A stretch of DNA of 64,000 nt, taken from the NCBI RefSeq assembly GCF_007743815.1, contig NZ_CP036265.1, positions 4,149,059 to 4,213,058 of the forward strand. The letters are read 5' to 3'. Of this stretch, positions 1 to 64,000 are shown piece after piece (position 1 is the first letter of the stretch; every line of letters starts with the position of its first letter). Below the pieces are notes generated by a model that saw only the letters and a program-made list of their open reading frames with translations, had not been told where the DNA came from and made no database searches. Both the position numbers and the translations under genes were made by a program. This DNA is from Alienimonas californiensis (lineage in GTDB: Bacteria > Planctomycetota > Planctomycetia > Planctomycetales > Planctomycetaceae).

Positions 1-426
1 CCGTTCGAAGGCCGTCAGGTCGGCCCGGGGCAGCAGGCGGACGCCGGGCTCCGGGTACGGCAGGCTAGCGCTCTTCCAGTGACTCACCGCCGCGTGCCGC
101 ACCTTGGCGGCGGCCCGCAGGGCCGGATGCTTCGTATCCAGCAGCTTCTTGCTGGCGGACAGGCTGCCGGACTCGGCGTCGAAGGGGCTGGCGGCGTCCT
201 CCTTCTGTTCGGCGGACAGCGTCCGCCGCAGGCCGGGCCAGGAGACGTGCAGCCGGACCGCGGCAGCGTCGCTCCGCAGGCGATCGGCGGGCGCCTGCTC
301 ACGGTGATCCCGCTCCTCCTCGAGGACGGTGATCTCTGCGGCGCCCTGGTCGGTCTCGGCGTCGGGCAGGTCCGGGTCGTCTGTGCGGGTACGCCCGCGT
401 CGCGGCGGGCCGATCAGCAGGGTCAT
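1..426 (-). CDS. Hypothetical protein, 5' portion only (start ATG at 426-424, continues beyond the left edge; 142 codons visible, no stop)
   Basis: Manual reverse-complement translation gives MTLLIGPPRRGRTRTDDPDLPDAETDQGAAEITVLEEERDHREQAPADRLRSDAAAVRLHVSWPGLRRTLSAEQKEDAASPFDAESGSLSASKKLLDTKHPALRAAAKVRHAAVSHWKSASLPYPEPGVRLLPRADLTAFER. Balanced amino-acid composition. GAGGAA Shine-Dalgarno about 8 nt upstream. Begins immediately after the intrinsic terminator of the upstream AAA ATPase gene. Not in the ORF track because it lacks a stop inside the window. Confidence 0.45.
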   Translation of the reverse strand, partial: MTLLIGPPRRGRTRTDDPDLPDAETDQGAAEITVLEEERDHREQAPADRLRSDAAAVRLHVSWPGLRRTLSAEQKEDAASPFDAESGSLSASKKLLDTKHPALRAAAKVRHAAVSHWKSASLPYPEPGVRLLPRADLTAFER

Positions 427-443
427 GGGCTTGTTCCTCAGGA

Positions 444-480
444 GGGGGAAAAGAAAACGCCCCGGCGAAGAGCCGGGGCG
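444..480 (-). terminator. Intrinsic terminator downstream of the AAA ATPase gene (minus-strand stem GCCCCGGC-loop-GCCGGGGC followed by UUUUCUUUUCCCCC)
   Basis: Plus strand reads gggggaaaagaaaacgccccggcgaagagccggggcg; on the minus strand a GC-rich hairpin is followed by a T-rich run, 30 nt after the stop at 511. Confidence 0.6.
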
Positions 481-510
481 TGGTGAAGGAGTTGCCGGTG
501 AAGACCGGCG

Positions 511-2076
511 TCAGTTCAGCGAGTGGTTCTGCTTCGCGGGCCGGCTGGTCCGCCGGCGGGGGGCGTCGGGCGACTGCGAATCGTCGCCGGGGCGAAACAC
601 CCCGCCGGCCTCGGCGTCCAGGCAGCGGCCGCTGGCCCACCGCCGCAACTTCGCCAGCGGCTCCGCCGCGGAGACGCTCACCGGCACCACGTGCGTCGCC
701 GCCTCGGCCAGGCTCACGCCCAGCAGGGCGCTCAACCGGCAACAGGATTCGATCTCGGCCCCGGTCCAGCCGACGTCCGCGGGCGTGGATTCGCCCGCGG
801 CGATCCCGTAGCGCTCGCGGTACGTCTCCCAAATGCCCGCCCGCTGCTCGTCTCCGGGCAGGTCCAGGAAGAAGGTCGCGTCGAACCGCCCGCTGCGGGT
901 CAGCTCCGGGGGCAGGCGGGAGGCGTCGTTGGCCGTGCAGACCACAAACACCCCCGCCGGTCGGTCGGCGAGCCAACTCAGCAGCGTGCCGAGCAGACGG
1001 GCCGAGACGCCGGAGTCCTGGGCGCCGCCGGAGGTCCCGGCCAGCGCCCGCTCGACCTCGTCGACGAACAGCACGCAGGGGGCCATGGCCTCGACGGTCG
1101 CCAGCGCCCGGCGGGTGTTTTCTTCGGTGGCGCCGACGAGGCCGGCCATCAGGCCGCCCACGTCCAGCGTGAGCGTCGGGCGGTCGACTTCGCGGCCCAG
1201 CGCCCGGGCGAAGCTGCTCTTGCCGACCCCGCCGGGGCCGAGCAGCAGCACGCCCTTGGCCTCGGCCCGCGGGGAGCCGTTCGTCAGCGCCGTCCGGCAG
1301 AAGACCTTCAGGGCCTGCATGCCGCCGAGGGCGTCGAAGCCGACGCCGCCGCGATGCAGCGACAGCGGACCGCCCGCGGACAGCTGCTTCGCCTTGAGTT
1401 CCCACAGCGGCCCGGGATCGAGCCGGCCGTGCCGCACGAGACTCAGGGCGAAGGCGTTCTCCGCCTCGCCGCGGGTCAGACCGGCGGCAGCGTCGAGGAC
1501 CGGCGTGAGCGGCTCGGGCAGTTCGCCGGCCTCCGTGGCGACGCCCCGGGCGACGGCCTCCAGCTCGTCCCGGTCCGGCAGCGGGTGGGCGACGGTCGCG
1601 AAGTCCCGTCGCAGCTCCGGGGGCAGCTCTCCGGTCGGCTGGATCAGAATCAGGTGCGTCCGGCGGGTCTTGCCGGCGGCCAGCGCCGTCCGCACCGCGG
1701 CGAGCAGCTCCGGGCTGTTGAAGTACCGCTGCGGGTGCACCATGGCGAGCAGCGATGGCGTCTCGCCGTCGCCGGTGTTCGGCAGGGCGCTCACGGCGCT
1801 CTGCGGGTCGGTCGGACCGCCCTCGCAGTTTCCGTCGGCGGACCAGCTGACGAGGTTCCAGTTCCGCCCGCTGCACAGCCGGGCGAGGTCGCGGAGCACC
1901 TCGCCGGGCTCGTCGCTGGTCACCAGCACGCCGGGGAAGGCGGCGGCGATCAGCTCGGCCAACTTCCCGACCAGACCGGCGGCCGGGGCCGGCGGTGAGG
2001 AATCGGATCGGTCGCGGCGGGGACCGCGGTCTCGGCCTGGCTGCTGCGGGGACTGGCCCCGCGATCGACGCGGCAT
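511..2076 (-). CDS. AAA+ family ATPase (classic AAA module with an approximately 250-aa N-terminal domain of unknown function)
   Basis: Walker A GPGGVGKS, Walker B VLFVDEVERA, sensor/SRH region CTANDASRLPPELTRSGRFD. First gene downstream of the DUF1257 and DUF2997 genes on the same strand. Confidence 0.85.
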   Translation of the reverse strand: MPRRSRGQSPQQPGRDRGPRRDRSDSSPPAPAAGLVGKLAELIAAAFPGVLVTSDEPGEVLRDLARLCSGRNWNLVSWSADGNCEGGPTDPQSAVSALPNTGDGETPSLLAMVHPQRYFNSPELLAAVRTALAAGKTRRTHLILIQPTGELPPELRRDFATVAHPLPDRDELEAVARGVATEAGELPEPLTPVLDAAAGLTRGEAENAFALSLVRHGRLDPGPLWELKAKQLSAGGPLSLHRGGVGFDALGGMQALKVFCRTALTNGSPRAEAKGVLLLGPGGVGKSSFARALGREVDRPTLTLDVGGLMAGLVGATEENTRRALATVEAMAPCVLFVDEVERALAGTSGGAQDSGVSARLLGTLLSWLADRPAGVFVVCTANDASRLPPELTRSGRFDATFFLDLPGDEQRAGIWETYRERYGIAAGESTPADVGWTGAEIESCCRLSALLGVSLAEAATHVVPVSVSAAEPLAKLRRWASGRCLDAEAGGVFRPGDDSQSPDAPRRRTSRPAKQNHSLN

Positions 2077-2137
2077 CGGCGTCTCCTTCGTGTGGGTTGA
2101 GGGGATGTGAAAGAACGTGCAGCCGATCAGCGGGCGA

Positions 2138-2332
2138 TCAGGCCCGCTGCTCGACCGTTGGGGCGACAGACTCGGTCGCGTGGTACTCCGGGGTGAGCCA
2201 CTCGGCGGCCTTGGCTCCGAGCGCCTCCTCGTACGGCCGGCTGGCCGCCTTGCAGGCGGAACCGGCGAAGCCCTTGGTCTGGACGCTGGTCTCGCCCTCG
2301 GGCGTGACGGTGATCTCGATGCGGGGGGTCAT
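2138..2332 (-). CDS. DUF2997 family small protein
   Basis: MTPRIEITVTPEGETSVQTKGFAGSACKAASRPYEEALG matches the DUF2997 pattern (MPRIEI..P.G...V.TKGF.G..C). Its start overlaps the stop of the upstream DUF1257 gene (TGATG). Confidence 0.7.
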   Translation of the reverse strand: MTPRIEITVTPEGETSVQTKGFAGSACKAASRPYEEALGAKAAEWLTPEYHATESVAPTVEQRA

Positions 2333-2739
2333 CAGGCGGCCCCCCCGTAGATCTGGTGCGGCGTGCCGCCGAAGCCGGCGGCCCCGGCGGTGACGGTCAG
2401 CTTCACGCCGCCGTCGGGCAGCGAAGTCTCCGTGATCCGGTGCCCGCGGGCTTTGGCCTGCAGCTTGGCGGCCTCGACGGCGTACGCCTGCTTCAGGCGG
2501 CCGAGGAAGGCGTCGTCGCCCCAGCGGCCTTCGTAGGTATCGCAGCGAACGTTCCCGTCGGATTGCACCAGCACGGGGTAGACGAACCCCGGCGGGCGGA
2601 CGGCGATGCCGCGGTGCTCAGCGCCGTCGAAGAATTTGACGGTCTCCTGTCGCGGCTCCGGCAGTTTCAGCCGGACGCAGGCGGCATGGATCGCCGCGGG
2701 GTCTCTCAGTTTCGTCTCAATGGTGACGACGTGGCTCAT
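2332..2739 (-). CDS. DUF1257 (Ycf35-like) family protein
   Basis: N-terminal MSHVVTIETKLRD and the internal pattern W.DDAFLGRLKQAYAVEAAKLQA...DGGVKLTV are typical of DUF1257/Ycf35 proteins. First gene of a three-gene co-oriented module (DUF1257, DUF2997, AAA ATPase). Confidence 0.7.
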   Translation of the reverse strand: MSHVVTIETKLRDPAAIHAACVRLKLPEPRQETVKFFDGAEHRGIAVRPPGFVYPVLVQSDGNVRCDTYEGRWGDDAFLGRLKQAYAVEAAKLQAKARGHRITETSLPDGGVKLTVTAGAAGFGGTPHQIYGGAA

Positions 2740-2787
2740 GGGGCCGCGTCCTTTCGGGTAAGGGGATGGATGGAAATGCGGGATCTG

Positions 2788-3134
2788 CTATGGCAGCCGC
2801 AGCGGGCGGCGGAGCGGGTCCGGCGGGGGGCTGGTGTGTGTGGAAGGGACTTGCGGCGACGGACCGCGAAACCGGCCACGGCTGTCGCGGCGGGGACCGC
2901 GGTTCCGTTTGCGGTCGCCGCGGGGGCGCCGCTCGTCGTGCCGGGGTGGTGGGGGTTGGACGATCCACGCCCCCAGGGCGACCAGCGCCGCCCCGAGGGC
3001 GAGCAGCAGCACGGCGGGGAACAGGTCGTTCGCCCAGGGGCCGGACGTCGGTACGGGCTCGGCGAAGGCGAGCGGCTGGACTGTCAGGGGTGTCAGGGGC
3101 AGTCGAGTGGCCGCTGCGGGCGGCGGGTCGGGCA
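2788..3134 (-). CDS. Possible small membrane protein (one predicted TM helix, LFPAVLLLALGAALVALGAWIV); the C-terminus is Arg-rich and may be spurious
   Basis: ATG at 3134 with one hydrophobic helix. No recognisable family. It lies between the DUF1257 gene and the integrase fragment. Confidence 0.2.
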
Positions 3135-3242
3135 TTTGTTCTTCCGACTGGGGAGGGGGGCCGGCGGGTATTCCGCGGGGTCGTCCTACAGTGCGGCGCT
3201 CCGGCTCCCCGTTTAGCACGCCGGAGCCGACGGCGTTCAGAC

Positions 3243-3641
3243 TCACCCCACCTCCCGCATCACCCGCTCGGCGGCGGCGAGGTCGCGTTCGGCGTAGATC
3301 TCGCTGGCGCCGGTGTCGCTGTGCCCCGGCACGGTGCGGGTCAGCTCGATGCCGTACTTCGCCCGCAGCTGGGTCGCCCGGGTGTGACGGAGCTGGTTCG
3401 GGGACCAGCGACATGCAGCCCGATGCTCCTTCACCTTCGCCTTCACGGCGGAGCGTTCGGCGTTCGGCAACGTCTGAATGCCGACGTGCTTCGCGGCGAG
3501 ATCCGCGGGAAGGGGGATGGCGTTCTCAGCGGCGCTGCACGCACCGGCGGTAGCTGGTCGTCGTGTACCGATGGCCGACGGACCGGACCGGTTCCTTTCT
3601 GCGGTTGGTCCCGACGCGACTGCCACAGGACTCAGAAGCAA
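3243..3641 (-). pseudogene. Tyrosine recombinase C-terminal fragment, out of frame with the upstream integrase-like gene (frameshifted tail or remnant of a second integrase)
   Basis: RSAVKAKVKEHRAACRWSPNQLRHTRATQLRAKYGIELTRTVPGHSDTGASEIYAERD carries the canonical HxxR...GHS...Y catalytic-end motifs of phage-type integrases. Only about 75 aa are conserved and the first ~50 aa of the ORF look non-coding. Confidence 0.55.
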
Positions 3642-3707
3642 TCCGAGCAGCGGTCGCGGCGCCGCGGCGGGTCGCCTCCTTGGGTCGTACCCAGCAATGG
3701 TTCTCCG

Positions 3708-5405
3708 CTACTGTTCCCGAAGCGGGCAAGTGTTTGGCAATGAAGCGTCCAACTCGGCGAGAGCGGGTCGCAGGTGCCGTCCGTACCGCTCGACCGCCTC
3801 GAACGCCGCTGACCACGGCCGGGACGAGTAATGGCGGAACAGCAGTGGACCCGAGGGGTGCGGGCTGCCGTGGCAGAGGACCGTGTCGTTGACCTCGGCG
3901 GGCACGCCCGCCTTGGTCGCCCAGCCGCTGAACTGCTTGCGGACCGTGCCGAACGGGAGCCTCGGGACAGCGCCGCCGGCCTTTTCGCAGCGGGTACGCT
4001 GGGCCGACCAACGCTTCGCCACGAGGGACTGGGCGTTCTTCAGGGCCGTCCTGCCGCTGCCGCCGTCCCGGTAGAGCGGTCCCGAGTCGACGACCAGGAC
4101 CCGCGATCCGTCGGCCGGTGGCGACCCGTTGCGTACTGTTTCGGATTCTCGCCATCCGTTCAACAGGGCGGCGGTTTCCCGCCATAGCGGCCACCACCCC
4201 GCGACGCCCGATTTCGCACGTACGAACCCCGCCCACCCGTGCGACGAATCCGGCACGTCCAGTCCTTCGCCCGCCCATGGGTGCGGCCCCGGCGGGTACA
4301 GATGGCCCCAGGTCAGACGGCCGACTTCCGCCGCCCCGCCGGCGAGGTTCAGGCCGAGGACCAGCATGAGCTGGTCCAGAGCGTCTCCGTGGCGGAGCAG
4401 CTTCGCGAGTTCGTCGTTTGTGAACGTTCGAACAACACCGGTGCCAGTGGCGGCCCGCTCGGCGGGGGTATCGGCGTCGACCTTTCGGTTGAGGCGGGGC
4501 AGGTCGGCGGGTTCCCGCCACCCGCACTCCCCGTCGAGGTGCATCCAATTCAGAGCCAGCATCAGTTCGGCGACCATCTGCCGGGCCCGCTTCACCGTGT
4601 ACCGCCCACCGCGTCGGCTCTCGGGGCGGGCCCGCCAGAAGTCGATCATTGCCCGGCACGCATCGAGGTCCAAGGCCGCCAGCGGCGTGTCCGGGTGCCG
4701 GGCGATCAGCTGCCGGACTTTCGCGTGCCGGTCCGACGCTCCGCGAGCCTCCGCCTGCACGGCGGCGAGGTAGCGGTTGAACTGCTCGTGCAGGGTGCCG
4801 GGTACTGAGACGGGAGCAGCCGGATTCTTCACCACCGACGCCGCTCCCATCACAACCGCCGCCGCCGGGGCGAGGTCGTTCGGCGGGGGCGGGACCTGTT
4901 CGCCGAGTTCGACCAGTTTCGCCGCCGACTGGTATCCCGCCTTCACGCCCATCTTCAGCCGACGAACGACCCCTGCTCGATCACCGCCTGGCCGGTCGGC
5001 CTCGTGTAGCAGCAGGTCGGCGGGAATGTGTCGGGCCAGTCGGCTACGCACCGCCGCCCGCACCTGGGCCTCCCGGGGCTTCGACAGGACGTCCGGCGGC
5101 GCTCCGTCAGGGACTGGACCGAACGGATTGCCGGCGGCCCGATACGCGGCGGGACTGACGTCGATCAGCTCCCCCTGCCGCACGGACTCGGCGATTTCGA
5201 CCGCCAGCGGGCTCCACTCGCCGAATGCTTCGTGGACCGTTCGCAACACGTCCCGCCGCCGGGCCGCTTCAACCTGCGAGACCTCCCGCGGGAACGTGAA
5301 CTTCCGCCGCGATCCTGCCGGTCCCACCGAGACCTGACAGCGGCCTCTGGAGTCCGGCTTGGGCAGCCCCGTCTTGCGGGAAGCGGCGGGTTTCGGAGCA
5401 GCCAT
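3708..5405 (-). CDS. Tyrosine-type site-specific recombinase/integrase-like protein (about 566 aa, atypical)
   Basis: N-terminal MAAPKPAASRKTGLPKPDSRGR... from the ATG near 5405. Contains core-like segments (AEVGRLTWGHL, FVRAKSGVAGWWPLWRETAALL). The C-terminal segment VRKQFSGWATKAGVPAEVNDTVLCHGSPHPSGPLLFRHYS loosely aligns to the HxLRHTFAT...LGH...Y region but is degenerate (H of HxxR absent). Lies immediately 3' of ssrA, the classic island integration site. The ORF-track start at 5549 is probably upstream of the true start. Confidence 0.6.
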   Translation of the reverse strand: MAAPKPAASRKTGLPKPDSRGRCQVSVGPAGSRRKFTFPREVSQVEAARRRDVLRTVHEAFGEWSPLAVEIAESVRQGELIDVSPAAYRAAGNPFGPVPDGAPPDVLSKPREAQVRAAVRSRLARHIPADLLLHEADRPGGDRAGVVRRLKMGVKAGYQSAAKLVELGEQVPPPPNDLAPAAAVVMGAASVVKNPAAPVSVPGTLHEQFNRYLAAVQAEARGASDRHAKVRQLIARHPDTPLAALDLDACRAMIDFWRARPESRRGGRYTVKRARQMVAELMLALNWMHLDGECGWREPADLPRLNRKVDADTPAERAATGTGVVRTFTNDELAKLLRHGDALDQLMLVLGLNLAGGAAEVGRLTWGHLYPPGPHPWAGEGLDVPDSSHGWAGFVRAKSGVAGWWPLWRETAALLNGWRESETVRNGSPPADGSRVLVVDSGPLYRDGGSGRTALKNAQSLVAKRWSAQRTRCEKAGGAVPRLPFGTVRKQFSGWATKAGVPAEVNDTVLCHGSPHPSGPLLFRHYSSRPWSAAFEAVERYGRHLRPALAELDASLPNTCPLREQ

Positions 5406-5573
5406 CAACGGGTTGGGAGGCGGAGGCGAGGGAGGCGCTCGGGACCGACTATGCCACCCGATATTCGCCCTTATGCCACCCACTATGCCACCCAGTCGTT
5501 CCTTTCGCGAGTCACAGGGAGCCCGCCAGGACCTCGGTGCGTTCTGCAATCCTTTGTCGGCAAAGCAGATACG

Positions 5574-5603
5574 AAAAAACCCGCCCCGGCGGACCGGGGC
5601 GGG
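5574..5603 (-). terminator. Intrinsic terminator of ssrA (minus-strand stem CCCGCCCCGG/CCGGGGCGGG followed by U6)
   Basis: Plus strand reads aaaaaacccgccccggcggaccggggcggg, directly abutting the tmRNA 3' end at 5611. Confidence 0.65.
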
Positions 5604-5610
5604 TCAGTGG

Positions 5611-5965
5611 AGGCGGGGGGAATTGAACCCCCGTCCTGCGAACGCTGAGCCGAAGCCTCTACGTGCGTAGTCCTTTGATTGATCTTACGTCGGCCGGTTC
5701 ATCGGACAAAACCGGTTCGACGCCAGCCCACCACGGGGTTCGCTTCATCAGTAGCGGGCGCTGGGATGAAGCTAGTCGGATTTGTGACCGACTTTCAGGC
5801 GCCTCCGACGTGGCCCCTTCAGTCGGCACGGTCTAGGGTTACTAGGCCGCGAGGGAGAACTGCGGTTTGGCAGTCATCGTTGTGATCGGCTTTTTACGAG
5901 GCCAACCGATCAACCTCGGCACGCCACCCCGACCCGAGACGGACCAGTCGAATCCGATCGCCCCC
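5611..5965 (-). ncRNA. ssrA: Transfer-messenger RNA (tmRNA, SsrA), about 355 nt
   Basis: On the minus strand the 5' end is GGGGGCGAUCGGAUUCGACUGG and the 3' end is ...GGGGGUUCAAUUCCCCCCGCCUCCA (T-arm GGGGG-UUCAAUU-CCCCC). The 7-bp acceptor stem GGGGGCG/CGCCUCC has a G3:U70 wobble, the alanine identity element. An internal tag reading frame ends ...GCC AAA CCG CAG UUC UCC CUC GCG GCC UAG UAA, i.e. ...AKPQFSLAA followed by a double stop. CCA is not genome-encoded. Confidence 0.85.
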
Positions 5966-6098
5966 GGTACGGCGTGACCCGGAACCGCCCGCGACGTTCG
6001 CACGCGGCTCCGAACACGTCCCTATTATCGCACAGCACGCAGCATCGTCAAGAGGGGAACGCGGAGGCCCGGCCGGGCCTCCGCGATACGAACCTGAC

Positions 6099-7206
6099 TT
6101 AGCCGTTGGAGTTCTTCTTCACCGTGTATTGGTGGTTCCGCTTGGAGACCACCTCGGCGTTCTGGATCTCGTCGCCGATCTGCAGGCTGTCCACGACTTC
6201 CTGTCCTTCGATCACCCGGCCGTAGACGGTGTGCTTGCCGTTGAGGTGCGGGGTGGGCAGGTGGGTCAGGAAGAACTGGCTGCCGGCCGTGTTCGGACCG
6301 CTGTTCGCCGCGGACAGGGTGCCGCGGAAGTGCTTGCGGGCGCCGGGGTTATTGAACTCGCTGTCGATCGCGTAGCCGGGGCCGCCGCGGCCGTCGTCGG
6401 TGGGGTCGTCGTTCTTGGAGTTCGGGTCGCCGCCCTGAGCCATGAAGTTCGGGATGACGCGGTGGAACTTCACGCCGTCGTAGAAGCCGCTCTCCACCAG
6501 CGTGATCATGTTCGCGACGGCGTTAGGGGCTTCCTCTTCGAACAGTTCCAGGGTGACGTCGCCCTTGGTGGTCTTGAAGACGACGCGGGGCAGATTCATC
6601 GAGGCCTGCTTCTGGCGGGTCGCCTGCTCCTGGGCCCAGAACTGGGCGTACTCCGGGGCGGCCTCGGCGAAGCTGGCGAACTGGGGGAGCAGCACGCCGG
6701 CGGCCTCGGCCTTGGCGAAGTTCTGCTGCGCCTCAGTGAACTTCTGCAGGGCGAACTGCGACGCCGGCAGCAGGTTCAGGCCGATGCGGTTCTGCGGGGC
6801 GGTGGCGAGCAGCTTCTTGGAGAACTGCTCCGCGTTGGCGTAGTCGTTCTCGCCGAAGGCGTTGGTGGCGGCCCAGACGGCGACCGACTCGCTGAGCTGC
6901 GGGGCGGCCTGGGCGGCGGTCATCAGCGCGTTCCGCTGCTGGACCACGTTTGTCTGGAAGTCCTTGAAGAGCTGCTCGCCCTCCGCCTCGATCTGCTTCT
7001 TCCGGGCCTCGTCGGCGTCGCGGTACTGCGTCTGCAGTTCGACGACCTTCTCGTCCAGGGCCGTCTCGCGGGCTCGGATCGCTTCGAGTTGGGCGTCAAG
7101 ATTGCCCTGGGCGAACGCCGTCGGGGCCGGGAGGCCGGCGACGCAGACGGCGAGCAGCGCCGCGGTCAGCAGTCGGCGAGAGCGCGGCTGGAAGGAGAAA
7201 CGCATG
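6099..7206 (-). CDS. Peptidyl-prolyl cis-trans isomerase, cyclophilin type, with signal peptide and coiled-coil N-domain
   Basis: C-terminal FHRVIPNFMAQGGDP...GRVIEG cyclophilin signature. Signal peptide MRFSFQPRSRRLLTAALLAVCVAGLPAPTAFAQ. Start ATG mapped at 7206-7204; the longer track ORF 6099..7310 has an implausible N-terminus. Confidence 0.85.
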
Positions 7207-7334
7207 AGCGGTTTGGATCGGTCGAGAGGTTCGGGGGGATTCGGTGGCCGATGCTGACCGCCGACCCGGGCTCCGTCAACGGGGCGGACCCGATGGTCTC
7301 CCGCCAACACTGGGGGACGCCGCCGGATCGCCGG

Positions 7335-8507
7335 TCAGAACCGGGCGACTTGCCGCAGCGTAATCAAGCCCCAGGCGCCGATCAGCAGGTTGCCGACCCA
7401 CACCGTCCAGCGGGGGTCGGCGTCCCCGTGCTTCGCCAGGTTCAGCATCCCCAACGTGATCGGGTAGTACACCAGCAGGATCGGCACGAAGCAGATCATG
7501 AAGGTGGTTAGGAAGCTGCTCCGGCCCAGCTTGATGCTGAACGTGCCGCCGATCAGGGCGAAGAACAGGCAGCTCGCCGCCATCGCCGGCCGGGAGTAGA
7601 TCTCCGTGAGCACCTTGTATTCGGGGATGCGCACCTTCGTCGGCGCCGGCGGGGAGGGCGCCAGTCGGTCCGGCCGGGGGAGTTCGCCGAGCATGAGGTC
7701 CAGCGTGGCGACCGCCGCGGCGTGTCGCTCCCGGGCGGCGGTGTTCTCCCGCAACAGATCGAGTTGGCGGAACAGGTCGGTGGTCGTCCGGTGGCGGGGC
7801 TTCGTCTCCTCCTCGGAGTTGCCCAGCGGGAAGGAACGCACCTCCCGTTCAAAGTAGCCGTTGACCCGCCCGCCGGATTGGAGCAGGCCGTGGTGCATCT
7901 CCACCCGCACCACGTTCTCCTCCAAATCGAACGAGACGTTGGCCCGCTCCGCGGTGACGGTGACGGGGCTGCGGCCGGCCGGGGCGTAGCGGAACTGCGG
8001 GCCGATCAGCGTCTTGCCCTCCACCGCCCGGGCGGTGATCATCAGGCCGCGCTCCGGGTCGCTGAAGCGATTGGTCGTGCGGAGGAAGTCCAGGAACAGA
8101 TCCTCCATCGCGTCGGAAACGATCTTCTGGATATTCGCCATCGCCCACGGGATGACGCGGTCGGTCAGCACGAAGCTGGAGATGCTGAGCGCCGCGGCCA
8201 GCAGGAACGCCGGGGCGAGCAGCGTGAAGACGTGGGCGCCCGCGGCCTTCGCGGCGATCACCTCCTGATCGCCCCCCATCCGGCCGTACACGATGCAGAC
8301 GCTCAGCAGCAGCGTCGCCGGGATCGTGAATGGCATCAGCGACGGCACGATGTACGGCAGAATCTGTGCGATCTGCTCCGCCCCCAATCCTTCCTCGCTG
8401 GCCCGCTGGGCGACCCCCACGAACACCAGCAGGATCGTCAGCACCGCTAGCAGGAAGCCGAACACCCGCAGCAGTTCCCACAGAATCGCCCGTTGGATCA
8501 ATCGCAA
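7335..8507 (-). CDS. LptF/LptG family LPS export permease (YjgP/YjgQ)
   Basis: N-terminal LRLIQRAILWELLRVFGF is the typical LptF/G start. Six hydrophobic segments around a large periplasmic domain. Start assumed to be the TTG near 8507; the upstream part of track ORF 7335..9011 is Arg/Pro-rich and non-coding-like. Confidence 0.75.
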   Translation of the reverse strand: MRLIQRAILWELLRVFGFLLAVLTILLVFVGVAQRASEEGLGAEQIAQILPYIVPSLMPFTIPATLLLSVCIVYGRMGGDQEVIAAKAAGAHVFTLLAPAFLLAAALSISSFVLTDRVIPWAMANIQKIVSDAMEDLFLDFLRTTNRFSDPERGLMITARAVEGKTLIGPQFRYAPAGRSPVTVTAERANVSFDLEENVVRVEMHHGLLQSGGRVNGYFEREVRSFPLGNSEEETKPRHRTTTDLFRQLDLLRENTAARERHAAAVATLDLMLGELPRPDRLAPSPPAPTKVRIPEYKVLTEIYSRPAMAASCLFFALIGGTFSIKLGRSSFLTTFMICFVPILLVYYPITLGMLNLAKHGDADPRWTVWVGNLLIGAWGLITLRQVARF

Positions 8508-8838
8508 GGCGGCGTCTCCGGGGGCGGGCGAACGGGAACGACGGGAATGATAGCGACCGGACCGCAGGCGTGGCGGCCGAGCCTGGACGGCGGAACTCGG
8601 TTGTCGGTCGCGGAACGCGCCGAGGTCAATCCCGCACGGGCACCTACCCTCACGGGCCAGCGCACGAAGCCGCACGGGCCCGCATAAGGCGCTCGGCGGG
8701 GCTGACGGCCCGCACGGCCCGGACGTTCGGGCGGTTTCCGAGCGGGGCGCCCCCGGATTCGCTCGGAAACGGGTTGCCAGCGACGGGGCGGGGCGGTCCG
8801 ATGCGGGAGTTCTCACGCCTCCCGATCCCTCCACCGCA

Positions 8839-9339
8839 GTGCCCGTCGTGTCGAATCGTCCGCGTCCCTTTCGCTCCCTCGGCCTTCGTACGCTGGCGCT
8901 GGGGGCGCTCCTCGCCGCGGCGTTCACGGCGGGCCGACTGTCCGACGGACCCCTCCTGCCGGTCGCCGGGGCGCAGCAGGACCCGGTCGACGATGCAATC
9001 GTCATCCGCATGAAGCAGGGCTACGAGGCGCTGCGGCGGGCACAACTCGCCCTGGAGCAGTCCGGCCACTACGTGCCCGCCGCCAACGGCGTGAACGCCT
9101 TCGTGACGTTCGCCGGCGGATACGACGTGCTGACCTCGCTGGAGAACGGCCGCGGCGTCGACCCGGAGACCTATGCCGCCCTCGAAGCCGGCTTCGCCCC
9201 CCAAGCCGTGCTGAGCGAACTGGGCCGCGACGGCTCCGGGCGCCTCACCTACAAGAATCGTCTCGTGCGGCTGCTCCCGAAGGAAACGCTGCGGGCGATG
9301 TACCTGCGGCGGGCCGAGGTGCTGGGCGAATCGCTCTGA
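8839..9339 (+). CDS. Hypothetical secreted protein (signal peptide LRTLALGALLAAAFTAG)
   Basis: ORF with an N-terminal signal-like segment and balanced composition. No family recognised. Confidence 0.4.
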   Translation: MPVVSNRPRPFRSLGLRTLALGALLAAAFTAGRLSDGPLLPVAGAQQDPVDDAIVIRMKQGYEALRRAQLALEQSGHYVPAANGVNAFVTFAGGYDVLTSLENGRGVDPETYAALEAGFAPQAVLSELGRDGSGRLTYKNRLVRLLPKETLRAMYLRRAEVLGESL

Positions 9340-9665
9340 CCGCGGGCCGAGCCGGCGCCGCCGGGCGTCGTCGGCAGAACCGGCGCGACCTGTGCGTTCC
9401 TCGGGCGGATGCGGTCGGCGCGTCGTTCAGGTCGAAGTCAGAGAGCACGGCCCGGTCGCCCCGACCGTCCCCGCCGTTTCTGAAAAATCGAGCCCCGCGG
9501 GGCGCTTCGGCTGGAGCGTTCGCACAACCCGCCCGACTGGGCGAACCGGCTTGACTTTTCGGACCCGCCGCCGGATTCGATTGCCCGCTCGGGCGCTCCC
9601 GTCCGGTAGACTGGCAGCCGCCGGACCTCACTCGCCCCTTTCGCCTTACCCCGGGAGACGCCCCC

Positions 9666-11267
9666 ATGTCGCTCCGCTCTCGCCGCCCGCTCCCGGGCCT
9701 GTCGTCTCCGGTATTCGGCCTGCCGCGATTGGTTCGCCGAGCCCTGCCGCTGGCCTTCGCCGCCGCCGTCGTCGCCCTCCCCGCCGCCTCCGGGCAGGAC
9801 GGGCTGGCCGCCCCGCTGGAGCAGCAGGAACTCGAGGCTGAGTTGGGCGACACCGATCAGACGGACGAAATCTTCGACGACGGCAAGGAACGGGACGTTC
9901 CCAACGTCACCGGCACCCTGGGCGATCCGGCATCCGAGGACCGGTTCTCCGGCGACCCGCAAACCGCCCAGGACGCCGACGTCGACCTGATCACCCGCGA
10001 CGCCTCGGCCGCCCGCGACATCGTCGCTCAGTCCTTCGATCGGCAGGTGGTCCGCACGGAGCAACTGGCGACGGCGGTCGGGCAGGCGATCGACGCCACC
10101 CGCACCTACGCGGCCCGCAACCCGGATCTGGCGATCGTCGAACTGAAGCAGGCCCTGCTGAGCGTTCAAACCGCCGAGGACGTCAACCCGGTCGTGCGGG
10201 CGCAGCTGGAACGCCAGTTGGAAGCCGAGATCCAGCAGTCCCGCAACCTGTCGATCCAGGCCGCCGAGAATCGGTTGCTGGTTCAGGTGCGGGAATCCGA
10301 GGAGATCGCCGCCCTCCGCGCCCTCGAGGCGCTGCGGACCGAAGAGGAAAACCTCGAACAGCTGATCGATCAGGTGCGGGCCTCGATCGACGACGCGGTG
10401 CACGGCGACGACTTCGCCTACGAGGAAGCGGAAGACTTCGCCCGGGCCGCGGTGAACCTGCGTCCCGGCAACATGCCGGCGACCGCGGCGGTGTTCACGT
10501 CCGAGGCGGCCGGTCAGCTCAACAAGGCGTTCCGCCTGCGGAGCATCCGCAACGACCGCTTCCTTGAAACGCTGTACCAGGTCGAACTGAGCCACGTGCC
10601 GTTCCCGGACGAGCCGCCCGTGCGGTTCCCGGCGGCGTCGGTGTGGGAGGAACTCTCCCGTCGCCGGAAGGCCCGCTACAGCGCGGTGAGCCTGCAGGCG
10701 GACAGCGCCGCCGAGGAGCGGATCCGGTCGGCGCTCGATCAGCCGACCAGCCTCGCCGGCCTGCGGCCGGGCGACACCCTCGCCGAGGCCCTCGACACCC
10801 TCGCCGGCATCCACGAGATCACAATCCTCCCGGACACCCCGCGGCTGGAGCTGGAAGGCGTCGACCTGCGGGACCTGCCGCTTGAGAACCCGCCGGTGCT
10901 CGAAGGGGTGAAGCTGAAAAGCGCCCTCAAGTTGCTGCTGGAGTCCGTCACGGACGTCCCTCTGACCTACATCGTCGAGGATGAGGTGATGAAGATCACC
11001 ACCGTCGACTATGCGGAGGAGAAGCTGTTCACCCGCGTCTACCCGGTCGGCGACCTGGTCATCCCGATCATCTCCGGCGGCCTCGGCGGCGGCCTGGGGC
11101 AAGCTGTGGGCGGCGGCATGGGCGGCCAGGGCGGCGGCATGGGCGGCCAGGGCGGCGGCGGCTTCGGCGGCCAGGGCGGCGGCGGCTTCGGCGGCGGCGC
11201 CTTCAGCCTGCCCCCGGAGAATCTGCGGACCCAAGACGGCGCCGACGCGGAAAAAAAAAGCCGCTGA
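9666..11267 (+). CDS. Secreted protein: long acidic coiled-coil region, an STN-like (secretin/TonB short N-terminal type) domain, and a C-terminal Gly-rich tail (GGLGGGLGQAVGGGMGGQGGGMGGQGGGGFGGQGGGGFGGG)
   Basis: Signal peptide RRALPLAFAAAVVALPAASG. The segment LAEALDTLAGIHEITILPDTPRLELEGVDLRDLPLENPPVLEGVKLKSALKLLLESVTDVPLTYIVEDEVMKIT resembles the STN domain consensus. The ORF stops just after an A9 tract at 11251-11259. Confidence 0.6.
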   Translation: MSLRSRRPLPGLSSPVFGLPRLVRRALPLAFAAAVVALPAASGQDGLAAPLEQQELEAELGDTDQTDEIFDDGKERDVPNVTGTLGDPASEDRFSGDPQTAQDADVDLITRDASAARDIVAQSFDRQVVRTEQLATAVGQAIDATRTYAARNPDLAIVELKQALLSVQTAEDVNPVVRAQLERQLEAEIQQSRNLSIQAAENRLLVQVRESEEIAALRALEALRTEEENLEQLIDQVRASIDDAVHGDDFAYEEAEDFARAAVNLRPGNMPATAAVFTSEAAGQLNKAFRLRSIRNDRFLETLYQVELSHVPFPDEPPVRFPAASVWEELSRRRKARYSAVSLQADSAAEERIRSALDQPTSLAGLRPGDTLAEALDTLAGIHEITILPDTPRLELEGVDLRDLPLENPPVLEGVKLKSALKLLLESVTDVPLTYIVEDEVMKITTVDYAEEKLFTRVYPVGDLVIPIISGGLGGGLGQAVGGGMGGQGGGMGGQGGGGFGGQGGGGFGGGAFSLPPENLRTQDGADAEKKSR

Positions 11268-11368
11268 CCGACGCTGAGGCGACCCCAGACGACGACCGCC
11301 CGGTCGGGACCCCCTCCCGCCCGGGCGGTTCCGCGTCTGCGGCGCCCGGGTCCGAAGGAGGGGGGACC

Positions 11369-12700
11369 GTGGCCCCGGCCGCTCTGCCGGACGGCATGGC
11401 GGAGGGACTGGAGATCGACCGCAAGTTCTCTCGCCAGATCCGCCAGCTCAGCCGGGCGGGCGAGAACGAGACGGTGATCCGCCTGCTCCGCGAACGGATC
11501 GACGCCGGCGAGGCCCGCCCCTGGATGTTCGAGGTGCTCGGCCTGACGTTGCAGTTGACGGGCGCCGACGAGGAGGAGGTCGCCGACGCGGTGCTCGGCG
11601 GGTTCAGTCCGGAGGCCGCCGACCCCCCGGCACTGCTGGCCGCGGCGACCTACATGCACCAGTTGGGCCTGGATCGTCGGGCCGTCGAACTGTGTCAGCA
11701 GGCCTCCGAGGCGGCCCCGGACGCCGCCAAGCCCTACGGGATGGCGTTGGAGATGGTCGCGCCGGACCAGCGTCCACTGGACGCGATCTGGGCCGCCGCC
11801 GGCGTGTTGCGCACCGCCTGGGGCACCCGGGCGGAGCCGGCCCGGGAGCGGGCGGAGTTGATCGCGGTCTCCGCGTTGCGGGAGCTGCGTCGCCGCGGCG
11901 ACGCAGCGGCGTTGGCCTCGGCGAACGCCCAACTAGCCGACGCCCAGCGGGCCGACCTGATCGTCCGCGTCCGCTGGAGCGGCGACGCGGACGTGGATCT
12001 CACCGTGACCGAACCCCCCGGCACCGTGACCGGGCCGACCGTCCGTCGCAGCGCCGCCGGCGGCGTGCTGGTGCGGGACGGCTTCGGCCCCGACCGAGCG
12101 ACCGCCGTCGAGGAGTACCGCGCCCCGGTGGCGTTCAGCGGGGTCTATCTGCTCGATCTCGGCCTGACGACCGGGGAGCCGGTCGGCCAACGGGTGCGGG
12201 TGGAGGTCGTGCGGCACTTCGGCTCGCCCTCCGAGAGCGTGGAGGAGTTCACGGTGCCGTTGAAGGCCGTGCACACGCCCGCCCTGATCACCCTCCGCGG
12301 CGGACGGCGGGTGAGCCTGACCAGTGTCGACGCCGACGCCCCGCCGCCGCGGGCCCGCCGCCTGCGGCTGGCCGACCTGACCGATCAGGGCGCCGGCGTG
12401 GCCAGCGGCCGCGGCTTCGGCCCGCCGCCCGGGGTGAACAACCAGATCACCGCGGGGGGCGGTTCGGTGGGCTATCAGCCGAACGTGCAGCTGATTTCCG
12501 AGGGCATCGCCAGTTCGGCGACCGCCGTCGTCAGCGCCGACCGCCGTTACGTGCGGCTGTCGCTGGCCCCGCAGTTCACGAACGTGATCGACGTATTCAA
12601 CTTCACCTTCGCCGGCACGAACACCGGCGTGAGCGGCGGCGGCGGAGGCGGCTTCCCCCCCGCCGGCGGCGGCTTCGGCGGCCCCACCCCGGGCAACTGA
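11369..12700 (+). CDS. Hypothetical protein with helical N-region and a Gly-rich tail (GGGGGGFPPAGGGFGG); probably the second half of a split gene (see the A9 finding)
   Basis: GTG start at 11369. The C-terminal region contains VGYQPNVQLISEGIASSATAVVSADRRYVRLSLAPQFTNVIDVFNFTF. It is in the +1 frame relative to the upstream ORF, with no stop between 11252 and 11369 in that frame. Confidence 0.5.
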   Translation: MAPAALPDGMAEGLEIDRKFSRQIRQLSRAGENETVIRLLRERIDAGEARPWMFEVLGLTLQLTGADEEEVADAVLGGFSPEAADPPALLAAATYMHQLGLDRRAVELCQQASEAAPDAAKPYGMALEMVAPDQRPLDAIWAAAGVLRTAWGTRAEPARERAELIAVSALRELRRRGDAAALASANAQLADAQRADLIVRVRWSGDADVDLTVTEPPGTVTGPTVRRSAAGGVLVRDGFGPDRATAVEEYRAPVAFSGVYLLDLGLTTGEPVGQRVRVEVVRHFGSPSESVEEFTVPLKAVHTPALITLRGGRRVSLTSVDADAPPPRARRLRLADLTDQGAGVASGRGFGPPPGVNNQITAGGGSVGYQPNVQLISEGIASSATAVVSADRRYVRLSLAPQFTNVIDVFNFTFAGTNTGVSGGGGGGFPPAGGGFGGPTPGN

Positions 12701-12708
12701 GCGGGCTG

Positions 12709-12811
12709 GGCGAGCGGGAGACGTCAGTCCCCTGAGCGAACGCCGCGTTCGTTTACGCTGTGGCTCAAAGCGAATCCGGGGCACTCAGGGGGCTGACGCC
12801 CCCCGCTCGCC
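12709..12811. repeat. Family-1 palindromic element, inverted pair (MITE-like): arm GGCGAGCGGGAGACGTCAGTCCCCTGAGCG, about 43-bp spacer, arm CACTCAGGGGGCTGACGCCCCCCGCTCGCC
   Basis: Lies in the intergenic region between the 11369..12700 ORF and tsaD. Same core as about 20 other copies in the window. Confidence 0.8.
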
Positions 12812-12819
12812 TTGGGCGT

Positions 12820-13905
12820 TCAGGCTCGCACCAGTCCCGGCGTCACGTCGCAGTCCAACGGGGCGAACTCGCCGCGTTCGAAGCTCTCCCACGCCAGGCC
12901 GGCCATGGCGGCGTTGTCGACGCACAGCTCCATCGGGGCGATGCACAGCCGCACGCCGCGGCGCTCGCACAGGTCCGTCAGGCCGACCCGCAGCGCCCGG
13001 TTGGCGGCCACGCCGCCGCCGACCAGCAGCGTCGGGCGACCGGTCTGCTTCAACGCGAGATCGCACTTGCCGACGAGCACGTCCACCGCCGCGGCCTGAA
13101 ACGACGCCGCCAGATCGGCGATCCGCCGTTCGCCCAGCGGCGGGGCGGGAACCTCCGGCGAGTTCGGATTGCCCAGCGCCGCGTACCGCACCGCCGTCTT
13201 CAACCCGCTGAAGCTGACGGCCAACTCCGGCCGGTTCATCATCGGCCGGGGCAGGGGGACGGCCGTCGGATCGCCGTGCTCCGCGGCCTGCTGCACGCTG
13301 GGGCCGCCGGGGTAAGGCAGGCCCAGCAGCCGGGCGACCTTGTCGAACGCCTCGCCGGCGGCGTCGTCGATCGTGCTGCCGATCAGCGTGGCGCGCACGG
13401 CGTCCGGGCAGTCGTACCAGTTCGTGTGTCCGCCGGAGACCACCAGCCCGCAGGCCGGAAAGGCCTCCTCCCCGTAGGCGATCCGGCAGGCGTAGAGGTG
13501 CGCCCGCAGGTGATCGACGGCGATCAGCGGGAGGTCCCAAACGGCCGCCAGCGTCTTCGCCGCGGTCACGCCGACCAGCAGCGAACCGACCAGCCCCGGA
13601 TGGGTGACGACCGCGATCGCGGACAGGTCCGTCGGCGTCACGTTTGCCTCGGCCAGAGCCTCGCGAATGACGGGCAGGATGCGTTCGACATGCGCCCGGG
13701 AAGCGATCTCCGGCACGACGCCGCCGAACCGCTCGTGCAGCGCCGCCTGCGAACTGACGACGCTACTGAGCACCGACCGATCCGCCGCGATCACCGCGGC
13801 GGCGGTCTCGTCGCAACTCGATTCGATCGCCAGCAGCGGGCCCGGCGAGCGGGGGGCGTCAGCCCCCGGAGCGTGGGGTTCTGCGTCGAGAGAACTCACG
13901 GGTTC
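12820..13905 (-). CDS. tsaD: tRNA N6-adenosine threonylcarbamoyltransferase TsaD (Kae1/YgjD family)
   Basis: [17 protein letters not shown]... HLYACRI..., GVAANRALR and [13 protein letters not shown] are hallmark TsaD motifs. The start is uncertain: the in-frame upstream stretch ...[15 protein letters not shown] is encoded by a family-1 repeat at 13845-13872. Confidence 0.85.
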
Positions 13906-15398
13906 GAAGACTCGTCTTCGTCTTCCGTGAGGACCTTCAGCGCCGCGGCGATGTGGGGGTCCTCCGTCGGCTCGTACTCCTCGTCCTGCTCCGGCGCCAC
14001 GGCGCCGGCGGGGCGGTCGCGGACGATGCGGTCGATGTTCAGGTTGCGCCGCTGCGGCAGGGTGAGGGGGATGCGGTAGCCCTCGTTCGGCGTGACGCCC
14101 CACTCGCCGTCCTCGTCCGACTGGCGGGCCGGGCGGTTGATCGGGCCGGGACGCTGAATGTTGGCCCCGCTCGGCCGCAGGTAGGCCGCGGTGGTGAGCT
14201 TCAACGCCGTGCGGCCGCCGCCGAGGTTGATGACCGTCTGCACGCTGCCCTTACCCCAGGTGCGTTCGCCGATCACCACCGCCCGGTTGGCGTCCTGCAA
14301 CGCGGCGGAGACGATTTCACTGGCGCTGGCGCTGAACCGATCGACCAGCACGGCGACCTTCAGCCCTTCCGCCGGGCCGCCCGGCAGGGCGTCGAACGAC
14401 TGCGACGCGACGTTGCGGCCGGCGGTGGAGACGATGCGGCCTTCCTTGAGGAACAGGTCCGCCACCGCGACCGCCTGATCGAGCAGCCCGCCCGGGTTAC
14501 CGCGAAGATCGAGGATCACGCCCTCCGCCCCGGCCTCCTTCAACTGGAGGAGGGCTTCGGTCAGTTCGCGGTCGGTGCCGGCGCCGAACCGGGTGACCCG
14601 CAGCAGGCCGATCTTCGGCTCGCCTTCCTCGCCCCCATCTGAGTTTTTGGAGGGCAGCAGGTAGTCCCAAGAGCCGTCGGCCCGGCGGGACTCGCCCAGC
14701 ACCGTCGGCACCCGCACGTCCGCCCGGACGACGGTGATCTCCAGCGGTTCCTCCTGCCCGGGCCGCATCAGGCCGAGTTTCACCGGCTCGCCCTCCGGCC
14801 CCTTGATGCGGGCGGTGACCGCGGAGGGGTCGAGACCGTCCACGCTTTCGCCGTCCACCTTCACGATCATGTCGCCGGCCCGCACGCCGGCCTCGGCGGC
14901 GGGGGTGCCGGGCAGCGGGGCGGTGATCGTGAGGCGGCCGGTCTCCGTGTCCGGCAGGATCTGCACGCCGATGCCGATGAACTGGCCCTCCACCTCCCGG
15001 GTGAACAGGCCGACCTCCTCGTCGTCCAGATAGGTGCTGTAGGGGTCGAGCTTGGCCACCATCCCGTCGATCGCCGCTTCGAGCAGCTCCTCGCGGCTGA
15101 CTTCGGAGACGTAGTTGCGTTCGATCTGTTCGAAGGAATCCGCGAACTCCCGCATCAGACGGAGCAGTTCCTCCCGATCCTCCCGCGGATCGACGGCCTT
15201 TTCGTCGGCGAGCGGCGGGGCGTCAGCCCCCCGTGCGGGTTCTTCCTGGACAGGCTCTTCCCGAGCGGGTTTCTCCTGAGCAGGTTCTTCCTGAGCCCAC
15301 GCCACGCCGACGCCCGGCAGGGCGTCGGACCCCGTGAAGGCCAGCGAACCGGCGAGCAGTCCCGCGGACAGAGACCGAAGGCGGCGGGAGCGGGGCAC
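13896..15398 (-). CDS. ctpA: C-terminal processing peptidase, S41 family (CtpA-like), with PDZ domain and signal peptide
   Basis: Signal peptide [19 protein letters not shown]...AWA-QEE. PDZ segment GIGVQI...[10 protein letters not shown]41 catalytic region [12 protein letters not shown]...[16 protein letters not shown]...[11 protein letters not shown] start mapped at about 15398. A family-1 repeat is in-frame inside the N-terminal linker (RGADAPPLA). Confidence 0.85.
15207..15235. repeat. Family-1 palindromic element (single arm) inserted in-frame within ctpA
   Basis: ggcgagcggcggggcgtcagccccccgtg; encodes ...[11 protein letters not shown]... on the minus strand between the signal peptide and the catalytic domain. 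Confidence 0.75.
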
Positions 15399-15540
15399 GG
15401 GGCGATTCTCCGGGCGGGCGGGGGGAACGCCGGACTGGACCGGCGCACGGAACGGACGGCAGTGTAGGCCGCCCGCCGCCGTGCCGTACACTGGCCGCGT
15501 GCACCTGCCGTTTCCCGATCTCGAACTGGCGCCTCCCCCG

Positions 15541-15598
15541 GGGGCCGACGCTCCCGGCTCGCCTGCTCCGGGGGCTCACGCCCCCGGCTCGCCCGGCG
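15541..15598. repeat. Two tandem partial family-1 elements (gctcccggctcgcc / gctccgggggctcacgcccccggctcgcc)
   Basis: Located at or upstream of the AddB-like gene start; in the long track ORF they encode [19 protein letters not shown]. Confidence 0.75.
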
Positions 15599-15606
15599 GG
15601 GGGACG

Positions 15607-18600
15607 GTGCGTTTGCTGTGCGGCACGCCGCGGGGCGGGAAGACCGGGGCCCTGCTGGCCGAGTACGCCGCCGCCCTGCAGGCCGCGTGGGCCGAGGGCC
15701 GCACCGGGGCCTGCCTGTGGCTCACCCCGAACCGCCTTAGCCGGGCGGCGGTGCAAAGCGATCTGGCCCGCGAGATCGGCGGGCCGTTGCTCGAGCCGGG
15801 GGTGCGAACCTTCGAAAACCTGACGGACGAACTGCTCTCCGACGGCCGGCTGTGGCACGCCCTCGACGCGGCCCAGGGCGCCCCGTCACGAGAACCGGCG
15901 GGGGGCGAGGGTCGCCGCTACCGCGTGCTCTCCGGAGTCTCCCGCCGACGGGTGTTGCGGGCGGTGATCGACGCGGAGGCCGCCGCCGGCCGGCTGTCGC
16001 ACTTTGCCCGCATCGCCGGGGCCGGCGGGTTCCTCACGCTGCTCGAACGCCAGGTGCGGGCCTGGAAGTACGCGGAGGTCTGGCCGGACGATCCCACCCT
16101 GCAATCCGGCGGCGCGGCCCGGCGGGACCTGGTGCGGCTGTACGCGGCCTATCAGGATCGCCTGCAGAACCCGCCGGACGGCGGCCCGCCGCTGTTCGAC
16201 GCCGAGGGCCGCGTCTGGGTCGCCCGCAATCTGCTGTGCGGCGCCGGGGCGGCGCTCGGCTCCGACGGGTCGGGAAACGGGCGGCGGCTCGATCTGCTGG
16301 TCGCCGACGGCTTCACGAGTTTCACCGCCACCCAGCGCGACCTGCTGGCCGCGCTGGCGGCCTCCGCGAACGCGGCCGTGATCGCCCTGCCGCTGGAGCA
16401 GGGCTCCGGCATGTCGGCCAAACCCCGACCCGGCGTCCCGTACCGGCCGGACCTGTTCGAGCCGGTCTGGCGGACCGTCGACGAACTCTCCGACCCGCTC
16501 GCGGAGCAGGGCGGCGAGTCGATCTACCAGTGGCACGCCCCCCGCCGGCCGGACGACGCGTTGGGGCATCTCGCGGCGTGGCTGTTCGACGAATCCGCCG
16601 AACCGGCCCCGCGGCGGACCGTCGCCAAGGGCGTCACCCTGTACGCCGCCGGGCGGATCGAGGACGAGGCGCGGGCGACGGTCGCCGCGGTGAAGGGCCT
16701 GCTGATGCGGGGCGAACCGGCGGAGCGGGTGGTTGTCACGGCCCGGGACGTGGGGACTTACGCCGAGGAATTCTTCCGCCTCTGCGACGCCGGCGGGGTG
16801 CCGGTGGACGCGGACCGCCCGCTGCCGCTGGCCGGTCGGCCGGCGGTGCGGGCGCTGCTGGCCCCGTGGCGGGTCGAGGCCTCCGGCTGGGGGCTGCGGG
16901 GACTGCTGGGCGTGCTCCGCGACCCCTCGTTCGGCTTCCCCGCCGACGCCGCCACCGCGACGGCCCGCGTCCTGCGGTTTGCCAACGTGGGGGAGGACCG
17001 CCGCACGGCGCTCAAGGCAGTGCGCACCTTCGCCCCCGCTGCCGAGGGCGAGGAACCGAAACCGCCCGACCGCGACGCCCCCCCGGAGGCTGATCGCCGG
17101 CTGACGGCGGCCGCCGTGGAGGCGTTGAACGCCGCACTCGAACCGACCCGCACCGCGACGGACCCGGCCGGCTGGGTGGCGCGGTTGCGCACCCTCATCG
17201 AGACCCTGGGGTTCAATCCTGCCGCCGCCGAGTTGCCGCGGGAGCCGTGGGAGGACGACGCCGCCGACCTCGACGCCGCCCTCCGCTGGCTGAGCGAAGC
17301 CGCCGCCGAGCACGCCGCCGACGCGGACCCAAACCACCAGGCGGACGACGGGCTGCTCTCGCTGGGCGAGTTCCTGCACTGGGCGGACGAACTGCTGGCC
17401 GCGGCCCGCGTGCCGGGCCCGCCGGCGGCGGCGGGCGGCGTGGCATTCGTCGATGCCGAGACGGCCCGCACGGCGGGGTGCGATCACCTCTTTCTGCTTG
17501 GTCTGGGCGAGGGCCAGTTCCCCCGGCCGCCGAACCCCGCCGACCCGGCGCCGCCGCGGTCCGGGGAGGAGGCGGACGATCCCGCGGCCCTGGCCGACGC
17601 CAACGCCCGGGCGGAGATGCTGCTGTTCTACGGCGTCGTCACCCGGCCGACGAAATCGCTGACGCTCTCCTGGACGACCCGGGACGAGAAGGGCCGCGAA
17701 CGCTTCGCCGGGCCGTTCGTGGAGGCGGTCCGCGATCTGTTCGCCCCGGATACGTTCCCGGAGCCGAAGACCGCCAGCCTCTCGCCGATCCCGGCGCTCG
17801 ACCGCGCGCTGACCGCCGCGGACGCCCGGGCGCTGGCCGTGTCGGAGCTACGCACCGGCGGGCAGGCGGGGCCGCTGGCCCGGTTGCTCGTCACTCCGGG
17901 AGAGGCCCCGGCCGCCCGCTGCGTGCTGGGCGCCGCGACGATGCTCTCCGCCCGCAGTCGGACGAAGGGGCCGACGGCGTTCGACGGGCGGCTCTCGACG
18001 CGGTCCCAAGTCCATTGGGCGAAGCGGCGACCGGTCGGCTACCAGTTCAGCGCCAGCGAACTCGAAACGTTCGCCGCGAACCCGTTCCGCTACTTCCTCG
18101 ACCGCGTGTTGCGGGTGGAACGGCCCGACCCGCCGGGGCTGCGGGAGGATCGGATGAACCGCGGCACCGCCATGCACGCGGCCCTCTCCCGGGCCTACCG
18201 GCGGGCGTTGGAGCAGTCCGAGGACGCTCCGACCGTGGAGCTGCTCCAGGAAGAAATCGCCGCCCTGAAGCCGCGGTCTCGCTCGCTGGCCCGCTGGCAC
18301 GACGGGCTGTGGGAGACGGAACGCGCCCTGCTGGCGGCGTGGTCCGAGGCGTTCCCCACGCAGGCGGCCGCCTACGCCGGGACCTTCGCCGCCGGCTGGG
18401 CCGAGGGGCCGACGGTGCATCGGCTCGAAGCCGCCTTCGGCCGCCGCACCCCGGAGGAGGAGGACGACACGGAGGACCTGTCGCAGCGCCCCCCAGCCGC
18501 CCGCTTCCCGAACGACCCCGGCGGGGTGCCCGTCACCGGCCGCATCGACCGGCTGGACTTCGGGTTCGTGACGTTGGAGTCCGGGGAGACTGTCCCGGCG

Positions 18601-19047
18601 TACAACATCGTGGACTACAAGACGGGTTCGTCCGTGCCCAAGTTCACCGCGGAGCGGGTCGCCGCGGGGGCGTCCCTACAGTTGGCCCTCTACGCCGTCG
18701 CTGCCCGCCGCTGCGGGCTGACGCCCCCGGACGCGGAGCCGCACATGCTGGTGTATTGGGGTGTGAAGACGGAGGGGCCGCGGAACGGCATCTCCCGCGG
18801 CGGCAAGAAGTGCGTCGCCGAGTTGCTGCCCACCTTAGAGGAGGACCTCGACGCCGTGGTGCCCCTGCTGGCGGGGGCGATCCGCAGCGGGGTCTTCCCG
18901 ATCTGCCCGGAGAAGGGCGAGACGCAGACGTTCTCCGATCACGCCCGCGTCGGCCGAGCCGCGGAGGTGCGGGCCGTCGCGGAGCGGCTCGAAAAGTGGC
19001 CCCCGCCGTGGCGGACCGGCCCGGTTGTGGGGGACGAGGATGAGTGA
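15607..19047 (+). CDS. AddB-like PD-(D/E)XK nuclease family protein (helicase-nuclease complex subunit B-like)
   Basis: Degenerate N-terminal P-loop LLCGTPRGGKTG. C-terminal nuclease motif NIVDYKTG...QLALY with Cys residues (CPEKGETQTF). Immediately followed by and co-oriented with a UvrD-type AddA-like helicase. Start tentatively the GTG at 15607, downstream of the repeats. Confidence 0.7.
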   Translation: MRLLCGTPRGGKTGALLAEYAAALQAAWAEGRTGACLWLTPNRLSRAAVQSDLAREIGGPLLEPGVRTFENLTDELLSDGRLWHALDAAQGAPSREPAGGEGRRYRVLSGVSRRRVLRAVIDAEAAAGRLSHFARIAGAGGFLTLLERQVRAWKYAEVWPDDPTLQSGGAARRDLVRLYAAYQDRLQNPPDGGPPLFDAEGRVWVARNLLCGAGAALGSDGSGNGRRLDLLVADGFTSFTATQRDLLAALAASANAAVIALPLEQGSGMSAKPRPGVPYRPDLFEPVWRTVDELSDPLAEQGGESIYQWHAPRRPDDALGHLAAWLFDESAEPAPRRTVAKGVTLYAAGRIEDEARATVAAVKGLLMRGEPAERVVVTARDVGTYAEEFFRLCDAGGVPVDADRPLPLAGRPAVRALLAPWRVEASGWGLRGLLGVLRDPSFGFPADAATATARVLRFANVGEDRRTALKAVRTFAPAAEGEEPKPPDRDAPPEADRRLTAAAVEALNAALEPTRTATDPAGWVARLRTLIETLGFNPAAAELPREPWEDDAADLDAALRWLSEAAAEHAADADPNHQADDGLLSLGEFLHWADELLAAARVPGPPAAAGGVAFVDAETARTAGCDHLFLLGLGEGQFPRPPNPADPAPPRSGEEADDPAALADANARAEMLLFYGVVTRPTKSLTLSWTTRDEKGRERFAGPFVEAVRDLFAPDTFPEPKTASLSPIPALDRALTAADARALAVSELRTGGQAGPLARLLVTPGEAPAARCVLGAATMLSARSRTKGPTAFDGRLSTRSQVHWAKRRPVGYQFSASELETFAANPFRYFLDRVLRVERPDPPGLREDRMNRGTAMHAALSRAYRRALEQSEDAPTVELLQEEIAALKPRSRSLARWHDGLWETERALLAAWSEAFPTQAAAYAGTFAAGWAEGPTVHRLEAAFGRRTPEEEDDTEDLSQRPPAARFPNDPGGVPVTGRIDRLDFGFVTLESGETVPAYNIVDYKTGSSVPKFTAERVAAGASLQLALYAVAARRCGLTPPDAEPHMLVYWGVKTEGPRNGISRGGKKCVAELLPTLEEDLDAVVPLLAGAIRSGVFPICPEKGETQTFSDHARVGRAAEVRAVAERLEKWPPPWRTGPVVGDEDE

Positions 19048-19060
19048 ATTGCTCGCACCC

Positions 19061-19089
19061 GCTCCGGGGGCTCACGCCCCCGGCTCGCC
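19061..19089. repeat. Family-1 palindromic element (gctccgggggctcacgcccccggctcgcc) between the AddB-like stop and the AddA-like start
   Basis: Lies in the 55-nt gap between the two genes; encodes PGAHAPGSP in the long track ORF upstream of the likely true start. Confidence 0.75.
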
Positions 19090-19102
19090 GGCCGCTCCGC
19101 GG

Positions 19103-22100
19103 ATGCACCCGCAGCAGGAGGCGGCGGTCTTTCATTCCGGTTCGTCCGTCGGCCTGAGTGCCGGGGCCGGGTGCGGGAAGACGTTCGTGCTGATCGAACG
19201 GTTCCTGCACGAACTCGACCCGGCCCGGGAGCAGGACAGTCCCGGCCCCTACGGCCTGCCGGCGGTGGTGGCGATCACCTTCACGGAGAAGGCCACCGCG
19301 GAGATGGTCTCCCGGGTGCGGCGGGAGGTCGGTCGCCGGCTCCGCGACCCGGCTCGAACGGAGCAGCGGGTCTGGTGGCGCACGATCCAGCGCCGGCTGG
19401 ACACCGCCCGCATCAGCACGATCCACGGGTTCTGCACGGCCCTGCTGAAGGAGAACGCCGCCGCCGCGGACCTCGATCCGGCCTTCCGTACCGTCGAGGC
19501 CACCGAGGAGGCCGACCTGCGGACCGACGCCGTCGACGCCGTGCTCAAAACCGCCCTGGCCCGCGACCCGGCGAAGCACGACGACCCGGAGGCGCTGTCC
19601 CCCCGCGACCTCGTCACCCGCTGCGGGCTGACGGCGGTGCGGGGCGTGTTGCTCAACCTGCTCGACACCGACCGCGAACTGCTCGAGAAGCCGTGGACGA
19701 CCGCGGACCTCGTCGCCGCCCGGGCCGGGGCGTGGGCGCGGGAACTGATCGACCCGCAGTTCGACGCCCTGCGGGACTCGGCCGACTGGGCGGCCCTGCG
19801 GCCGGTGCTGCAACGGAACCTGACGACCACCCCGGCGAAGGCCGCCGACCGGCGCACGCTGCTGACCGAGCTGGAACTGCTCCTCACCGGCCCGCCGCCG
19901 ACGCCGGATCGGCTGCGGGACCGGCTGGCGGACCTGCGACCGCTGGCCCTCACCGGCAAGCTGGGGCAGTCGAAGAAGATGTGGGAGGGCGACGACTACG
20001 GGGTGATCCAAGCCCACCTCGCCCCGTTCCGCGGCGCGATCGACGGTCTGCTCAAGACGCTGGGCGACAGTCCGCCGGACTTCGCCGCGGCCCTGCCGAC
20101 CGTGCGGGCCTACCTACCGCTGGCCGCCGCCGCGGCGAAGCGGTACGAACGCAGCAAGCGGGACACCGCCCGGCTGGACTTCGGCGATCAACTGCGGCTC
20201 GCCGCCCGGCTGCTCCGCGACGACGCGGTGCGGGAGAAGGTCGCCCGGTCGATCCGGCTGCTGATGGTCGATGAGTTCCAGGACACCAGCCCCGTCCAGG
20301 CGGAGTTGGTCCGCCAGATCGCCGGGCTCGCCGCGGGGGAGGACGCCGGCAAGCTGTTCCTCGTGGGGGACTCGAAGCAGAGCATCTACCGCTTCACCGG
20401 GGCGGACCCGGAGGTCTTCGGCCGGATGCGGGGCGAACTGGCGCCCGCCGGGCGGTTGCCGCTGACGAAGAATTTTCGCAGCCGGCCGGAGATCCTGCGG
20501 TTCGTCAACGCCCTGTTCGATCCGGTGATGCCGGCTTACGAACCGCTGGAATCGCCGCCGGTGGAGGGCGGGGGCGTCGGGGATCTGGAATCCGGCGGCG
20601 GGCCGCACGTGGAGTTCCTTCTGCCGACCGTCCCTGCCGGCCCGGACGGTAAGAGGGCGACGGCCGCGGCCTGCCGGGAGGTGGAGGCGAAATGGGTGGC
20701 CGCCCGCATCCGCGAACTGCTCGACGGCAGGCCGTGCGTGCGAGTCAAAGGGGCAGCGGACCGCCCGCCCAAGCCGGGCGACGTCTGTCTGCTGTTCCGA
20801 ACGTTGGGCGACGTGAAGCTCTACGAGGACGCGCTGCGGGAGGTGGGCGTGGACGCCTACGTCGCCGGCGGCAAATCATTCTTCGCCCAGCAGGAAGTGC
20901 AGGATCTGGTGCACCTCCTCCTCTGGCTGGACGACCCGGACGACACCCTCTCGCTGGCCGGCGTGTTGCGGAGTCCGCTGTGCGGCCTATCGGATGACAC
21001 TTTGTTCACTCTTACCGACGCCGAGGCGGTGGGGGAACGGCGATCCGCCCAAGCCGTTCAAGCCGTTCACCCCCCGGGGGCGGTCATCTTGGACGCCTTG
21101 GACGCCTCGGGGGAGAGTGTCTCCGAAAATCATCGGGGCAGTGTCGCATCGGTGCGACAGGCTCCGCTGGCCGCCGCCGTTCTTGATGACACCCCGTTCT
21201 CTCTGCTGGAGGATCAGGCGGAGCGTTTGGCCCATGCTCGGGTCGTGCTGCGGGATTTGCTGGCCTGCCGGTCGCGGCTCGGGCCGGGCGGGTTGTTGGA
21301 GCGGGCGGTGCAGGCCTTTGGGTACGACGGCTCCGTCATGTTGGAGTTCCTGGGCGAACGCAAGCTGGCGAACCTGCAAAAGCTCCTGCGCATGGCCCGC
21401 AACGCCGACGCCGCCCCCGAGGGCGGCCTCCGCGGCTTCGCGGCCCGGCTGCTGGAGAGCGTCAAGGAAACCCTCACCGAGGACGAAGCCGCCACCGTCA
21501 CGCAGGACGAAAACGTCGTCACCCTGATGACCGTGCACGGCTCGAAGGGGCTGGAGTTCCCCGTGGTGGTCGCCTGCGATCTGGACCGCAAGCCGCCGTC
21601 GGTCTCGGTCTCCGGCACCTTCGACCCGGAACTGGGCCCGATCGTGCCGCTCTCCTGCCAGCACGGAGAAGACCTGATCGACCACGGGGCGGAGATCTGG
21701 AAGGCCCGGGAGCAGGTCGCCGAGGAGGCCGAAAGCGTGCGGGTCTTCTACGTCGCCGCCACCCGGGCGGCGGACCGGCTGATCCTCTCGGCCGCCCGAC
21801 CGCTGGCGAAGGACGAGGCGCCCGGCGGCGCCGCGGACGCCCCGACGGGCGTGCCGCTCAAAACGCTGGACGCCGTGTTCGACCTCACCACCGGCAAGCC
21901 GCGGGAGGACCGCTCCGCGGGCGATCCGCTGTTCTTCGCTCCGCAGGTCCTGGTGCACCACGACAAGCCGGCCGGGACCGGCAAAGCCCTGCCGGGGCCG
22001 AAGCGGGGCACGCCGCCGGAAAAGTTCGCGGACGTGCTGCGGTCCACGGAACCCTGCGAACCCTACGACCTCCGCCGCCCGCTGCCGTCGCCGCGACCCT

Positions 22101-22714
22101 CCGCCGTGCATGTCGCCGAACTGGCGGAGCGTCTGGCGAGCAATGAAGAGCGGGACGAACTCGCCCGGTTCCCCATCGCCGAGCCGGGGGCGTCTGTCCC
22201 CGGGGAGGCGAGCGACGACCCGGTCAACTCGGAGACCGTGAGCGATCCCCTCGCCGACGCCCGCGGTCGATTAGCGGACGCACTGCAACTATCGCGTCGC
22301 GTCGAACAGCGGCGGGGGCTCGACTATCACATTCCTCCGCTGGCCGACGTGCTGCCTGCAGTGACGGGACGAATCGAACGGTTGATCCTGCCGGCGGCGC
22401 CGAACGGGGGCCGAACAGGTCAAGGCGTCCAAGGCGTTCACCCCCCGGGGCCGGACGCCTTGAACGCCTTGGGCATGTCGGCGGGCGTGGCGGCGGCGAC
22501 GGCCGCGGAGGTGGCCGGGGTCGGGCTGCCGGATCGGCTCGTCCCGCGGTTATGGGCGGAGCGAACCGCGTTGGCGCCGCTGGGAGGAGGGGAGGCGGCC
22601 CTGCTGCTGGTCGCCGCGGACGGTGCGACCCGGCTCGTGCGCACGGAAGAACTGCCGGCGGGGGCCTGTTCCGACGACCGCGTCGCCGAGCTACTGCGGG
22701 GGGCCCTCCTGTGA
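19103..22714 (+). CDS. AddA-like ATP-dependent DNA helicase (UvrD/REP superfamily 1)
   Basis: Motif I GAGCGKTF, Ia AITFTEKATAEM, II LMVDEFQDTSPVQAEL, IV NFRSRPEIL, VI LMTVHGSKGLEFPVVV. Start ATG at 19103 downstream of a family-1 repeat. Contains two in-frame family-2 palindromic repeats. Confidence 0.85.
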   Translation: MHPQQEAAVFHSGSSVGLSAGAGCGKTFVLIERFLHELDPAREQDSPGPYGLPAVVAITFTEKATAEMVSRVRREVGRRLRDPARTEQRVWWRTIQRRLDTARISTIHGFCTALLKENAAAADLDPAFRTVEATEEADLRTDAVDAVLKTALARDPAKHDDPEALSPRDLVTRCGLTAVRGVLLNLLDTDRELLEKPWTTADLVAARAGAWARELIDPQFDALRDSADWAALRPVLQRNLTTTPAKAADRRTLLTELELLLTGPPPTPDRLRDRLADLRPLALTGKLGQSKKMWEGDDYGVIQAHLAPFRGAIDGLLKTLGDSPPDFAAALPTVRAYLPLAAAAAKRYERSKRDTARLDFGDQLRLAARLLRDDAVREKVARSIRLLMVDEFQDTSPVQAELVRQIAGLAAGEDAGKLFLVGDSKQSIYRFTGADPEVFGRMRGELAPAGRLPLTKNFRSRPEILRFVNALFDPVMPAYEPLESPPVEGGGVGDLESGGGPHVEFLLPTVPAGPDGKRATAAACREVEAKWVAARIRELLDGRPCVRVKGAADRPPKPGDVCLLFRTLGDVKLYEDALREVGVDAYVAGGKSFFAQQEVQDLVHLLLWLDDPDDTLSLAGVLRSPLCGLSDDTLFTLTDAEAVGERRSAQAVQAVHPPGAVILDALDASGESVSENHRGSVASVRQAPLAAAVLDDTPFSLLEDQAERLAHARVVLRDLLACRSRLGPGGLLERAVQAFGYDGSVMLEFLGERKLANLQKLLRMARNADAAPEGGLRGFAARLLESVKETLTEDEAATVTQDENVVTLMTVHGSKGLEFPVVVACDLDRKPPSVSVSGTFDPELGPIVPLSCQHGEDLIDHGAEIWKAREQVAEEAESVRVFYVAATRAADRLILSAARPLAKDEAPGGAADAPTGVPLKTLDAVFDLTTGKPREDRSAGDPLFFAPQVLVHHDKPAGTGKALPGPKRGTPPEKFADVLRSTEPCEPYDLRRPLPSPRPSAVHVAELAERLASNEERDELARFPIAEPGASVPGEASDDPVNSETVSDPLADARGRLADALQLSRRVEQRRGLDYHIPPLADVLPAVTGRIERLILPAAPNGGRTGQGVQGVHPPGPDALNALGMSAGVAAATAAEVAGVGLPDRLVPRLWAERTALAPLGGGEAALLLVAADGATRLVRTEELPAGACSDDRVAELLRGALL
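21036..21095. repeat. Family-2 palindromic element (CAAGCCGTTCAAGCCGTTCACCCCCCGGGGGCGGTCATCTTGGACGCCTTGGACGCCTCGG), in-frame within the AddA-like gene
   Basis: Inverted arms CAAGGCGTTCAAGGCG / CGCCTTGAACGCCTTG with slight degeneracy; encodes AQAVQAVHPPGAVILDALDASG. Confidence 0.7.
22418..22470. repeat. Family-2 palindromic element (CAAGGCGTCCAAGGCGTTCACCCCCCGGGGCCGGACGCCTTGAACGCCTTG), in-frame within the AddA-like gene
   Basis: Encodes GQGVQGVHPPGPDALNALG near the AddA C-terminus. Confidence 0.7.
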
Positions 22715-23988
22715 TGTCGCCCGATGCTCGTTCGACTCAGGGGGCTGACGCCCCCCGCTCGCCAGGGCCGCCGCTGTCCGACGTGCGGTGGTTGGAGTAC
22801 CTCCGCGAGCGCCCCGATCTCGTCGCGGCGGCCGCCGAGCGGGGGAACGCCCCGGCGGAGCAGGCTGCCTTGCGGAAGGAGCACCCCGCGGAGGCCGTCG
22901 CCGCGGCCCTCACGCTGGCCGAACTCCGAGGCCGGGCCGTCGAAAAGTTTCGCCTCGGCGACCGCATGTGGTTCGACCGGGTCCGGCTCGAACAGGCCAC
23001 CGGCGAAGCCGTCGCCCGGCACAAGGCCCGCCGGTTCGCCGCACGAATGAACGCAGGCGAGCCGGGGGCGTCAGCCCCCGGAGGGAACGGCTCGCCGGTG
23101 TTGGACCTCTGCGGCGGGCTGGGCGGGGACGCGATCGCTCTGGCGGAGTTCGTCCCCGTCCGCACCGTGGACCGCGACCCCGTCGCCGGCTGGATGGCGA
23201 CGCAGAACGCCGCCCTCCACGGCGTGTCCGACCGGGTGACGGCGGAAACGGCGTCCGCGGAGGAGGTGAACGTGTCCGGGGCGTTCGTGCACCTCGACCC
23301 GGACCGCCGCCCCGGCGGGGAACGTGGGGCCAAACGGCGGGAGAAGCGGCTCGAAGATTACGCCCCGGACCTGTCGTTCATGCGGTCCCTCGCCGCGTCG
23401 GCGGCCGGCGGGGCGATCAAGGTCAGCCCGGCCTCGAACTGGGGCGGCAAGTTCCCCGACTGCGAAATCGAGCTGATCTCCCACGGCGGCGAGTGCCGCG
23501 AGGCGACCGTCTGGTTCGGTTCCCTCGCCGACCCCGGCGTGCACCGGGCGACTGTGTTGCTGGACGACGACACGCACACCCTCGCCGCCGACCCGTTCGC
23601 CGCGATTCCGACCGTCGGGCCGATCGCGGACTACCTCTACGACCCCGACCCGTCGGTCGTGCGGGCCGGGCTGGTGGACGAGCTGTGCGAACGGACCGGC
23701 CTTCAACGGCTGGACGACGCGGAGGAGTACCTCACCGGACCGCGGGTCGAGACCCCGTTCGCCACCGCGTTTCGGGTGCTGGCGGTCTGCCCGAACAACG
23801 CCCGCCGCTACCGGGCCGCGATCGGCGAGACGGGGGCCGGCGACGTGGAGGTGAAATGTCGCCACCTGCCGACCGACGCCGCCGCCGTCCGCCGCAAACT
23901 GCCGCTCACGCCGGGCGGGCCGCGGCGGACGCTGATCTTCGCCAAGCTCGAAGGCAAAGCCGCCGCGGTGGTGTGCGAGCGGGCGTGA
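22714..23988 (+). CDS. Class I SAM-dependent methyltransferase (GxGxG fold; the C-terminal region may be THUMP-like)
   Basis: SAM-binding motif VLDLCGGLGGDAIALAE. ATG overlaps the AddA stop (TGATG). A family-1 repeat at 22737-22764 lies in-frame near the N-terminus ([12 protein letters not shown]); an alternative GTG start sits just downstream at about 22779. Confidence 0.6.
   Translation: MSPDARSTQGADAPRSPGPPLSDVRWLEYLRERPDLVAAAAERGNAPAEQAALRKEHPAEAVAAALTLAELRGRAVEKFRLGDRMWFDRVRLEQATGEAVARHKARRFAARMNAGEPGASAPGGNGSPVLDLCGGLGGDAIALAEFVPVRTVDRDPVAGWMATQNAALHGVSDRVTAETASAEEVNVSGAFVHLDPDRRPGGERGAKRREKRLEDYAPDLSFMRSLAASAAGGAIKVSPASNWGGKFPDCEIELISHGGECREATVWFGSLADPGVHRATVLLDDDTHTLAADPFAAIPTVGPIADYLYDPDPSVVRAGLVDELCERTGLQRLDDAEEYLTGPRVETPFATAFRVLAVCPNNARRYRAAIGETGAGDVEVKCRHLPTDAAAVRRKLPLTPGGPRRTLIFAKLEGKAAAVVCERA
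23056..23083. repeat. Family-1 palindromic element inside the methyltransferase gene (ggcgagccgggggcgtcagcccccggag), in-frame (GEPGASAPGG)
   Basis: Same core hairpin GGGGGC-GTCA-GCCCCC. Confidence 0.7.
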
Positions 23989-24066
23989 GGCGAGCGAGGG
24001 GCGTGAGCCCCCCGTGTTCTCGCACGCGTCCCGTCGCACGGCGGGCTGACGCCCCCTCGCTCGCCC
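23989..24066. repeat. Family-1 inverted pair (arms GGCGAGCGAGGGGCGTGAGCCCCCCGTG and GCGGGCTGACGCCCCCTCGCTCGCCC), intergenic
   Basis: Immediately follows the methyltransferase stop at 23988. Convergent gene ends are on either side. Confidence 0.75.
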
Positions 24067-24076
24067 TCAAACGTCC

Positions 24077-24541
24077 TTACTGCATGGCCGCTTTGAAGTT
24101 GAACTTGCCGGCCGGGACGAGGGGGAACTGGCGGCCGCTGCCGTCCGGGATGCCGTAGGCGACGACCACGCCGCTGCGGTTCTCGGCGATGTAGATGACG
24201 CCGGCGCCGTTGTCGGTGCTGCCGGCGACGACGGCGTACTCGGCCAGGCCGGCCCGGTCGCCAAAGTCCGCGGCGATGCTGCGGGCGTAGCTGGTGTTGA
24301 ACCCGCCGTTGCCCAGCACCCCGCCGACCAGCGTGCCGGTCGTGCTGTCCAGCACGAACACCGCCTCGCCCGGCCGGCCGATCGACAGCGGGCTGGTGAA
24401 CACCGCCATCTTCTCGTTCCGGTCGACCGCCTCGGCCTTCAGCGAGGCCGGCGAGAGCACGGCGGTCCCGACGGACCCGGCCACGGCCCCGACGGCCAGG
24501 AGAGCGAGGGGCGCCAGCGAACGGCGGGGAGACAGCGACAT
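24077..24541 (-). CDS. Hypothetical secreted protein (signal peptide LAPLALLAVGAVAGSVGTAVLSPAS)
   Basis: ORF with an N-terminal signal peptide and Gly/Val-rich beta-like composition. No family recognised. Confidence 0.5.
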   Translation of the reverse strand: MSLSPRRSLAPLALLAVGAVAGSVGTAVLSPASLKAEAVDRNEKMAVFTSPLSIGRPGEAVFVLDSTTGTLVGGVLGNGGFNTSYARSIAADFGDRAGLAEYAVVAGSTDNGAGVIYIAENRSGVVVAYGIPDGSGRQFPLVPAGKFNFKAAMQ

Positions 24542-24625
24542 GGGTTCGGCTTTCGGGAGACGGCCCGCGACCGCGGGCGACGGTGAGGGGAACGCCCGCA
24601 GTCTACCGACGCCCGACAGCCCGAG

Positions 24626-24707
24626 GCGAGCGGGGGCGTAAGCCCCCTGAGTTCTCCCAGCGGGGCCATCACGAATCGCACGGGGGGCTCACGCCCCCAC
24701 GCTCGCC
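24626..24707. repeat. Family-1 inverted pair (GGCGAGCGGGGGCGTAAGCCCCCTGAG ... CACGGGGGGCTCACGCCCCCACGCTCGCC), intergenic
   Basis: Lies between the minus-strand hypothetical gene and the plus-strand oxidoreductase gene. Confidence 0.75.
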
Positions 24708-24805
24708 TCAGCCCCCGGTCGCTTTGCACCGGCGCCCGCCTGCCGGCTAGCCTGCCCCCTGTCTCGACCGTCGTTCGCCCGTCTCCTCGTCTCCCCCCCG
24801 CCGCG

Positions 24806-26044
24806 ATGCCCGCCCAACCGTCCGACGACTACCCGACCACCAACGGCAGCCTGAACCGCAAGCTGCGGATGGCCCTGGTCGGCGGCGGCAGCGGGTCGTT
24901 CATCGGCCGGGTGCACGCCACCGGCGCCCTACTGGACAACCGGGCCGAATTGGTCGCCGGCGCCCTCTCCAGCAACCCGGAGCGGGCCAAAAAGAGCGCC
25001 CCCAGCTACGCCATCCCCGAGGACCGGGCCTACACCAGCATCCACGAACTGGTGGAGAAGGAACTCGCCCGGCCGGAGGACGACCGGATCGACTTCGTCT
25101 CGATCGCGACCCCGAATCACACCCACTTCGAGATCGCCAAGACGGCCGCCGAGGCGGGCTTCAACGTCGTCTGCGACAAGCCGATGACCTTCGACCTCCC
25201 CCAGGCCGAGGAGCTGGTCAAGGTGGTCGAGAACACCCCCGGCGTGTTCGCCCTGATGCACAACTACACCGGCTACCCGCTGATCCGGCAGGCCCGGGAG
25301 ATGTGCTTGAACGGGGACCTCGGCGAGATCAACGCGATCCGCAGCAACTACATCCAGGGCTGGCTGCGGGAGCCGCTGGAGGAGACCGGCCAGAAGCAGG
25401 CCAGCTGGCGGGCCGACCCCGGCAAGAGCGGCGCTGCGGGGGCGTTCGGCGACATCGCCACGCACGCCTACAACATCGGCCGGTTCATGACGGGCTGTCT
25501 GCCGGAGGAGCTGTCCTGCAACCTGAAGTCCTTCGTGGAGGGCCGCAAGCTGGACGACTACGGCCACGCCGTCGTCCGGTATCAGAACGGGGCGCTGGGC
25601 ACGGTGACGGCCTCCCAAATCTCCCACGGCCACGAGAACAACCTGTACGTGGAGATCGACGGCACGAAGGCCTCGCTGGTTTGGCGGCAGGAGAACCCCA
25701 ACGAGATGTGGGTCCGCCAGAACGGCCAGCCGGCAAAGCTTTACACCCGCGACCCGAACGCCGCGTACCTCTCGGACCTCGCCCGCAACAGCTGCCGCCT
25801 GCCCAGCGGGCACCCGGAGGGCTTCTTCGAAGCCTTCGGCAACGTCTACCGGGCCGCCTACGACGCCATGATCGCCCGCTCCGAGGGGACCAGCTTCCAA
25901 GGCCGCTCCGAGACGACCCGCGACACCCTCTACCCCAACGTCTACGACGGGGCCGAGGGCATGTTGTTCGTCACCAAGTCCGTCGAGAGCAGCGAACAGA
26001 ACGGTGCCTGGGTCAGCCTGAAGACCGACTACGCCCGGCGGTAA
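24806..26044 (+). CDS. Gfo/Idh/MocA family oxidoreductase
   Basis: N-terminal Rossmann segment [19 protein letters not shown] and [30 protein letters not shown] are typical of the family. Confidence 0.85.
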
Positions 26045-26057
26045 TCGGGCGGGATCA

Positions 26058-26125
26058 GTCCCAAGGCGTTCAAGGCGATCACCCTCCGGGGGCGGACGCC
26101 TTGAACGCCTTGCCGGTCCGGCTCA
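26058..26125. repeat. Family-2 palindromic element (CAAGGCGTTCAAGGCGATCACCCTCCGGGGGCGGACGCCTTGAACGCCTTG), intergenic
   Basis: Between convergent genes (oxidoreductase stop 26044 and cyclase stop 26135). Confidence 0.7.
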
Positions 26126-26134
26126 TCCGGGCGG

Positions 26135-27983
26135 TTATTTCTCGTCCACTCGAATCACGCCGTCCCAGCCGGGGGGGGCGGTGCGGTGGCCTTCGGCGAG
26201 GCGGACCCGCAGGAAGTCCTGGGCGAGGTCGAAGGCGGGGTGGTCCTGCAGCACCTCGGCGGCCCGCGGCCAGTCGCCGGCGGTGAAGGCGGCGACGGCC
26301 TCGGCGTAGCGGGCGAGGTCCCGGTCGGTCAGCGGGGAGCCCTCCGGTGCCGGGCCGTGAGGCGGGAGCAGTTCGCTGACCCGCACCGCCCGCTGCATTT
26401 TCGCCGGCCGCACCGTCCCCAGCGGCCGCACCCGCAGCGGGACGTCGCCGGCGCTGGCCCCCTGTGCGGCGAGCACCGCGTCCGCCGTCGCCGCGTCGCA
26501 GACGACCGGCACCCGCAGCGGGCCGCACAGGCCTTCCAAACGGCTGGCGAGGTTCGCCGTCGGGCCGAACACGGTGATCTTCGCCTGGTCCTCCGTCCCG
26601 ATCCGCCCCGCGACCGCGGGACCCGTCGCGACCCCCACCCCCACCCGGAAGCCGGCCAGCGGATCGCCGGGGTCGCGGCGGGCGGCGAAATCCCCGGCGA
26701 TGCGAACCGCGGCGGTCGCGGCCTTGAGCGGGGCGGTCGGGTCCGTGGTCGGCCAGCCCCAGAAGGCGAGGGCGGCGTCGCCGAGGAAATCGCCCGTCAC
26801 CCCGCCGGCCTCGCGGATGCGGTGCGTCATCACGCTCAGCGCCGCCGACACCCGGGCCAGCAGCGCCGGTAGGTCGGCGGAGAGTTCTTCGCTGGTTCGG
26901 CTGAACCCTCGCAGGTCGCAGAACACCACGCTGGCGGTGCACTCCGCCGGGGCCAACGCCGCCGGGTCCGGGGACTCGCCCAGCGCCTCCAGCACGCGGG
27001 GGGGGAGGAAGGGCCGCAGCGTCGCCGCCTGCCGTTCGAGCCGACCGCTGCGATCGGCGGCGGAGACGATCTCCGCGACCAGCGAGACGAACCGCACATC
27101 GGCGGCCCGCTCCGCCGGCCCGGCGGCGTTGGACCCGAGCACCAACAGGCCGCGGTCGGCCGGGGCGGTGCCCGATCCTTCGGACTGGGCGTCGGCGATC
27201 GGCACCACAAACGCCCACCCGCCGACGGACGGGCTGAGGATCGCCTCGCCGGCGTTCAGGGAGGCCGTGATCAACTCCTGGGGGACCTGCGGCGGACCGT
27301 TCAACTCGTTGCGGCCGGACCAGCTTCGCAACTGCACCGCGTGCGCTCCGGGGACGGACGCCCCCGGCTCGCCCTGTTTGACGCGGGCGACGACGGCGAC
27401 GGCTTCGGCGTCCTGCACGCCGGCCAGCAGCAGGCCGCAGAGCGCGGGCAGGCGGCGGGCGTCGTCCGGCGTGCGGAGCACCTCCGGCAGGCGGGCGACG
27501 GCCTCGAAGCGGCGATCCGGCCGGGTGACGGCCACGCCGGCGAGGGTGCGGGCGTCGAAGGTGAGGGCGCCTTCCGACAGCGTGCCGACGGCACTGGAGC
27601 CGGGGGCGTCGTCGCCCGGGAAGCCGTCCTCCCCGGGGAAGACGGTCCCCTCGTCCTCCGCGGCGGCGGGCGGGCGGACCCGAAAACGGGTGCGGCCGGC
27701 GGCGAGCCGGGCGGCGTCCTGGAGATGGACCGTGCCGTGCACCCGCTCGCCGTTGCAAAACAGCGGGTTGCGGCCGTCGGTCCCGTCGCGGATCGTCAGC
27801 GTATCCGCGTCGCCGACGGAGACGCGAAAATGCACCCGCGAGAGCCGGGGATCGCTCGGCACCCGCAGATCGCAGAGGGCGGAGCGGCCGATCGAACGGG
27901 ATTCGCCCGGCCGCACGGTCAGCGAACGCCCGCCGTCGACGGCGATCGTCCAGCCGTCCGCTTCCCCGGGCTCCCCGCTCACG
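26135..27983 (-). CDS. FHA domain-containing adenylate/guanylate cyclase (class III nucleotidyl cyclase)
   Basis: FHA segment GRSALCDLRVPSDPRLSRVHFRV...LTIRDGTDGRNPLFCNGERV. Cyclase catalytic domain VVFCDLRGFSRTSEEL...GDFLGDAALAFWGWP...GVGVATGPAVAGRIG...FGPTANLASRLEGL. GTG start overlaps the kinase stop (GTGA) at 27979-27983. The N-terminal ~295 aa of track ORF 26135..28867 are Arg-rich and rejected. Confidence 0.8.
27336..27364. repeat. Family-1 palindromic element in-frame within the cyclase gene (gctccggggacggacgcccccggctcgcc)
   Basis: Encodes KQGEPGASVPGAH in the linker between the FHA and cyclase domains. Confidence 0.7.
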
Positions 27984-30195
27984 CCCCGGCCCGATCGCGG
28001 GTAAACCAATACAGTAGGCCGCCCAGCGTCAACACGAGGCCGCCGACGACGAACGCCCCGACCAGCCGCAACCTTTCGCCCAAGCCTTCCATCAATCGCA
28101 GGGCATCGTCCCGAGGTTCCTGCACGACAACGACCCAGTCCGTCCCCCCGACCGGGGCGAACGCGGAGATCCACATCCCGGCGAAGGCCTGCCCGCCGTC
28201 GACCGCCGCCGTCGGATCGAGGTGCCGATCGGTGCGGAAGCTGCCGCGGCCGTCGGCGAGGGCGGCGTCGATGGCCTGCCGTTCCCCGTCCGGCAACTCG
28301 ACGACGATCCTGGTGTCGGGGCGTTTGGCGAGCCAGGGATGGTCCAGCAGGCGGCCCGACTGCCGTTCGTACAGGGCGATCACCCGGGTGTAGCGGACGG
28401 CGTCGTCGCCCGCCTGCCCCTCGTGGGTCACGGTGCGTTTCGTGGAGTCGTATTCGGACAGCAACGCGTCCAGGAGCGCCGTGCGGGCCAGCAGGGCAAC
28501 GATGTTGCCCTCGGCGTCGCGGATCGGGGTGGTGATGGCGAGCTTCCACTCCTCCGTGCTGGTCGAGCGGTACGACAGGGAGACGTGCGTGCGGTCGACC
28601 GGCGGGATCGAGCCGACCGGCGTGTCTGGGGGAAGGTGCTTGCCCTGCCCGTGGAAGTAGTCCCGCCAGACGAAGCTGTGGTCGACCACTTCGTCGTCGG
28701 GCGGGTTCCGCCACCGGGTCATGCCGGTCGCGTCCTGCAGGAACCAACTGAGGTCGGTGGCGCCGTCCGCGGTCGCGGCGGCCTGTTCCTCCTGTTCCTC
28801 GACCACCGCGGGCGTGACGAGCGAGAGGTAGGAGAACAGCGTCGACCGGGCCGCCCCCTCCTCCCACCCGGCGGCGGTCGCGTCGGCGATCAGGTCAGCG
28901 AGGCGGGGATCGGCGGCGATCTGTTCCAGTTCGACCCGCTGGCGATTCACCACCTGTTCGAGGCTGTGGGCGACGAGGCCGGCGGAGAGGGCGTTCGCCT
29001 CCATCGCCCGCTCCACGACCTGACCTCGCCCGGCCTCCAGGGTGCGGCCGACGAGCAGCGTGCCCACGACCAGCAGCGCCGCCGCGACCGCCGCCGGGCC
29101 GAGCAGTGCCCAGCGGGCCCGCGAGCGGCGGGCGGCGTCCTCGGAGCGTTGCCGCAGGGCGGTGCGGACCGCCTGGGCGTTCGGGTAGCGCTGGGTACAG
29201 TCGGGGTTCAGGCAACGATCGACGATCCGCACCAGGGCCGCGTCGATGCCGCGGACCTTCAGGTGCTCCGTGGGGCGGGGGGCGTCCTTCACCTCCTTGG
29301 CGTAGACGGCCAGCCGTTCGCCGGGGGAGCACCGCTTGAGGCGTTCGGACAGTTCGTCTGTCCGGTGCGGCGGGTGGCCGGTGAGCATCTCGTAGAGGAC
29401 GGCGCCAAGGGCGTACACGTCCCAGCGGGCGTCCGGGGCGGCGTCCGGGGCGACCTGCTCCGGGGGCATGTAGAACAGCGTGCCCAGCGGCCGGCCGCCG
29501 GTGCGGGACTCCGAGGCGGAATCGTCCGCGGTGCCGCCGCCGTCGCCCGCGCCCACGCCGCGGGCCTGCCCGAAGTCGCACAGCCGCGGCCCGCCGTCGC
29601 GGTCCAGCAGGACGTTCCCCGGCTTCAGATCGCAGTGCAGGATGCCGCTGCCGTGGGCGTGCACCAGCCCCGCGGCGATGCCCTCCGCCAGTTCCGCGGC
29701 CCGTGCCGGAGGAAGCGGCGCCGCGGTGTCGAGCAGATCCGCCAGCGAGCCGTCCGGCAGGTACTCCATCACGTAGTACGGCGGGTCCGCCTCCCAGCCG
29801 ACGCCCAGCAACTGGACGACGTGCCGACTGGCGTCCAGCGCTGCGAGCTTCTCCACTTCCCGGGTCAGCAGCGGCCAGTCGAGGGCCCGGACGTGGCGAA
29901 ACGTCTTCACCGCGACCTGTTTTCCGGTCGCCGATTCCGTCGCCAGCCAGACGGCCCCGAACCCCCCGCGGCCCAGCAGGTGCCGGAGGCGGTAGCCGGG
30001 CGGATCGGCCGGTTTCGGCTCCGCCCGGCGGGCGCCGGGGCGGCTAAGCTGCCGGGTGACCGCCACGTCCGCGGGGCTCGGGCGAACCGTTTCCGCCAGC
30101 GGATCGAAGCCGGAGTACCCCTCGCCGCCGCTGGCCGGTCGCGGCTCGGCGGGGGCGTTGCGGGCGTCCTGCGGCGGGGCGGGGGCGGTGGGCAT
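27979..30195 (-). CDS. Serine/threonine protein kinase with C-terminal transmembrane segment and large extracytoplasmic sensor-like domain
   Basis: Kinase subdomains GRGGFGAVWLA...VAVK, HCDLKPGNVLL, DFGQAR, PPE. TM segment ALLGPAAVAAALLVVGTLLV and a second C-terminal TM. ATG at 30195, downstream of a family-1 repeat remnant at 30347-30363. Confidence 0.85.
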   Translation of the reverse strand: MPTAPAPPQDARNAPAEPRPASGGEGYSGFDPLAETVRPSPADVAVTRQLSRPGARRAEPKPADPPGYRLRHLLGRGGFGAVWLATESATGKQVAVKTFRHVRALDWPLLTREVEKLAALDASRHVVQLLGVGWEADPPYYVMEYLPDGSLADLLDTAAPLPPARAAELAEGIAAGLVHAHGSGILHCDLKPGNVLLDRDGGPRLCDFGQARGVGAGDGGGTADDSASESRTGGRPLGTLFYMPPEQVAPDAAPDARWDVYALGAVLYEMLTGHPPHRTDELSERLKRCSPGERLAVYAKEVKDAPRPTEHLKVRGIDAALVRIVDRCLNPDCTQRYPNAQAVRTALRQRSEDAARRSRARWALLGPAAVAAALLVVGTLLVGRTLEAGRGQVVERAMEANALSAGLVAHSLEQVVNRQRVELEQIAADPRLADLIADATAAGWEEGAARSTLFSYLSLVTPAVVEEQEEQAAATADGATDLSWFLQDATGMTRWRNPPDDEVVDHSFVWRDYFHGQGKHLPPDTPVGSIPPVDRTHVSLSYRSTSTEEWKLAITTPIRDAEGNIVALLARTALLDALLSEYDSTKRTVTHEGQAGDDAVRYTRVIALYERQSGRLLDHPWLAKRPDTRIVVELPDGERQAIDAALADGRGSFRTDRHLDPTAAVDGGQAFAGMWISAFAPVGGTDWVVVVQEPRDDALRLMEGLGERLRLVGAFVVGGLVLTLGGLLYWFTRDRAGA

Positions 30196-30469
30196 GGGGC
30201 TGGGATGGTACCCGGGCGGGCGTTCGGAGCGCAGACCACATTCTCGGCGGTCGCGGGGATCGACAATGCGTGCACAGATTGCAACGTCGCTCGTCAGGTC
30301 GGGGCGGAGCAGCCGGCATGCCGGAACGGTAGGGTGCGGCGTGGCGGCGCCCCCCGCTCGCCTCGGTCTCCGCTCAAGTTGTCGTGAACCGGCGGGCCGC
30401 GTTCGTCGTTCGCCTCCGGGAGCTGACGACCCCGGCTCGACATTCCCCCGCACCGGAGGAGCCTTCGCG

Positions 30470-31069
30470 ATGTTCACCGTTTACACCGTCCTCGCCCTCG
30501 CCGGCGGCACGCTGCTGCTCTGCCAAGTCGTGGCCACGCTGCTGGGCCTCGGGGGAGATTTCGAGGCCGACTTCGACGCCGACACCCCGGACTTCGACAC
30601 GCCCGACCTGGACGTGCCGGACGCCGACGCCGGCGATCAGGGCGGCGACCACAGCGGGCACGGCAGCTTCGTGGGCGCGCTGTCGCTGCGGGCCCTCACC
30701 GCGGCGGCGACGTTCGCCGGACTGTTCGGGCTGATCGGCTCCGAACTGCGGTGGGCCGGATGGCTGACGGCGCTCGCGGCCCTGCTGGGCGGCGCCGCGG
30801 GGCTGGTCGCTGTCAGTTGGGTGATGCGGCAGCTCCACCGGCTCGGGGCCGACGGCACGGTGACCACCGAAGGCGTCGCCGGTTGCTACGGCACGGTTTA
30901 CGTCCGCGTGCCGGCCGACCGCTCCGGCGTCGGCAAGGTGCTGCTGGAGTACGCCGGCCGGACCGTGGAGATGGCCGCCGTCACCGACGGCCCGGAGCTG
31001 CCCAGCGGCACGAAGATCGTCGTCCGGGACCTCGCCGGACCGAACACCGCCGACGTCGCGGCGATTTGA
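30470..31069 (+). CDS. NfeD-like membrane protein (N-terminal TM helices plus C-terminal beta/OB-like domain)
   Basis: MFTVYTVLALAGGTLLLCQVVATLLGL. C-terminal GTVYVRV...GVGKVLLEYAGRTVEMAAVTDGPELPSGTKIVVRDL is typical of NfeD short homologues. Immediately upstream of a flotillin gene. Confidence 0.6.
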   Translation: MFTVYTVLALAGGTLLLCQVVATLLGLGGDFEADFDADTPDFDTPDLDVPDADAGDQGGDHSGHGSFVGALSLRALTAAATFAGLFGLIGSELRWAGWLTALAALLGGAAGLVAVSWVMRQLHRLGADGTVTTEGVAGCYGTVYVRVPADRSGVGKVLLEYAGRTVEMAAVTDGPELPSGTKIVVRDLAGPNTADVAAI

Positions 31070-31148
31070 GACCTAGTTTTGATTCCCCCTCGACTCAGGG
31101 ACTCTCGCCCCCCTCGCCGTTCGCCCCCTCCGCTCAGGACTTTACGCC

Positions 31149-32852
31149 ATGTTTCTCCCGCCGCTCGCCCAGTTTGAGGGCGAATCGAACGCGATGCTGT
31201 ACGTCGGCTTCGCGGTCGTCGCCGCCGCCCTCGTCGCCTTCACCCTGCTGATGTTGGTGGTGAAGCGCTATAAACGCTGCCCGTCGAACCGCGTGCTGGT
31301 GATCTACGGCAAGACCGGCGGCGCCGCCGAAGAGGGCCAGGGGCAGGCCGTGAAGTGTCTGCACGGCGGGGCGAGCTTCGTCTGGCCGCTGATTCAGGAC
31401 CACGACTACCTCTCGCTGGACCCGATCCAGATCGAGATCCCCCTCCGCGGGGCGCTCTCGATGGAAAACATCCGGGTCAACGTGCCCAGCGTGTTCACGG
31501 TGGCCGTCGGCACGACGCCGGAACTGATGACCAACGCCGCCATCCGCCTGCTGGGGCTCGGCACCGAGGAGATCAAATCGCAGGCCCAGGAGATCATCTT
31601 CGGCCAACTCCGGCAGGTGATCGCTTCGATGCGAATCGAGGACATCAACCGCGACCGGGACACGTTCCTCTCCCACGTGCAGAACAGCGTGGAGCCGGAG
31701 CTGCGCAAGATCGGCCTGGTGCTAATTAACGTCAATATCACGGACATTCAGGACGAGTCCGGCTACATCGACGCCATCGGCAAGAAGGCCGCCTCGCAGG
31801 CGGTGCAGACGGCCCGCGGCGACGTGGCGGATCAGGAGAAGCTCGGCGAGGTCCGCGTCGCCGAGGCCCAGCGGGAGCGGGAGATCGCCGTCGCCGTGGC
31901 GAACAAAGAGCGGGAACTGGGCACCCGCGGGGCCTCCCGCGACCAGGCGATCGGCGTGGCGGACTACGAGCGCGATCAGGCCGTCGGCGAACAGCGGGCC
32001 CAGTTCGAACGCGACGTGCAGGTCAAGGAAGCGGAGCGCGAGAAGCGGATCAAGAACGCCCAGGCCGACGCCGCAGCCGTCGCGGGCGAGAACGAAGCCG
32101 CCGCCCTCGTCGCCGCCTCCCGTGCCACACTGGGCGTGAAGAACGCCGAGGCGTACCAGCTCGCCGAGACCCGCAAGCGAGAGGCCGAGGCCGCCGTGCA
32201 GGAGGCCGCCTTCCGGGCGATGACGAAGGCCGCCCTCGCCGAGGCGGAGAAGGTCGAAGCGGAGCAGCGGGCCGAGCTGGAGGCCCACGCCAAGGCCCAG
32301 AAGGCGAAGCGGATTGTCGACGCCGAGGCCGCCGGCGAGCAGCGCCGCATCGAAGCCGACGCCGAGGCCCACGCGATCTTCGCCAAGTTCGAGGCCGAGG
32401 CCCGCGGTCAGTACGAGATCATGGCCAAGAAGGCCGAGGGTCTGGAGCGGATCGTGGCGGCCTGCGGCGGCAGCGACAAGGCCTTCCAGATGTTGATGCT
32501 CGAACACCTGGACGCCCTCACGGAGGCGTCCGCGAAGGCGATTTCGAACATCAAGTTCGACAAGGTGGTCGTCTGGGAGGGCGGCGGGAAGAACGGCCAG
32601 AGCAGCACCGCCGGTTTCCTGCAGAACATGGCCCGCACGCTGCCGCCGATGATGGAGGTGATGCGCGACGTCGCCGGCATCGAACTGCCGGAGACGCTCG
32701 TGAAGCTGGCCGAGGACCGCGACGAAGCGGCGCAGAAGGGCGCCGACAAAGCAACCCAGCGAGCGACCGCCGGCCCGCCGCCGCCGTCGAAGAACGGCCC
32801 GGCGAAGGCGGAGCCGACTCCTCAGCCGCAGTCGAAGCACGGCGACGGTTAG
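31149..32852 (+). CDS. Flotillin / SPFH (band 7) family protein with long Ala/Glu-rich coiled coil (YqiK-like)
   Basis: N-terminal TM, SPFH region VIYGKTGG...VKCLHGGASFVWPLIQDHDYLSLDPIQIEIPLRGALSMENIRVNV, then an extended EA-rich flotillin coiled coil. Alternative start at about 31194 (MLYVGF). Confidence 0.85.
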   Translation: MFLPPLAQFEGESNAMLYVGFAVVAAALVAFTLLMLVVKRYKRCPSNRVLVIYGKTGGAAEEGQGQAVKCLHGGASFVWPLIQDHDYLSLDPIQIEIPLRGALSMENIRVNVPSVFTVAVGTTPELMTNAAIRLLGLGTEEIKSQAQEIIFGQLRQVIASMRIEDINRDRDTFLSHVQNSVEPELRKIGLVLINVNITDIQDESGYIDAIGKKAASQAVQTARGDVADQEKLGEVRVAEAQREREIAVAVANKERELGTRGASRDQAIGVADYERDQAVGEQRAQFERDVQVKEAEREKRIKNAQADAAAVAGENEAAALVAASRATLGVKNAEAYQLAETRKREAEAAVQEAAFRAMTKAALAEAEKVEAEQRAELEAHAKAQKAKRIVDAEAAGEQRRIEADAEAHAIFAKFEAEARGQYEIMAKKAEGLERIVAACGGSDKAFQMLMLEHLDALTEASAKAISNIKFDKVVVWEGGGKNGQSSTAGFLQNMARTLPPMMEVMRDVAGIELPETLVKLAEDRDEAAQKGADKATQRATAGPPPPSKNGPAKAEPTPQPQSKHGDG

Positions 32853-32906
32853 CGCCGCCCGGGGCAGGCGGTCTGCACGGGACACAACCCGTGCAGAGCC
32901 CCCGCC

Positions 32907-33629
32907 ATGCGCATGCCGGCCGTCCGCGGCGTGATCGATCGCCGCATCCTGGTGAACTACCGCGTCGACCCGGCGGTCGCCGCGGCGGCGCTGCCGGCGC
33001 CGTTTCGGCCGCAGTTGGTGAACGGGGCGGCGATGGCGGGCATCTGTCTGATCCGGCTGAAGCAAATCCGGCCGGCGTTCCTGCCGCTGCCGGTCGGGAT
33101 CGGGTCGGAGAACGCCGCCCACCGCGTCGCCGTCGAGTGGGACGCCGACGGCGAGCGCCGCACCGGCGTGTTCATCCCCCGCCGCGACACCAGTTCCCGG
33201 CTGAACGCCCTCGTCGGCGGGCGTGTGTTTCCGGGCGTTCATCACCATGCCCGGTTCGAGGTGCACGAGTCGGGCGACCGTCTCTCCGTCGCCTTCCGGA
33301 GCGACGACGGCGCCGCCTCGATCGCCGTGACGGTCCGCCCGGGGAAGGAGCTGCCGGCGGACTCCGCGTTCGCCTCGGCGGCGGAGGCGTCCGCGTTCTT
33401 CGAGGCCGGTTCGCTGGGCTACTCCGCGACGGCCGAGCCGACGCGGTTCGACGGGCTGGAACTGTGCTGCGACGGCTGGGCGGTGGAGCCGCTGGCGGTG
33501 GAGAGCGTTCGAAGCGCCTACTTCGAGGACGAAACCCGCTTTCCGCCCGGCTCGGTGGCGTTCGACCACGCCCTGCTGATGCGGGGCGTGCCGCACAGTT
33601 GGCACGGTCGCGCGGACGTCCGCGGATAG
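32907..33629 (+). CDS. DUF2071 family protein
   Basis: N-terminal MRMPAVRGVIDRRILVNYRVDPAVAAAALPAPFRP matches the characteristic DUF2071 start (M.MP...G.I.RRILVNYRVDP). Confidence 0.6.
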   Translation: MRMPAVRGVIDRRILVNYRVDPAVAAAALPAPFRPQLVNGAAMAGICLIRLKQIRPAFLPLPVGIGSENAAHRVAVEWDADGERRTGVFIPRRDTSSRLNALVGGRVFPGVHHHARFEVHESGDRLSVAFRSDDGAASIAVTVRPGKELPADSAFASAAEASAFFEAGSLGYSATAEPTRFDGLELCCDGWAVEPLAVESVRSAYFEDETRFPPGSVAFDHALLMRGVPHSWHGRADVRG

Positions 33630-33659
33630 CGGGAGCCGGGCGAGCCGATCGCCGCCCCG

Positions 33660-34739
33660 TCAGTCGACGCCGAGGGACTTCAGGCGGTCGGTCGCCTGCC
33701 TACGCGCCTTCTTCATGACGTCCTCCAGGGCGACGGACGCGCCGCCTTGGCGTTTGCTCTCGTCCGCAGCTTCCATGAAAGCGTAAATCTCGAGGGTCTC
33801 CTCCTCGGAGACGGGGGGCTGTTCGGTGCGGAAAAAGCGGACGATCTCCACCAGCAGCGGGCGGTAGCCGCCGTACTCGCCGATCGCCGCATTGCCGGTC
33901 GTGCCGAACGCCTGTCCGCCGTAGCCCCGCTTTCCTTCCCGAATGCCGCGGAACGTCCCGATTCGGCCGCCGTCCCACACGCCGACAACGACGTCGCACT
34001 CGGGCGTGTGGGTGCGGGAGACCGACTCGCAACCGGTTCCCATGACGGTGAACAACGTTTCCACGCCGTGGATGCCGTACCAGTACAGGTCCGGGTGGGT
34101 GGGCTCCAAGGCCGCCGGGCTGTACGCGTCGCAGCCGAGGATCTCGCCGATCTTGCCGTGACGGAGCGCCTGGGCGCCCTCCGCGTAGCGTAGCGAGGAG
34201 GCGGAAAAGATCGGGACCTCATACTTCTCCGCCGCGGCGAAGATCGCCACGGCGTCGGTCAGCGAGCCGGCGATCGGCTTGTCCACGAAGACGGGTTTGC
34301 CCGCACGCAGCGCCGGGAGGATTTGTTCGAGGTGCGGTCGGCCGTCGTTCGATTCCAGCAGGATCACGTCGACCTTCGCCACCAGGGCGTCGATCGAGTC
34401 CACGATTTCCACGCCCATTTCACGGACCTGCTCCGTGTATCCCGGGACCCGCATGACGCTGGACTCGATGTCCGGACTGCCTTGCGGATACGCCGCGACC
34501 ACGCGGCAGCCGGCCAACTCTGGGGACGGATCCTCCGCGTTCAGCAGTTTCGTGAAGGCCGTCACGTGGGACGTATCCAAGCCGATGATTCCGACCCGCA
34601 GTTCGGTCCGGTGCGTGGAGGGCTGATCCGCAGCCGCTGCGTCCGGCGCCGGAGGGTCGGGCAGATTCGCCCGAAGCGGACTCGTCCCTCCGGCGGAGCA
34701 GATGAACGCCAGGATGAGCGGCAGCGAAACGTGGCGCAT
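33660..34739 (-). CDS. Gfo/Idh/MocA family oxidoreductase with signal peptide
   Basis: MRHVSLPLILAFICSAGG signal peptide; LRVGIIGLDTSHVTAF Rossmann start; VFVDKP motif. ATG mapped at 34739-34737. The upstream 95 aa of the track ORF are rejected. Confidence 0.8.
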   Translation of the reverse strand: MRHVSLPLILAFICSAGGTSPLRANLPDPPAPDAAAADQPSTHRTELRVGIIGLDTSHVTAFTKLLNAEDPSPELAGCRVVAAYPQGSPDIESSVMRVPGYTEQVREMGVEIVDSIDALVAKVDVILLESNDGRPHLEQILPALRAGKPVFVDKPIAGSLTDAVAIFAAAEKYEVPIFSASSLRYAEGAQALRHGKIGEILGCDAYSPAALEPTHPDLYWYGIHGVETLFTVMGTGCESVSRTHTPECDVVVGVWDGGRIGTFRGIREGKRGYGGQAFGTTGNAAIGEYGGYRPLLVEIVRFFRTEQPPVSEEETLEIYAFMEAADESKRQGGASVALEDVMKKARRQATDRLKSLGVD

Positions 34740-35107
34740 GGAACTGGAGAGCTTGAGGAGGGGAGGGCGCGAGTCTGACGGCGCCGCCGCCAAGGTCAAG
34801 AACTGCCGCGTCGATGGGTTCAGCCGACGCGGCGGACCGGCCTGGAACCCGGTGACGCCCACCGGCGTTCCCCCACCGGCGTTCCCCCAGCGACGCACCG
34901 AGCCGGGGGGCGCCGCAAACCGCCTAGCGGTCGGCTCCTTCCGGGCGGCGGTTCGTCCTGTCGGCAGGGCGACTCGCGCGATGCGGGCGGTCGTGAGAAT
35001 GATGACACGGGTTTCGCGTCGCAAGCCGTTGTCGCCGTTGAGGTTTGCGGCCCCGGCGGTAGAATGAGGAACTGAGTCGCTTCACCTCTTCTATCCGAGC
35101 CGTCGCA

Positions 35108-37963
35108 TTGGCTGACGAGACCCCCGAGAGTTCACAGGACGCCCTGACCGGGGACGAGATCGTCGAGCCGCGTCCCGACCCCGCCGCCGGCGGGAACGTC
35201 GGCAAGGTGCGGCCCCTGGACATCCAGGACGAGATGCGGACCAGCTATCTGACGTACGCCATGAGCGTGATCGTCAGTCGGGCGCTGCCGGACGTGCGGG
35301 ACGGGCTCAAGCCCTCCCAGCGCCGGATTCTCGTGGCGATGCGGGACCTGAACCTCAGCCCCGGCGGCAGCACGACCAAGTGCGCCGGCATCGTCGGGGA
35401 GACCATGAAGCGGTATCACCCGCACGGCGACGGGGCGATCTATCCCACGCTGGCCCGCATGGCCCAGCCGTGGGTCATGCGGGGCGAGCTGATCGCCAAA
35501 CAGGGCAACTTCGGCTCCCTCGCCGGCCTGCCGCCGGCCCAGATGCGGTACACCGAGGCGAAGCTCGCCCCGCTGGCCACGGAGATGCTGCGGGACCTCG
35601 ATAAGGACACCGTCGATTTCGCCGACAACTACGACGGCAAGTACGAGGAACCGACGGTTCTGCCAAGCCGGTATCCGAACCTGCTGGTCAACGGCAGCAC
35701 GGGCATTGCCGTCGGCATGGCGACCAGTATCCCCCCGCACAACCTCGGCGAGGTCTGCCGGGCCGTGGCGGCGCTGATCGACGATCCGGACCTAGCCGCC
35801 GAGGCGCTGATGGAATACGTCCCCGGCCCGGACTTCCCCACCGGCGGGGTGATCTGCGGCCGCATGGGCATCCTGCAGGGCTACAAGACCGGCCGCAGCA
35901 CCCTCACCCTGCGGGCCCGTACGAAGTTCGAAACGAAGGGGCGGCAGGAGACGATCGTCGTCACCGAGATTCCCTACATGGAGACCCGCGACCGCATCCG
36001 CGAGAAGCTGGAGCAGGTCGCCAAAGAGGGCCGCGTCGAGGGCATCAGCCGCGTCACGGACTACACCGACCGCAAAACGCCGCCGTGGCGGGCCGAGATT
36101 CACATCGACCTGAAGCGGGACGCGGACCGCGACGTCGTCCTCAATCAGCTGTTCAAGTACAGCCCGCTGCAAACCACGGTCTCCGTGATCCTGCTGGCCC
36201 TCGTCGGCCAGCGGCCGCGGACGCTGGGCCTGCGGGAGATCCTGCTGGAGTTCGTCCGGCACCGGGTCGACGTGACCCGCCGGCGGACGGAGTACCAGCT
36301 CGCCGCCGATAAGGCCCGCAAGCACACCGTCGAGGGCCTGCTGGTCGCCCAGGTGGACATCGACGAGATCATCCGCACCATCCGGGCCTCGCCCAGCCGG
36401 GAGGAAGCCCGCAACCGCCTCCAGGAGATCCAGGTCGCCAGCGAACTGATCGAACGGGCGCTGGGCGACGGGTTCGACCTGTTCCAGGAGGAGAAGGGCG
36501 TCGCGGAAACGTATTCGCTGTCCCGCAAGCAGGCGGACGCGATCGTCTCCATGCAGCTCGGCAGCCTGGCGAACCTCGAACGGGAGCAGCTCGGCGGGGA
36601 ATACGCGGAGCTGATTCAGAACATCCGCGAGTACCTCCGCCTGCTCTCCGACGAGGCCAATCTGCGGGCCGTCGTGCGGGCGGACATGGTCGAACTCGCC
36701 GAGAAATTCGGCGACGAACGCCGCACGGAGATCGACCCGAACGAATTGGGCAACGTCGACATCGGCGATCTGATCGCCGAGGAGCCGATGGTCGTGACCA
36801 TCTCCGCCCGCGGCTACGTGAAGCGGACCCCGCTCTCCGTCTATCAGGCCCAGAACCGCGGCGGGAAGGGGATCAAGGGGGCCAAGACCGACGAGGAGGA
36901 CCCTGTCGAGCACCTGTTCGTCTCCAGCACCCACGACTGGCTGCTGTTCTTCACCGACAAGGGCAAGGTCTACTGGCGGAAGGTCTACGACCTGCCGTTC
37001 GGCTCGCGGATCGCCAAGGGCCGGGCGCTGGTCAACCTGCTCCAGCTGTCCGACGCCGGGGAACAGGTCGCCAACTGCCTCGCCGTGGGCCAGTTCCCGG
37101 ACGATCAGTACCTCATCATGGCGACCCGCAACGGGACAGTGAAAAAGACCGCCCTGAGTGCCTACGGCCGCCCGCTGCGGGGCGGGATCATCGCCATCAA
37201 CCTCGACGAGGGCGACGAGCTGATCGACGTCCGCATCGTCGGCGGGAAGGGGGCGACCGCGGACGACGTGGTCCTCGCTACCAAGACCGGCATGAGCATT
37301 CGGTTCTCCCACGAGGACGCCCGCCCGATGGGCCGGGCCACCCGCGGCGTGCGGGGCATCAACCTGTCGAAGGACGACGAGGTCGTCGGGCTGGTCGTCG
37401 CCGAACCGGACCTGCGATTGCTGACGCTCTCCGAGAAGGGCCTCGGCAAACGCACGCCCTTCGGCCTGGGCGAGCTGCCGGACGCGGACGACGTGGACGA
37501 ACCGGACGCCGACGACGTGACCGCCGAAGCCGTGGACGACGCCGAGGACGCCCCCGCCACCAGCGGCAACGCCCGCTACCGTCGCCAGAAGCGGGGCGGC
37601 AAGGGGCTGCGAGACCTGCGGGTAACGGAGAAGACCGGCCCGGTGATGGCCGTCGCCGCCGTCGCCGACGACGACGAGGTGCTGATGATGACCTCCGCCG
37701 GAAAGATCCAACGCATCCGGGCCCGCGACATTCGCGAAACCGGCCGCAACGCCCAGGGCGTGCGGTGCATCCGGCTGGACGCCGGCGACACCCTCGCCTC
37801 CGTCGCCCGCATCCCGGCGGACCTGGTCGAGCCGGAACTGGCCGACGCCGAGGCCGCCGCCGAGGAGGGCGGCGTGGTCGAGCCGGCTCTGGAGCAACCC
37901 GTCGGCGAGCCGATCCCGGTGCCGCCCGAGTTCCCCACGGACGACGGTAAGCCGGGGGCGTGA
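35108..37963 (+). CDS. gyrA: DNA gyrase subunit A
   Basis: [42 protein letters not shown] and the repeated C-terminal beta-pinwheel blades; active-site Tyr region present. TTG start at 35108. Confidence 0.95.
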
Positions 37964-38020
37964 GCCCCCGTAGCGAACGATGCCGGGGTGTCGCCCTCAG
38001 GGGATGACGCCGCCGTGCTC
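37951..38020. repeat. Family-1 degenerate inverted pair overlapping the gyrA stop (GCCGGGGGCGTGAGCCCCCGTAGCGAACG ... CCCTCAGGGGATGACGCCGCCGTGCTC)
   Basis: The gyrA C-terminal residues ...KPGA* are encoded by the left arm. Confidence 0.6.
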
Positions 38021-38135
38021 TCCTCGCGTCGTCTGCGCCCGTTGAAGGCCTGATTGCACTTCCCTGCCGCCCCGGCGAGAGTGCCCCCGCAAACCGAATT
38101 CCTCTGACCGCCGCGGCTCCGCGGCTTGATGCGCC

Positions 38136-39446
38136 GTGAAAATTGCGATGATCGGGACCGGCTACGTCGGCCTCGTCACGGGCACCTGTTTCGCCGAGAG
38201 CGGCAACGGCGTGACCTGTCTGGACATCGATGAGAAGAAGGTCGCGGGCCTGAACCAGGGCGTCATCCCGATCTACGAGCCCGGCCTGACGGAACTGGTC
38301 AAGCGGAACCACGCCGCCGGTCGGCTGAAGTTCACCACCGATCCCGACGCCGCCATTCCAACGGCGAAGTGCGTGTTCATCGGCGTTGGCACCCCGCAGG
38401 GGGACGACGGCCGGGCGAACCTGTCCGCCCTGTTCGGCTGCGTCGAGACCATCGCCCCGCGGCTGGCGAAGGACGCGATCGTCGTGATCAAGTCGACGGT
38501 GCCTGTCGGCACGAACCGTAAGGTCGCCGCCCGCCTGAAGGAGCTGACCGGCCGCGACGTGGATGTCGCCAGCAACCCGGAGTTCCTGAAGGAAGGAGCC
38601 GCCGTCGACGACTTCACCAAGCCGGACCGCGTGGTCGTCGGCACATTGCGGCCCGAGGTGACGGAGGTCCTGCACGACCTCTACCGCCCCTTCCTCCGCA
38701 CCGAACGGCCCTTCCTGTCCATGGGTTGGGAGAGCGCGGAGATGACCAAGTACGTCGCCAACTGCCTGCTGGCGACGAAGATCAGCTTCATCAACGAGAT
38801 GGCGAACCTCTGCGAACGCGTCGGCGCCGACGTGAACAGCGTCCGCCGGGGCATCGGACACGATCAGCGGATCGGGTTCTCTTTCCTGTTCCCCGGCGTC
38901 GGCTACGGCGGGAGCTGCTTCCCCAAGGACGTGCGGGCCCTGATGCGGGTCGCCGAGGACACCGGCGTGGAGCCCCGCATCCTCGCCGCGGTGGACGAAG
39001 TGAACGACCGCCAGAAGCATGTCCTGTTCGAGAAGGTGAAGCGGCATCTCGGCGACGACCTGTCCGGTAAGACCGTCGCCGTGTGGGGCCTCGCCTTCAA
39101 ACCCCGCACCGACGATATCCGCGAGGCCCCGGCGCTGGTGCTGATCGACGCACTGCTGAAGGCCGGCGCCACCGTGCAGGTGCACGACCCGGTCGCCGAG
39201 GAGAACGTGCGGGAGCAGTACGGCGACAAGCTGATCTACGGCGAGCACCACTACGACGCCGCCCGCGGCGCCGACCTGCTCTGCATCTGCACGGAGTGGA
39301 ACGAGTTCCGCAACCCGGACCTCGACTTCCTCAAGCACACGATGAACGCCCCGGTGATCCTCGACGGCCGGAACCTATTCGACCCCGCCGACATGGCCGA
39401 AGCCGGCTTCACCTACGAGGGCATCGGCCTGTCCGCCGGGGGGTGA
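38136..39446 (+). CDS. ugd: UDP-glucose 6-dehydrogenase family (nucleotide-sugar dehydrogenase)
   Basis: [23 protein letters not shown]-binding start; GGSCFPKDV catalytic Cys motif; full three-domain length. GTG start. Confidence 0.9.
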
Positions 39447-39562
39447 GGGAATGGCGGATAGGCAATTTCGGAGGTGGGATGTTTGAGCGCCGGACTGGAC
39501 CTTCGCGGGTCGGCGCCGGATTCTGCTCGTCTCCATTCAACATCCCCCATCCGAAATCCCAA

Positions 39563-40676
39563 ATGGACCAGGACCTCTCCGCCCGCGCCGACGCGGTGTT
39601 CGCTCGCATTACCAACTTGAAGGACTCTCTTTGACCACGCGGCCCTGACCGCGTCCGTCGAAGAGATCAATGCGGAGATGTCGGCCCCGACCTTCTGGGA
39701 CGACCAGGAGTCGGCACAGAAGGTCGTCAAACGGCTGTCGAACGTGCAGGGCGTGCTCAAGCCCCTGGACGAACTGCTGGCGTTGCGCGGCGACGCGGAG
39801 GCGTACCTCGAACTCGCCGCGGAGGACCCGGCCGAGGCCAAAGCCCTCGCCGGCGACCTGCGGAACATGATCGCCGAGATGGAGCGGAAGCTCGACGCGA
39901 TGGAGCTTCGGCAGGTGATGAGCGCCCCGGAGGACCGCTGCGACGCCTTCGTCCAAATCCAGGCCGGCGAGGGCGGCACCGACGCCGCCGACTGGGCCGC
40001 GATGCTGCTGCGCATGTACCAGCGCTGGGGCGAGCGCGAGGACTATAAGGTCGAGCTGGTGGAGTCTTCCGAGGCGGAAGAAGCTGGCATCCGCAGCGCC
40101 ACGCTCCGCATCGTCGGCGATCACGCCTTCGGGTACCTGAAGGGGGAAAGCGGCCAGCACCGGCTGATCCGCATCAGCCCGTTCGACGGCGCCGGCCGTC
40201 GGCAGACCAGCTTCGCCGCCGTGGACGTCACCCCGGACCTCGGCGACGAAATCCTGATCGAGGTCGACTACGCCAAGGACGTGCGTGAGGACACGATGCG
40301 TTCCAGCGGGGCCGGCGGCCAGCACGTCAACAAGACCGAATCCGCGATTCGCCTGACGCACCTCCCCACCGGCGTGGTGACGCAGTGCCAAAGCCAACGC
40401 AGTCAGCACCAGAACCGGGCCCAGGCTCGCAAGATGCTGGAATCGAAGCTGTACCAGATCCAAGTCGAAAAGCGGGAAGCCGACAACGCCGCCCGCCGCG
40501 GCGAGAAGAGCAAGATCGGCTTCGGCGGCGAAACGATCCGCAACTACGTCCTGCACCCGGACCGCTTCGCCAAGGACACCCGCACCAACTACCGGTCCAC
40601 CAACCCGGACGCGGTGATCGACGGCGACCTGCAACCCTTCATCGATTCCTACCTGCGTTGGAGCATTGGGGAATGA
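39563..40676 (+). CDS. prfB: Peptide chain release factor 2, requiring the programmed +1 frameshift (join 39563..39631, 39633..40676)
   Basis: Frame 0 gives [23 protein letters not shown] then UGA within CUU UGA C at 39629-39635. The +1 frame continues [16 protein letters not shown]... through the SPF motif ([18 protein letters not shown]) and GGQ ([13 protein letters not shown]). Confidence 0.9.
39620..39640 (+). promoter_or_regulatory. RF2 autoregulatory +1 frameshift site (AAGGAC UCU CUU UGA C)
   Basis: CUU UGA C shifty codon/stop context with a weak internal SD-like AAGGA a few nt upstream, as in the canonical prfB site. Confidence 0.8.
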
Positions 40677-41560
40677 CCATTTCTCTCAGAGGCACGACCC
40701 TCGCTTGCGGTTTCGCGGGCGCCCTGTTGTTCACCCTCGCCGGCTGCGGCGTGGAGCGGGAAGAGACTGTCTCGATCGTCGCTGAACCGTCGGAGGAGCC
40801 GGACGACGCCCCGATCTTCGAGCCGGTCGAAGCCCCCGAAGCCGCGGGCTCGGAGATCGATCGGGTGTTGGCCGCCGAGCAGACGCCGCTGCCCGCGGAC
40901 GCCGACGGGATCGTGCAGCCGGTCCCCGAGGCCGCGATCGCCGAAGGCGCCGTGGCCGTGCTGAAGGATGGGGATGTGATCGAGTTTCGCCCCGAACCAA
41001 CCCCCCTCGACCTCGCCTCCTTCACCCCCGTTGACGGCAGCAAAGCCGAGACGACGCTCGAGGACGGCGTGCTCCGCATCAAGGGCGGGCTGGGCTTCAT
41101 GCGGAGCGAAAAGCAGTACGGCGACTTCATCCTGCAGGCCGAGGTGAAGCTGAACTCGCCGGACAGTAACTCCGGCATCTTCTTCCGCACGATGGAGCCG
41201 ACCGCGGAGGCGCCGTCCAACGGCTACGAGATGCAGCTGCAAAACACCCTCGGCCCTGGCGGCCGCACCGACCCGGACGACTACGGCGACGGCTTCGGCA
41301 CCGGCGGCATCTTCCGTCAGCAGGCCGCCCGCTACGTCAACGCGAACGACGGCGAGTGGTTCCACGTGACCCTCGTGGTGGTCGGCAACCGAATGGCGAC
41401 CTGGGTGAACGGCCTGCAGGTCACGGACTTCACCGACGAACGCGACCCGGACCCCAACCCCCGCAAAGGCCGCCGGGACGACGCCGGCTACCTCGTGTTG
41501 CAGGGCCACGACCCGACGACGGACGTCAGCTTCCGGAACCTGCGGATCCAGGAACTCTGA
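40673..41560 (+). CDS. DUF1080 (3-keto-disaccharide hydrolase-like) domain lipoprotein
   Basis: Lipobox LFTLAGCG. C-terminal [25 protein letters not shown]...GNSGIFFR...GYEMQL...[19 protein letters not shown]...GYLVLQGHD...VSFRNLRI is typical of DUF1080. ATG overlaps the prfB stop (ATGA). Confidence 0.75.
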
Positions 41561-42233
41561 GCCTAGGCGAGCGGGAGACGAGGTCCCACACGACCTCCGG
41601 CGGGTCCCACTTTCGCACGGTTGTTCCCAAGACGGACGCGTGCGTCCGGCTTGGGCTGGCGAAACCTGTCACGCCCACTCGCACCCGGTGCGGCGCCCGC
41701 AGCCGGGAGCGGGTGAGGGCCGCGTCCCGCCGGGCGTCCCAGGCGTCGAGGTCCCACAGTTCCCACTCGGGCCCGTCGCTCCCGCCGAGCAGGGTCTGCA
41801 CGGCCTCCCGGTAGGCCGCATCCGGGCTGAACGCCGCCAGCGGGCCGACGCCCGGCGGGGGGCAGGGCGCCGGGCGATCGTCCGCCAGCGGCCCCGGCGT
41901 CGGTTCTCCCCGGACGGCGACCAGAACCCGCCGGGCCGCCTCCGCCTCGCCGCAGCGGAGCGCGGCCGGCCACGGCGAGCCGGTCCGGGCCCCGCCGTTC
42001 GCCCACGCTCCACAGGCGACGACCCACGCCGACAGCGGAAATCGATCCAGCAGGCCCCGCACCGCCGCGGCGGACCATTCTTCCGGGAAACGCTCCACGG
42101 CGACGCAGACCGCCGGTTCCGCCCCCTCGCCGAGCCCCGCCACGAACCGCACCGCTTCCGAACGCCGCGCCGCCGCCCAGCGCCGCACGGCCCGCTCCGT
42201 GCCGAACACGGGAACGTCGACAGGTTCAGGCAT
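41526..42233 (-). CDS. Hypothetical protein
   Basis: ORF with moderately balanced composition; start lies just downstream of a family-1 repeat (42250-42278). No family recognised; the C-terminal third may be read-through. Confidence 0.3.
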   Translation of the reverse strand: MPEPVDVPVFGTERAVRRWAAARRSEAVRFVAGLGEGAEPAVCVAVERFPEEWSAAAVRGLLDRFPLSAWVVACGAWANGGARTGSPWPAALRCGEAEAARRVLVAVRGEPTPGPLADDRPAPCPPPGVGPLAAFSPDAAYREAVQTLLGGSDGPEWELWDLDAWDARRDAALTRSRLRAPHRVRVGVTGFASPSRTHASVLGTTVRKWDPPEVVWDLVSRSPRLRVPGSAGSGS

Positions 42234-42249
42234 GCGGAGCGGGGAACGA

Positions 42250-42278
42250 GGCGAGCGGGGGTATCAGCCCCCTGAGCG
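42250..42278. repeat. Family-1 palindromic element (ggcgagcgggggtatcagccccctgagcg), intergenic
   Basis: Lies between divergent gene starts. Confidence 0.7.
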
Positions 42279-42377
42279 TTGCGAGGGGCCAACGCCCGTT
42301 CCACCACGGGGCGGCCCGCCGGTCAAGGCGGGATTCGGTCTGGCCGGGGAGACCCTTCGGGTGCGAAAACCCGGTTC

Positions 42378-43574
42378 ATGCCGGCTCCCCCGCCCGAACT
42401 GGCCGCCCGTCTCGCCGCCCTCGACCGGCGTCTGGTCGAGCGTGCCCGGCGACTGGGCGGAGCGGTCCGCCGGTTGTCCGAGGTGCCGGCGGGGGACCTG
42501 CTCTGGCTCGACCGCCTGCACGCGGCCGGCGCCCTGACGGATTATCAGGTCGCCGCGCTGATCGAGGGCCGCGACGCCGAACTGCGGGTGGGCGAGTTCG
42601 TCGTGGCCGGGTCCCTCGGCGCCCGCACCCGCACGGCCGTCGGGGCTGCCGGCCCGGCTGTGCTGAAGCGGTGCGGAGTGCGAACGGAGGCGCTGGATCA
42701 CCTCGGCCGGGTGGCGGTCCCGCACGCGGCGATCGTCGTGCCGCACGCGGTGACGGGCGGCGCCGGGGAGGGCCAATGGGTCTGGACGCTGTCGGCGCCG
42801 GCGGCAGGGGGAACGCTCGCGGCTCGGCTTTCAGCCCGGGGGCGATTCACGGGGGAGGAGGCGTTGGCGCTGGCCCGCACGCTCGCCGGGGGGCTCGCCG
42901 CGGCGGAGGCGGCGGGGCTGATTCATGGGGAGATTCATGCCAAAAACGTGCGGCTGGGGCCGGCGGGGCCGGTCCTGGTCGACTGCGGCCTCGCCCCGCT
43001 ACTGCCGCCCCGCACGGCCGGCGACGGGGCCGGCGACGTCTCCCGCGGCGGTTGGGCGGAGCCGACGGACGGCCCGCCGACGTTCGGCACTGACGAAGAT
43101 CTGCGCGCGTTCGCCGCCCTGCTGTGGGGCGCCCTGACCGGTCGCCCGCCCTTCCTGCTGGCCCCGCGGCGGTTCGGCACCGTCGGCCTCGGCGGGCCGC
43201 CGCTGCCCCCGGTCGGCGATCTGGCCCCGGACGCCCCGGCGCCGCTGGTCGACCTAATCGACCGCCTCCTCGGCCACCTGTCCGCCGATGCCCGCTGGGA
43301 CGGACCGCCGGCCTCCTTCGCGGAGGTCGTGGAACGATTGCGGCCCGTGCGTCCGGCCTTCTCCCCAGTGCGGACCGCCGGCTGGGCGACCGCCTGCGGG
43401 TTCGCTCTGGCGGGCATCGTGGGCGCCGCGAGCGTCCCGGACCCGGCGGCGTCGCCGTCCGGACCGGCCGATGCGCCGGCGCCGATCGTGACGACCGAAC
43501 CGGCCGAATCGACGGCGCCGCCGTCGCCGGAGATCGACGCCGTTCCCCCCGTCCGCCGGGTCGCGGTTCCTTAG
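42378..43574 (+). CDS. Protein-kinase-like (probably catalytically degenerate) domain protein
   Basis: [27 protein letters not shown] resembles the kinase catalytic loop/DFG region (HRDxKxxN...DFGLA) but lacks the catalytic Asp and [15 protein letters not shown] resembles subdomain IX. Pro/Ala-rich C-terminus. Confidence 0.4.
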
Positions 43575-43596
43575 ATCGGCCGGTAACGTCCGCGGC

Positions 43597-44598
43597 GTGC
43601 CGGACGCCTCGCCCACCGCAGCCGCTCCGGGGGCTCACGCCCCCGGCTCGCCCCTCGCCCCCGGTTCGCTTGCACCGCATGCGGAGCCGTGGGACCGGCG
43701 GCACCTCGTGGGGCTGGCGGGGATGAGCGGGGCGGAGATCACCGAGTTGCTCGATCAGGCGGTGGAGTTCCGCCGGCTCAGCGAAGCCCGGGACCTGCCG
43801 GCGCCGCTGGCGGGGGCGACCGTTGGCAATCTGTTCTTCGAAAACTCCACCCGCACCCGCAACAGTTTTCGCCTCGCAGCAAAGCGGTTGGGGGCGGAGA
43901 CAGTCGAGTTCACCGAGGTCGGCTCCAGCGTCGCCAAGGGGGAAACCGTCGCGGACACCGTCCGTACGATCGAGGCGTTGGGCGTCGATCTGATGGTCAT
44001 CCGCCACGGTTCCCCCGGGGTGCCGCACCGGCTCCGGGAGTTCGTCACCTGCGGCCTGCTGAACGCCGGCGACGGCACTCACGAACACCCCACCCAGGCC
44101 CTGATCGACCTGCTGAGCCTGCGGGATGAGATGGGGGATCTGGCGGGCAAGACCGTCACGGTCGTCGGCGACATCCTGCACAGCCGGGTGGCCCGGTCGA
44201 ACATCCACGGCCTGCGGGCCCTGGGCGCCCGGGTACTCGTCTGCGGGCCGTCCACCCTGCTGCCCCGCCATCTGCCGGGGGCGGAGTTCTTCACCGACCT
44301 CGACGAGGCCCTCGCCCAGAGCGACGCGGTGAACCTACTGCGGGTGCAGTTCGAGCGGCAACGCGGCGCGTTCTTCCCCAGCCCGGCGGAGTACTACCGC
44401 CTGTTCGGCATGACCCAGACGCGGCTGGACCGCAGCGGCCGCGACCCGTGGGTGCTGGCCCCGGGGCCGATCAACCGCGGCATCGAACTGAGCAGCGAGG
44501 TGGCCGACGGCCCACGCTCGCTGATTCTGAAGCAGGTCGCCAACGGCGTGTTCATCCGCATGGCCTGCTTGGCGACGCTGATGGAGGCACGGCGATGA
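43597..44598 (+). CDS. pyrB: Aspartate carbamoyltransferase catalytic subunit
   Basis: STRTR (carbamoyl-phosphate binding) and HPTQ motifs; [14 protein letters not shown]...HSRV. Start uncertain: a family-1 repeat (43625-43653) lies in-frame at the N-terminus ([15 protein letters not shown]), and conserved PyrB sequence begins at [18 protein letters not shown]. Confidence 0.85.
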
Positions 44599-45896
44599 GT
44601 TCCTCCCCGGCGAGCGGGGGGCGTCAGCCCCCCGAGTCCCCCGTCCTCCTCATCCGCGGCGGCCGGGTCATCGATCCCGCGTCGGGAACGGACGAGGTCC
44701 GTGACCTGTGGATCCGAGACGGTCACCTTGTCGACCCGCCGGGCGGCACGGCGGACGACACATTGAATGCGGCGGGGCTCGTCGTCTGCCCCGGGTTCGT
44801 CGAACCGCACGCGATCGCTCCCACGGCGGGCGTCGATCTGCGATTCGCCCGGCAGGCGTTGGCGGGCGGGTACACGACCGTCGCCGCGTTCGGCACCGCC
44901 CGCCGGGCGCGGGATTTCGGCGGGGCCTGTCCGCGACTGCTGCGGATTGCTCCACTAACGGTATCGGGCACCCGACGGCTGGCGGAACTGGGCGACGCCG
45001 CGGAGGTCGGCGCCGTGGCGTTCGGCGACGGGCCGGAGCCGCACGGCGATGCGGAACTACTCCGTCGCGGCCTGCTGTACGCCGCGATGCTGGACCGGCC
45101 GGTGTTCGACCTGCCGCGGGACGCGGCGCTGAGCGAGGGCGGCGTCGCCGCGGCGGGACAGGTCGCGGCGGAGCAGGGGCTGTTCGGCGTACCCGCGGCG
45201 GCGGAGCGGATCGCGGTGCACCGCGGCATCGAGCTGGCCCGGGCGACCGGCGGCCGACTGCATTTCACGGCTCTCTCGGACGGCGGAGCCGCGATCACGG
45301 TCGAGGCGTTCCGCGAGGAATCGCTCCAGCAACCGCCGCAGGTCTCCGCCGCGATCGTCACGGCCCATCTGCTCTGCGACGAACGGTCGCTCCGCGGGTT
45401 CGATCCCGCCGGGCGTGTGGATCCCCCGTTCCGCAGCGACGCGGACCGGCAGGTTCTGGTCGAACTGGCCCTGAATCAGGGAGTCGAAGGGCCGACGATC
45501 ACCGCCCTGACGGCCGGGCACCGGCCCGACCCGGGGCTGCTGGATCCGGTGGATCTGTTGGTCGCCCCGCCGGGGTTCGAAGCGTTCGAGACCGCCTTCG
45601 CCGCCGCGCTGACGGCGCTGGGCGTCGGCAGCCTGTCGGCACTGATCGAGCGGTTCACCACGGGGCCCGCGGCGATCCTGGGGCAGCCGGAGCCGGCGCT
45701 CGCCGTCGGGGCACCCGCCGATCTGGCGCTGTTCGATCCCGACGTGGAGGGCGTCTGCGATCCGGCGACGCTCGCCGTGCCGGTGGCCCGGACGCCGCTG
45801 GCCGGCCGCACGCTGCGGGGGCGGGTGACGCACACGATTCTGGGCGGCCGCGTGGTCTTCGAACGCGGCGGCTTTCCTGCCCCGCCGACTCGTTGA
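44595..45896 (+). CDS. Dihydroorotase-like amidohydrolase (PyrC'-type partner of PyrB)
   Basis: [15 protein letters not shown]...[16 protein letters not shown] pattern of the dihydroorotase/amidohydrolase N-terminus. ATG overlaps the pyrB stop (ATGA). A family-1 repeat is in-frame at residues about 5-14 ([10 protein letters not shown]). Confidence 0.7.
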
Positions 45897-45948
45897 TCCC
45901 GGGCCGTCGACCCCTCCGGACCCGTCCGCCGGTTGACCCGCCGCGGGC

Positions 45949-46782
45949 TTGAGGCGGATGATCGCCGTTCCCCTCTCCCGTTTCGGTCGGCCCCGCATGC
46001 GCGTTCCCTGTGGTCTCCTGTTGGTTCTCGCCGCGGCGGGGTGCGGCGACGCCGAGTATCTGGCGGACTTCAAAGGCAACACGGTGCCGTATTACGCCCA
46101 GCGGCAGGCGCTGGACGCGGCGTTGGCGGCGCCGTGGCAGTACGCGGGGATCTCCCTGCGGACGCCGCGGGGGTTCTCCGCGGTCTCCCCGCCGCCCAAA
46201 CCGACCAAGGAGCAGTTGGAGGACGAGTTCTTCATCCCGCCGCCGGACCCGCGGCAGCCGACCTACCTGCTCGATCCGCTGCCGGGCCTGAAGGGGGCGT
46301 GGAAGGGGCCGCTGCCCCCGGCCGGTGAACAGGCCGGCCAACGGTGGCTGTACGTGCTGGACTCCCGCAATCTGGACGACGACCCGGTCGCCCCCAACCT
46401 GGACCCGGACCAGTTTGTGGAAGAGATCACGGATCGATTCGCCCGGGCGATGAACCTGCGCACGCCAGAGCCGCAGTCGTTCCAGTCGATGCCGTTTCCT
46501 CGGTCAGCGGCACCGTTCGCCCGGCCGGTGCAGTACAGCACTCCGCCAAAGCCGTTGATCGGCGAGTTCGGCGACGAGCAGATCCACCGCGTGGAGCTGT
46601 ACGTCTACGACTCGGGCGGCCGGAAAGTGATCGTGGCGCTGGTGATGCCGGAGGAGGCCATGATCGGCCCGGAGCTCGGCGAACCGCGCGACCTGATGCT
46701 GCAAACCCTCGAAGTGGGCATGCCCTCGGCGACGCCGCAGCCCGGCGGCGGCGGCGCCCCGGCCGGCGGCCCCGTCTTCTGA
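45949..46782 (+). CDS. Hypothetical lipoprotein (lipobox LVLAAAGCG)
   Basis: Signal peptide/lipobox and balanced composition. Alternative start at about 45997 (MRVPCGLLLVLAAAGC). Confidence 0.5.
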   Translation: MRRMIAVPLSRFGRPRMRVPCGLLLVLAAAGCGDAEYLADFKGNTVPYYAQRQALDAALAAPWQYAGISLRTPRGFSAVSPPPKPTKEQLEDEFFIPPPDPRQPTYLLDPLPGLKGAWKGPLPPAGEQAGQRWLYVLDSRNLDDDPVAPNLDPDQFVEEITDRFARAMNLRTPEPQSFQSMPFPRSAAPFARPVQYSTPPKPLIGEFGDEQIHRVELYVYDSGGRKVIVALVMPEEAMIGPELGEPRDLMLQTLEVGMPSATPQPGGGGAPAGGPVF

Positions 46783-46795
46783 GGACGCTCGAGCG

Positions 46796-46889
46796 GCGAG
46801 CCGGGGGCGTCAGCCCCCGGAGCGAACGGGCGTTTGACCTCGGAGCGAAACAGGGCGCGACCTCGGGGGGCTGACGCCCCCCGCTCGCC
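46796..46889. repeat. Family-1 inverted pair (GGCGAGCCGGGGGCGTCAGCCCCCGGAGCG ... CCTCGGGGGGCTGACGCCCCCCGCTCGCC), intergenic
   Basis: Between convergent gene ends (46782 and 46911). Confidence 0.8.
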
Positions 46890-46910
46890 TTAGCTTCGCT
46901 CGCCGTGGCC

Positions 46911-49900
46911 TCAGTCGCCGCCGCCGGAGCGGCTGATGCTGCGGCGGTAGGTCTGATAGAGATCCTCGAACTCCGGCGGCACCGGCAGGTCGCGCGGGCC
47001 GATCTCGCCCTGATCGGTGCCCTCGATCTGCGAACCTTCCCGCAACGCCTGCGCGTTGCGGCGGCGGTTGCCGAGCGATTCGAGGAGGGCGTCGAACTGC
47101 TTCTGCCGAGCGGCCTCCCGCGGGTCGGCGGGCTGCTGCGGGGCGTTGAGGCGCTCGCCGAGGCGGTCGGCAAACCGGCGCATCTGGTCCTCGGTCCAGC
47201 CGAGTTCCTTCAGCAGTTCCGGGTCGACCTCGCCGCGGTCGAGTTGGTCCCGCAGCTTGTCGAGGGCCAGCGAGGTGGCCCGCCGGGCGTAGTCGCGGTT
47301 GGCTTCGTCGACGGGCGTGTCCACGGAGGACCCGTCGGACGGATTCGCCCCGTTCGGTCCGCCGTTCGGGCTGCCGCCGCCGTTCCCCCCGCTCCCGGCC
47401 CCGGCGCCCTCGCCGGGCTGAGCTCCCTGACCCGGCTGCTCGCCGGCGCCCGGCTGCTGGCCCTGACCGGGCTGCTGGCCCTGACCGGGCTGCTGGCCCT
47501 GACCGGGCTGCTGGCCCTGACCGGGCTGCTGGCCCTGGCCCGGTTGGTTGCCCTGACCCGGTTGGTTGCCCTGACCCGGTTGGTTGCCCTGACCCGGTTG
47601 GTTGCCCTGTCCGGGCTGCTCGCCGGGCCCGGGCTGTTCGCCCTGGCCCGGTTCATTACCGCCCGGCTGGTCGCCCTCGCCGGGTTGTTCACCGCCGGGT
47701 TGTTGGCCGCCCGGCATACCGTCCTCGGAACGTTCACCTTCCGGCGGGCCGCCCTCAGGCGGGTCAGTTGGCTGACGTTCGCCGTCCTGCATCGAACGCT
47801 CGTTCGGCTCTTCGCCGGAGTCTGTGCCCTCGCCTGGCTGCGGTTCACCGGGCCGCCGCTCGCCCGGTTGCGGTTGGCCCGGTTGCGGTTGGCCCGGTTG
47901 CCGCTCACCGGGCTGTTCGGAGCCGCCGGGTTCGCCGGGGGCATTTTGGTTGCCGGCGGGGTCTCCGGGGGGCGGGTTGCCGGAGGGCGGCTGGTTCATC
48001 TCGCCGGCTGGCTCCCCCGGGTCGGTCCCTGAAGGGGGAGCACCCTCGCCGGGGGCGGCGTCCGCGGCGTCGGCCGGGTCGCCGGCGGTGCGGTCCGCGC
48101 CCTGTTCGCCGGCACCGTCGGCGGGGTCGGCGTTCGGGTTGTCGCCGCGGGGCTGATCGCCGGCGGGGCGTTGCTCGCCGGGCGCGCCGGGGTCGCCGGC
48201 GTTGGGATCGGCGCCCTCCGCGGTGGGGTTGCCGGCGTCACGGTTCTCGCCGGCCGGGCCGTTCTGGTCGGCGCCGGCGCCCATTTCGTTGGGGGCCTCG
48301 TCACCGGCCGAGCCCCCCGGGGCGGACTCGCCGCCGGGGCCGGCACCGCGTTCGTTCTCGGGCTGATCGCCGGGTTCGTTCATGCCGCCGCCGGCCTCCT
48401 GTTCTCCGCGTTCCTCGGCAGGGGAGGGGGCGTTCCCGTCCGCCTCACGCTCTCCCGAAGGCTGCTGGCCGCGCGGGGAATCGCCGGCGCCCGGCTGATT
48501 TTCGCCGCGATCTTCACCAGCACTGTCTTCGCCGGCCTCGGGGCGCTCGCCCGGTTGCGGTTGTTGGCCGCCCTCTTCGCCGGGCTGCCGCTCGCCGGGC
48601 TGCGGCTGTCCGTCCTGCGGCTCTTTGCCGAGCTGCTCGAGCATTTTTTCGAGGGCTTTGTCGTCCTCGGAGCCGTCCGCCCTGACCCGTTCGCCGGCCG
48701 AATCGCCTTGCTCGCCGGAGCGGTCGCCGCCGGGCTGCGCGTCCGCGTTCTGGTCGCCCTCGGCGTTGCCTTCGGCGCCGTTCTCGCCGGCGGCGCCCAT
48801 CTGGTTCTCGCCTTCGCCCTCGCCGTTTTCGCCGGCCTCGCCCTCGGCGCCCTGCTCGCCCTCGCCCTGCTCGCCCTCGCCCTGCTCGCCCTCGCCCTGC
48901 TCGCCCTCGCCCTGCTCGCCCTCGCCCTGCTCGCCCTCGCCCTGCTCGCCCTCGCCCTGCTCGCCGGGTTCCTGTTCCTGCTCTTCGCCCGGCTTGGGCG
49001 GCTCGTTCTCGTCGGCGTTCTCCGGGCGGTCTTGGCGTTCCTGCTCCGCCTGGCGTTCGCGGTCCTGTTTGAGCTGTTCCTCGGCCTGCTCCTCGGAGAC
49101 CGGCTCCGTGATCGTGATCGTCAGCCGCGGGGTGTTGCGGTGGTTGAAGAGCGGCGTTTGATTGTCGAGGGCCTCGATCCAGTAGGTGAGGACGTCGCCG
49201 GCTTCGACCTGCTCGTCGGTCAGATCCCAGTCGTGGGTGAGGGAGACGGCGCGCTCGGAACCTTCCCACAGCGGGATCTCCATCGCGGTCGGCTGGCCGT
49301 TCTTCTCCCGCCGCAAGGCGAGGGAGCTGAGCCGGAAGTCCGGGTCGCGGGCGGTGATTTTCAGCGGGACGGTCGCGTTCGCCGGGCGGGTGATGTCGCC
49401 TTCCGGGTCCAGCAGCGTGACCTCCGGGGCCTCGTCCGGGCGGACCGTGATCGGGTGGACGGTGGGGCGAGGATCTTTGAAGCCCTCGGCGTCAGTCACT
49501 TCGATCCGGTAGAAGGCCGGGGCGCTGCCGTCCCGACGCCGGGTGAGCGTCCAGGCGCCGGTGAGCGTCTTGCCGTCCTCGGAGACGGTCATCGTCGCCC
49601 TCTCGTCGGGGGCGTCGAAGGCGGCGTCGTCGGCGAAAGCGAGCGTCGCCCGCTTCACCGGCAGGGCGGCGGTCGCGGTGAACGTGGCGACCGTGCCCTC
49701 GACGGCGTCCACCGCGCCGGTCGACTGGGTGAAGGGTTCCAGCCGGGTGTATTCCGGGAAGGTCAGCGAAACCGACTGCAACTCCGCGTGCGGGGCGGGG
49801 GAGACGGTCACACGGAACGGCCCGGCCTCAGCGTCGCCGGCGGTGACGGTATAGGTCAGCGGGCCGGTCAGGCCGCGGCCCTCGGGTCCGGCGATGACGC

Positions 49901-50681
49901 CTTCAAAGGTGAGTTCGTCGCCGGCCTCCCGCAGCACCACGGGCGCCCCGACGGCCCGGCTGTCGTCGGTCGTGTAGGTGACGAGCACCTCCTTCGGGAT
50001 CTCCCCGCCGACCACCGCGGTGACGGTCAGCATCTCGCCGGCCAACACGTTGGCGTTGCCGGGCTCGACCCGCAGCAGACGGGTGCGGGTGACCGGGGCG
50101 ATAGGGGCACTTGGCAGCAGGGCCCGAGCTAGGGAATCGCCGATCGCCTTCGGGCTGAGCAGCGCGTAGCCGCAGGCGAACACCACCAGCACGAGCAGGG
50201 CGGTGGAAAACCGAATCAGCGCGCGGCGGTCGACGGCGTCGTCCACGTCCGTCTTCTGCAACGCCGCGGCGGCCCGCTTCTGCATGGCGGAGCGGACCTG
50301 CCCGTTCGCCCCGCCGGGGCCGTCGAGGAGGTTCATCAAACCGCCGCGGAGCGTGGGGTCGTGCCGTTCGATCTGATCGGCGGCGTACAGCCGGTTGATG
50401 CGTCGCATCGCCGGCCGCACCACCTTGAAGCCCAGCCAAACGGCCGCCGCCAGCGCGACGGCGCCCAGCAGCAGACCGCGCATCAGCGGGCTGAACCCGC
50501 CGGGGATCACCCAGTGATCCAGCACGACAAACGCGCTGAGGTAAGCCAGCACGAGCACCGCCAGGCCCACCGCCGCCGTCAGCAGATCCGCCCAGCGAAT
50601 GCCGGTGCGGGCTTTGTCGACCTGGGCCTCGATGAACTCATCGAAGGTCAGGTACTGCCGGGACGGGGCGTCGGCGCTCAT
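46911..50681 (-). CDS. Large membrane-anchored protein with N-terminal TM helices, Ig-like/beta-rich central region and about 650 aa of acidic Gly/Pro/Gln/Glu low-complexity repeats (possibly DUF4175-like); last gene of the ApbE/BatA-like/vWA operon
   Basis: N-terminal TMs (LLTAAVGLAVLVLAYLSAFVVL, LLLGAVALAAAVWLGF, LIRFSTALLVLVVFACGYALL). Repeat blocks GEQGEGEQ x8 and QPGQGNQ/QPGQGQQ x10 encoded by 18-nt tandem DNA repeats. Conserved non-repetitive C-terminal about 120 aa. Confidence 0.65.
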   Translation of the reverse strand: MSADAPSRQYLTFDEFIEAQVDKARTGIRWADLLTAAVGLAVLVLAYLSAFVVLDHWVIPGGFSPLMRGLLLGAVALAAAVWLGFKVVRPAMRRINRLYAADQIERHDPTLRGGLMNLLDGPGGANGQVRSAMQKRAAAALQKTDVDDAVDRRALIRFSTALLVLVVFACGYALLSPKAIGDSLARALLPSAPIAPVTRTRLLRVEPGNANVLAGEMLTVTAVVGGEIPKEVLVTYTTDDSRAVGAPVVLREAGDELTFEGVIAGPEGRGLTGPLTYTVTAGDAEAGPFRVTVSPAPHAELQSVSLTFPEYTRLEPFTQSTGAVDAVEGTVATFTATAALPVKRATLAFADDAAFDAPDERATMTVSEDGKTLTGAWTLTRRRDGSAPAFYRIEVTDAEGFKDPRPTVHPITVRPDEAPEVTLLDPEGDITRPANATVPLKITARDPDFRLSSLALRREKNGQPTAMEIPLWEGSERAVSLTHDWDLTDEQVEAGDVLTYWIEALDNQTPLFNHRNTPRLTITITEPVSEEQAEEQLKQDRERQAEQERQDRPENADENEPPKPGEEQEQEPGEQGEGEQGEGEQGEGEQGEGEQGEGEQGEGEQGEGEQGAEGEAGENGEGEGENQMGAAGENGAEGNAEGDQNADAQPGGDRSGEQGDSAGERVRADGSEDDKALEKMLEQLGKEPQDGQPQPGERQPGEEGGQQPQPGERPEAGEDSAGEDRGENQPGAGDSPRGQQPSGEREADGNAPSPAEERGEQEAGGGMNEPGDQPENERGAGPGGESAPGGSAGDEAPNEMGAGADQNGPAGENRDAGNPTAEGADPNAGDPGAPGEQRPAGDQPRGDNPNADPADGAGEQGADRTAGDPADAADAAPGEGAPPSGTDPGEPAGEMNQPPSGNPPPGDPAGNQNAPGEPGGSEQPGERQPGQPQPGQPQPGERRPGEPQPGEGTDSGEEPNERSMQDGERQPTDPPEGGPPEGERSEDGMPGGQQPGGEQPGEGDQPGGNEPGQGEQPGPGEQPGQGNQPGQGNQPGQGNQPGQGNQPGQGQQPGQGQQPGQGQQPGQGQQPGQGQQPGAGEQPGQGAQPGEGAGAGSGGNGGGSPNGGPNGANPSDGSSVDTPVDEANRDYARRATSLALDKLRDQLDRGEVDPELLKELGWTEDQMRRFADRLGERLNAPQQPADPREAARQKQFDALLESLGNRRRNAQALREGSQIEGTDQGEIGPRDLPVPPEFEDLYQTYRRSISRSGGGD
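47455..47625. repeat. 18-nt tandem repeats (ctgaccgggctgctggcc x5 then ctgacccggttggttgcc x4) inside the large gene, encoding the QPGQGQ/QPGQGN repeats
   Basis: Direct reading of sequence lines 47461-47620. Confidence 0.85.
48851..48965. repeat. 18-nt tandem repeat (gccctgctcgccctcgcc, about 6.5 copies) inside the large gene, encoding GEQGEGEQ repeats
   Basis: Direct reading of sequence lines 48841-48965. Confidence 0.85.
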
Positions 50682-50777
50682 GAAACACTCTTCGGTCGGG
50701 AACGACTTATCTTATCGGTCCCGTCGACCGCGGGGGCGTTAAACTCCCGAACGACCGGCGCCTTCCGGTCGACAGGC

Positions 50778-53225
50778 TCAGACCAACCCCCGCTTTTTGC
50801 GGAGGTACCACTCCGTGCCCATCAGGCCGACGAAGAGCAGCGGGACCCACCACTGGTCGTACAGCGGGGTGCGGGCGACGACGGTGCTCTCGGCGGCGGC
50901 GGGCGGTTCCTCGGCCCAGCGGGCGAGGAAGGCGGGCAGTTCCTCCGGCGGCACGACGCTGCCGCCGGTCATTCGGGCCAGATCCGCCAGCAGGGCCGGG
51001 TCGGCGGCGGGGTTGTCCAGTTCCAAGTCCCGCGGATCGACGATGAACCGAGTCACGGCGTCCGGCCCCAGCAGCGCGCCCGCTCCGTCGCCGGAGGCGG
51101 CGGTCGCCCGCACCCGCACCCAGTAGTCGCCGGGGACGTCGGTGTCGGCGGCGTCGGCCCGGAACTGCCCCGGGGAGGCCGGACCGGCGGCGCGGGGGGA
51201 GAGCATGGAGACCTCGCCGTCCGGGGCGGTCACCTCGACGGTGAACTGGGCGTCCTCCACCGGGTTCCCCTCCGCGTCGCGGGCGCCGAACCGCAACCGG
51301 GCCGGGCGGCCGGGCACGACGTTCCGGGGTTCGGCGACGACGAAGACCGGGCCGTCGGTGTCCTGTTCCTTCCGCGTCAGCCAGAGCACGACCTGCCGCC
51401 AGAACCGGGCGTGCTCCGCCTCGAAGCCGGAGAGCGGCCACAGCCAGGTGGTGTCCCCCGCGAAGGCCAGCACGCGACTGCGGCCGTACTCGGAGGCGAT
51501 CAGCAGCGGCACGTCGTCCGGCCCGACGGCCAGCACGTCCGCGGGCACGTTTCGCTTCAGTTCCAGCCGGTTCGCCCCCTCGAGCGGCGGCAGGTTCCGC
51601 CAGACGTCGGCGTTCGCTTGGGGGTCGGCGAGCAGCATGACGTAACTCTGGGCGCCCTGCCGGGTGGGGGTCATCGGGACTTCGCCGGCGATCTGGGTGC
51701 GGGGGTCGAAGTCGTCGACGGCCCCGCCGCGGGGCAGCTCGACCGGCAACACGTTCCGCAGCGCCGTACGGTCCCAGCCGCCGGGGCCGAAGCTGTTCAG
51801 GCCGCCAGTCATCATGAGACCGGCGCCGTCCTCCACCCGGGCGGCGAGGTTGTCGAGGAAGTCGACGTTCCCCTCCTGAAAGGCCTCCGCCGCCACGTCG
51901 CCGATGATGAAGGCGTCGTACCGGCCGGGCTCGAACAGGGCCGCTTCCAACCGCAGGCCCGGCGAGAGGGCGTTCGGGTTCGCCGGCAGTTCGACGTAGT
52001 CGAGCTGAATCTTGTTGGACAGGTTCACCCGCCGCAGGGCGTTCACCTCCGGCCGCAGGCGGTCGAAGTACAGCACGCGGATGCCGCCCTTGCGGACGCT
52101 GAGCACGGTGGCCCGCTGGTTGTTCGTCTGCTTGAGTTCGCCCTCGACCGGCTCGATCTGCAGGGCGAGCTTCATCTCCCCAGCGATCTGCGGGACGAAG
52201 GTGAGTTCGATCGGGATCTCCTCGCTGCCGGTCGTGGGGCGGACGACGACCACGGGGCGGGCGTCGGCGGCGGGTTCGACCGGAGCCAGTTGCGTCTCGT
52301 CGCCGGGGCCGCGGGCGGGGGGGGATTCAGTCAGCAGACGAACGGTGAACTCGCGGCCGGCGCCGCCGACGATCCGCACCACGCCGGAGACCGGCACGAG
52401 TTTCTTCTCGAAGACGACGGGATCGACCCGCAGGTCCTCCACGGAGAGGTCCAGCCCCGCGGTGGGCGCCCCGTCGCTGCCGAACGGCACCCCGAAGATC
52501 CGCACGCCGGACTCCGCCAGCAGGGCGCCGGCGGCCCGGGGGTCGGCGTCGTCCGGCGGCAGGGCCCGCTGGGCGCCGTCGGTCAGCAGCACCACGCTGC
52601 TGAGGTCCACGCCGGTCCGCACCAGTTCCCCCAGCACCACCCCCAACGCCGTGCGGTCGCCGGTCGGTTCCTCCGGCAGCGCGGCCAGCGGGTCCGGCGA
52701 TTCGCCCTCGGCCGCGGCGTTCTCGGGCTCCGGCGGCGGGTTGCGGGCGGCGTCGAAGGTGGCGACGAGCACCTCCAGATCCTCGCCCAGCTCCGCCAGC
52801 GCCGGGGCGGAGGCCGCCAGCACGGAGCGCATCGATTCGAACCGCGTCGCCCCGCCGGGTTCGTCAGCGATGGTCATGCTGCGCGAGACGTCCGCCAGCA
52901 CCAGGATCGCGGGGCGTTCCGTTTCGGTCTCCTCCCGCCGCAGTTCCGGGCGGAGCAGGGCGAGCGTGAGCAGCGCCGCCCCCGCCAGTCGCAGGCCCAG
53001 CAGCGTCCGCCGCACGCCCGGCGAGAGGTGCCGCACCCGCGGCGGGTAGGTCCACAACACCAGCCCGACCAGCGCCGCCCCGCAGAGCAGCGTCAGCGTG
53101 AGGGACCAGGCGGGGTTGAGGGCCAGGGACAGCGGAGCGTGGCTCGAAAAGATTGAGGCGAGCGTGGGGGCGTCAGCCCCCCGTGGACGCGACCGCGGGA
53201 GCGGGCGCGGGGGCGGATTGTTCAC
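50778..53225 (-). CDS. von Willebrand factor A domain membrane protein (BatA/BatB-like) with C-terminal class-I glutamine-amidotransferase-like region
   Basis: N-terminal TMs; vWA MIDAS motif ILVLADVSRSM. Start uncertain: the track start at 53225 overlaps the upstream gene by 53 nt and runs through a family-1 repeat (RGADAPTLAS). Confidence 0.65.
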   Translation of the reverse strand: MNNPPPRPLPRSRPRGADAPTLASIFSSHAPLSLALNPAWSLTLTLLCGAALVGLVLWTYPPRVRHLSPGVRRTLLGLRLAGAALLTLALLRPELRREETETERPAILVLADVSRSMTIADEPGGATRFESMRSVLAASAPALAELGEDLEVLVATFDAARNPPPEPENAAAEGESPDPLAALPEEPTGDRTALGVVLGELVRTGVDLSSVVLLTDGAQRALPPDDADPRAAGALLAESGVRIFGVPFGSDGAPTAGLDLSVEDLRVDPVVFEKKLVPVSGVVRIVGGAGREFTVRLLTESPPARGPGDETQLAPVEPAADARPVVVVRPTTGSEEIPIELTFVPQIAGEMKLALQIEPVEGELKQTNNQRATVLSVRKGGIRVLYFDRLRPEVNALRRVNLSNKIQLDYVELPANPNALSPGLRLEAALFEPGRYDAFIIGDVAAEAFQEGNVDFLDNLAARVEDGAGLMMTGGLNSFGPGGWDRTALRNVLPVELPRGGAVDDFDPRTQIAGEVPMTPTRQGAQSYVMLLADPQANADVWRNLPPLEGANRLELKRNVPADVLAVGPDDVPLLIASEYGRSRVLAFAGDTTWLWPLSGFEAEHARFWRQVVLWLTRKEQDTDGPVFVVAEPRNVVPGRPARLRFGARDAEGNPVEDAQFTVEVTAPDGEVSMLSPRAAGPASPGQFRADAADTDVPGDYWVRVRATAASGDGAGALLGPDAVTRFIVDPRDLELDNPAADPALLADLARMTGGSVVPPEELPAFLARWAEEPPAAAESTVVARTPLYDQWWVPLLFVGLMGTEWYLRKKRGLV
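53157..53185. repeat. Family-1 palindromic element (ggcgagcgtgggggcgtcagccccccgtg); its loop TGA is the stop codon of the upstream BatA-like gene
   Basis: Minus strand reads ...GTC GCG TCC ACG GGG GGC TGA = ...VASTGG*. Confidence 0.75.
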
Positions 53226-55731
53226 TTTCGTAGAAGCGATTACCCACGATCAGCTCCCCGGCGAACACGGCCATCAACAGGGCGAGCAAATAGGGGAACA
53301 TCTCCTCGCCCAGCCGGCCGCGGACGGTGGTGAGGTCCAGCTCCTCCGCGGTGCGGCTGAGCGTGTAGCGGCCCTCGCCGAGGCGGGCGTCGAGTTCGTC
53401 CGTGGTGATCGCGGTCAGGTCGCTCTCCTCCTCCGGCAGGTTCACGCTGAAGGCGCCCAGCAGGGCGGGGCCGGCGGCGTTGCGGCCTTGGGCGGTGGGG
53501 CCGTCGGGGGCCTGCGGGCGGGCGATGGAGTACCGCCCGGGGGCGTCGGCGCCGGTGACGGCGACCTGGTCGGCGTCCGCGGGGATGGACAACCGCCGCT
53601 GGGACAGGTCCGGCCGCCGCAGCACCGCCGGCACGTCGGCCCCGCCCTCCGCCGCGTCCGTGCCGGTGACCGGGACGACCAACGTATCGGCGGCGCGGAA
53701 GTTGAACTGCTGTTCGCTCCGGCCGCTGAGGTGCCGGGTGAGGAACTTCACGAAGGCCAGGTAGCTCCAGCCGGCGTCCGGCAGGTCGCTCCAGTCCCCG
53801 TCGTCGACGATCAACGCCGTGGTGAACAGCGCGACACGGCCGGCGCCCACGCTGTGGGTCAGCAGGGCCGGCGGGCGCTTTTGCGGGTCGGTGAGAACGG
53901 CGGGCACGGCGACCTCCGGCTTCGGTTCCACGACGAAGTACCGCCGCACGTCCCGGCTCTCTAGCGCCCCGGTCCCGCCCAGCGGATCGAACGGGGCGAA
54001 GACCGGATGGTTCGGGTCGGAAACGATCATCCGCTCCGGCACGCCGAAGCCGAGCGGACCGACCAGCTCCGCCGGCATCCACTCCGCCGCCGGGCCGACG
54101 TTATAGGCCAGCACGTCCGCCCCGCTGCCCAGCACGACCCCCAGACCCCCGCCGGCCTTGGCGAAGGCGCCGAGCTTCGCCATGCCCGCGGCGTCCGGCG
54201 CACGGGCGTTCAACAGGTAGATCACGTCGAAGGCAGCCGTGTCCAACGCCGCCAAGTCGCCGGTGCGGACGGTCGTGACGACGGCGGGCTTGCGGTCTGC
54301 CGGCAGCAGGCTGGGGGCGAGAGCCTCGCTGAACGCCCGGGCGTCCGACAGACGATCCGACACCACCGCCACCCTCAGGGGGCTTTCGGCCCGGATCGTG
54401 AAGGTGCGGCGGTCGTCGAAGGCCAGCGGGTCGGAGCCGGTCAGAGCGAGTTCCCCCTCGACCGCCCCGGCAGCGTCGATCGGCACGGAGAACGACACCT
54501 CCGCCGCCCCGCCCGGCGGCAGGGTGACCGACTGCCGCCCGCGAGCCGCCAACTCCTCGCCGACGCCGCCGGTTCGCAGTTCGACCTCGATCGGGAGCGG
54601 ACCGCGGTCCTCGATCTGCCCGTCGGAATCGGCAAAGAGCGGAGCCCGGGAGACGCCGGCCCGCACCGTGACCGTGCCGCCGACCGGGCCGCTCTGCCGC
54701 GACGGGCGGGGCACGCCGAGCGCGACGTTCTCCGGCCCCTCGACCCCCACGTCCACCAGGAAGGCCTGCACCCGCTCCCGGGCGGCCAGCGTGTTCGCCA
54801 ACTCACTGCGTCCGCCCGGTCCCCAGGCGCTGCGGGCCAGATCGGTGAAGACGTAAACGGCCCGGACGTAGGCGTCGGCGTCCTCGTTGTCGGCAGACGG
54901 GTCGCCCAATCCCAGCTCAGCGGCGACCTGCTGCCGATCGCGTTCGTGCAGGTCGATCGCGGCGGCGAGGCGGCCGTCCAGCGGCACGGTCACGGGGCGG
55001 ACCTCAAGCTGCTGCATGCGGGTCTTCGCTCCGAACAGATCCGGGGCGAAGCGCGGGGCCTCGCCGGGGGCGGTCGTCATGACCGCCAGCTTGCTGCCGG
55101 GGGGGAAGCCGTCGGCGTGTTCCGCGGCGAGGTCCAGGGCCGCTTCCAAACGGTTCTCCCCGGCTCGCACCAGCCCCATGCTGGAAGAGGTGTCGAAGAG
55201 GAACACCGCGGCGACCGGCTGATCTTCCGTCACCGCCTGCACGGGGGCCCGCACCTCCGCGGCGACCCGCCGGCCGTACGGCCAGAGCACCAGCAACGCG
55301 GCCAGCAGGAACGCCCCCGCGGTGGAGCCCGCCCGCAACAGCGTGCGGCGGTACAGCAGATCGTGCCGGGCCAGATCCCCCCGCCGCTGCTGGGACCGCC
55401 AGCGGGCCAGCAGGATCTGATAGGCAATCAGAACCGCAGCGACGACGGCCGCCAGCGTGATCCACTCCGCGGTGGTGAAGCTGTAGTTCGCCGCCGGCAG
55501 GCTCGGCCGCACCACGGCGAGTACCAGCAACACGATCGCCAGAACCCGGAGCAGCAGGAGCCAGAGATGCCGCAGTTTGAGCCGGCGACTGTTCGACTTC
55601 CGCCGATCGCGGATCAGCCGCAGGGCCGGGAAGGGGAACTTCTTCGGCTTCGGCTTGAGCAGAAAGTGCAGCGCCACCGGCACCGCGGCGAGGCCCAGCA
55701 GGGCGAGCAGTCCGGGGTGGAGGAGGGACAC
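53173..55731 (-). CDS. BatA-like membrane protein (aerotolerance-regulator N-terminal double-TM domain plus vWA-like domain)
   Basis: N-terminal MSLLHPGLLALLGLAAVPVALHFLLKP is typical of BatA_N. Second TM pair. DxSxS-like motif AVFLFDTSSSM. GTG start at 55731. The stop is donated by the family-1 repeat. Confidence 0.7.
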   Translation of the reverse strand: MSLLHPGLLALLGLAAVPVALHFLLKPKPKKFPFPALRLIRDRRKSNSRRLKLRHLWLLLLRVLAIVLLVLAVVRPSLPAANYSFTTAEWITLAAVVAAVLIAYQILLARWRSQQRRGDLARHDLLYRRTLLRAGSTAGAFLLAALLVLWPYGRRVAAEVRAPVQAVTEDQPVAAVFLFDTSSSMGLVRAGENRLEAALDLAAEHADGFPPGSKLAVMTTAPGEAPRFAPDLFGAKTRMQQLEVRPVTVPLDGRLAAAIDLHERDRQQVAAELGLGDPSADNEDADAYVRAVYVFTDLARSAWGPGGRSELANTLAARERVQAFLVDVGVEGPENVALGVPRPSRQSGPVGGTVTVRAGVSRAPLFADSDGQIEDRGPLPIEVELRTGGVGEELAARGRQSVTLPPGGAAEVSFSVPIDAAGAVEGELALTGSDPLAFDDRRTFTIRAESPLRVAVVSDRLSDARAFSEALAPSLLPADRKPAVVTTVRTGDLAALDTAAFDVIYLLNARAPDAAGMAKLGAFAKAGGGLGVVLGSGADVLAYNVGPAAEWMPAELVGPLGFGVPERMIVSDPNHPVFAPFDPLGGTGALESRDVRRYFVVEPKPEVAVPAVLTDPQKRPPALLTHSVGAGRVALFTTALIVDDGDWSDLPDAGWSYLAFVKFLTRHLSGRSEQQFNFRAADTLVVPVTGTDAAEGGADVPAVLRRPDLSQRRLSIPADADQVAVTGADAPGRYSIARPQAPDGPTAQGRNAAGPALLGAFSVNLPEEESDLTAITTDELDARLGEGRYTLSRTAEELDLTTVRGRLGEEMFPYLLALLMAVFAGELIVGNRFYESEQSAPAPAPAVASTGG

Positions 55732-55763
55732 GGCGTGAGTTTAGTCAACCGCGTGCGCGCCGC

Positions 55764-56789
55764 CTATCGGCGACGGCCGGGGTCTCCCAGTGACAGGGGG
55801 AACGCGTGAGAGTCCGTCGTCCCCGCCTCGTTCGTCGCACGCCCCTCCACGTTGGGCGTGCGGTTCAGCAGAGCGACGCCGGCTTCTGGCCCCAGCACGC
55901 TGACGGCGGAGGCGTACGCGTCCGCCGTCATGCCGTTCGGGCCGATCACGGTCACGGTGGAGCGGTCGGTCAGGCCCAAGCCGGTGCGGGGGTCGACGAG
56001 GTGCGAATAGCGGACGCCGTCGATTTCCGTGTGCTTGAAGGCGTCGCCGCTGGTGGCGACGGCAGCGTGGGCGAGCGTGAGGAACTCCGTCGGCGGGGCG
56101 TCGGCGTCCCGCGGGTCCGGCAGGCCGATCGCCCAACCCGCTTCGCCGGGGGGCGGATCGCCGGCGAGCAGATCGCCGCCGGCGTCGATCAGGAACCGCG
56201 TGATCCCCTGTTCCCGCAGCACGCGGCCGGCCTCGTCGGCGGCGTAGCCCTTAGCGATCCCGCCGAGGTCCAGCCGCACGCCGGGCTTGTGGATCGTGAC
56301 CGTGCCGGCTGCGTTGTCGACCGTCACCGCCTGCCAGTCGACCCGCTCCCGCAGGGCCGCCAGTTCCTCCGGCGGGGGCAGTTCGCCGGTGCGGCGGACC
56401 CGGCGCCACCGCTTCACCAGCGGACCGACCGTCACGTCGAACGCCCCGCCGGACGCCGCGGAGACCTCCCGCGCCCGCGAGAGCGCCCGCCGCAGGTCAG
56501 ATGAGGCTGGAACCGGCGTACCTGCGACGTAATTGTCGCACAATCGGTTCAGTTCGCTCGCGTCATGATAGTCGGACAGGGCGGCGGTCAGTTCCTTGAC
56601 GCTGCGGCCGGCGTCGCGGCAGGCGTTCTTTGCGGCCCCTTCGGACCGTGCGTAGCATGTGAACACAAACGGCGAGCCCATCTGGACCTGCTCCACACGC
56701 ACCCGGCTCCAGGTCGGGGCCGTGGCCTCGCCCGCCGGTTCCTCGATCAGCCCTGCCGCCACGACCGCCGTCAGAATGAAACTGCCCAT
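55764..56789 (-). CDS. apbE: FAD:protein FMN transferase (ApbE family)
   Basis: MGSPFVFT..., [28 protein letters not shown] and DPRTGLG are ApbE hallmarks. Confidence 0.85.
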
Positions 56790-57909
56790 GCGTCCGCTCG
56801 CTTTTGGATTGCTCGCTGCATCGTACGCCCTCAGTCAGGGCGCCGTCGCGGTGGCTCAGGAGGAAACGGGGGACGGCGCCCCCCCGGTCGTCGCGGACAT
56901 GCCCAAGACCGCGGAGCCGGGCGAGTACGCCCAGACCGCGGCGGAGATGAAGGCTTACACCGAGGAGATCGGCGGCACCGACCTCACCTTTAAGATGGTC
57001 CCGATCCCCGGCGGCGAGTTCACCATCGGCTCGCCGGAGGACGAGGAGGGCCGCGGCGAGGGCGAGGGGCCGCAGCGGCGGGTCTCCGTCAGTCCGTTCT
57101 GGATGGCGGATAAAGAGGTGACCTGGGACGAGTACGAGGTCTTCCTGCTCAAGCGGGACGAACAGCGCCGCAAGCTCGCCGGGATCAAGCCCAGCCAGTA
57201 CGACCTGAAGGCCGACGCCGTCACCCGCCCAACCAAGGCCTACACGGACATGACCTTCGACATGGGCCACGACGGCTTCCCGGCGATCTGCATGACGCAC
57301 CTGTCGGCGAAGATGTACTGCAAGTGGCTCTCCGAAAAGACCGGCCACTTCTACCGCCTGCCGACCGAAGCCGAGTGGGAGTTCGCCGCCCGGGCCGGCA
57401 GCCAGACCGCCTACCACTTCGGCGACGACGCCGAAAAGCTCGACGAGTACGCGTGGAGCGACGACAACGCGGAGTGGACCTACCACCCGGTCGGCATGAA
57501 GAAGCCGAACGCCTTCGGCCTGTACGACATGCACGGCAACGTCAACGAATGGACGCTGGACCAGTACGACCCGAACTTCTACGCCACCTTCCCCGCCGAC
57601 AAGGTGACGAAGGATCCGTACAACATTCCCAAGACGATCTACCCCCGCACCGTCCGCGGGGGTTCCTGGGATCAGTACCCGGAGGAACTGCGGTCGGCCG
57701 CCCGGATGCCCAGCACCAACGACTGGAAGAGCGACGACCCGCAGATTCCGCAGTCGATCTGGTGGATGACGAACTCCACGCACGTCGGCTTCCGCGTCAT
57801 GCGGCCGCTGCACGAACCGACCGAGGAGGAAAAGCTCGCCCAGCAACTGATCCCGCGGCCCGAGGACGTGCCGGAATGGGGTCTGCGTGAAGGCTTTATC
57901 GACGACTAA
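56776..57909 (+). CDS. Formylglycine-generating enzyme family protein (SUMF1/FGE-sulfatase domain) with signal peptide
   Basis: Signal peptide [30 protein letters not shown]-domain motifs [36 protein letters not shown]-type (RTVRGGSWD). Start at 56776 (or 56788) diverges from, and slightly overlaps, the apbE start. Confidence 0.85.
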
Positions 57910-58006
57910 GCCCTCGTCGCTTCGGACGCATCGGCCGACGCATTTGCGACGGCCGGCGCCTCCTCGTTACGCTCGCCCTGTTCGCCCGTTCCTTCGGAAT
58001 CTTCTT

Positions 58007-59392
58007 ATGTCGACCCCCCGTCGTTCCTTTCTGAAAACGACCGCCGCCGCCAGTGCCGCCGCGTCGCTCACCGCCGCCGCGGCGCCGGCCGCCAAGCTGC
58101 GGGCCGCCCACCAGGAAGACGTGATCCGCGTCGGCGTGATCGGTTGCGGCGGGCGGGGCAGCGGCGCCGTCGGCGACGCGATCAACGCGGCCCGCGAAGC
58201 CGGCACCTCGCCGGTGAAGCTCGTCGCGATGGCCGACGTCTTCGAGGATCACGTCAAGGGCAAGCACGACGCCCTGAAGCGGCAGTTCGGCGAGCAGATC
58301 GACGTGCCGGAAGACGCCCGGTACGTGGGCTTCGACGCCTACAAGAAGGTGCTGGAGCACGACCTCGACTACGTGATCATCGCCACGCCCCCGGGCTTCC
58401 GGCCGGATCACTTCGCCGCCGCGGTGGAGAAGGGCGTCCACATCTTCTGCGAAAAGCCCGTCGCCACGGACGCCCCGGGCGTTCGCAAGTTCCTCGCCGC
58501 GGTTGAGAAGTCCAAGGAAAAGAGCCTGAAGGTCGGCGTCGGTCTCCAGCGCCACCACCAGGGCAACTACCTCGCCATCGCGGACCAGATTCGCGACGGG
58601 GCGATCGGCGACATCATCGCCATGAAGGTGTACTGGAACGGCGGCGGCGTCTGGGATCCCCGCAAGTCGCGGGACCAGGTCTCCGGCGAAATGGAGTACC
58701 AGATGCGCAACTGGTACTACTACTGTTGGCTCTGCGGCGACCAGATCGTCGAGCAGCACATCCACAACCTGGACGTCGGCAACTGGTGGGCCGGCATCAA
58801 GGCCAACGGCAGCGACCCCGTCTTCCCCGTCGTCTGCCGCGGCATGGGCGGACGCGAGGTCCGGACCGACAAGAAGTACGGCAACATCTTCGATCACACC
58901 GCCTGCCAGTACGAATACGCCGACGGCACGCAGATGATCTCCGAAGGCCGGCACCAGCCCGGTTGCTGGAACAGCGTTTCCGAGATCGCCCACGGCACCA
59001 AGGGCAACGTCAGCACGCAGGGCCGGACCCGCATCTATCACATGGAGAAGAAGGACGACGGCTCCTACGCGGAGAAAATCGACTGGGCCTACCGCGGCCG
59101 CAACGACAAGAGCCCCTACGTCCAGGAGCACATCGACCTCCAGGCCGCCATGCGGGACGGCAACGACTACAACGAGGGCTACTACGGCGGCATGTCCACG
59201 ATGACGGCGATCCTCGGCCGGATGGCCTGCTACTCCGGCAAGGAACTGACGATGGACGACGCCCTCAAGAACGGCCGCCAGCTGTTCCCGTACGACCAGG
59301 AACTCTCCTGGGACGCCAAACCGCCGGTCCTGCCTGGCGAAGACGGCGCCTACGAGGTGCCCACCCCGGGCGTCACCAACGTGCTGAGCTAA
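58007..59392 (+). CDS. Gfo/Idh/MocA family oxidoreductase with twin-arginine (Tat) signal peptide
   Basis: Tat motif TPRRSFLKTTAAASAAASL. Rossmann start IRVGVIGCGGRGSG and the IFCEKP motif. Start ATG at about 58007 (+/- 2 nt); the upstream 40 codons of the track ORF are rejected. Confidence 0.85.
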   Translation: MSTPRRSFLKTTAAASAAASLTAAAAPAAKLRAAHQEDVIRVGVIGCGGRGSGAVGDAINAAREAGTSPVKLVAMADVFEDHVKGKHDALKRQFGEQIDVPEDARYVGFDAYKKVLEHDLDYVIIATPPGFRPDHFAAAVEKGVHIFCEKPVATDAPGVRKFLAAVEKSKEKSLKVGVGLQRHHQGNYLAIADQIRDGAIGDIIAMKVYWNGGGVWDPRKSRDQVSGEMEYQMRNWYYYCWLCGDQIVEQHIHNLDVGNWWAGIKANGSDPVFPVVCRGMGGREVRTDKKYGNIFDHTACQYEYADGTQMISEGRHQPGCWNSVSEIAHGTKGNVSTQGRTRIYHMEKKDDGSYAEKIDWAYRGRNDKSPYVQEHIDLQAAMRDGNDYNEGYYGGMSTMTAILGRMACYSGKELTMDDALKNGRQLFPYDQELSWDAKPPVLPGEDGAYEVPTPGVTNVLS

Positions 59393-59397
59393 CGCCG

Positions 59398-59532
59398 GCG
59401 AGCGAGGGGGCGTTCGCCCCCCGTGCCGTCGTCGATCGGAACCGCAGCGTCCCGGACCTTGGGAGGGTCCGGGACGCTGTTTTGGTGTCGTGGCGTCGTG
59501 AGAACACGGGGGGCGAACGCCCCCCGCTCGCC
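59398..59532. repeat. Family-1 inverted pair (GGCGAGCGAGGGGGCGTTCGCCCCCCGTG ... CACGGGGGGCGAACGCCCCCCGCTCGCC) enclosing a terminator hairpin
   Basis: Between convergent gene ends (59392 and 59535). Confidence 0.8.
59444..59484 (+). terminator. Intrinsic terminator (stem CAGCGTCCCGGACC / GGTCCGGGACGCTG, then UUUUGG) for the plus-strand oxidoreductase gene; the same hairpin could also pause minus-strand transcripts
   Basis: Direct reading of cagcgtcccggaccttgggagggtccgggacgctgttttgg. Confidence 0.65.
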
Positions 59533-59534
59533 TG

Positions 59535-60446
59535 TCAGGCGCTTTCCAGGCCGAGGACGGCGTTCATGCGGTTCGCCACGTCGGTGAGGCGGTCGAGATC
59601 GCCGCCGCGGACCTCCGCGGTCGCCCAGCCGCGATAGCCGATCGTCTCCAGCGCCGCCCGCACGGCGTCCCAGTCGACGCTGCCCTCGCCCAGTTCCACG
59701 CCGAAACCTTTGTAGAGGCCGTCGCTCTGCTGGAGCTTGCGGCTGTATTCCTTCACGTCCAGCTTGCGGATGCGGTCGCCCAACACGGCGATCCACTGTT
59801 CCGGCCAGCCGATGCGGACCACGTTGCCGACGTCGAAATACGCGCCGACGGCCGGGGAGTCGAAGCCGTCGATGAACCGGGCGAACTCCAACGGGCTGAG
59901 CAGGAAGTTGTTCCAGACGTTCTCGAACAGCACGTCGACGCCGGTCTCCTCCGCCACGGGCAGGGCTTTGGCGATCTCCAGTTCGGCGCGGGCGTAGGCG
60001 TCGGCGTAGCCGGTGTCCTCGTCGACCACACCGGGGATCACCAGCACCGAGGAGCCGCCGAGTTGTTCGCAGTCTCGCAACGCCTGCTGGAGCCCGGCGA
60101 CGGCCCGGGCCCGCACGGCGGCGTCCGCCGCGGAGAAGCGATCCTTCCAACTGTCGCCGTACACCACGCCGTGGATCGGCAACCCGACGGCGTCACGGGC
60201 GGCCAGCAACGCCGACACGTCGCGGGCGGAGCTGTCGATCTCGATTCCCGCGAACCCGGCCGCCTTGGCGATCGCGAACTTCTCCTCCAGCGAGCCTTCG
60301 CCGCTGATCATGGACAGCTTCACCGCCTTGCGGTAGCGGGCGGCGTCCTCCGGGAACTCGGTGACGGCGGCGGGCGGGGCGGCCCGCAGCGTTGAGGCGG
60401 CGGCGAGGGCGGCGGCGGAGCCGGCCAGAAAAGTGCGACGCTGCAT
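59535..60446 (-). CDS. Sugar phosphate isomerase/epimerase (xylose-isomerase-like TIM barrel) with Tat signal peptide
   Basis: Tat motif MQRRTFLAGSAAALAAAS. Segments GFAGIEI, VLFENVWNNFL and AYFDVGN are typical of the AP-endonuclease 2/xylose isomerase-like fold. Confidence 0.8.
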   Translation of the reverse strand: MQRRTFLAGSAAALAAASTLRAAPPAAVTEFPEDAARYRKAVKLSMISGEGSLEEKFAIAKAAGFAGIEIDSSARDVSALLAARDAVGLPIHGVVYGDSWKDRFSAADAAVRARAVAGLQQALRDCEQLGGSSVLVIPGVVDEDTGYADAYARAELEIAKALPVAEETGVDVLFENVWNNFLLSPLEFARFIDGFDSPAVGAYFDVGNVVRIGWPEQWIAVLGDRIRKLDVKEYSRKLQQSDGLYKGFGVELGEGSVDWDAVRAALETIGYRGWATAEVRGGDLDRLTDVANRMNAVLGLESA

Positions 60447-60638
60447 CGAAAAACGCTCGGGCGGAAGGCGGACGACGGAGTGTGACGCGGGGTCTCGGAC
60501 CCCGCCAGCCGGCGGACCGCCGCCACGGCATCGGGGCGAACCGCCCGCGGCCCGGTCTCACGCCGCCGTCCCGCCGTTGACCGATCCCGCCCGGCGGACC
60601 TACCGTCCCGAATCCGACGGACCGGCGGCGACAGGATC

Positions 60639-61535
60639 ATGCGGACTCTTCGACACTGCCGTCGCTCGAACGCGGACCCGGCCGCCCCGGCGTTGACGAT
60701 TCACGCCCCGGCCAAGCTGAACCTCACGCTGGACGTGCTCGGCAAGCGGGCGGACGGGTTCCATGAGCTGGAATCGCTGATGGTCACCGTCGGCTGGTAC
60801 GACACGCTGACCTTCGCCCCGGCGGAACGGTTCGCCCTCGCCGTCACCGGCGCCGCCGGCGTGCCCTGCGACGAACGCAACCTCGTCACGCGGGCGGCGA
60901 CGGCCCTGTCGGCGGCCATCGGCCGCGACCCGGGCGCCGCGATCACGCTGCACAAACGCATTCCCCACGAAGCCGGGCTCGGCGGCGGGTCCAGCGACGC
61001 GGCGGCGACCCTGCTGGGGCTGAACGAACTGTGGGACTGCGGGCTGTCCCGGGCGGAACTGTCCGAATTAGGCGCGACGATCGGCAGCGACGTGCCGTTC
61101 TTCCTCTGCGGATCGCCCGCCGGCGTGGTGCGGGGCCGGGGCGAACGCGTGGAACCGCTGAACCCCGGTCCGCCGCGGTGGGCGGCGCTCGCCAAGCCGC
61201 CGATCGGCCTGTCCACCGCCGCGGTGTTCGCCGCCTGGGGCGGTCGGACCTCCGCTCAGGCCACCTCCCGGGCGGCGGGGGCGTACGCCGCCGCCGGCTC
61301 CGCGCTCGCCGCGGCGACGACCAACGATCTCGACGGCCCGGCGACGGAGCTGGAGCCGACCCTCGCCGCAGAGCGGGACGCGTTCGCCTCGCTCGGGTTC
61401 GAGCGGTCCTGCCTGTCGGGCAGCGGGACGAGCCGGTTCGCCCTCTGCCGCTCCGCCGCGTCCGCCCGGTCCGCCGCCGCGGCGCTGCGTCGCCTCCGCC
61501 CCGGCCCGGTCGCCGCCGTGCCGCTGGCGGTCTGA
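60639..61535 (+). CDS. ispE: 4-(cytidine 5'-diphospho)-2-C-methyl-D-erythritol kinase
   Basis: APAKLNLTLDVLGKRADGFHEL start and GHMP-kinase ATP motif IPHEAGLGGGSSDAAATL. Confidence 0.85.
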   Translation: MRTLRHCRRSNADPAAPALTIHAPAKLNLTLDVLGKRADGFHELESLMVTVGWYDTLTFAPAERFALAVTGAAGVPCDERNLVTRAATALSAAIGRDPGAAITLHKRIPHEAGLGGGSSDAAATLLGLNELWDCGLSRAELSELGATIGSDVPFFLCGSPAGVVRGRGERVEPLNPGPPRWAALAKPPIGLSTAAVFAAWGGRTSAQATSRAAGAYAAAGSALAAATTNDLDGPATELEPTLAAERDAFASLGFERSCLSGSGTSRFALCRSAASARSAAAALRRLRPGPVAAVPLAV

Positions 61536-61588
61536 AGACTCGCCCAAGTGTTCCTCACCCCGATTGCCCCTCCTCGACAGCCGTTGCC

Positions 61589-62209
61589 GTGAAGATCACC
61601 GACGTCCGCGTGAAACTCGCCCCCGGCGCCGACGCCGCCGGCGGGGAGGCCGGTCGACTGCTCGCCTTCTGCTCGATCACCCTCGACGGGTGCTTCGTGG
61701 TGCGGGACCTGAAGCTGATCCGCGGGGAGCAGGGGGCGTTCGTCGCCATGCCCAGCCGCAAGATCACCGCCCGCTGCGAGGCCTGCGGCGGGAAGAACCC
61801 GTTGCGGGCGAACTATTGCGGGGACTGCGGAGCGGCACGCAACGACGCCGAGGAGGCCGCCGCCGCGGACGCCCGGCCGAAGCTGTACGCGGACATCGCT
61901 CACCCCATCAACGCGGCCTGCCGGTCGGAGTTGGAGACCTGCGTCGTCGCCGCCTGGGAGCGGGAGCGGGTGCTGGCGACCTCGCCGGACTACGTCTGCC
62001 GGTACGACGAGTGCGACATCGGCGAATCGTTCCCCCCGCACACGCTGAGCCGAGCCGAATCAGTGCCGCGGTCGCTGCCGAACGTGCCGGGCGTCACCCG
62101 CCGGATCGACGACGCCGCGATCGGCCGGACGGGCCGGCCGCCGGTTCGCAGTCCGCTGCGGGCGGCCCGGCGGAACGAGCCGGCGGGAGCCTTCGGCGAC
62201 GGGCTGTGA
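61589..62209 (+). CDS. spoVG: SpoVG family protein with an unusual about 100-aa C-terminal extension carrying a CxxC...CxxC zinc-ribbon-like motif
   Basis: N-terminal VKITDVRVKL...LLAFCSITLDGCFVVRDLKLIRGEQGAFVAMPSRK matches SpoVG closely. Extension CEACGGKNPLRANYCGDCG. GTG start at 61589. The overlapping Arg-rich track ORF 61564..62265 is rejected. Confidence 0.75.
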   Translation: MKITDVRVKLAPGADAAGGEAGRLLAFCSITLDGCFVVRDLKLIRGEQGAFVAMPSRKITARCEACGGKNPLRANYCGDCGAARNDAEEAAAADARPKLYADIAHPINAACRSELETCVVAAWERERVLATSPDYVCRYDECDIGESFPPHTLSRAESVPRSLPNVPGVTRRIDDAAIGRTGRPPVRSPLRAARRNEPAGAFGDGL

Positions 62210-62311
62210 GGATTCGACTGGCGGAAGCGGTTCGACCGGCGGGGACGGTTCTGCGCGGCCGATAAGTACGGAGACGCCGCCCCTTCCCCGAATCGCTGGA
62301 GTCCGCCGCCC

Positions 62312-63124
62312 GTGGGCATGTTCCGCGAACACGTCGCCGTCAGCGGGACCTGCGGCGCCGCACTGGCCGCGGGGATGTGGGTCGCCACCCCCATTGACGG
62401 GGTGCAGGCCGGCGTGGCCTTCACCCTGGTCGGCGTCGGCGGGGCGCTGCCGGACCTCGACAGCGACCGCGGCCGGCCGATTCAGGAACTCACGGCGCTG
62501 CTGGGCGCCGCGGTGCCCTTCGTGCTCGTCCGGCGGTTCGCGGAGGTCGCCCGCAGCTTCGACGCGATCGTCGGGCTGGGCATCCTCACCTACCTCCTCG
62601 TGCGGTACGGCGGCGGCTGGCTGCTGCGCAAGACCACGGTGCACCGGGGGATGTTTCACAGCCTGCCGGCGATGATGATCAGCGGGCTGCTGACCTATCT
62701 GGCCTACAAGAGCCCCGAGCCGGGCATCCGTCTGCTGATGGCGACCGCCGTCATGACCGGATTCGCCTCCCACCTGATGCTGGACGAATGGTGCAGCGTC
62801 GACTGGCGCGGCCTGCGGCCGCGGCTCAAAAAGTCGGCCGGCACGGCGATCAAATGGGCCGGCGATTACCCGTCCGCCACGGTCGCCTGCTACTCGCTGC
62901 TGGGCGTCTGCCTGTACGCCACGGCGATCGACAGCGATCTGATTGAGGTGAACCGCGTCGGCGTGCCGCAACGGGTGGCGGACCTGCCCCGCGAGGCCGG
63001 ACCTTGGATGGCCGTCTCCCCGGAGACCGGGGAGCGGGTCATGGTTGAGGGCCAAGCCAACCGCGAATTTGGCGACGACCCCGTACGCACGGTGGAGCGC
63101 AGCGGGGCGATCGTCGTGCGGTAG
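62312..63124 (+). CDS. Membrane-bound metal-dependent hydrolase (DUF457/YdjM-like)
   Basis: Multiple TM segments with conserved LPDLD and HRG..HS motifs. Confidence 0.65.
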   Translation: MGMFREHVAVSGTCGAALAAGMWVATPIDGVQAGVAFTLVGVGGALPDLDSDRGRPIQELTALLGAAVPFVLVRRFAEVARSFDAIVGLGILTYLLVRYGGGWLLRKTTVHRGMFHSLPAMMISGLLTYLAYKSPEPGIRLLMATAVMTGFASHLMLDEWCSVDWRGLRPRLKKSAGTAIKWAGDYPSATVACYSLLGVCLYATAIDSDLIEVNRVGVPQRVADLPREAGPWMAVSPETGERVMVEGQANREFGDDPVRTVERSGAIVVR

Positions 63125-63195
63125 CCGAGCGGGGGGCGTCTGTCCCCTGAGCGAATCCGTGTACGCCCTCAGGGGGCTGACGCCCCCCGCTCGCC
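63125..63195. repeat. Family-1 inverted pair (GCCGAGCGGGGGGCGTCTGTCCCCTGAGCG ... CCCTCAGGGGGCTGACGCCCCCCGCTCGCC), intergenic
   Basis: Between convergent gene ends (63124 and 63215). Confidence 0.8.
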
Positions 63196-63214
63196 TGTCG
63201 CCCCCTCGCTCGCC

Positions 63215-63997
63215 CTACGCCAGGCGGCGGAGGACGTCGTCCTTCAGGGCCGCGTTGACGCTGATGCCGTCGCCGCCGTCGGCCCGTTCCTCGCCGTACC
63301 AGGTGACGAACGTCCCGCCGGCTTCCTTGACGATCGGCAGCAGGGCGGCGGCGTCCCAGAGGCTCATGATCGGGTCGATCATCACCTCGGCCCGGCCGGT
63401 CGCGACCAGCATGTGGCCGTAGCAGTCCGCCCAGGTGCGGGTCAGGCGGTAGTCCTTGTTGAAACTCTCGAACGCCGGCTTCATGCCGCGGTCCTCCCAC
63501 CGCCGCGGGTTGGCGGTGCAGAGCAACGCGGCGTCCGGCAAATCGACCGCGGACACCTTCGCCCGCCGCTTCGAACCGTCGTTCCGAACCCACCAGGCGC
63601 CCAGCCCCTCGGCGCCGTAGACGACTTCGTTCAGCCCCGGGAACCGCGAGACGCCCAGCACGCAGCGGCCGTCCCGTTCCAGCCCGATCAGCGTCCCGAA
63701 CAGCGGCACGCCGCGGACGAACGGCTTGGTGCCGTCGATCGGGTCCAGCACCCAGCGGTAGCTGTTCGATCCGGGCACCTCCTCGAACTCCTCGCCGAGG
63801 ATGCCGTCGTCCGGAAACTTCGCGGCGATGGCGTCGCGGATGCGTTCCTCAGCGCCTTTGTCGGCGACGGTGACGGGGCTGTCGTCGCCTTTGCGGATGA
63901 CTTCGAGGTCCGGGTTCTGGAAGTGCTCCAGAATAAACGGCTGCACATCGAGCGCAGCCTGGTTGGCGAAATCGAGGCGTTCTTGCAGATCGGACAT
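63215..63997 (-). CDS. Inositol monophosphatase family protein (possibly histidinol-phosphatase HisN-like)
   Basis: WVLDPIDGT motif with downstream GEE and DPI residues and WDAAA near the C-terminus. Confidence 0.85.
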   Translation of the reverse strand: MSDLQERLDFANQAALDVQPFILEHFQNPDLEVIRKGDDSPVTVADKGAEERIRDAIAAKFPDDGILGEEFEEVPGSNSYRWVLDPIDGTKPFVRGVPLFGTLIGLERDGRCVLGVSRFPGLNEVVYGAEGLGAWWVRNDGSKRRAKVSAVDLPDAALLCTANPRRWEDRGMKPAFESFNKDYRLTRTWADCYGHMLVATGRAEVMIDPIMSLWDAAALLPIVKEAGGTFVTWYGEERADGGDGISVNAALKDDVLRRLA

Positions 63998-64000
63998 GCG

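Follow-up and report, generated by a model that had tools for sequence, protein, structure and literature searches.

An apparently low-copy hairpin palindrome of Alienimonas californiensis, probably a REP- or RPE-like repeat tolerated in two loops of an AddA-like helicase

Introduction

The closest described counterparts of the repeat analyzed here are the REPs, RPEs, REPINs and bacterial MITEs. GTAG- and CGTC-tagged REPs are 20–40 nt long with stems of 5–13 bp (Di Nocera et al. 2013, PMC3733652). A minority of them lie within genes and are translated, adding some 20–30 residues to the protein, often with two copies per gene; these intragenic REPs are frequent in repair genes, including those for UvrABCD, the UvrD/Rep helicase, RecBCD and PolA, and their inserts are argued to occupy flexible loops (PMC3733652). 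RPEs are found in-frame in protein genes of Rickettsia (PMC10969869). A REPIN consists of two inverted REPs around a spacer and flanks a single-copy RAYT gene (Bertels and Rainey 2011, PMC3116915). In this study, a palindromic repeat, termed family 2, was analyzed in a 64-kb stretch (the window) of the 71% G+C genome of Alienimonas californiensis, together with its copies in related species.

Results

Copies of the palindrome in the window

Family 2 was found in the window at the three places that an earlier note had reported, two inside an addA-like gene and one between genes.

19103..22714, plus strand: addA-like gene, encoding a UvrD-type helicase with the AddA fold; hosts copies A and B
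21050..21109, plus strand: copy A, a decayed family-2 palindrome lengthened to 60 nt by one more 9-nt unit; read in-frame with addA as QAVQAVHPPGAVILDALDAS
22421..22471, plus strand: copy B, family-2 palindrome in-frame in addA, encoding QGVQGVHPPGPDALNAL
24806..26044, plus strand: GFO/IDH/MocA oxidoreductase gene, with its stop 17 nt upstream of copy C
26062..26112, no strand assigned: copy C, intergenic family-2 palindrome in a 90-nt spacer with convergent genes on either side
26135..28867, minus strand: FHA/adenylate-guanylate cyclase gene that runs towards the oxidoreductase gene, its stop 22 nt downstream of copy C

The start of addA was placed at 19103, which gives the 1203-aa database protein P0001. 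The translation of 19025–22714 includes AQAVQAVHPPGAVILDALDAS and GQGVQGVHPPGPDALNALG, so copies A and B are read in-frame, and copy C lies between the stops of the oxidoreductase and cyclase genes; both placements agree with the note. The family-2 core is 51 nt, or 17 codons. A 9-nt unit, SAAGGCGNN, is repeated in tandem two or three times in each arm, around a CCCCSGGGG-type centre, and copy A has two units on the left (both with AAGCCG) and three on the right. The note's "roughly 55-bp perfect palindrome" holds as to the palindrome but not as to its perfection, with 17 of 19 Watson-Crick stem pairs in each of copies B and C and 13–14 of 19 in copy A. Folded as DNA, copy B reaches −21 kcal/mol (z = −4.9 against shuffles) and copy C −23.8 kcal/mol (z = −5.4), and the decayed copy A is shuffle-like (z = +0.2). 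Much of its pairing is gone, and hairpin maintenance is thus not uniform across the family.

The window is G+C-rich and contains many other hairpins, from which a chance or compositional origin of the pattern could be argued. However, a 16-mer arm allowed up to three mismatches gave 12 matches versus 1.0 ± 1.0 in shuffled sequence, and none of 100 shuffles reached 12. A covariance model was trained on seven copies, namely the three of the window and four from relatives, and on the plus strand it scored copies A, B and C, all in the training set, at 66, 76.7 and 75.3 bits, while the best match elsewhere in the window was 14.5 bits. The shuffles and the model scores bear out the note's claim of a real repeat family, and with near-identical copies present in two other species they refute a chance origin, whose probability we regard as negligible.

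The host gene

The addA product contains the Pfam domains UvrD-helicase and UvrD_C and is a 100% match to the A. californiensis "ATP-dependent helicase/nuclease subunit A". Its identity as AddA is supported by Foldseek, with 4CEH_A as the top match and 4CEI, 4CEJ and 3U44 among the other top matches, and by an adjacent addB, the upstream ORF 15334–19047 with PDDEXK_1 and ADDB_N. UvrD-type SF1 helicase domains, the AddA fold and an adjacent addB are thus all present. A C-terminal PD-(D/E)XK motif was searched for as PF12705, with no match in the window AddA or in the proteins P0001–P0014, whereas most of the more distant homologues listed, including those of Gimesia and Schlesneria, do carry it. 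The DYKTG block aligns to AGVAAAT in the window AddA, and the C-terminal nuclease-like domain has lost its D...DYK catalytic motif.

Loops that hold the insertions

21035..21154, plus strand: site-1 loop, a lineage-specific, predicted-disordered AddA segment with copy A, after the conserved LRSPLCGLSDDTLF helix
22403..22465, plus strand: site-2 loop, a predicted-disordered segment joining two beta-strands in the C-terminal nuclease-like domain; contains copy B

In an AlphaFold model of AddA with a mean pLDDT of 85, both sites fall below 50, at model residues 642–681 for site 1 and at 1098–1118, between strands 1083–1093 and 1121–1128, for site 2. The last two codons of copy B (22466–22471, model residues 1119–1120) lie just outside the site-2 segment. 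The low pLDDT of the inserts may come partly from thin alignment depth. A. chondri and the other aligned homologues lack the site-1 segment or have a short one, and site 2 comprises 8 residues (RLDDGWLS) in A. chondri versus 31 in the window. Site 1 has also received other sequences: in the metagenome-assembled genome (MAG) encoding P0007 it holds a complete family-1 dimer, in-frame and independently acquired, and the AddA of Schlesneria has an unrelated insertion there.

Age and inheritance of the addA insertions

Neither addA site is occupied in A. chondri or in any of the seven other Alienimonas-clade homologues aligned. The closest relative is Alienimonas sp. DA493, with 81% amino-acid identity to A. 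californiensis in AddA. There, copy A has its orthologue in copy s1 (locus L003, 8126–8176) and copy B in copy s2 (L003, 9536–9586); the DA493 gene contains three family-2 copies, one of them private to that strain. A. californiensis and DA493 also have in common novel flanks that A. chondri lacks, namely LPxxP before site 2 and an SV...SV-rich sequence after site 1. Occupancy of the same two sites, together with these flanks, places the insertions before the split of A. californiensis and DA493. The earlier note's proposal of insertion-tolerant loops is upheld by the predicted disorder, and its proposal of lineage-specific inserts by the orthologue alignment, which confines the segments to A. 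californiensis and DA493; its suggestion that the insertions could be recent is contradicted by the shared sites and flanking residues.

Distribution and similarity of the copies

The note had made the family depend on further genomic copies, and these were found in DA493 and A. chondri, in the latter as three intergenic copies in a flagellar locus. The single covariance model scores nine Alienimonas copies at 64–78 bits; seven of these form its training set, and the two outside it are the A. chondri matches at L002 5804–5854 and 6890–6940. Beyond these, the model detected no copy in the remaining 59 kb of the window or in other loci of the Alienimonas clade totalling about 111 kb. A strict scan across species-representative genomes picked up one stretch of A. 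chondri but not A. californiensis itself. One Gemmataceae MAG has a hairpin with family-2 arms and a different loop. Family 2 is so far confined almost only to the genus Alienimonas, and its copy number looks very low from the loci sampled. Three copies lie within 1.5–6.3 kb in each of three species, those of the window within 5.1 kb. Such local clustering is atypical for dispersed REPs.

Within genomes, identity is 84% between copies A and B, 92% between B and C, and 88% between s1 and s2. Orthologous copies are 71–76% identical, close to the neutral four-fold-site identity of 0.70. Copy B and the non-orthologous A. chondri copy at L002 670–720, in the flagellar locus, agree in 48 of 51 nt (94%), at a neutral identity between the two species of 0.58 (P about 1e-8). 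These identities group the copies according to genome or subfamily and not according to locus. In four relatives the spacer of copy C is filled with unrelated sequence, and that of DA493 and one MAG contains a RAYT-like gene with family-1 repeats on its flanks.

Constraint on the hairpin and on the peptide

The note's reading would have failed if the peptide were conserved in orthologues in the absence of the palindrome; DA493 keeps the palindrome, and the peptide diverges. The orthologous insert peptides are identical at 7 and 8 of 17 residues (41–47%), versus 81% for AddA overall. In the stem, 90% of cells are paired, and in 7 of 19 pairs both partners have changed, a level reached by none of 500 shuffles, with 0–2 such pairs in slid controls. 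Between copy B and s2, three pairs are altered on both sides and pairing is kept in all. This pattern of substitution indicates that constraint acts on the hairpin and not on the encoded peptide. No other protein with the insert peptide was found among 1.84 billion cluster representatives scanned.

Relation to family 1

The core of family 1 is GGGGGC-GTCA-GCCCCC, with GGCGAGC just before it. Families 1 and 2 have in common, perhaps by chance, short G+C-rich words (AGGCG, GGCGTC), and the earlier note suggested a shared mobilisation mechanism on the ground of related centres. This suggestion is not supported, as the family-2 model scores family-1 copies of the window at no more than 14.5 bits (one family-1 dimer in a relative reaches 24 bits), and the flanks of the RAYT-like genes examined hold family 1 and not family 2: inverted family-1 units GGCGAGCGGGGGGCGTCAGCCCCC border all four such genes of the relatives' loci L003, L050, L052 and L053, where the family-2 model found no copy beside them. 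The A. californiensis RAYT homologue is P0130. No transposase homologue was found in the window by tblastn, no direct repeats that would mark a target-site duplication flank any of the nine copies, and no conserved terminal tag is common to their flanks.

Discussion

Alternative explanations

The repeated peptide of 17–20 residues could be a functional protein module, a linker or an interaction motif, in which the palindrome is incidental. The same reading phase is used in all five coding copies and the segments are kept in two species. However, one alternative phase has a stop codon and another gives an arginine-rich peptide, so tolerance alone accounts for the choice of phase; the low identity of the orthologous peptides, the predicted disorder and the position of four Alienimonas copies outside genes disfavor this reading, which we consider very improbable. 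It is less improbable, though still doubtful, that the addA sites are hotspots hit independently in A. californiensis and DA493 rather than inherited and then homogenised. Independent hits would suit the species-specific arms at orthologous sites (CAAGGCG...CGCCTTG versus GAAGGCG...CGCCTTC), the lower similarity of orthologous-site copies than of copies of one genome, the private third copy in DA493, and the separate arrival of a family-1 element at site 1 in another lineage. They would, however, require two coincident insertions in two lineages, and they do not fit the additional novel residues beside the palindromes, common to both species and lacking in A. chondri, or the divergence of the orthologous copies, which is close to what neutral change since the split would give.

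A somewhat stronger alternative, which we still hold to be unlikely, is that the hairpins are host-functional nucleic-acid elements maintained by selection, either as RNA, in transcript 3'-end formation, exonuclease protection or translation/transcription pausing in addA, or as DNA, bound by a protein, dimeric or multimeric, that reads the inverted 9-bp units. Compensatory changes preserve the stems, the master sequence keeps 94% identity between species with only 58% identity at neutral sites, and the inverted tandem units might be taken for a protein-recognition array. Moreover, all four intergenic copies are outside long ORFs, at least two within about 30 nt of a stop codon, and copy C, between convergent genes, is followed by a weak terminator-like hairpin at 26116–26132. 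On the other side, locations vary, A. chondri having its copies in the flagellar locus but an addA free of them; four relatives have unrelated sequence in place of copy C; copy A is decayed; and a regulatory role for a translated hairpin in two addA loops is ad hoc. An intrinsic (Rho-independent) terminator is not indicated either, as no T-run follows any copy, nor does a U-tract follow the long hairpins, and a consensus scan lists only the small separate hairpin at 26116–26132. Rfam gave no match at E ≤ 1 on any of the three window copies (20500–26600). A further reading, about as doubtful as independent hits, is that family 2 is not decaying selfish DNA but an actively maintained, short-range-spreading hairpin system, refreshed from a genus-wide master, with the three copies within 1.5–6.3 kb in each of three species as the result of that short range. 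If true, it would imply a dedicated recognition protein or a replication- or repair-coupled copying not described for REPs, with hairpin template switching or gene conversion as candidates, and the recurrence in addA, a double-strand-break end-processing helicase, could reflect a link to break repair and not mere tolerance.

Proposed origin and meaning

Our preferred explanation, which we regard as probable, is that family 2 is a low-copy hairpin palindromic repeat of 51–60 nt with REP/RPE-like behaviour, tolerated in permissive AddA loops. It would act as a small non-autonomous repeat, inserted as a mobile or copied element at gene 3' ends, in intergenic spacers and occasionally inside genes, and two copies would have reached addA before A. 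californiensis and DA493 split from their common ancestor. Their persistence, presumably neutral for AddA function, would have three reasons: the element is a whole number of codons long, its reading phase is free of stop codons and gives mild residues, and both copies lie in disordered, tolerant loops, one after the LRSPLCGLSDDTLF helix and one in the beta-hairpin loop of the C-terminal domain. The insert peptides would be passengers and the nucleic-acid hairpin what is kept. Copies within a genome may be held similar to one another and to the conserved master sequence by gene conversion, template switching or re-insertion.

Several observations count against this explanation. There is no transposition signature (no target-site duplication, conserved terminal tag or associated transposase); the apparent copy number is very low and the copies are locally clustered; copy A is no longer well paired; the low pLDDT of the loops may stem in part from shallow alignments; and the master sequence is conserved between species far above the neutral rate, which could mean a host function.

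The family-2 copies mark two insertion-tolerant loops of AddA, and a planctomycete case with comparative data joins the known in-frame palindromes of essential-type, conspicuously DNA-repair, genes. As the peptide drifts, the stem co-varies and the copies track genome rather than locus, the family offers a compact test case for homogenisation by conversion versus re-insertion. It also bears on the question of whether repair genes simply tolerate accidental repeat insertions or whether such insertions mean something more.

Comparison with known repeat systems

Family 2 resembles MITEs in being small, non-coding and non-autonomous, with an inverted-repeat architecture and occasional in-frame fusions, but it has no target-site duplication, and a parent IS was not found. 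As the whole element is one palindrome, an internal region framed by distinct terminal inverted repeats is missing. Like the hairpin repeats of REPIN-RAYT systems, its copies cluster around a master sequence per genome and are vertically inherited and lineage-specific; unlike a REPIN, the element is a single long stem-loop whose tandem 9-nt arm units have no hairpin of their own. The REPIN-RAYT system of Alienimonas is family 1.

REPs are found for the most part at the 3' ends of genes or between convergent ones. Family 2 is, like them, a short hairpin repeat, and like intragenic REPs it is translated inside a repair gene, with two copies in one gene. It differs in its length of 51–60 nt and 19-bp stem, versus 20–40 nt and 5–13 bp, and in having arms of tandem 9-nt units without an unpaired terminal GTAG or CGTC tag; CGTC occurs only within paired arm units of some copies. 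It also looks low-copy, is clustered, and does not flank the RAYT-like genes of the four relatives' loci examined. RPEs, which have been read as selfish DNA that the protein fold can accommodate, are likewise palindromes inserted in-frame and tolerated in unrelated protein-coding genes, and copies A and B and the three DA493 copies are non-disruptive in the same way, with addA intact and its helicase motifs conserved. RPEs, however, are about 100–150 bp long, present in tens of copies and known from Rickettsia only, and each RPE family encodes a conserved peptide, whereas family 2 is a third of that size and its peptide is not conserved. Because length and host phylum differ, membership of the RPEs is not claimed. 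In its REP/RPE-like character, family 2 is a new planctomycete example of a known phenomenon and not a new type of system.

Family-2 copies in the window

The earlier note had observed three palindromes of family 2, the hairpin-forming repeat under study, two of them in-frame in the AddA-like helicase gene, and both observations were confirmed:

21050-21109, + strand (model match): copy A, in-frame in the addA-like gene
22421-22471, + strand (model match): copy B, in-frame in the addA-like gene
26062-26112, + strand (model match): copy C, in a 90-nt spacer bounded by the stop codons of two convergent genes

The genes that converge on copy C encode a GFO/IDH/MocA oxidoreductase and an FHA/cyclase protein. 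The family-2 core spans 51 nt (17 codons), and each arm consists of two to three tandem 9-nt units, SAAGGCGNN, with a CCCCSGGGG-type centre. The arm 16-mer has 12 matches in the window at up to three mismatches, against about one in shuffles. With a covariance model trained on seven copies, these three included, A, B and C score 66-77 bits (+ strand), and no match elsewhere in the 64-kb window exceeds 14.5 bits. To call the palindromes perfect was an overstatement, because copies B and C form 17 of 19 Watson-Crick pairs (DNA-fold z = -4.9 and -5.4, respectively) and copy A is decayed, with 13-14 of 19 pairs, a fold z of +0.2, and AAGCCG in both units of its left arm. Translation across the in-frame copies is predicted to yield a tryptic peptide containing QGVQGVHPPGPDALNAL.

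The host gene and its insertion loops

The ORF at 19025-22714 is 100% identical to the A. californiensis 'ATP-dependent helicase/nuclease subunit A' on a 5.475-Mb contig, and its product contains UvrD-helicase and UvrD_C domains. By sequence it resembles AddA of B. subtilis, its best fold matches in Foldseek are chain A of 4CEH, 4CEI, 4CEJ and 3U44, and the ORF upstream is AddB-like (PDDEXK_1 and ADDB_N). In the AlphaFold model, which covers residues 30-1229 with a mean pLDDT of 85, the copy-A peptide occupies residues 647-666 within a pLDDT<50 segment (642-681) that starts directly after the conserved LRSPLCGLSDDTLF helix, and the copy-B peptide (1104-1120) lies nearly entirely in a pLDDT<50 loop (1098-1118) that joins two beta-strands in the C-terminal domain; part of these low values may stem from a shallow alignment at the inserts. 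The copy-A loop, site 1, holds a complete in-frame inverted dimer of family 1, a separate palindromic repeat family, in the AddA of a MAG (P0007; L049 11933-12070), which is an independent insertion, and unrelated sequence is inserted at the same site in Schlesneria AddA. Site 1 thus appears tolerant of insertion, and these insertions, together with the low pLDDT at both inserts, support the earlier proposal that the palindromes occupy tolerant surface loops.

A PD-(D/E)XK Pfam match is absent from the C-terminal domain of the whole Alienimonas-clade AddA set (P0001-P0014, P0001 being the window protein) and present in most of the more distant homologues, Gimesia and Schlesneria among them, whose DYKTG block aligns to AGVAAAT in the C-terminal domain of the window AddA (~22300-22714). 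The nuclease core therefore appears inactivated, and copy B sits in its hairpin loop. Judged from the sequences, AddA of the Alienimonas clade may be nuclease-dead, with AddB perhaps the sole nuclease. The draft genome of A. chondri has addB split into two overlapping ORF calls, of 871 and 323 residues (L004 6588-10008), which a frameshift, pseudogenisation or misassembly could explain.

The addA sites in relatives

AddA of Alienimonas sp. DA493 is 81% identical to the window protein, and palindromes of the family-2 kind are found at both sites, together with a third copy:

L003 8126-8176: s1, DA493 counterpart at site 1
L003 9536-9586: s2, DA493 counterpart at site 2, the copy-B loop
L003 9317-9367: s3, third in-frame addA copy, private to DA493

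Both sites are short and empty in A. chondri, as in every one of the seven further Alienimonas-clade homologues aligned, and the extra residues flanking the palindromes are common to A. californiensis and DA493 and missing in A. chondri. The simplest history would place both insertions in the common ancestor of A. californiensis and DA493. A recent insertion, which the earlier note had offered as an alternative, is not supported, as both sites are occupied in DA493 and the novel flanking residues are shared.

A peptide conserved where the palindrome is absent would have spoken against the earlier note, and the orthologues show the opposite: stems are kept, and the insert peptides of A. californiensis and DA493 are identical at 7 of 17 and 8 of 17 residues. 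Across the seven family-2 copies, 90% of the stem cells are paired. Changes on both sides occur at 7 of 19 stem pairs, a count reached in none of 500 shuffles, and slid registers give 0-2. Between the orthologues B and s2, three stem pairs changed on both sides with pairing intact in all.

Relationships among the copies

Orthologous copies are 71% (A/s1) and 76% (B/s2) identical, close to the identity of 0.70 at four-fold degenerate sites of addA between A. californiensis and DA493. Copies from the same genome are more alike (A/B 84%, B/C 92%, s1/s2 88%). Copy B shares 48 of 51 positions with an A. chondri copy from an unrelated flagellar locus, against a neutral-site identity of only 58% for the comparison (P ~1e-8), and s3 matches another A. 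chondri copy at 44 of 51, both belonging to the AAGATGCC subfamily. G-type units (GAAGGCG...CGCCTTC) are common to the DA493 copies and C-type units to those of A. californiensis; one A. chondri element holds both. By sequence, the copies group with others of their genome or subfamily and not with those at the same locus. Taken together, the within-genome likeness, the cross-species matches and the unit types indicate either that gene conversion or template switching homogenises the resident copies or that they are replaced from a conserved master. Homogenisation of this kind would include gain and loss of 9-nt units. We infer the mechanism by which family 2 spreads and is homogenised; a host function for the hairpin, which we consider unlikely, stays a live alternative, as conservation of the master sequence well exceeds the neutral rate.

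Abundance and distribution of family 2

Three model matches, all intergenic, were found in an 8-kb A. chondri locus with flhA, flhF and fliA, two of the three copies being outside the training set; by tblastx this locus displays no synteny with the window. Further Alienimonas-clade loci, ~111 kb in all (L004, L049-L053), gave no match, and neither did the remaining 59 kb of the window. Since copies are few in the scanned loci and the chance that three uniformly placed points all land in 5.1 kb of a 64-kb window is P = 0.018, family 2 appears rare and clustered. One A. chondri copy is preceded, at a distance of ~45 nt, by five tandem 15-nt units (GATGCCCTGATTCCA; L002 545-615).

Searched strictly at the DNA level, the species-representative genomes yielded A. 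chondri and one Gemmataceae MAG alone; A. californiensis itself was not returned, its genome or the window evidently being masked or absent from the set. In the MAG, from Lake Baikal, a stop codon is followed by a hairpin (L001 7776-7825) whose arms, CAAGGCGTTCAAGGCG...CGCCTTGAACGCCTT, are identical to those of family 2 and whose loop is A+T-rich and unrelated; its likeness may reflect either common descent or convergence. A relaxed metagenome scan found no family-2 relatives among 44 palindromes with unrelated loops and hosts, the AAGGCGNNN periodicity of their arms being imposed by the search pattern. An unrelated palindrome family, …CCACRAAGGCGNNGAAGGCGCACAAAGG…loop…CGCCTTCTNCGCCTTTGTGG…, recurs in the metagenome loci L016, L027, L030, L031, L034, L042, L044 and L046, on low-G+C contigs with Ga01233xx identifiers. 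At the protein level, a 51-residue concatenated insert peptide gave 142 word-sharing candidates in a 5.8-billion-sequence database, none at E<=10, and a 30-residue window segment recovered only an unrelated AGVEAINA tandem-repeat protein from 1.84 billion cluster representatives, a search blind to non-representative proteins.

Family 1 and the RAYT-like transposase

The family-1 consensus is GGCGAGCG-GGGGGCGTCAGCCCCC-YGWG, and many units form long hairpins as inverted pairs. Matches to its 16-nt core at up to three mismatches give roughly 20-30 units in the 64 kb, several of them within long ORFs:

12697-12823, 13852, 15216-15585, 18713, 19066, 22186, 22740, 23064, 23990-24070: family-1 units
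24625-24710, 37954-38014, 42257, 43629, 44617, 46795-46889, 53166, 59406-59524, 63118-63201: family-1 units

Within addA, the unit at 22176-22212 is read in-frame as AEPGASVPGEAS, in another pLDDT<50 segment (model residues 1027-1042), and its DA493 counterpart (L003 ~9260-9290) reads GEPGTSAPGEGG. Units 22740-22755 and 23064-23079 lie inside a THUMP-like/methyltransferase ORF (22552-23988, read from the longest start), with a unit peptide that includes EPGASAPGGNG; the former may be upstream of the true start codon. A unit at 23055-23081 has a sub-threshold Rfam match to Acido-Lenti-1 RNA (23 bits; gathering score 37).

In DA493 and one MAG, the spacer of copy C holds a Y1/HUH transposase gene (~205 residues) instead. 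The two products score 23.6 and 25.1 bits on Pfam Y1_Tnp, barely over the 23-bit cutoff, and below cutoff on NCBIfam REP_Tyr_transpos; homologues are named 'REP element-mobilizing transposase RayT' in their sources. From one lineage to another, this convergent spacer has taken up different, unrelated palindromes. Its orthologue in a MAG (L049 16690-16810) has a different hairpin with arms of 7-nt units (GAGTGAG/GAGTAAG…). RAYT-like genes were located in four loci of relatives:

L003 13102-13731: RAYT-like transposase gene (~200 residues)
L050 16836-17447: RAYT-like transposase gene (~200 residues)
L052 10001-10594: RAYT-like transposase gene (~200 residues)
L053 10001-10606: RAYT-like transposase gene (~200 residues)

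Because inverted family-1 units bracket the gene in all four loci, family 1 looks like a RAYT-type system in Alienimonas. In L003 and L050 the stop codon of the gene is inside the downstream unit. The homologue of A. californiensis, P0130, is encoded outside the window, which contains none. Family 2 brackets the gene in none of the four loci and no link between the two was found there, so that a mobilisation shared by the two families, as the earlier note suggested, is unsupported. The similarity of their centres is likewise undetectable with the family-2 model, which gives window family-1 copies at most 14.5 bits; its one 24-bit match, in a relative, falls on a family-1 dimer with outer AAGGCG/CGCCTT ends that match the family-2 arms. 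The shared words AGGCG and GGCGTC are too short and G+C-rich to argue for kinship.

Comparison with known repeat classes

Family 2 differs from REPs in size (51-60 nt with a 19-bp stem, versus 20-40 nt), in lacking a terminal GTAG or CGTC tag, and in having no flanking RAYT at the loci examined, and from MITEs in lacking target-site duplications and a parent IS. The copies have no terminator U-tract, and those in the window no Rfam match. To our knowledge, integron attC, parS, dif-type sites and DnaA boxes do not fit its sequence or context. With these features of REPs, MITEs, terminators and Rfam families missing, we file family 2 in no named family, as an undescribed one akin to the REP/RPE kind. 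Di Nocera et al. documented REPs inside genes, where the inserts often encode 20-30 residues, sometimes two per gene, are conspicuous in genes for repair, UvrD/Rep helicases and RecBCD among them, and are argued to occupy flexible loops (PMC3733652). The classic in-frame palindromes are the Rickettsia palindromic elements, RPEs (PMC10969869). Family 2 behaves like both.
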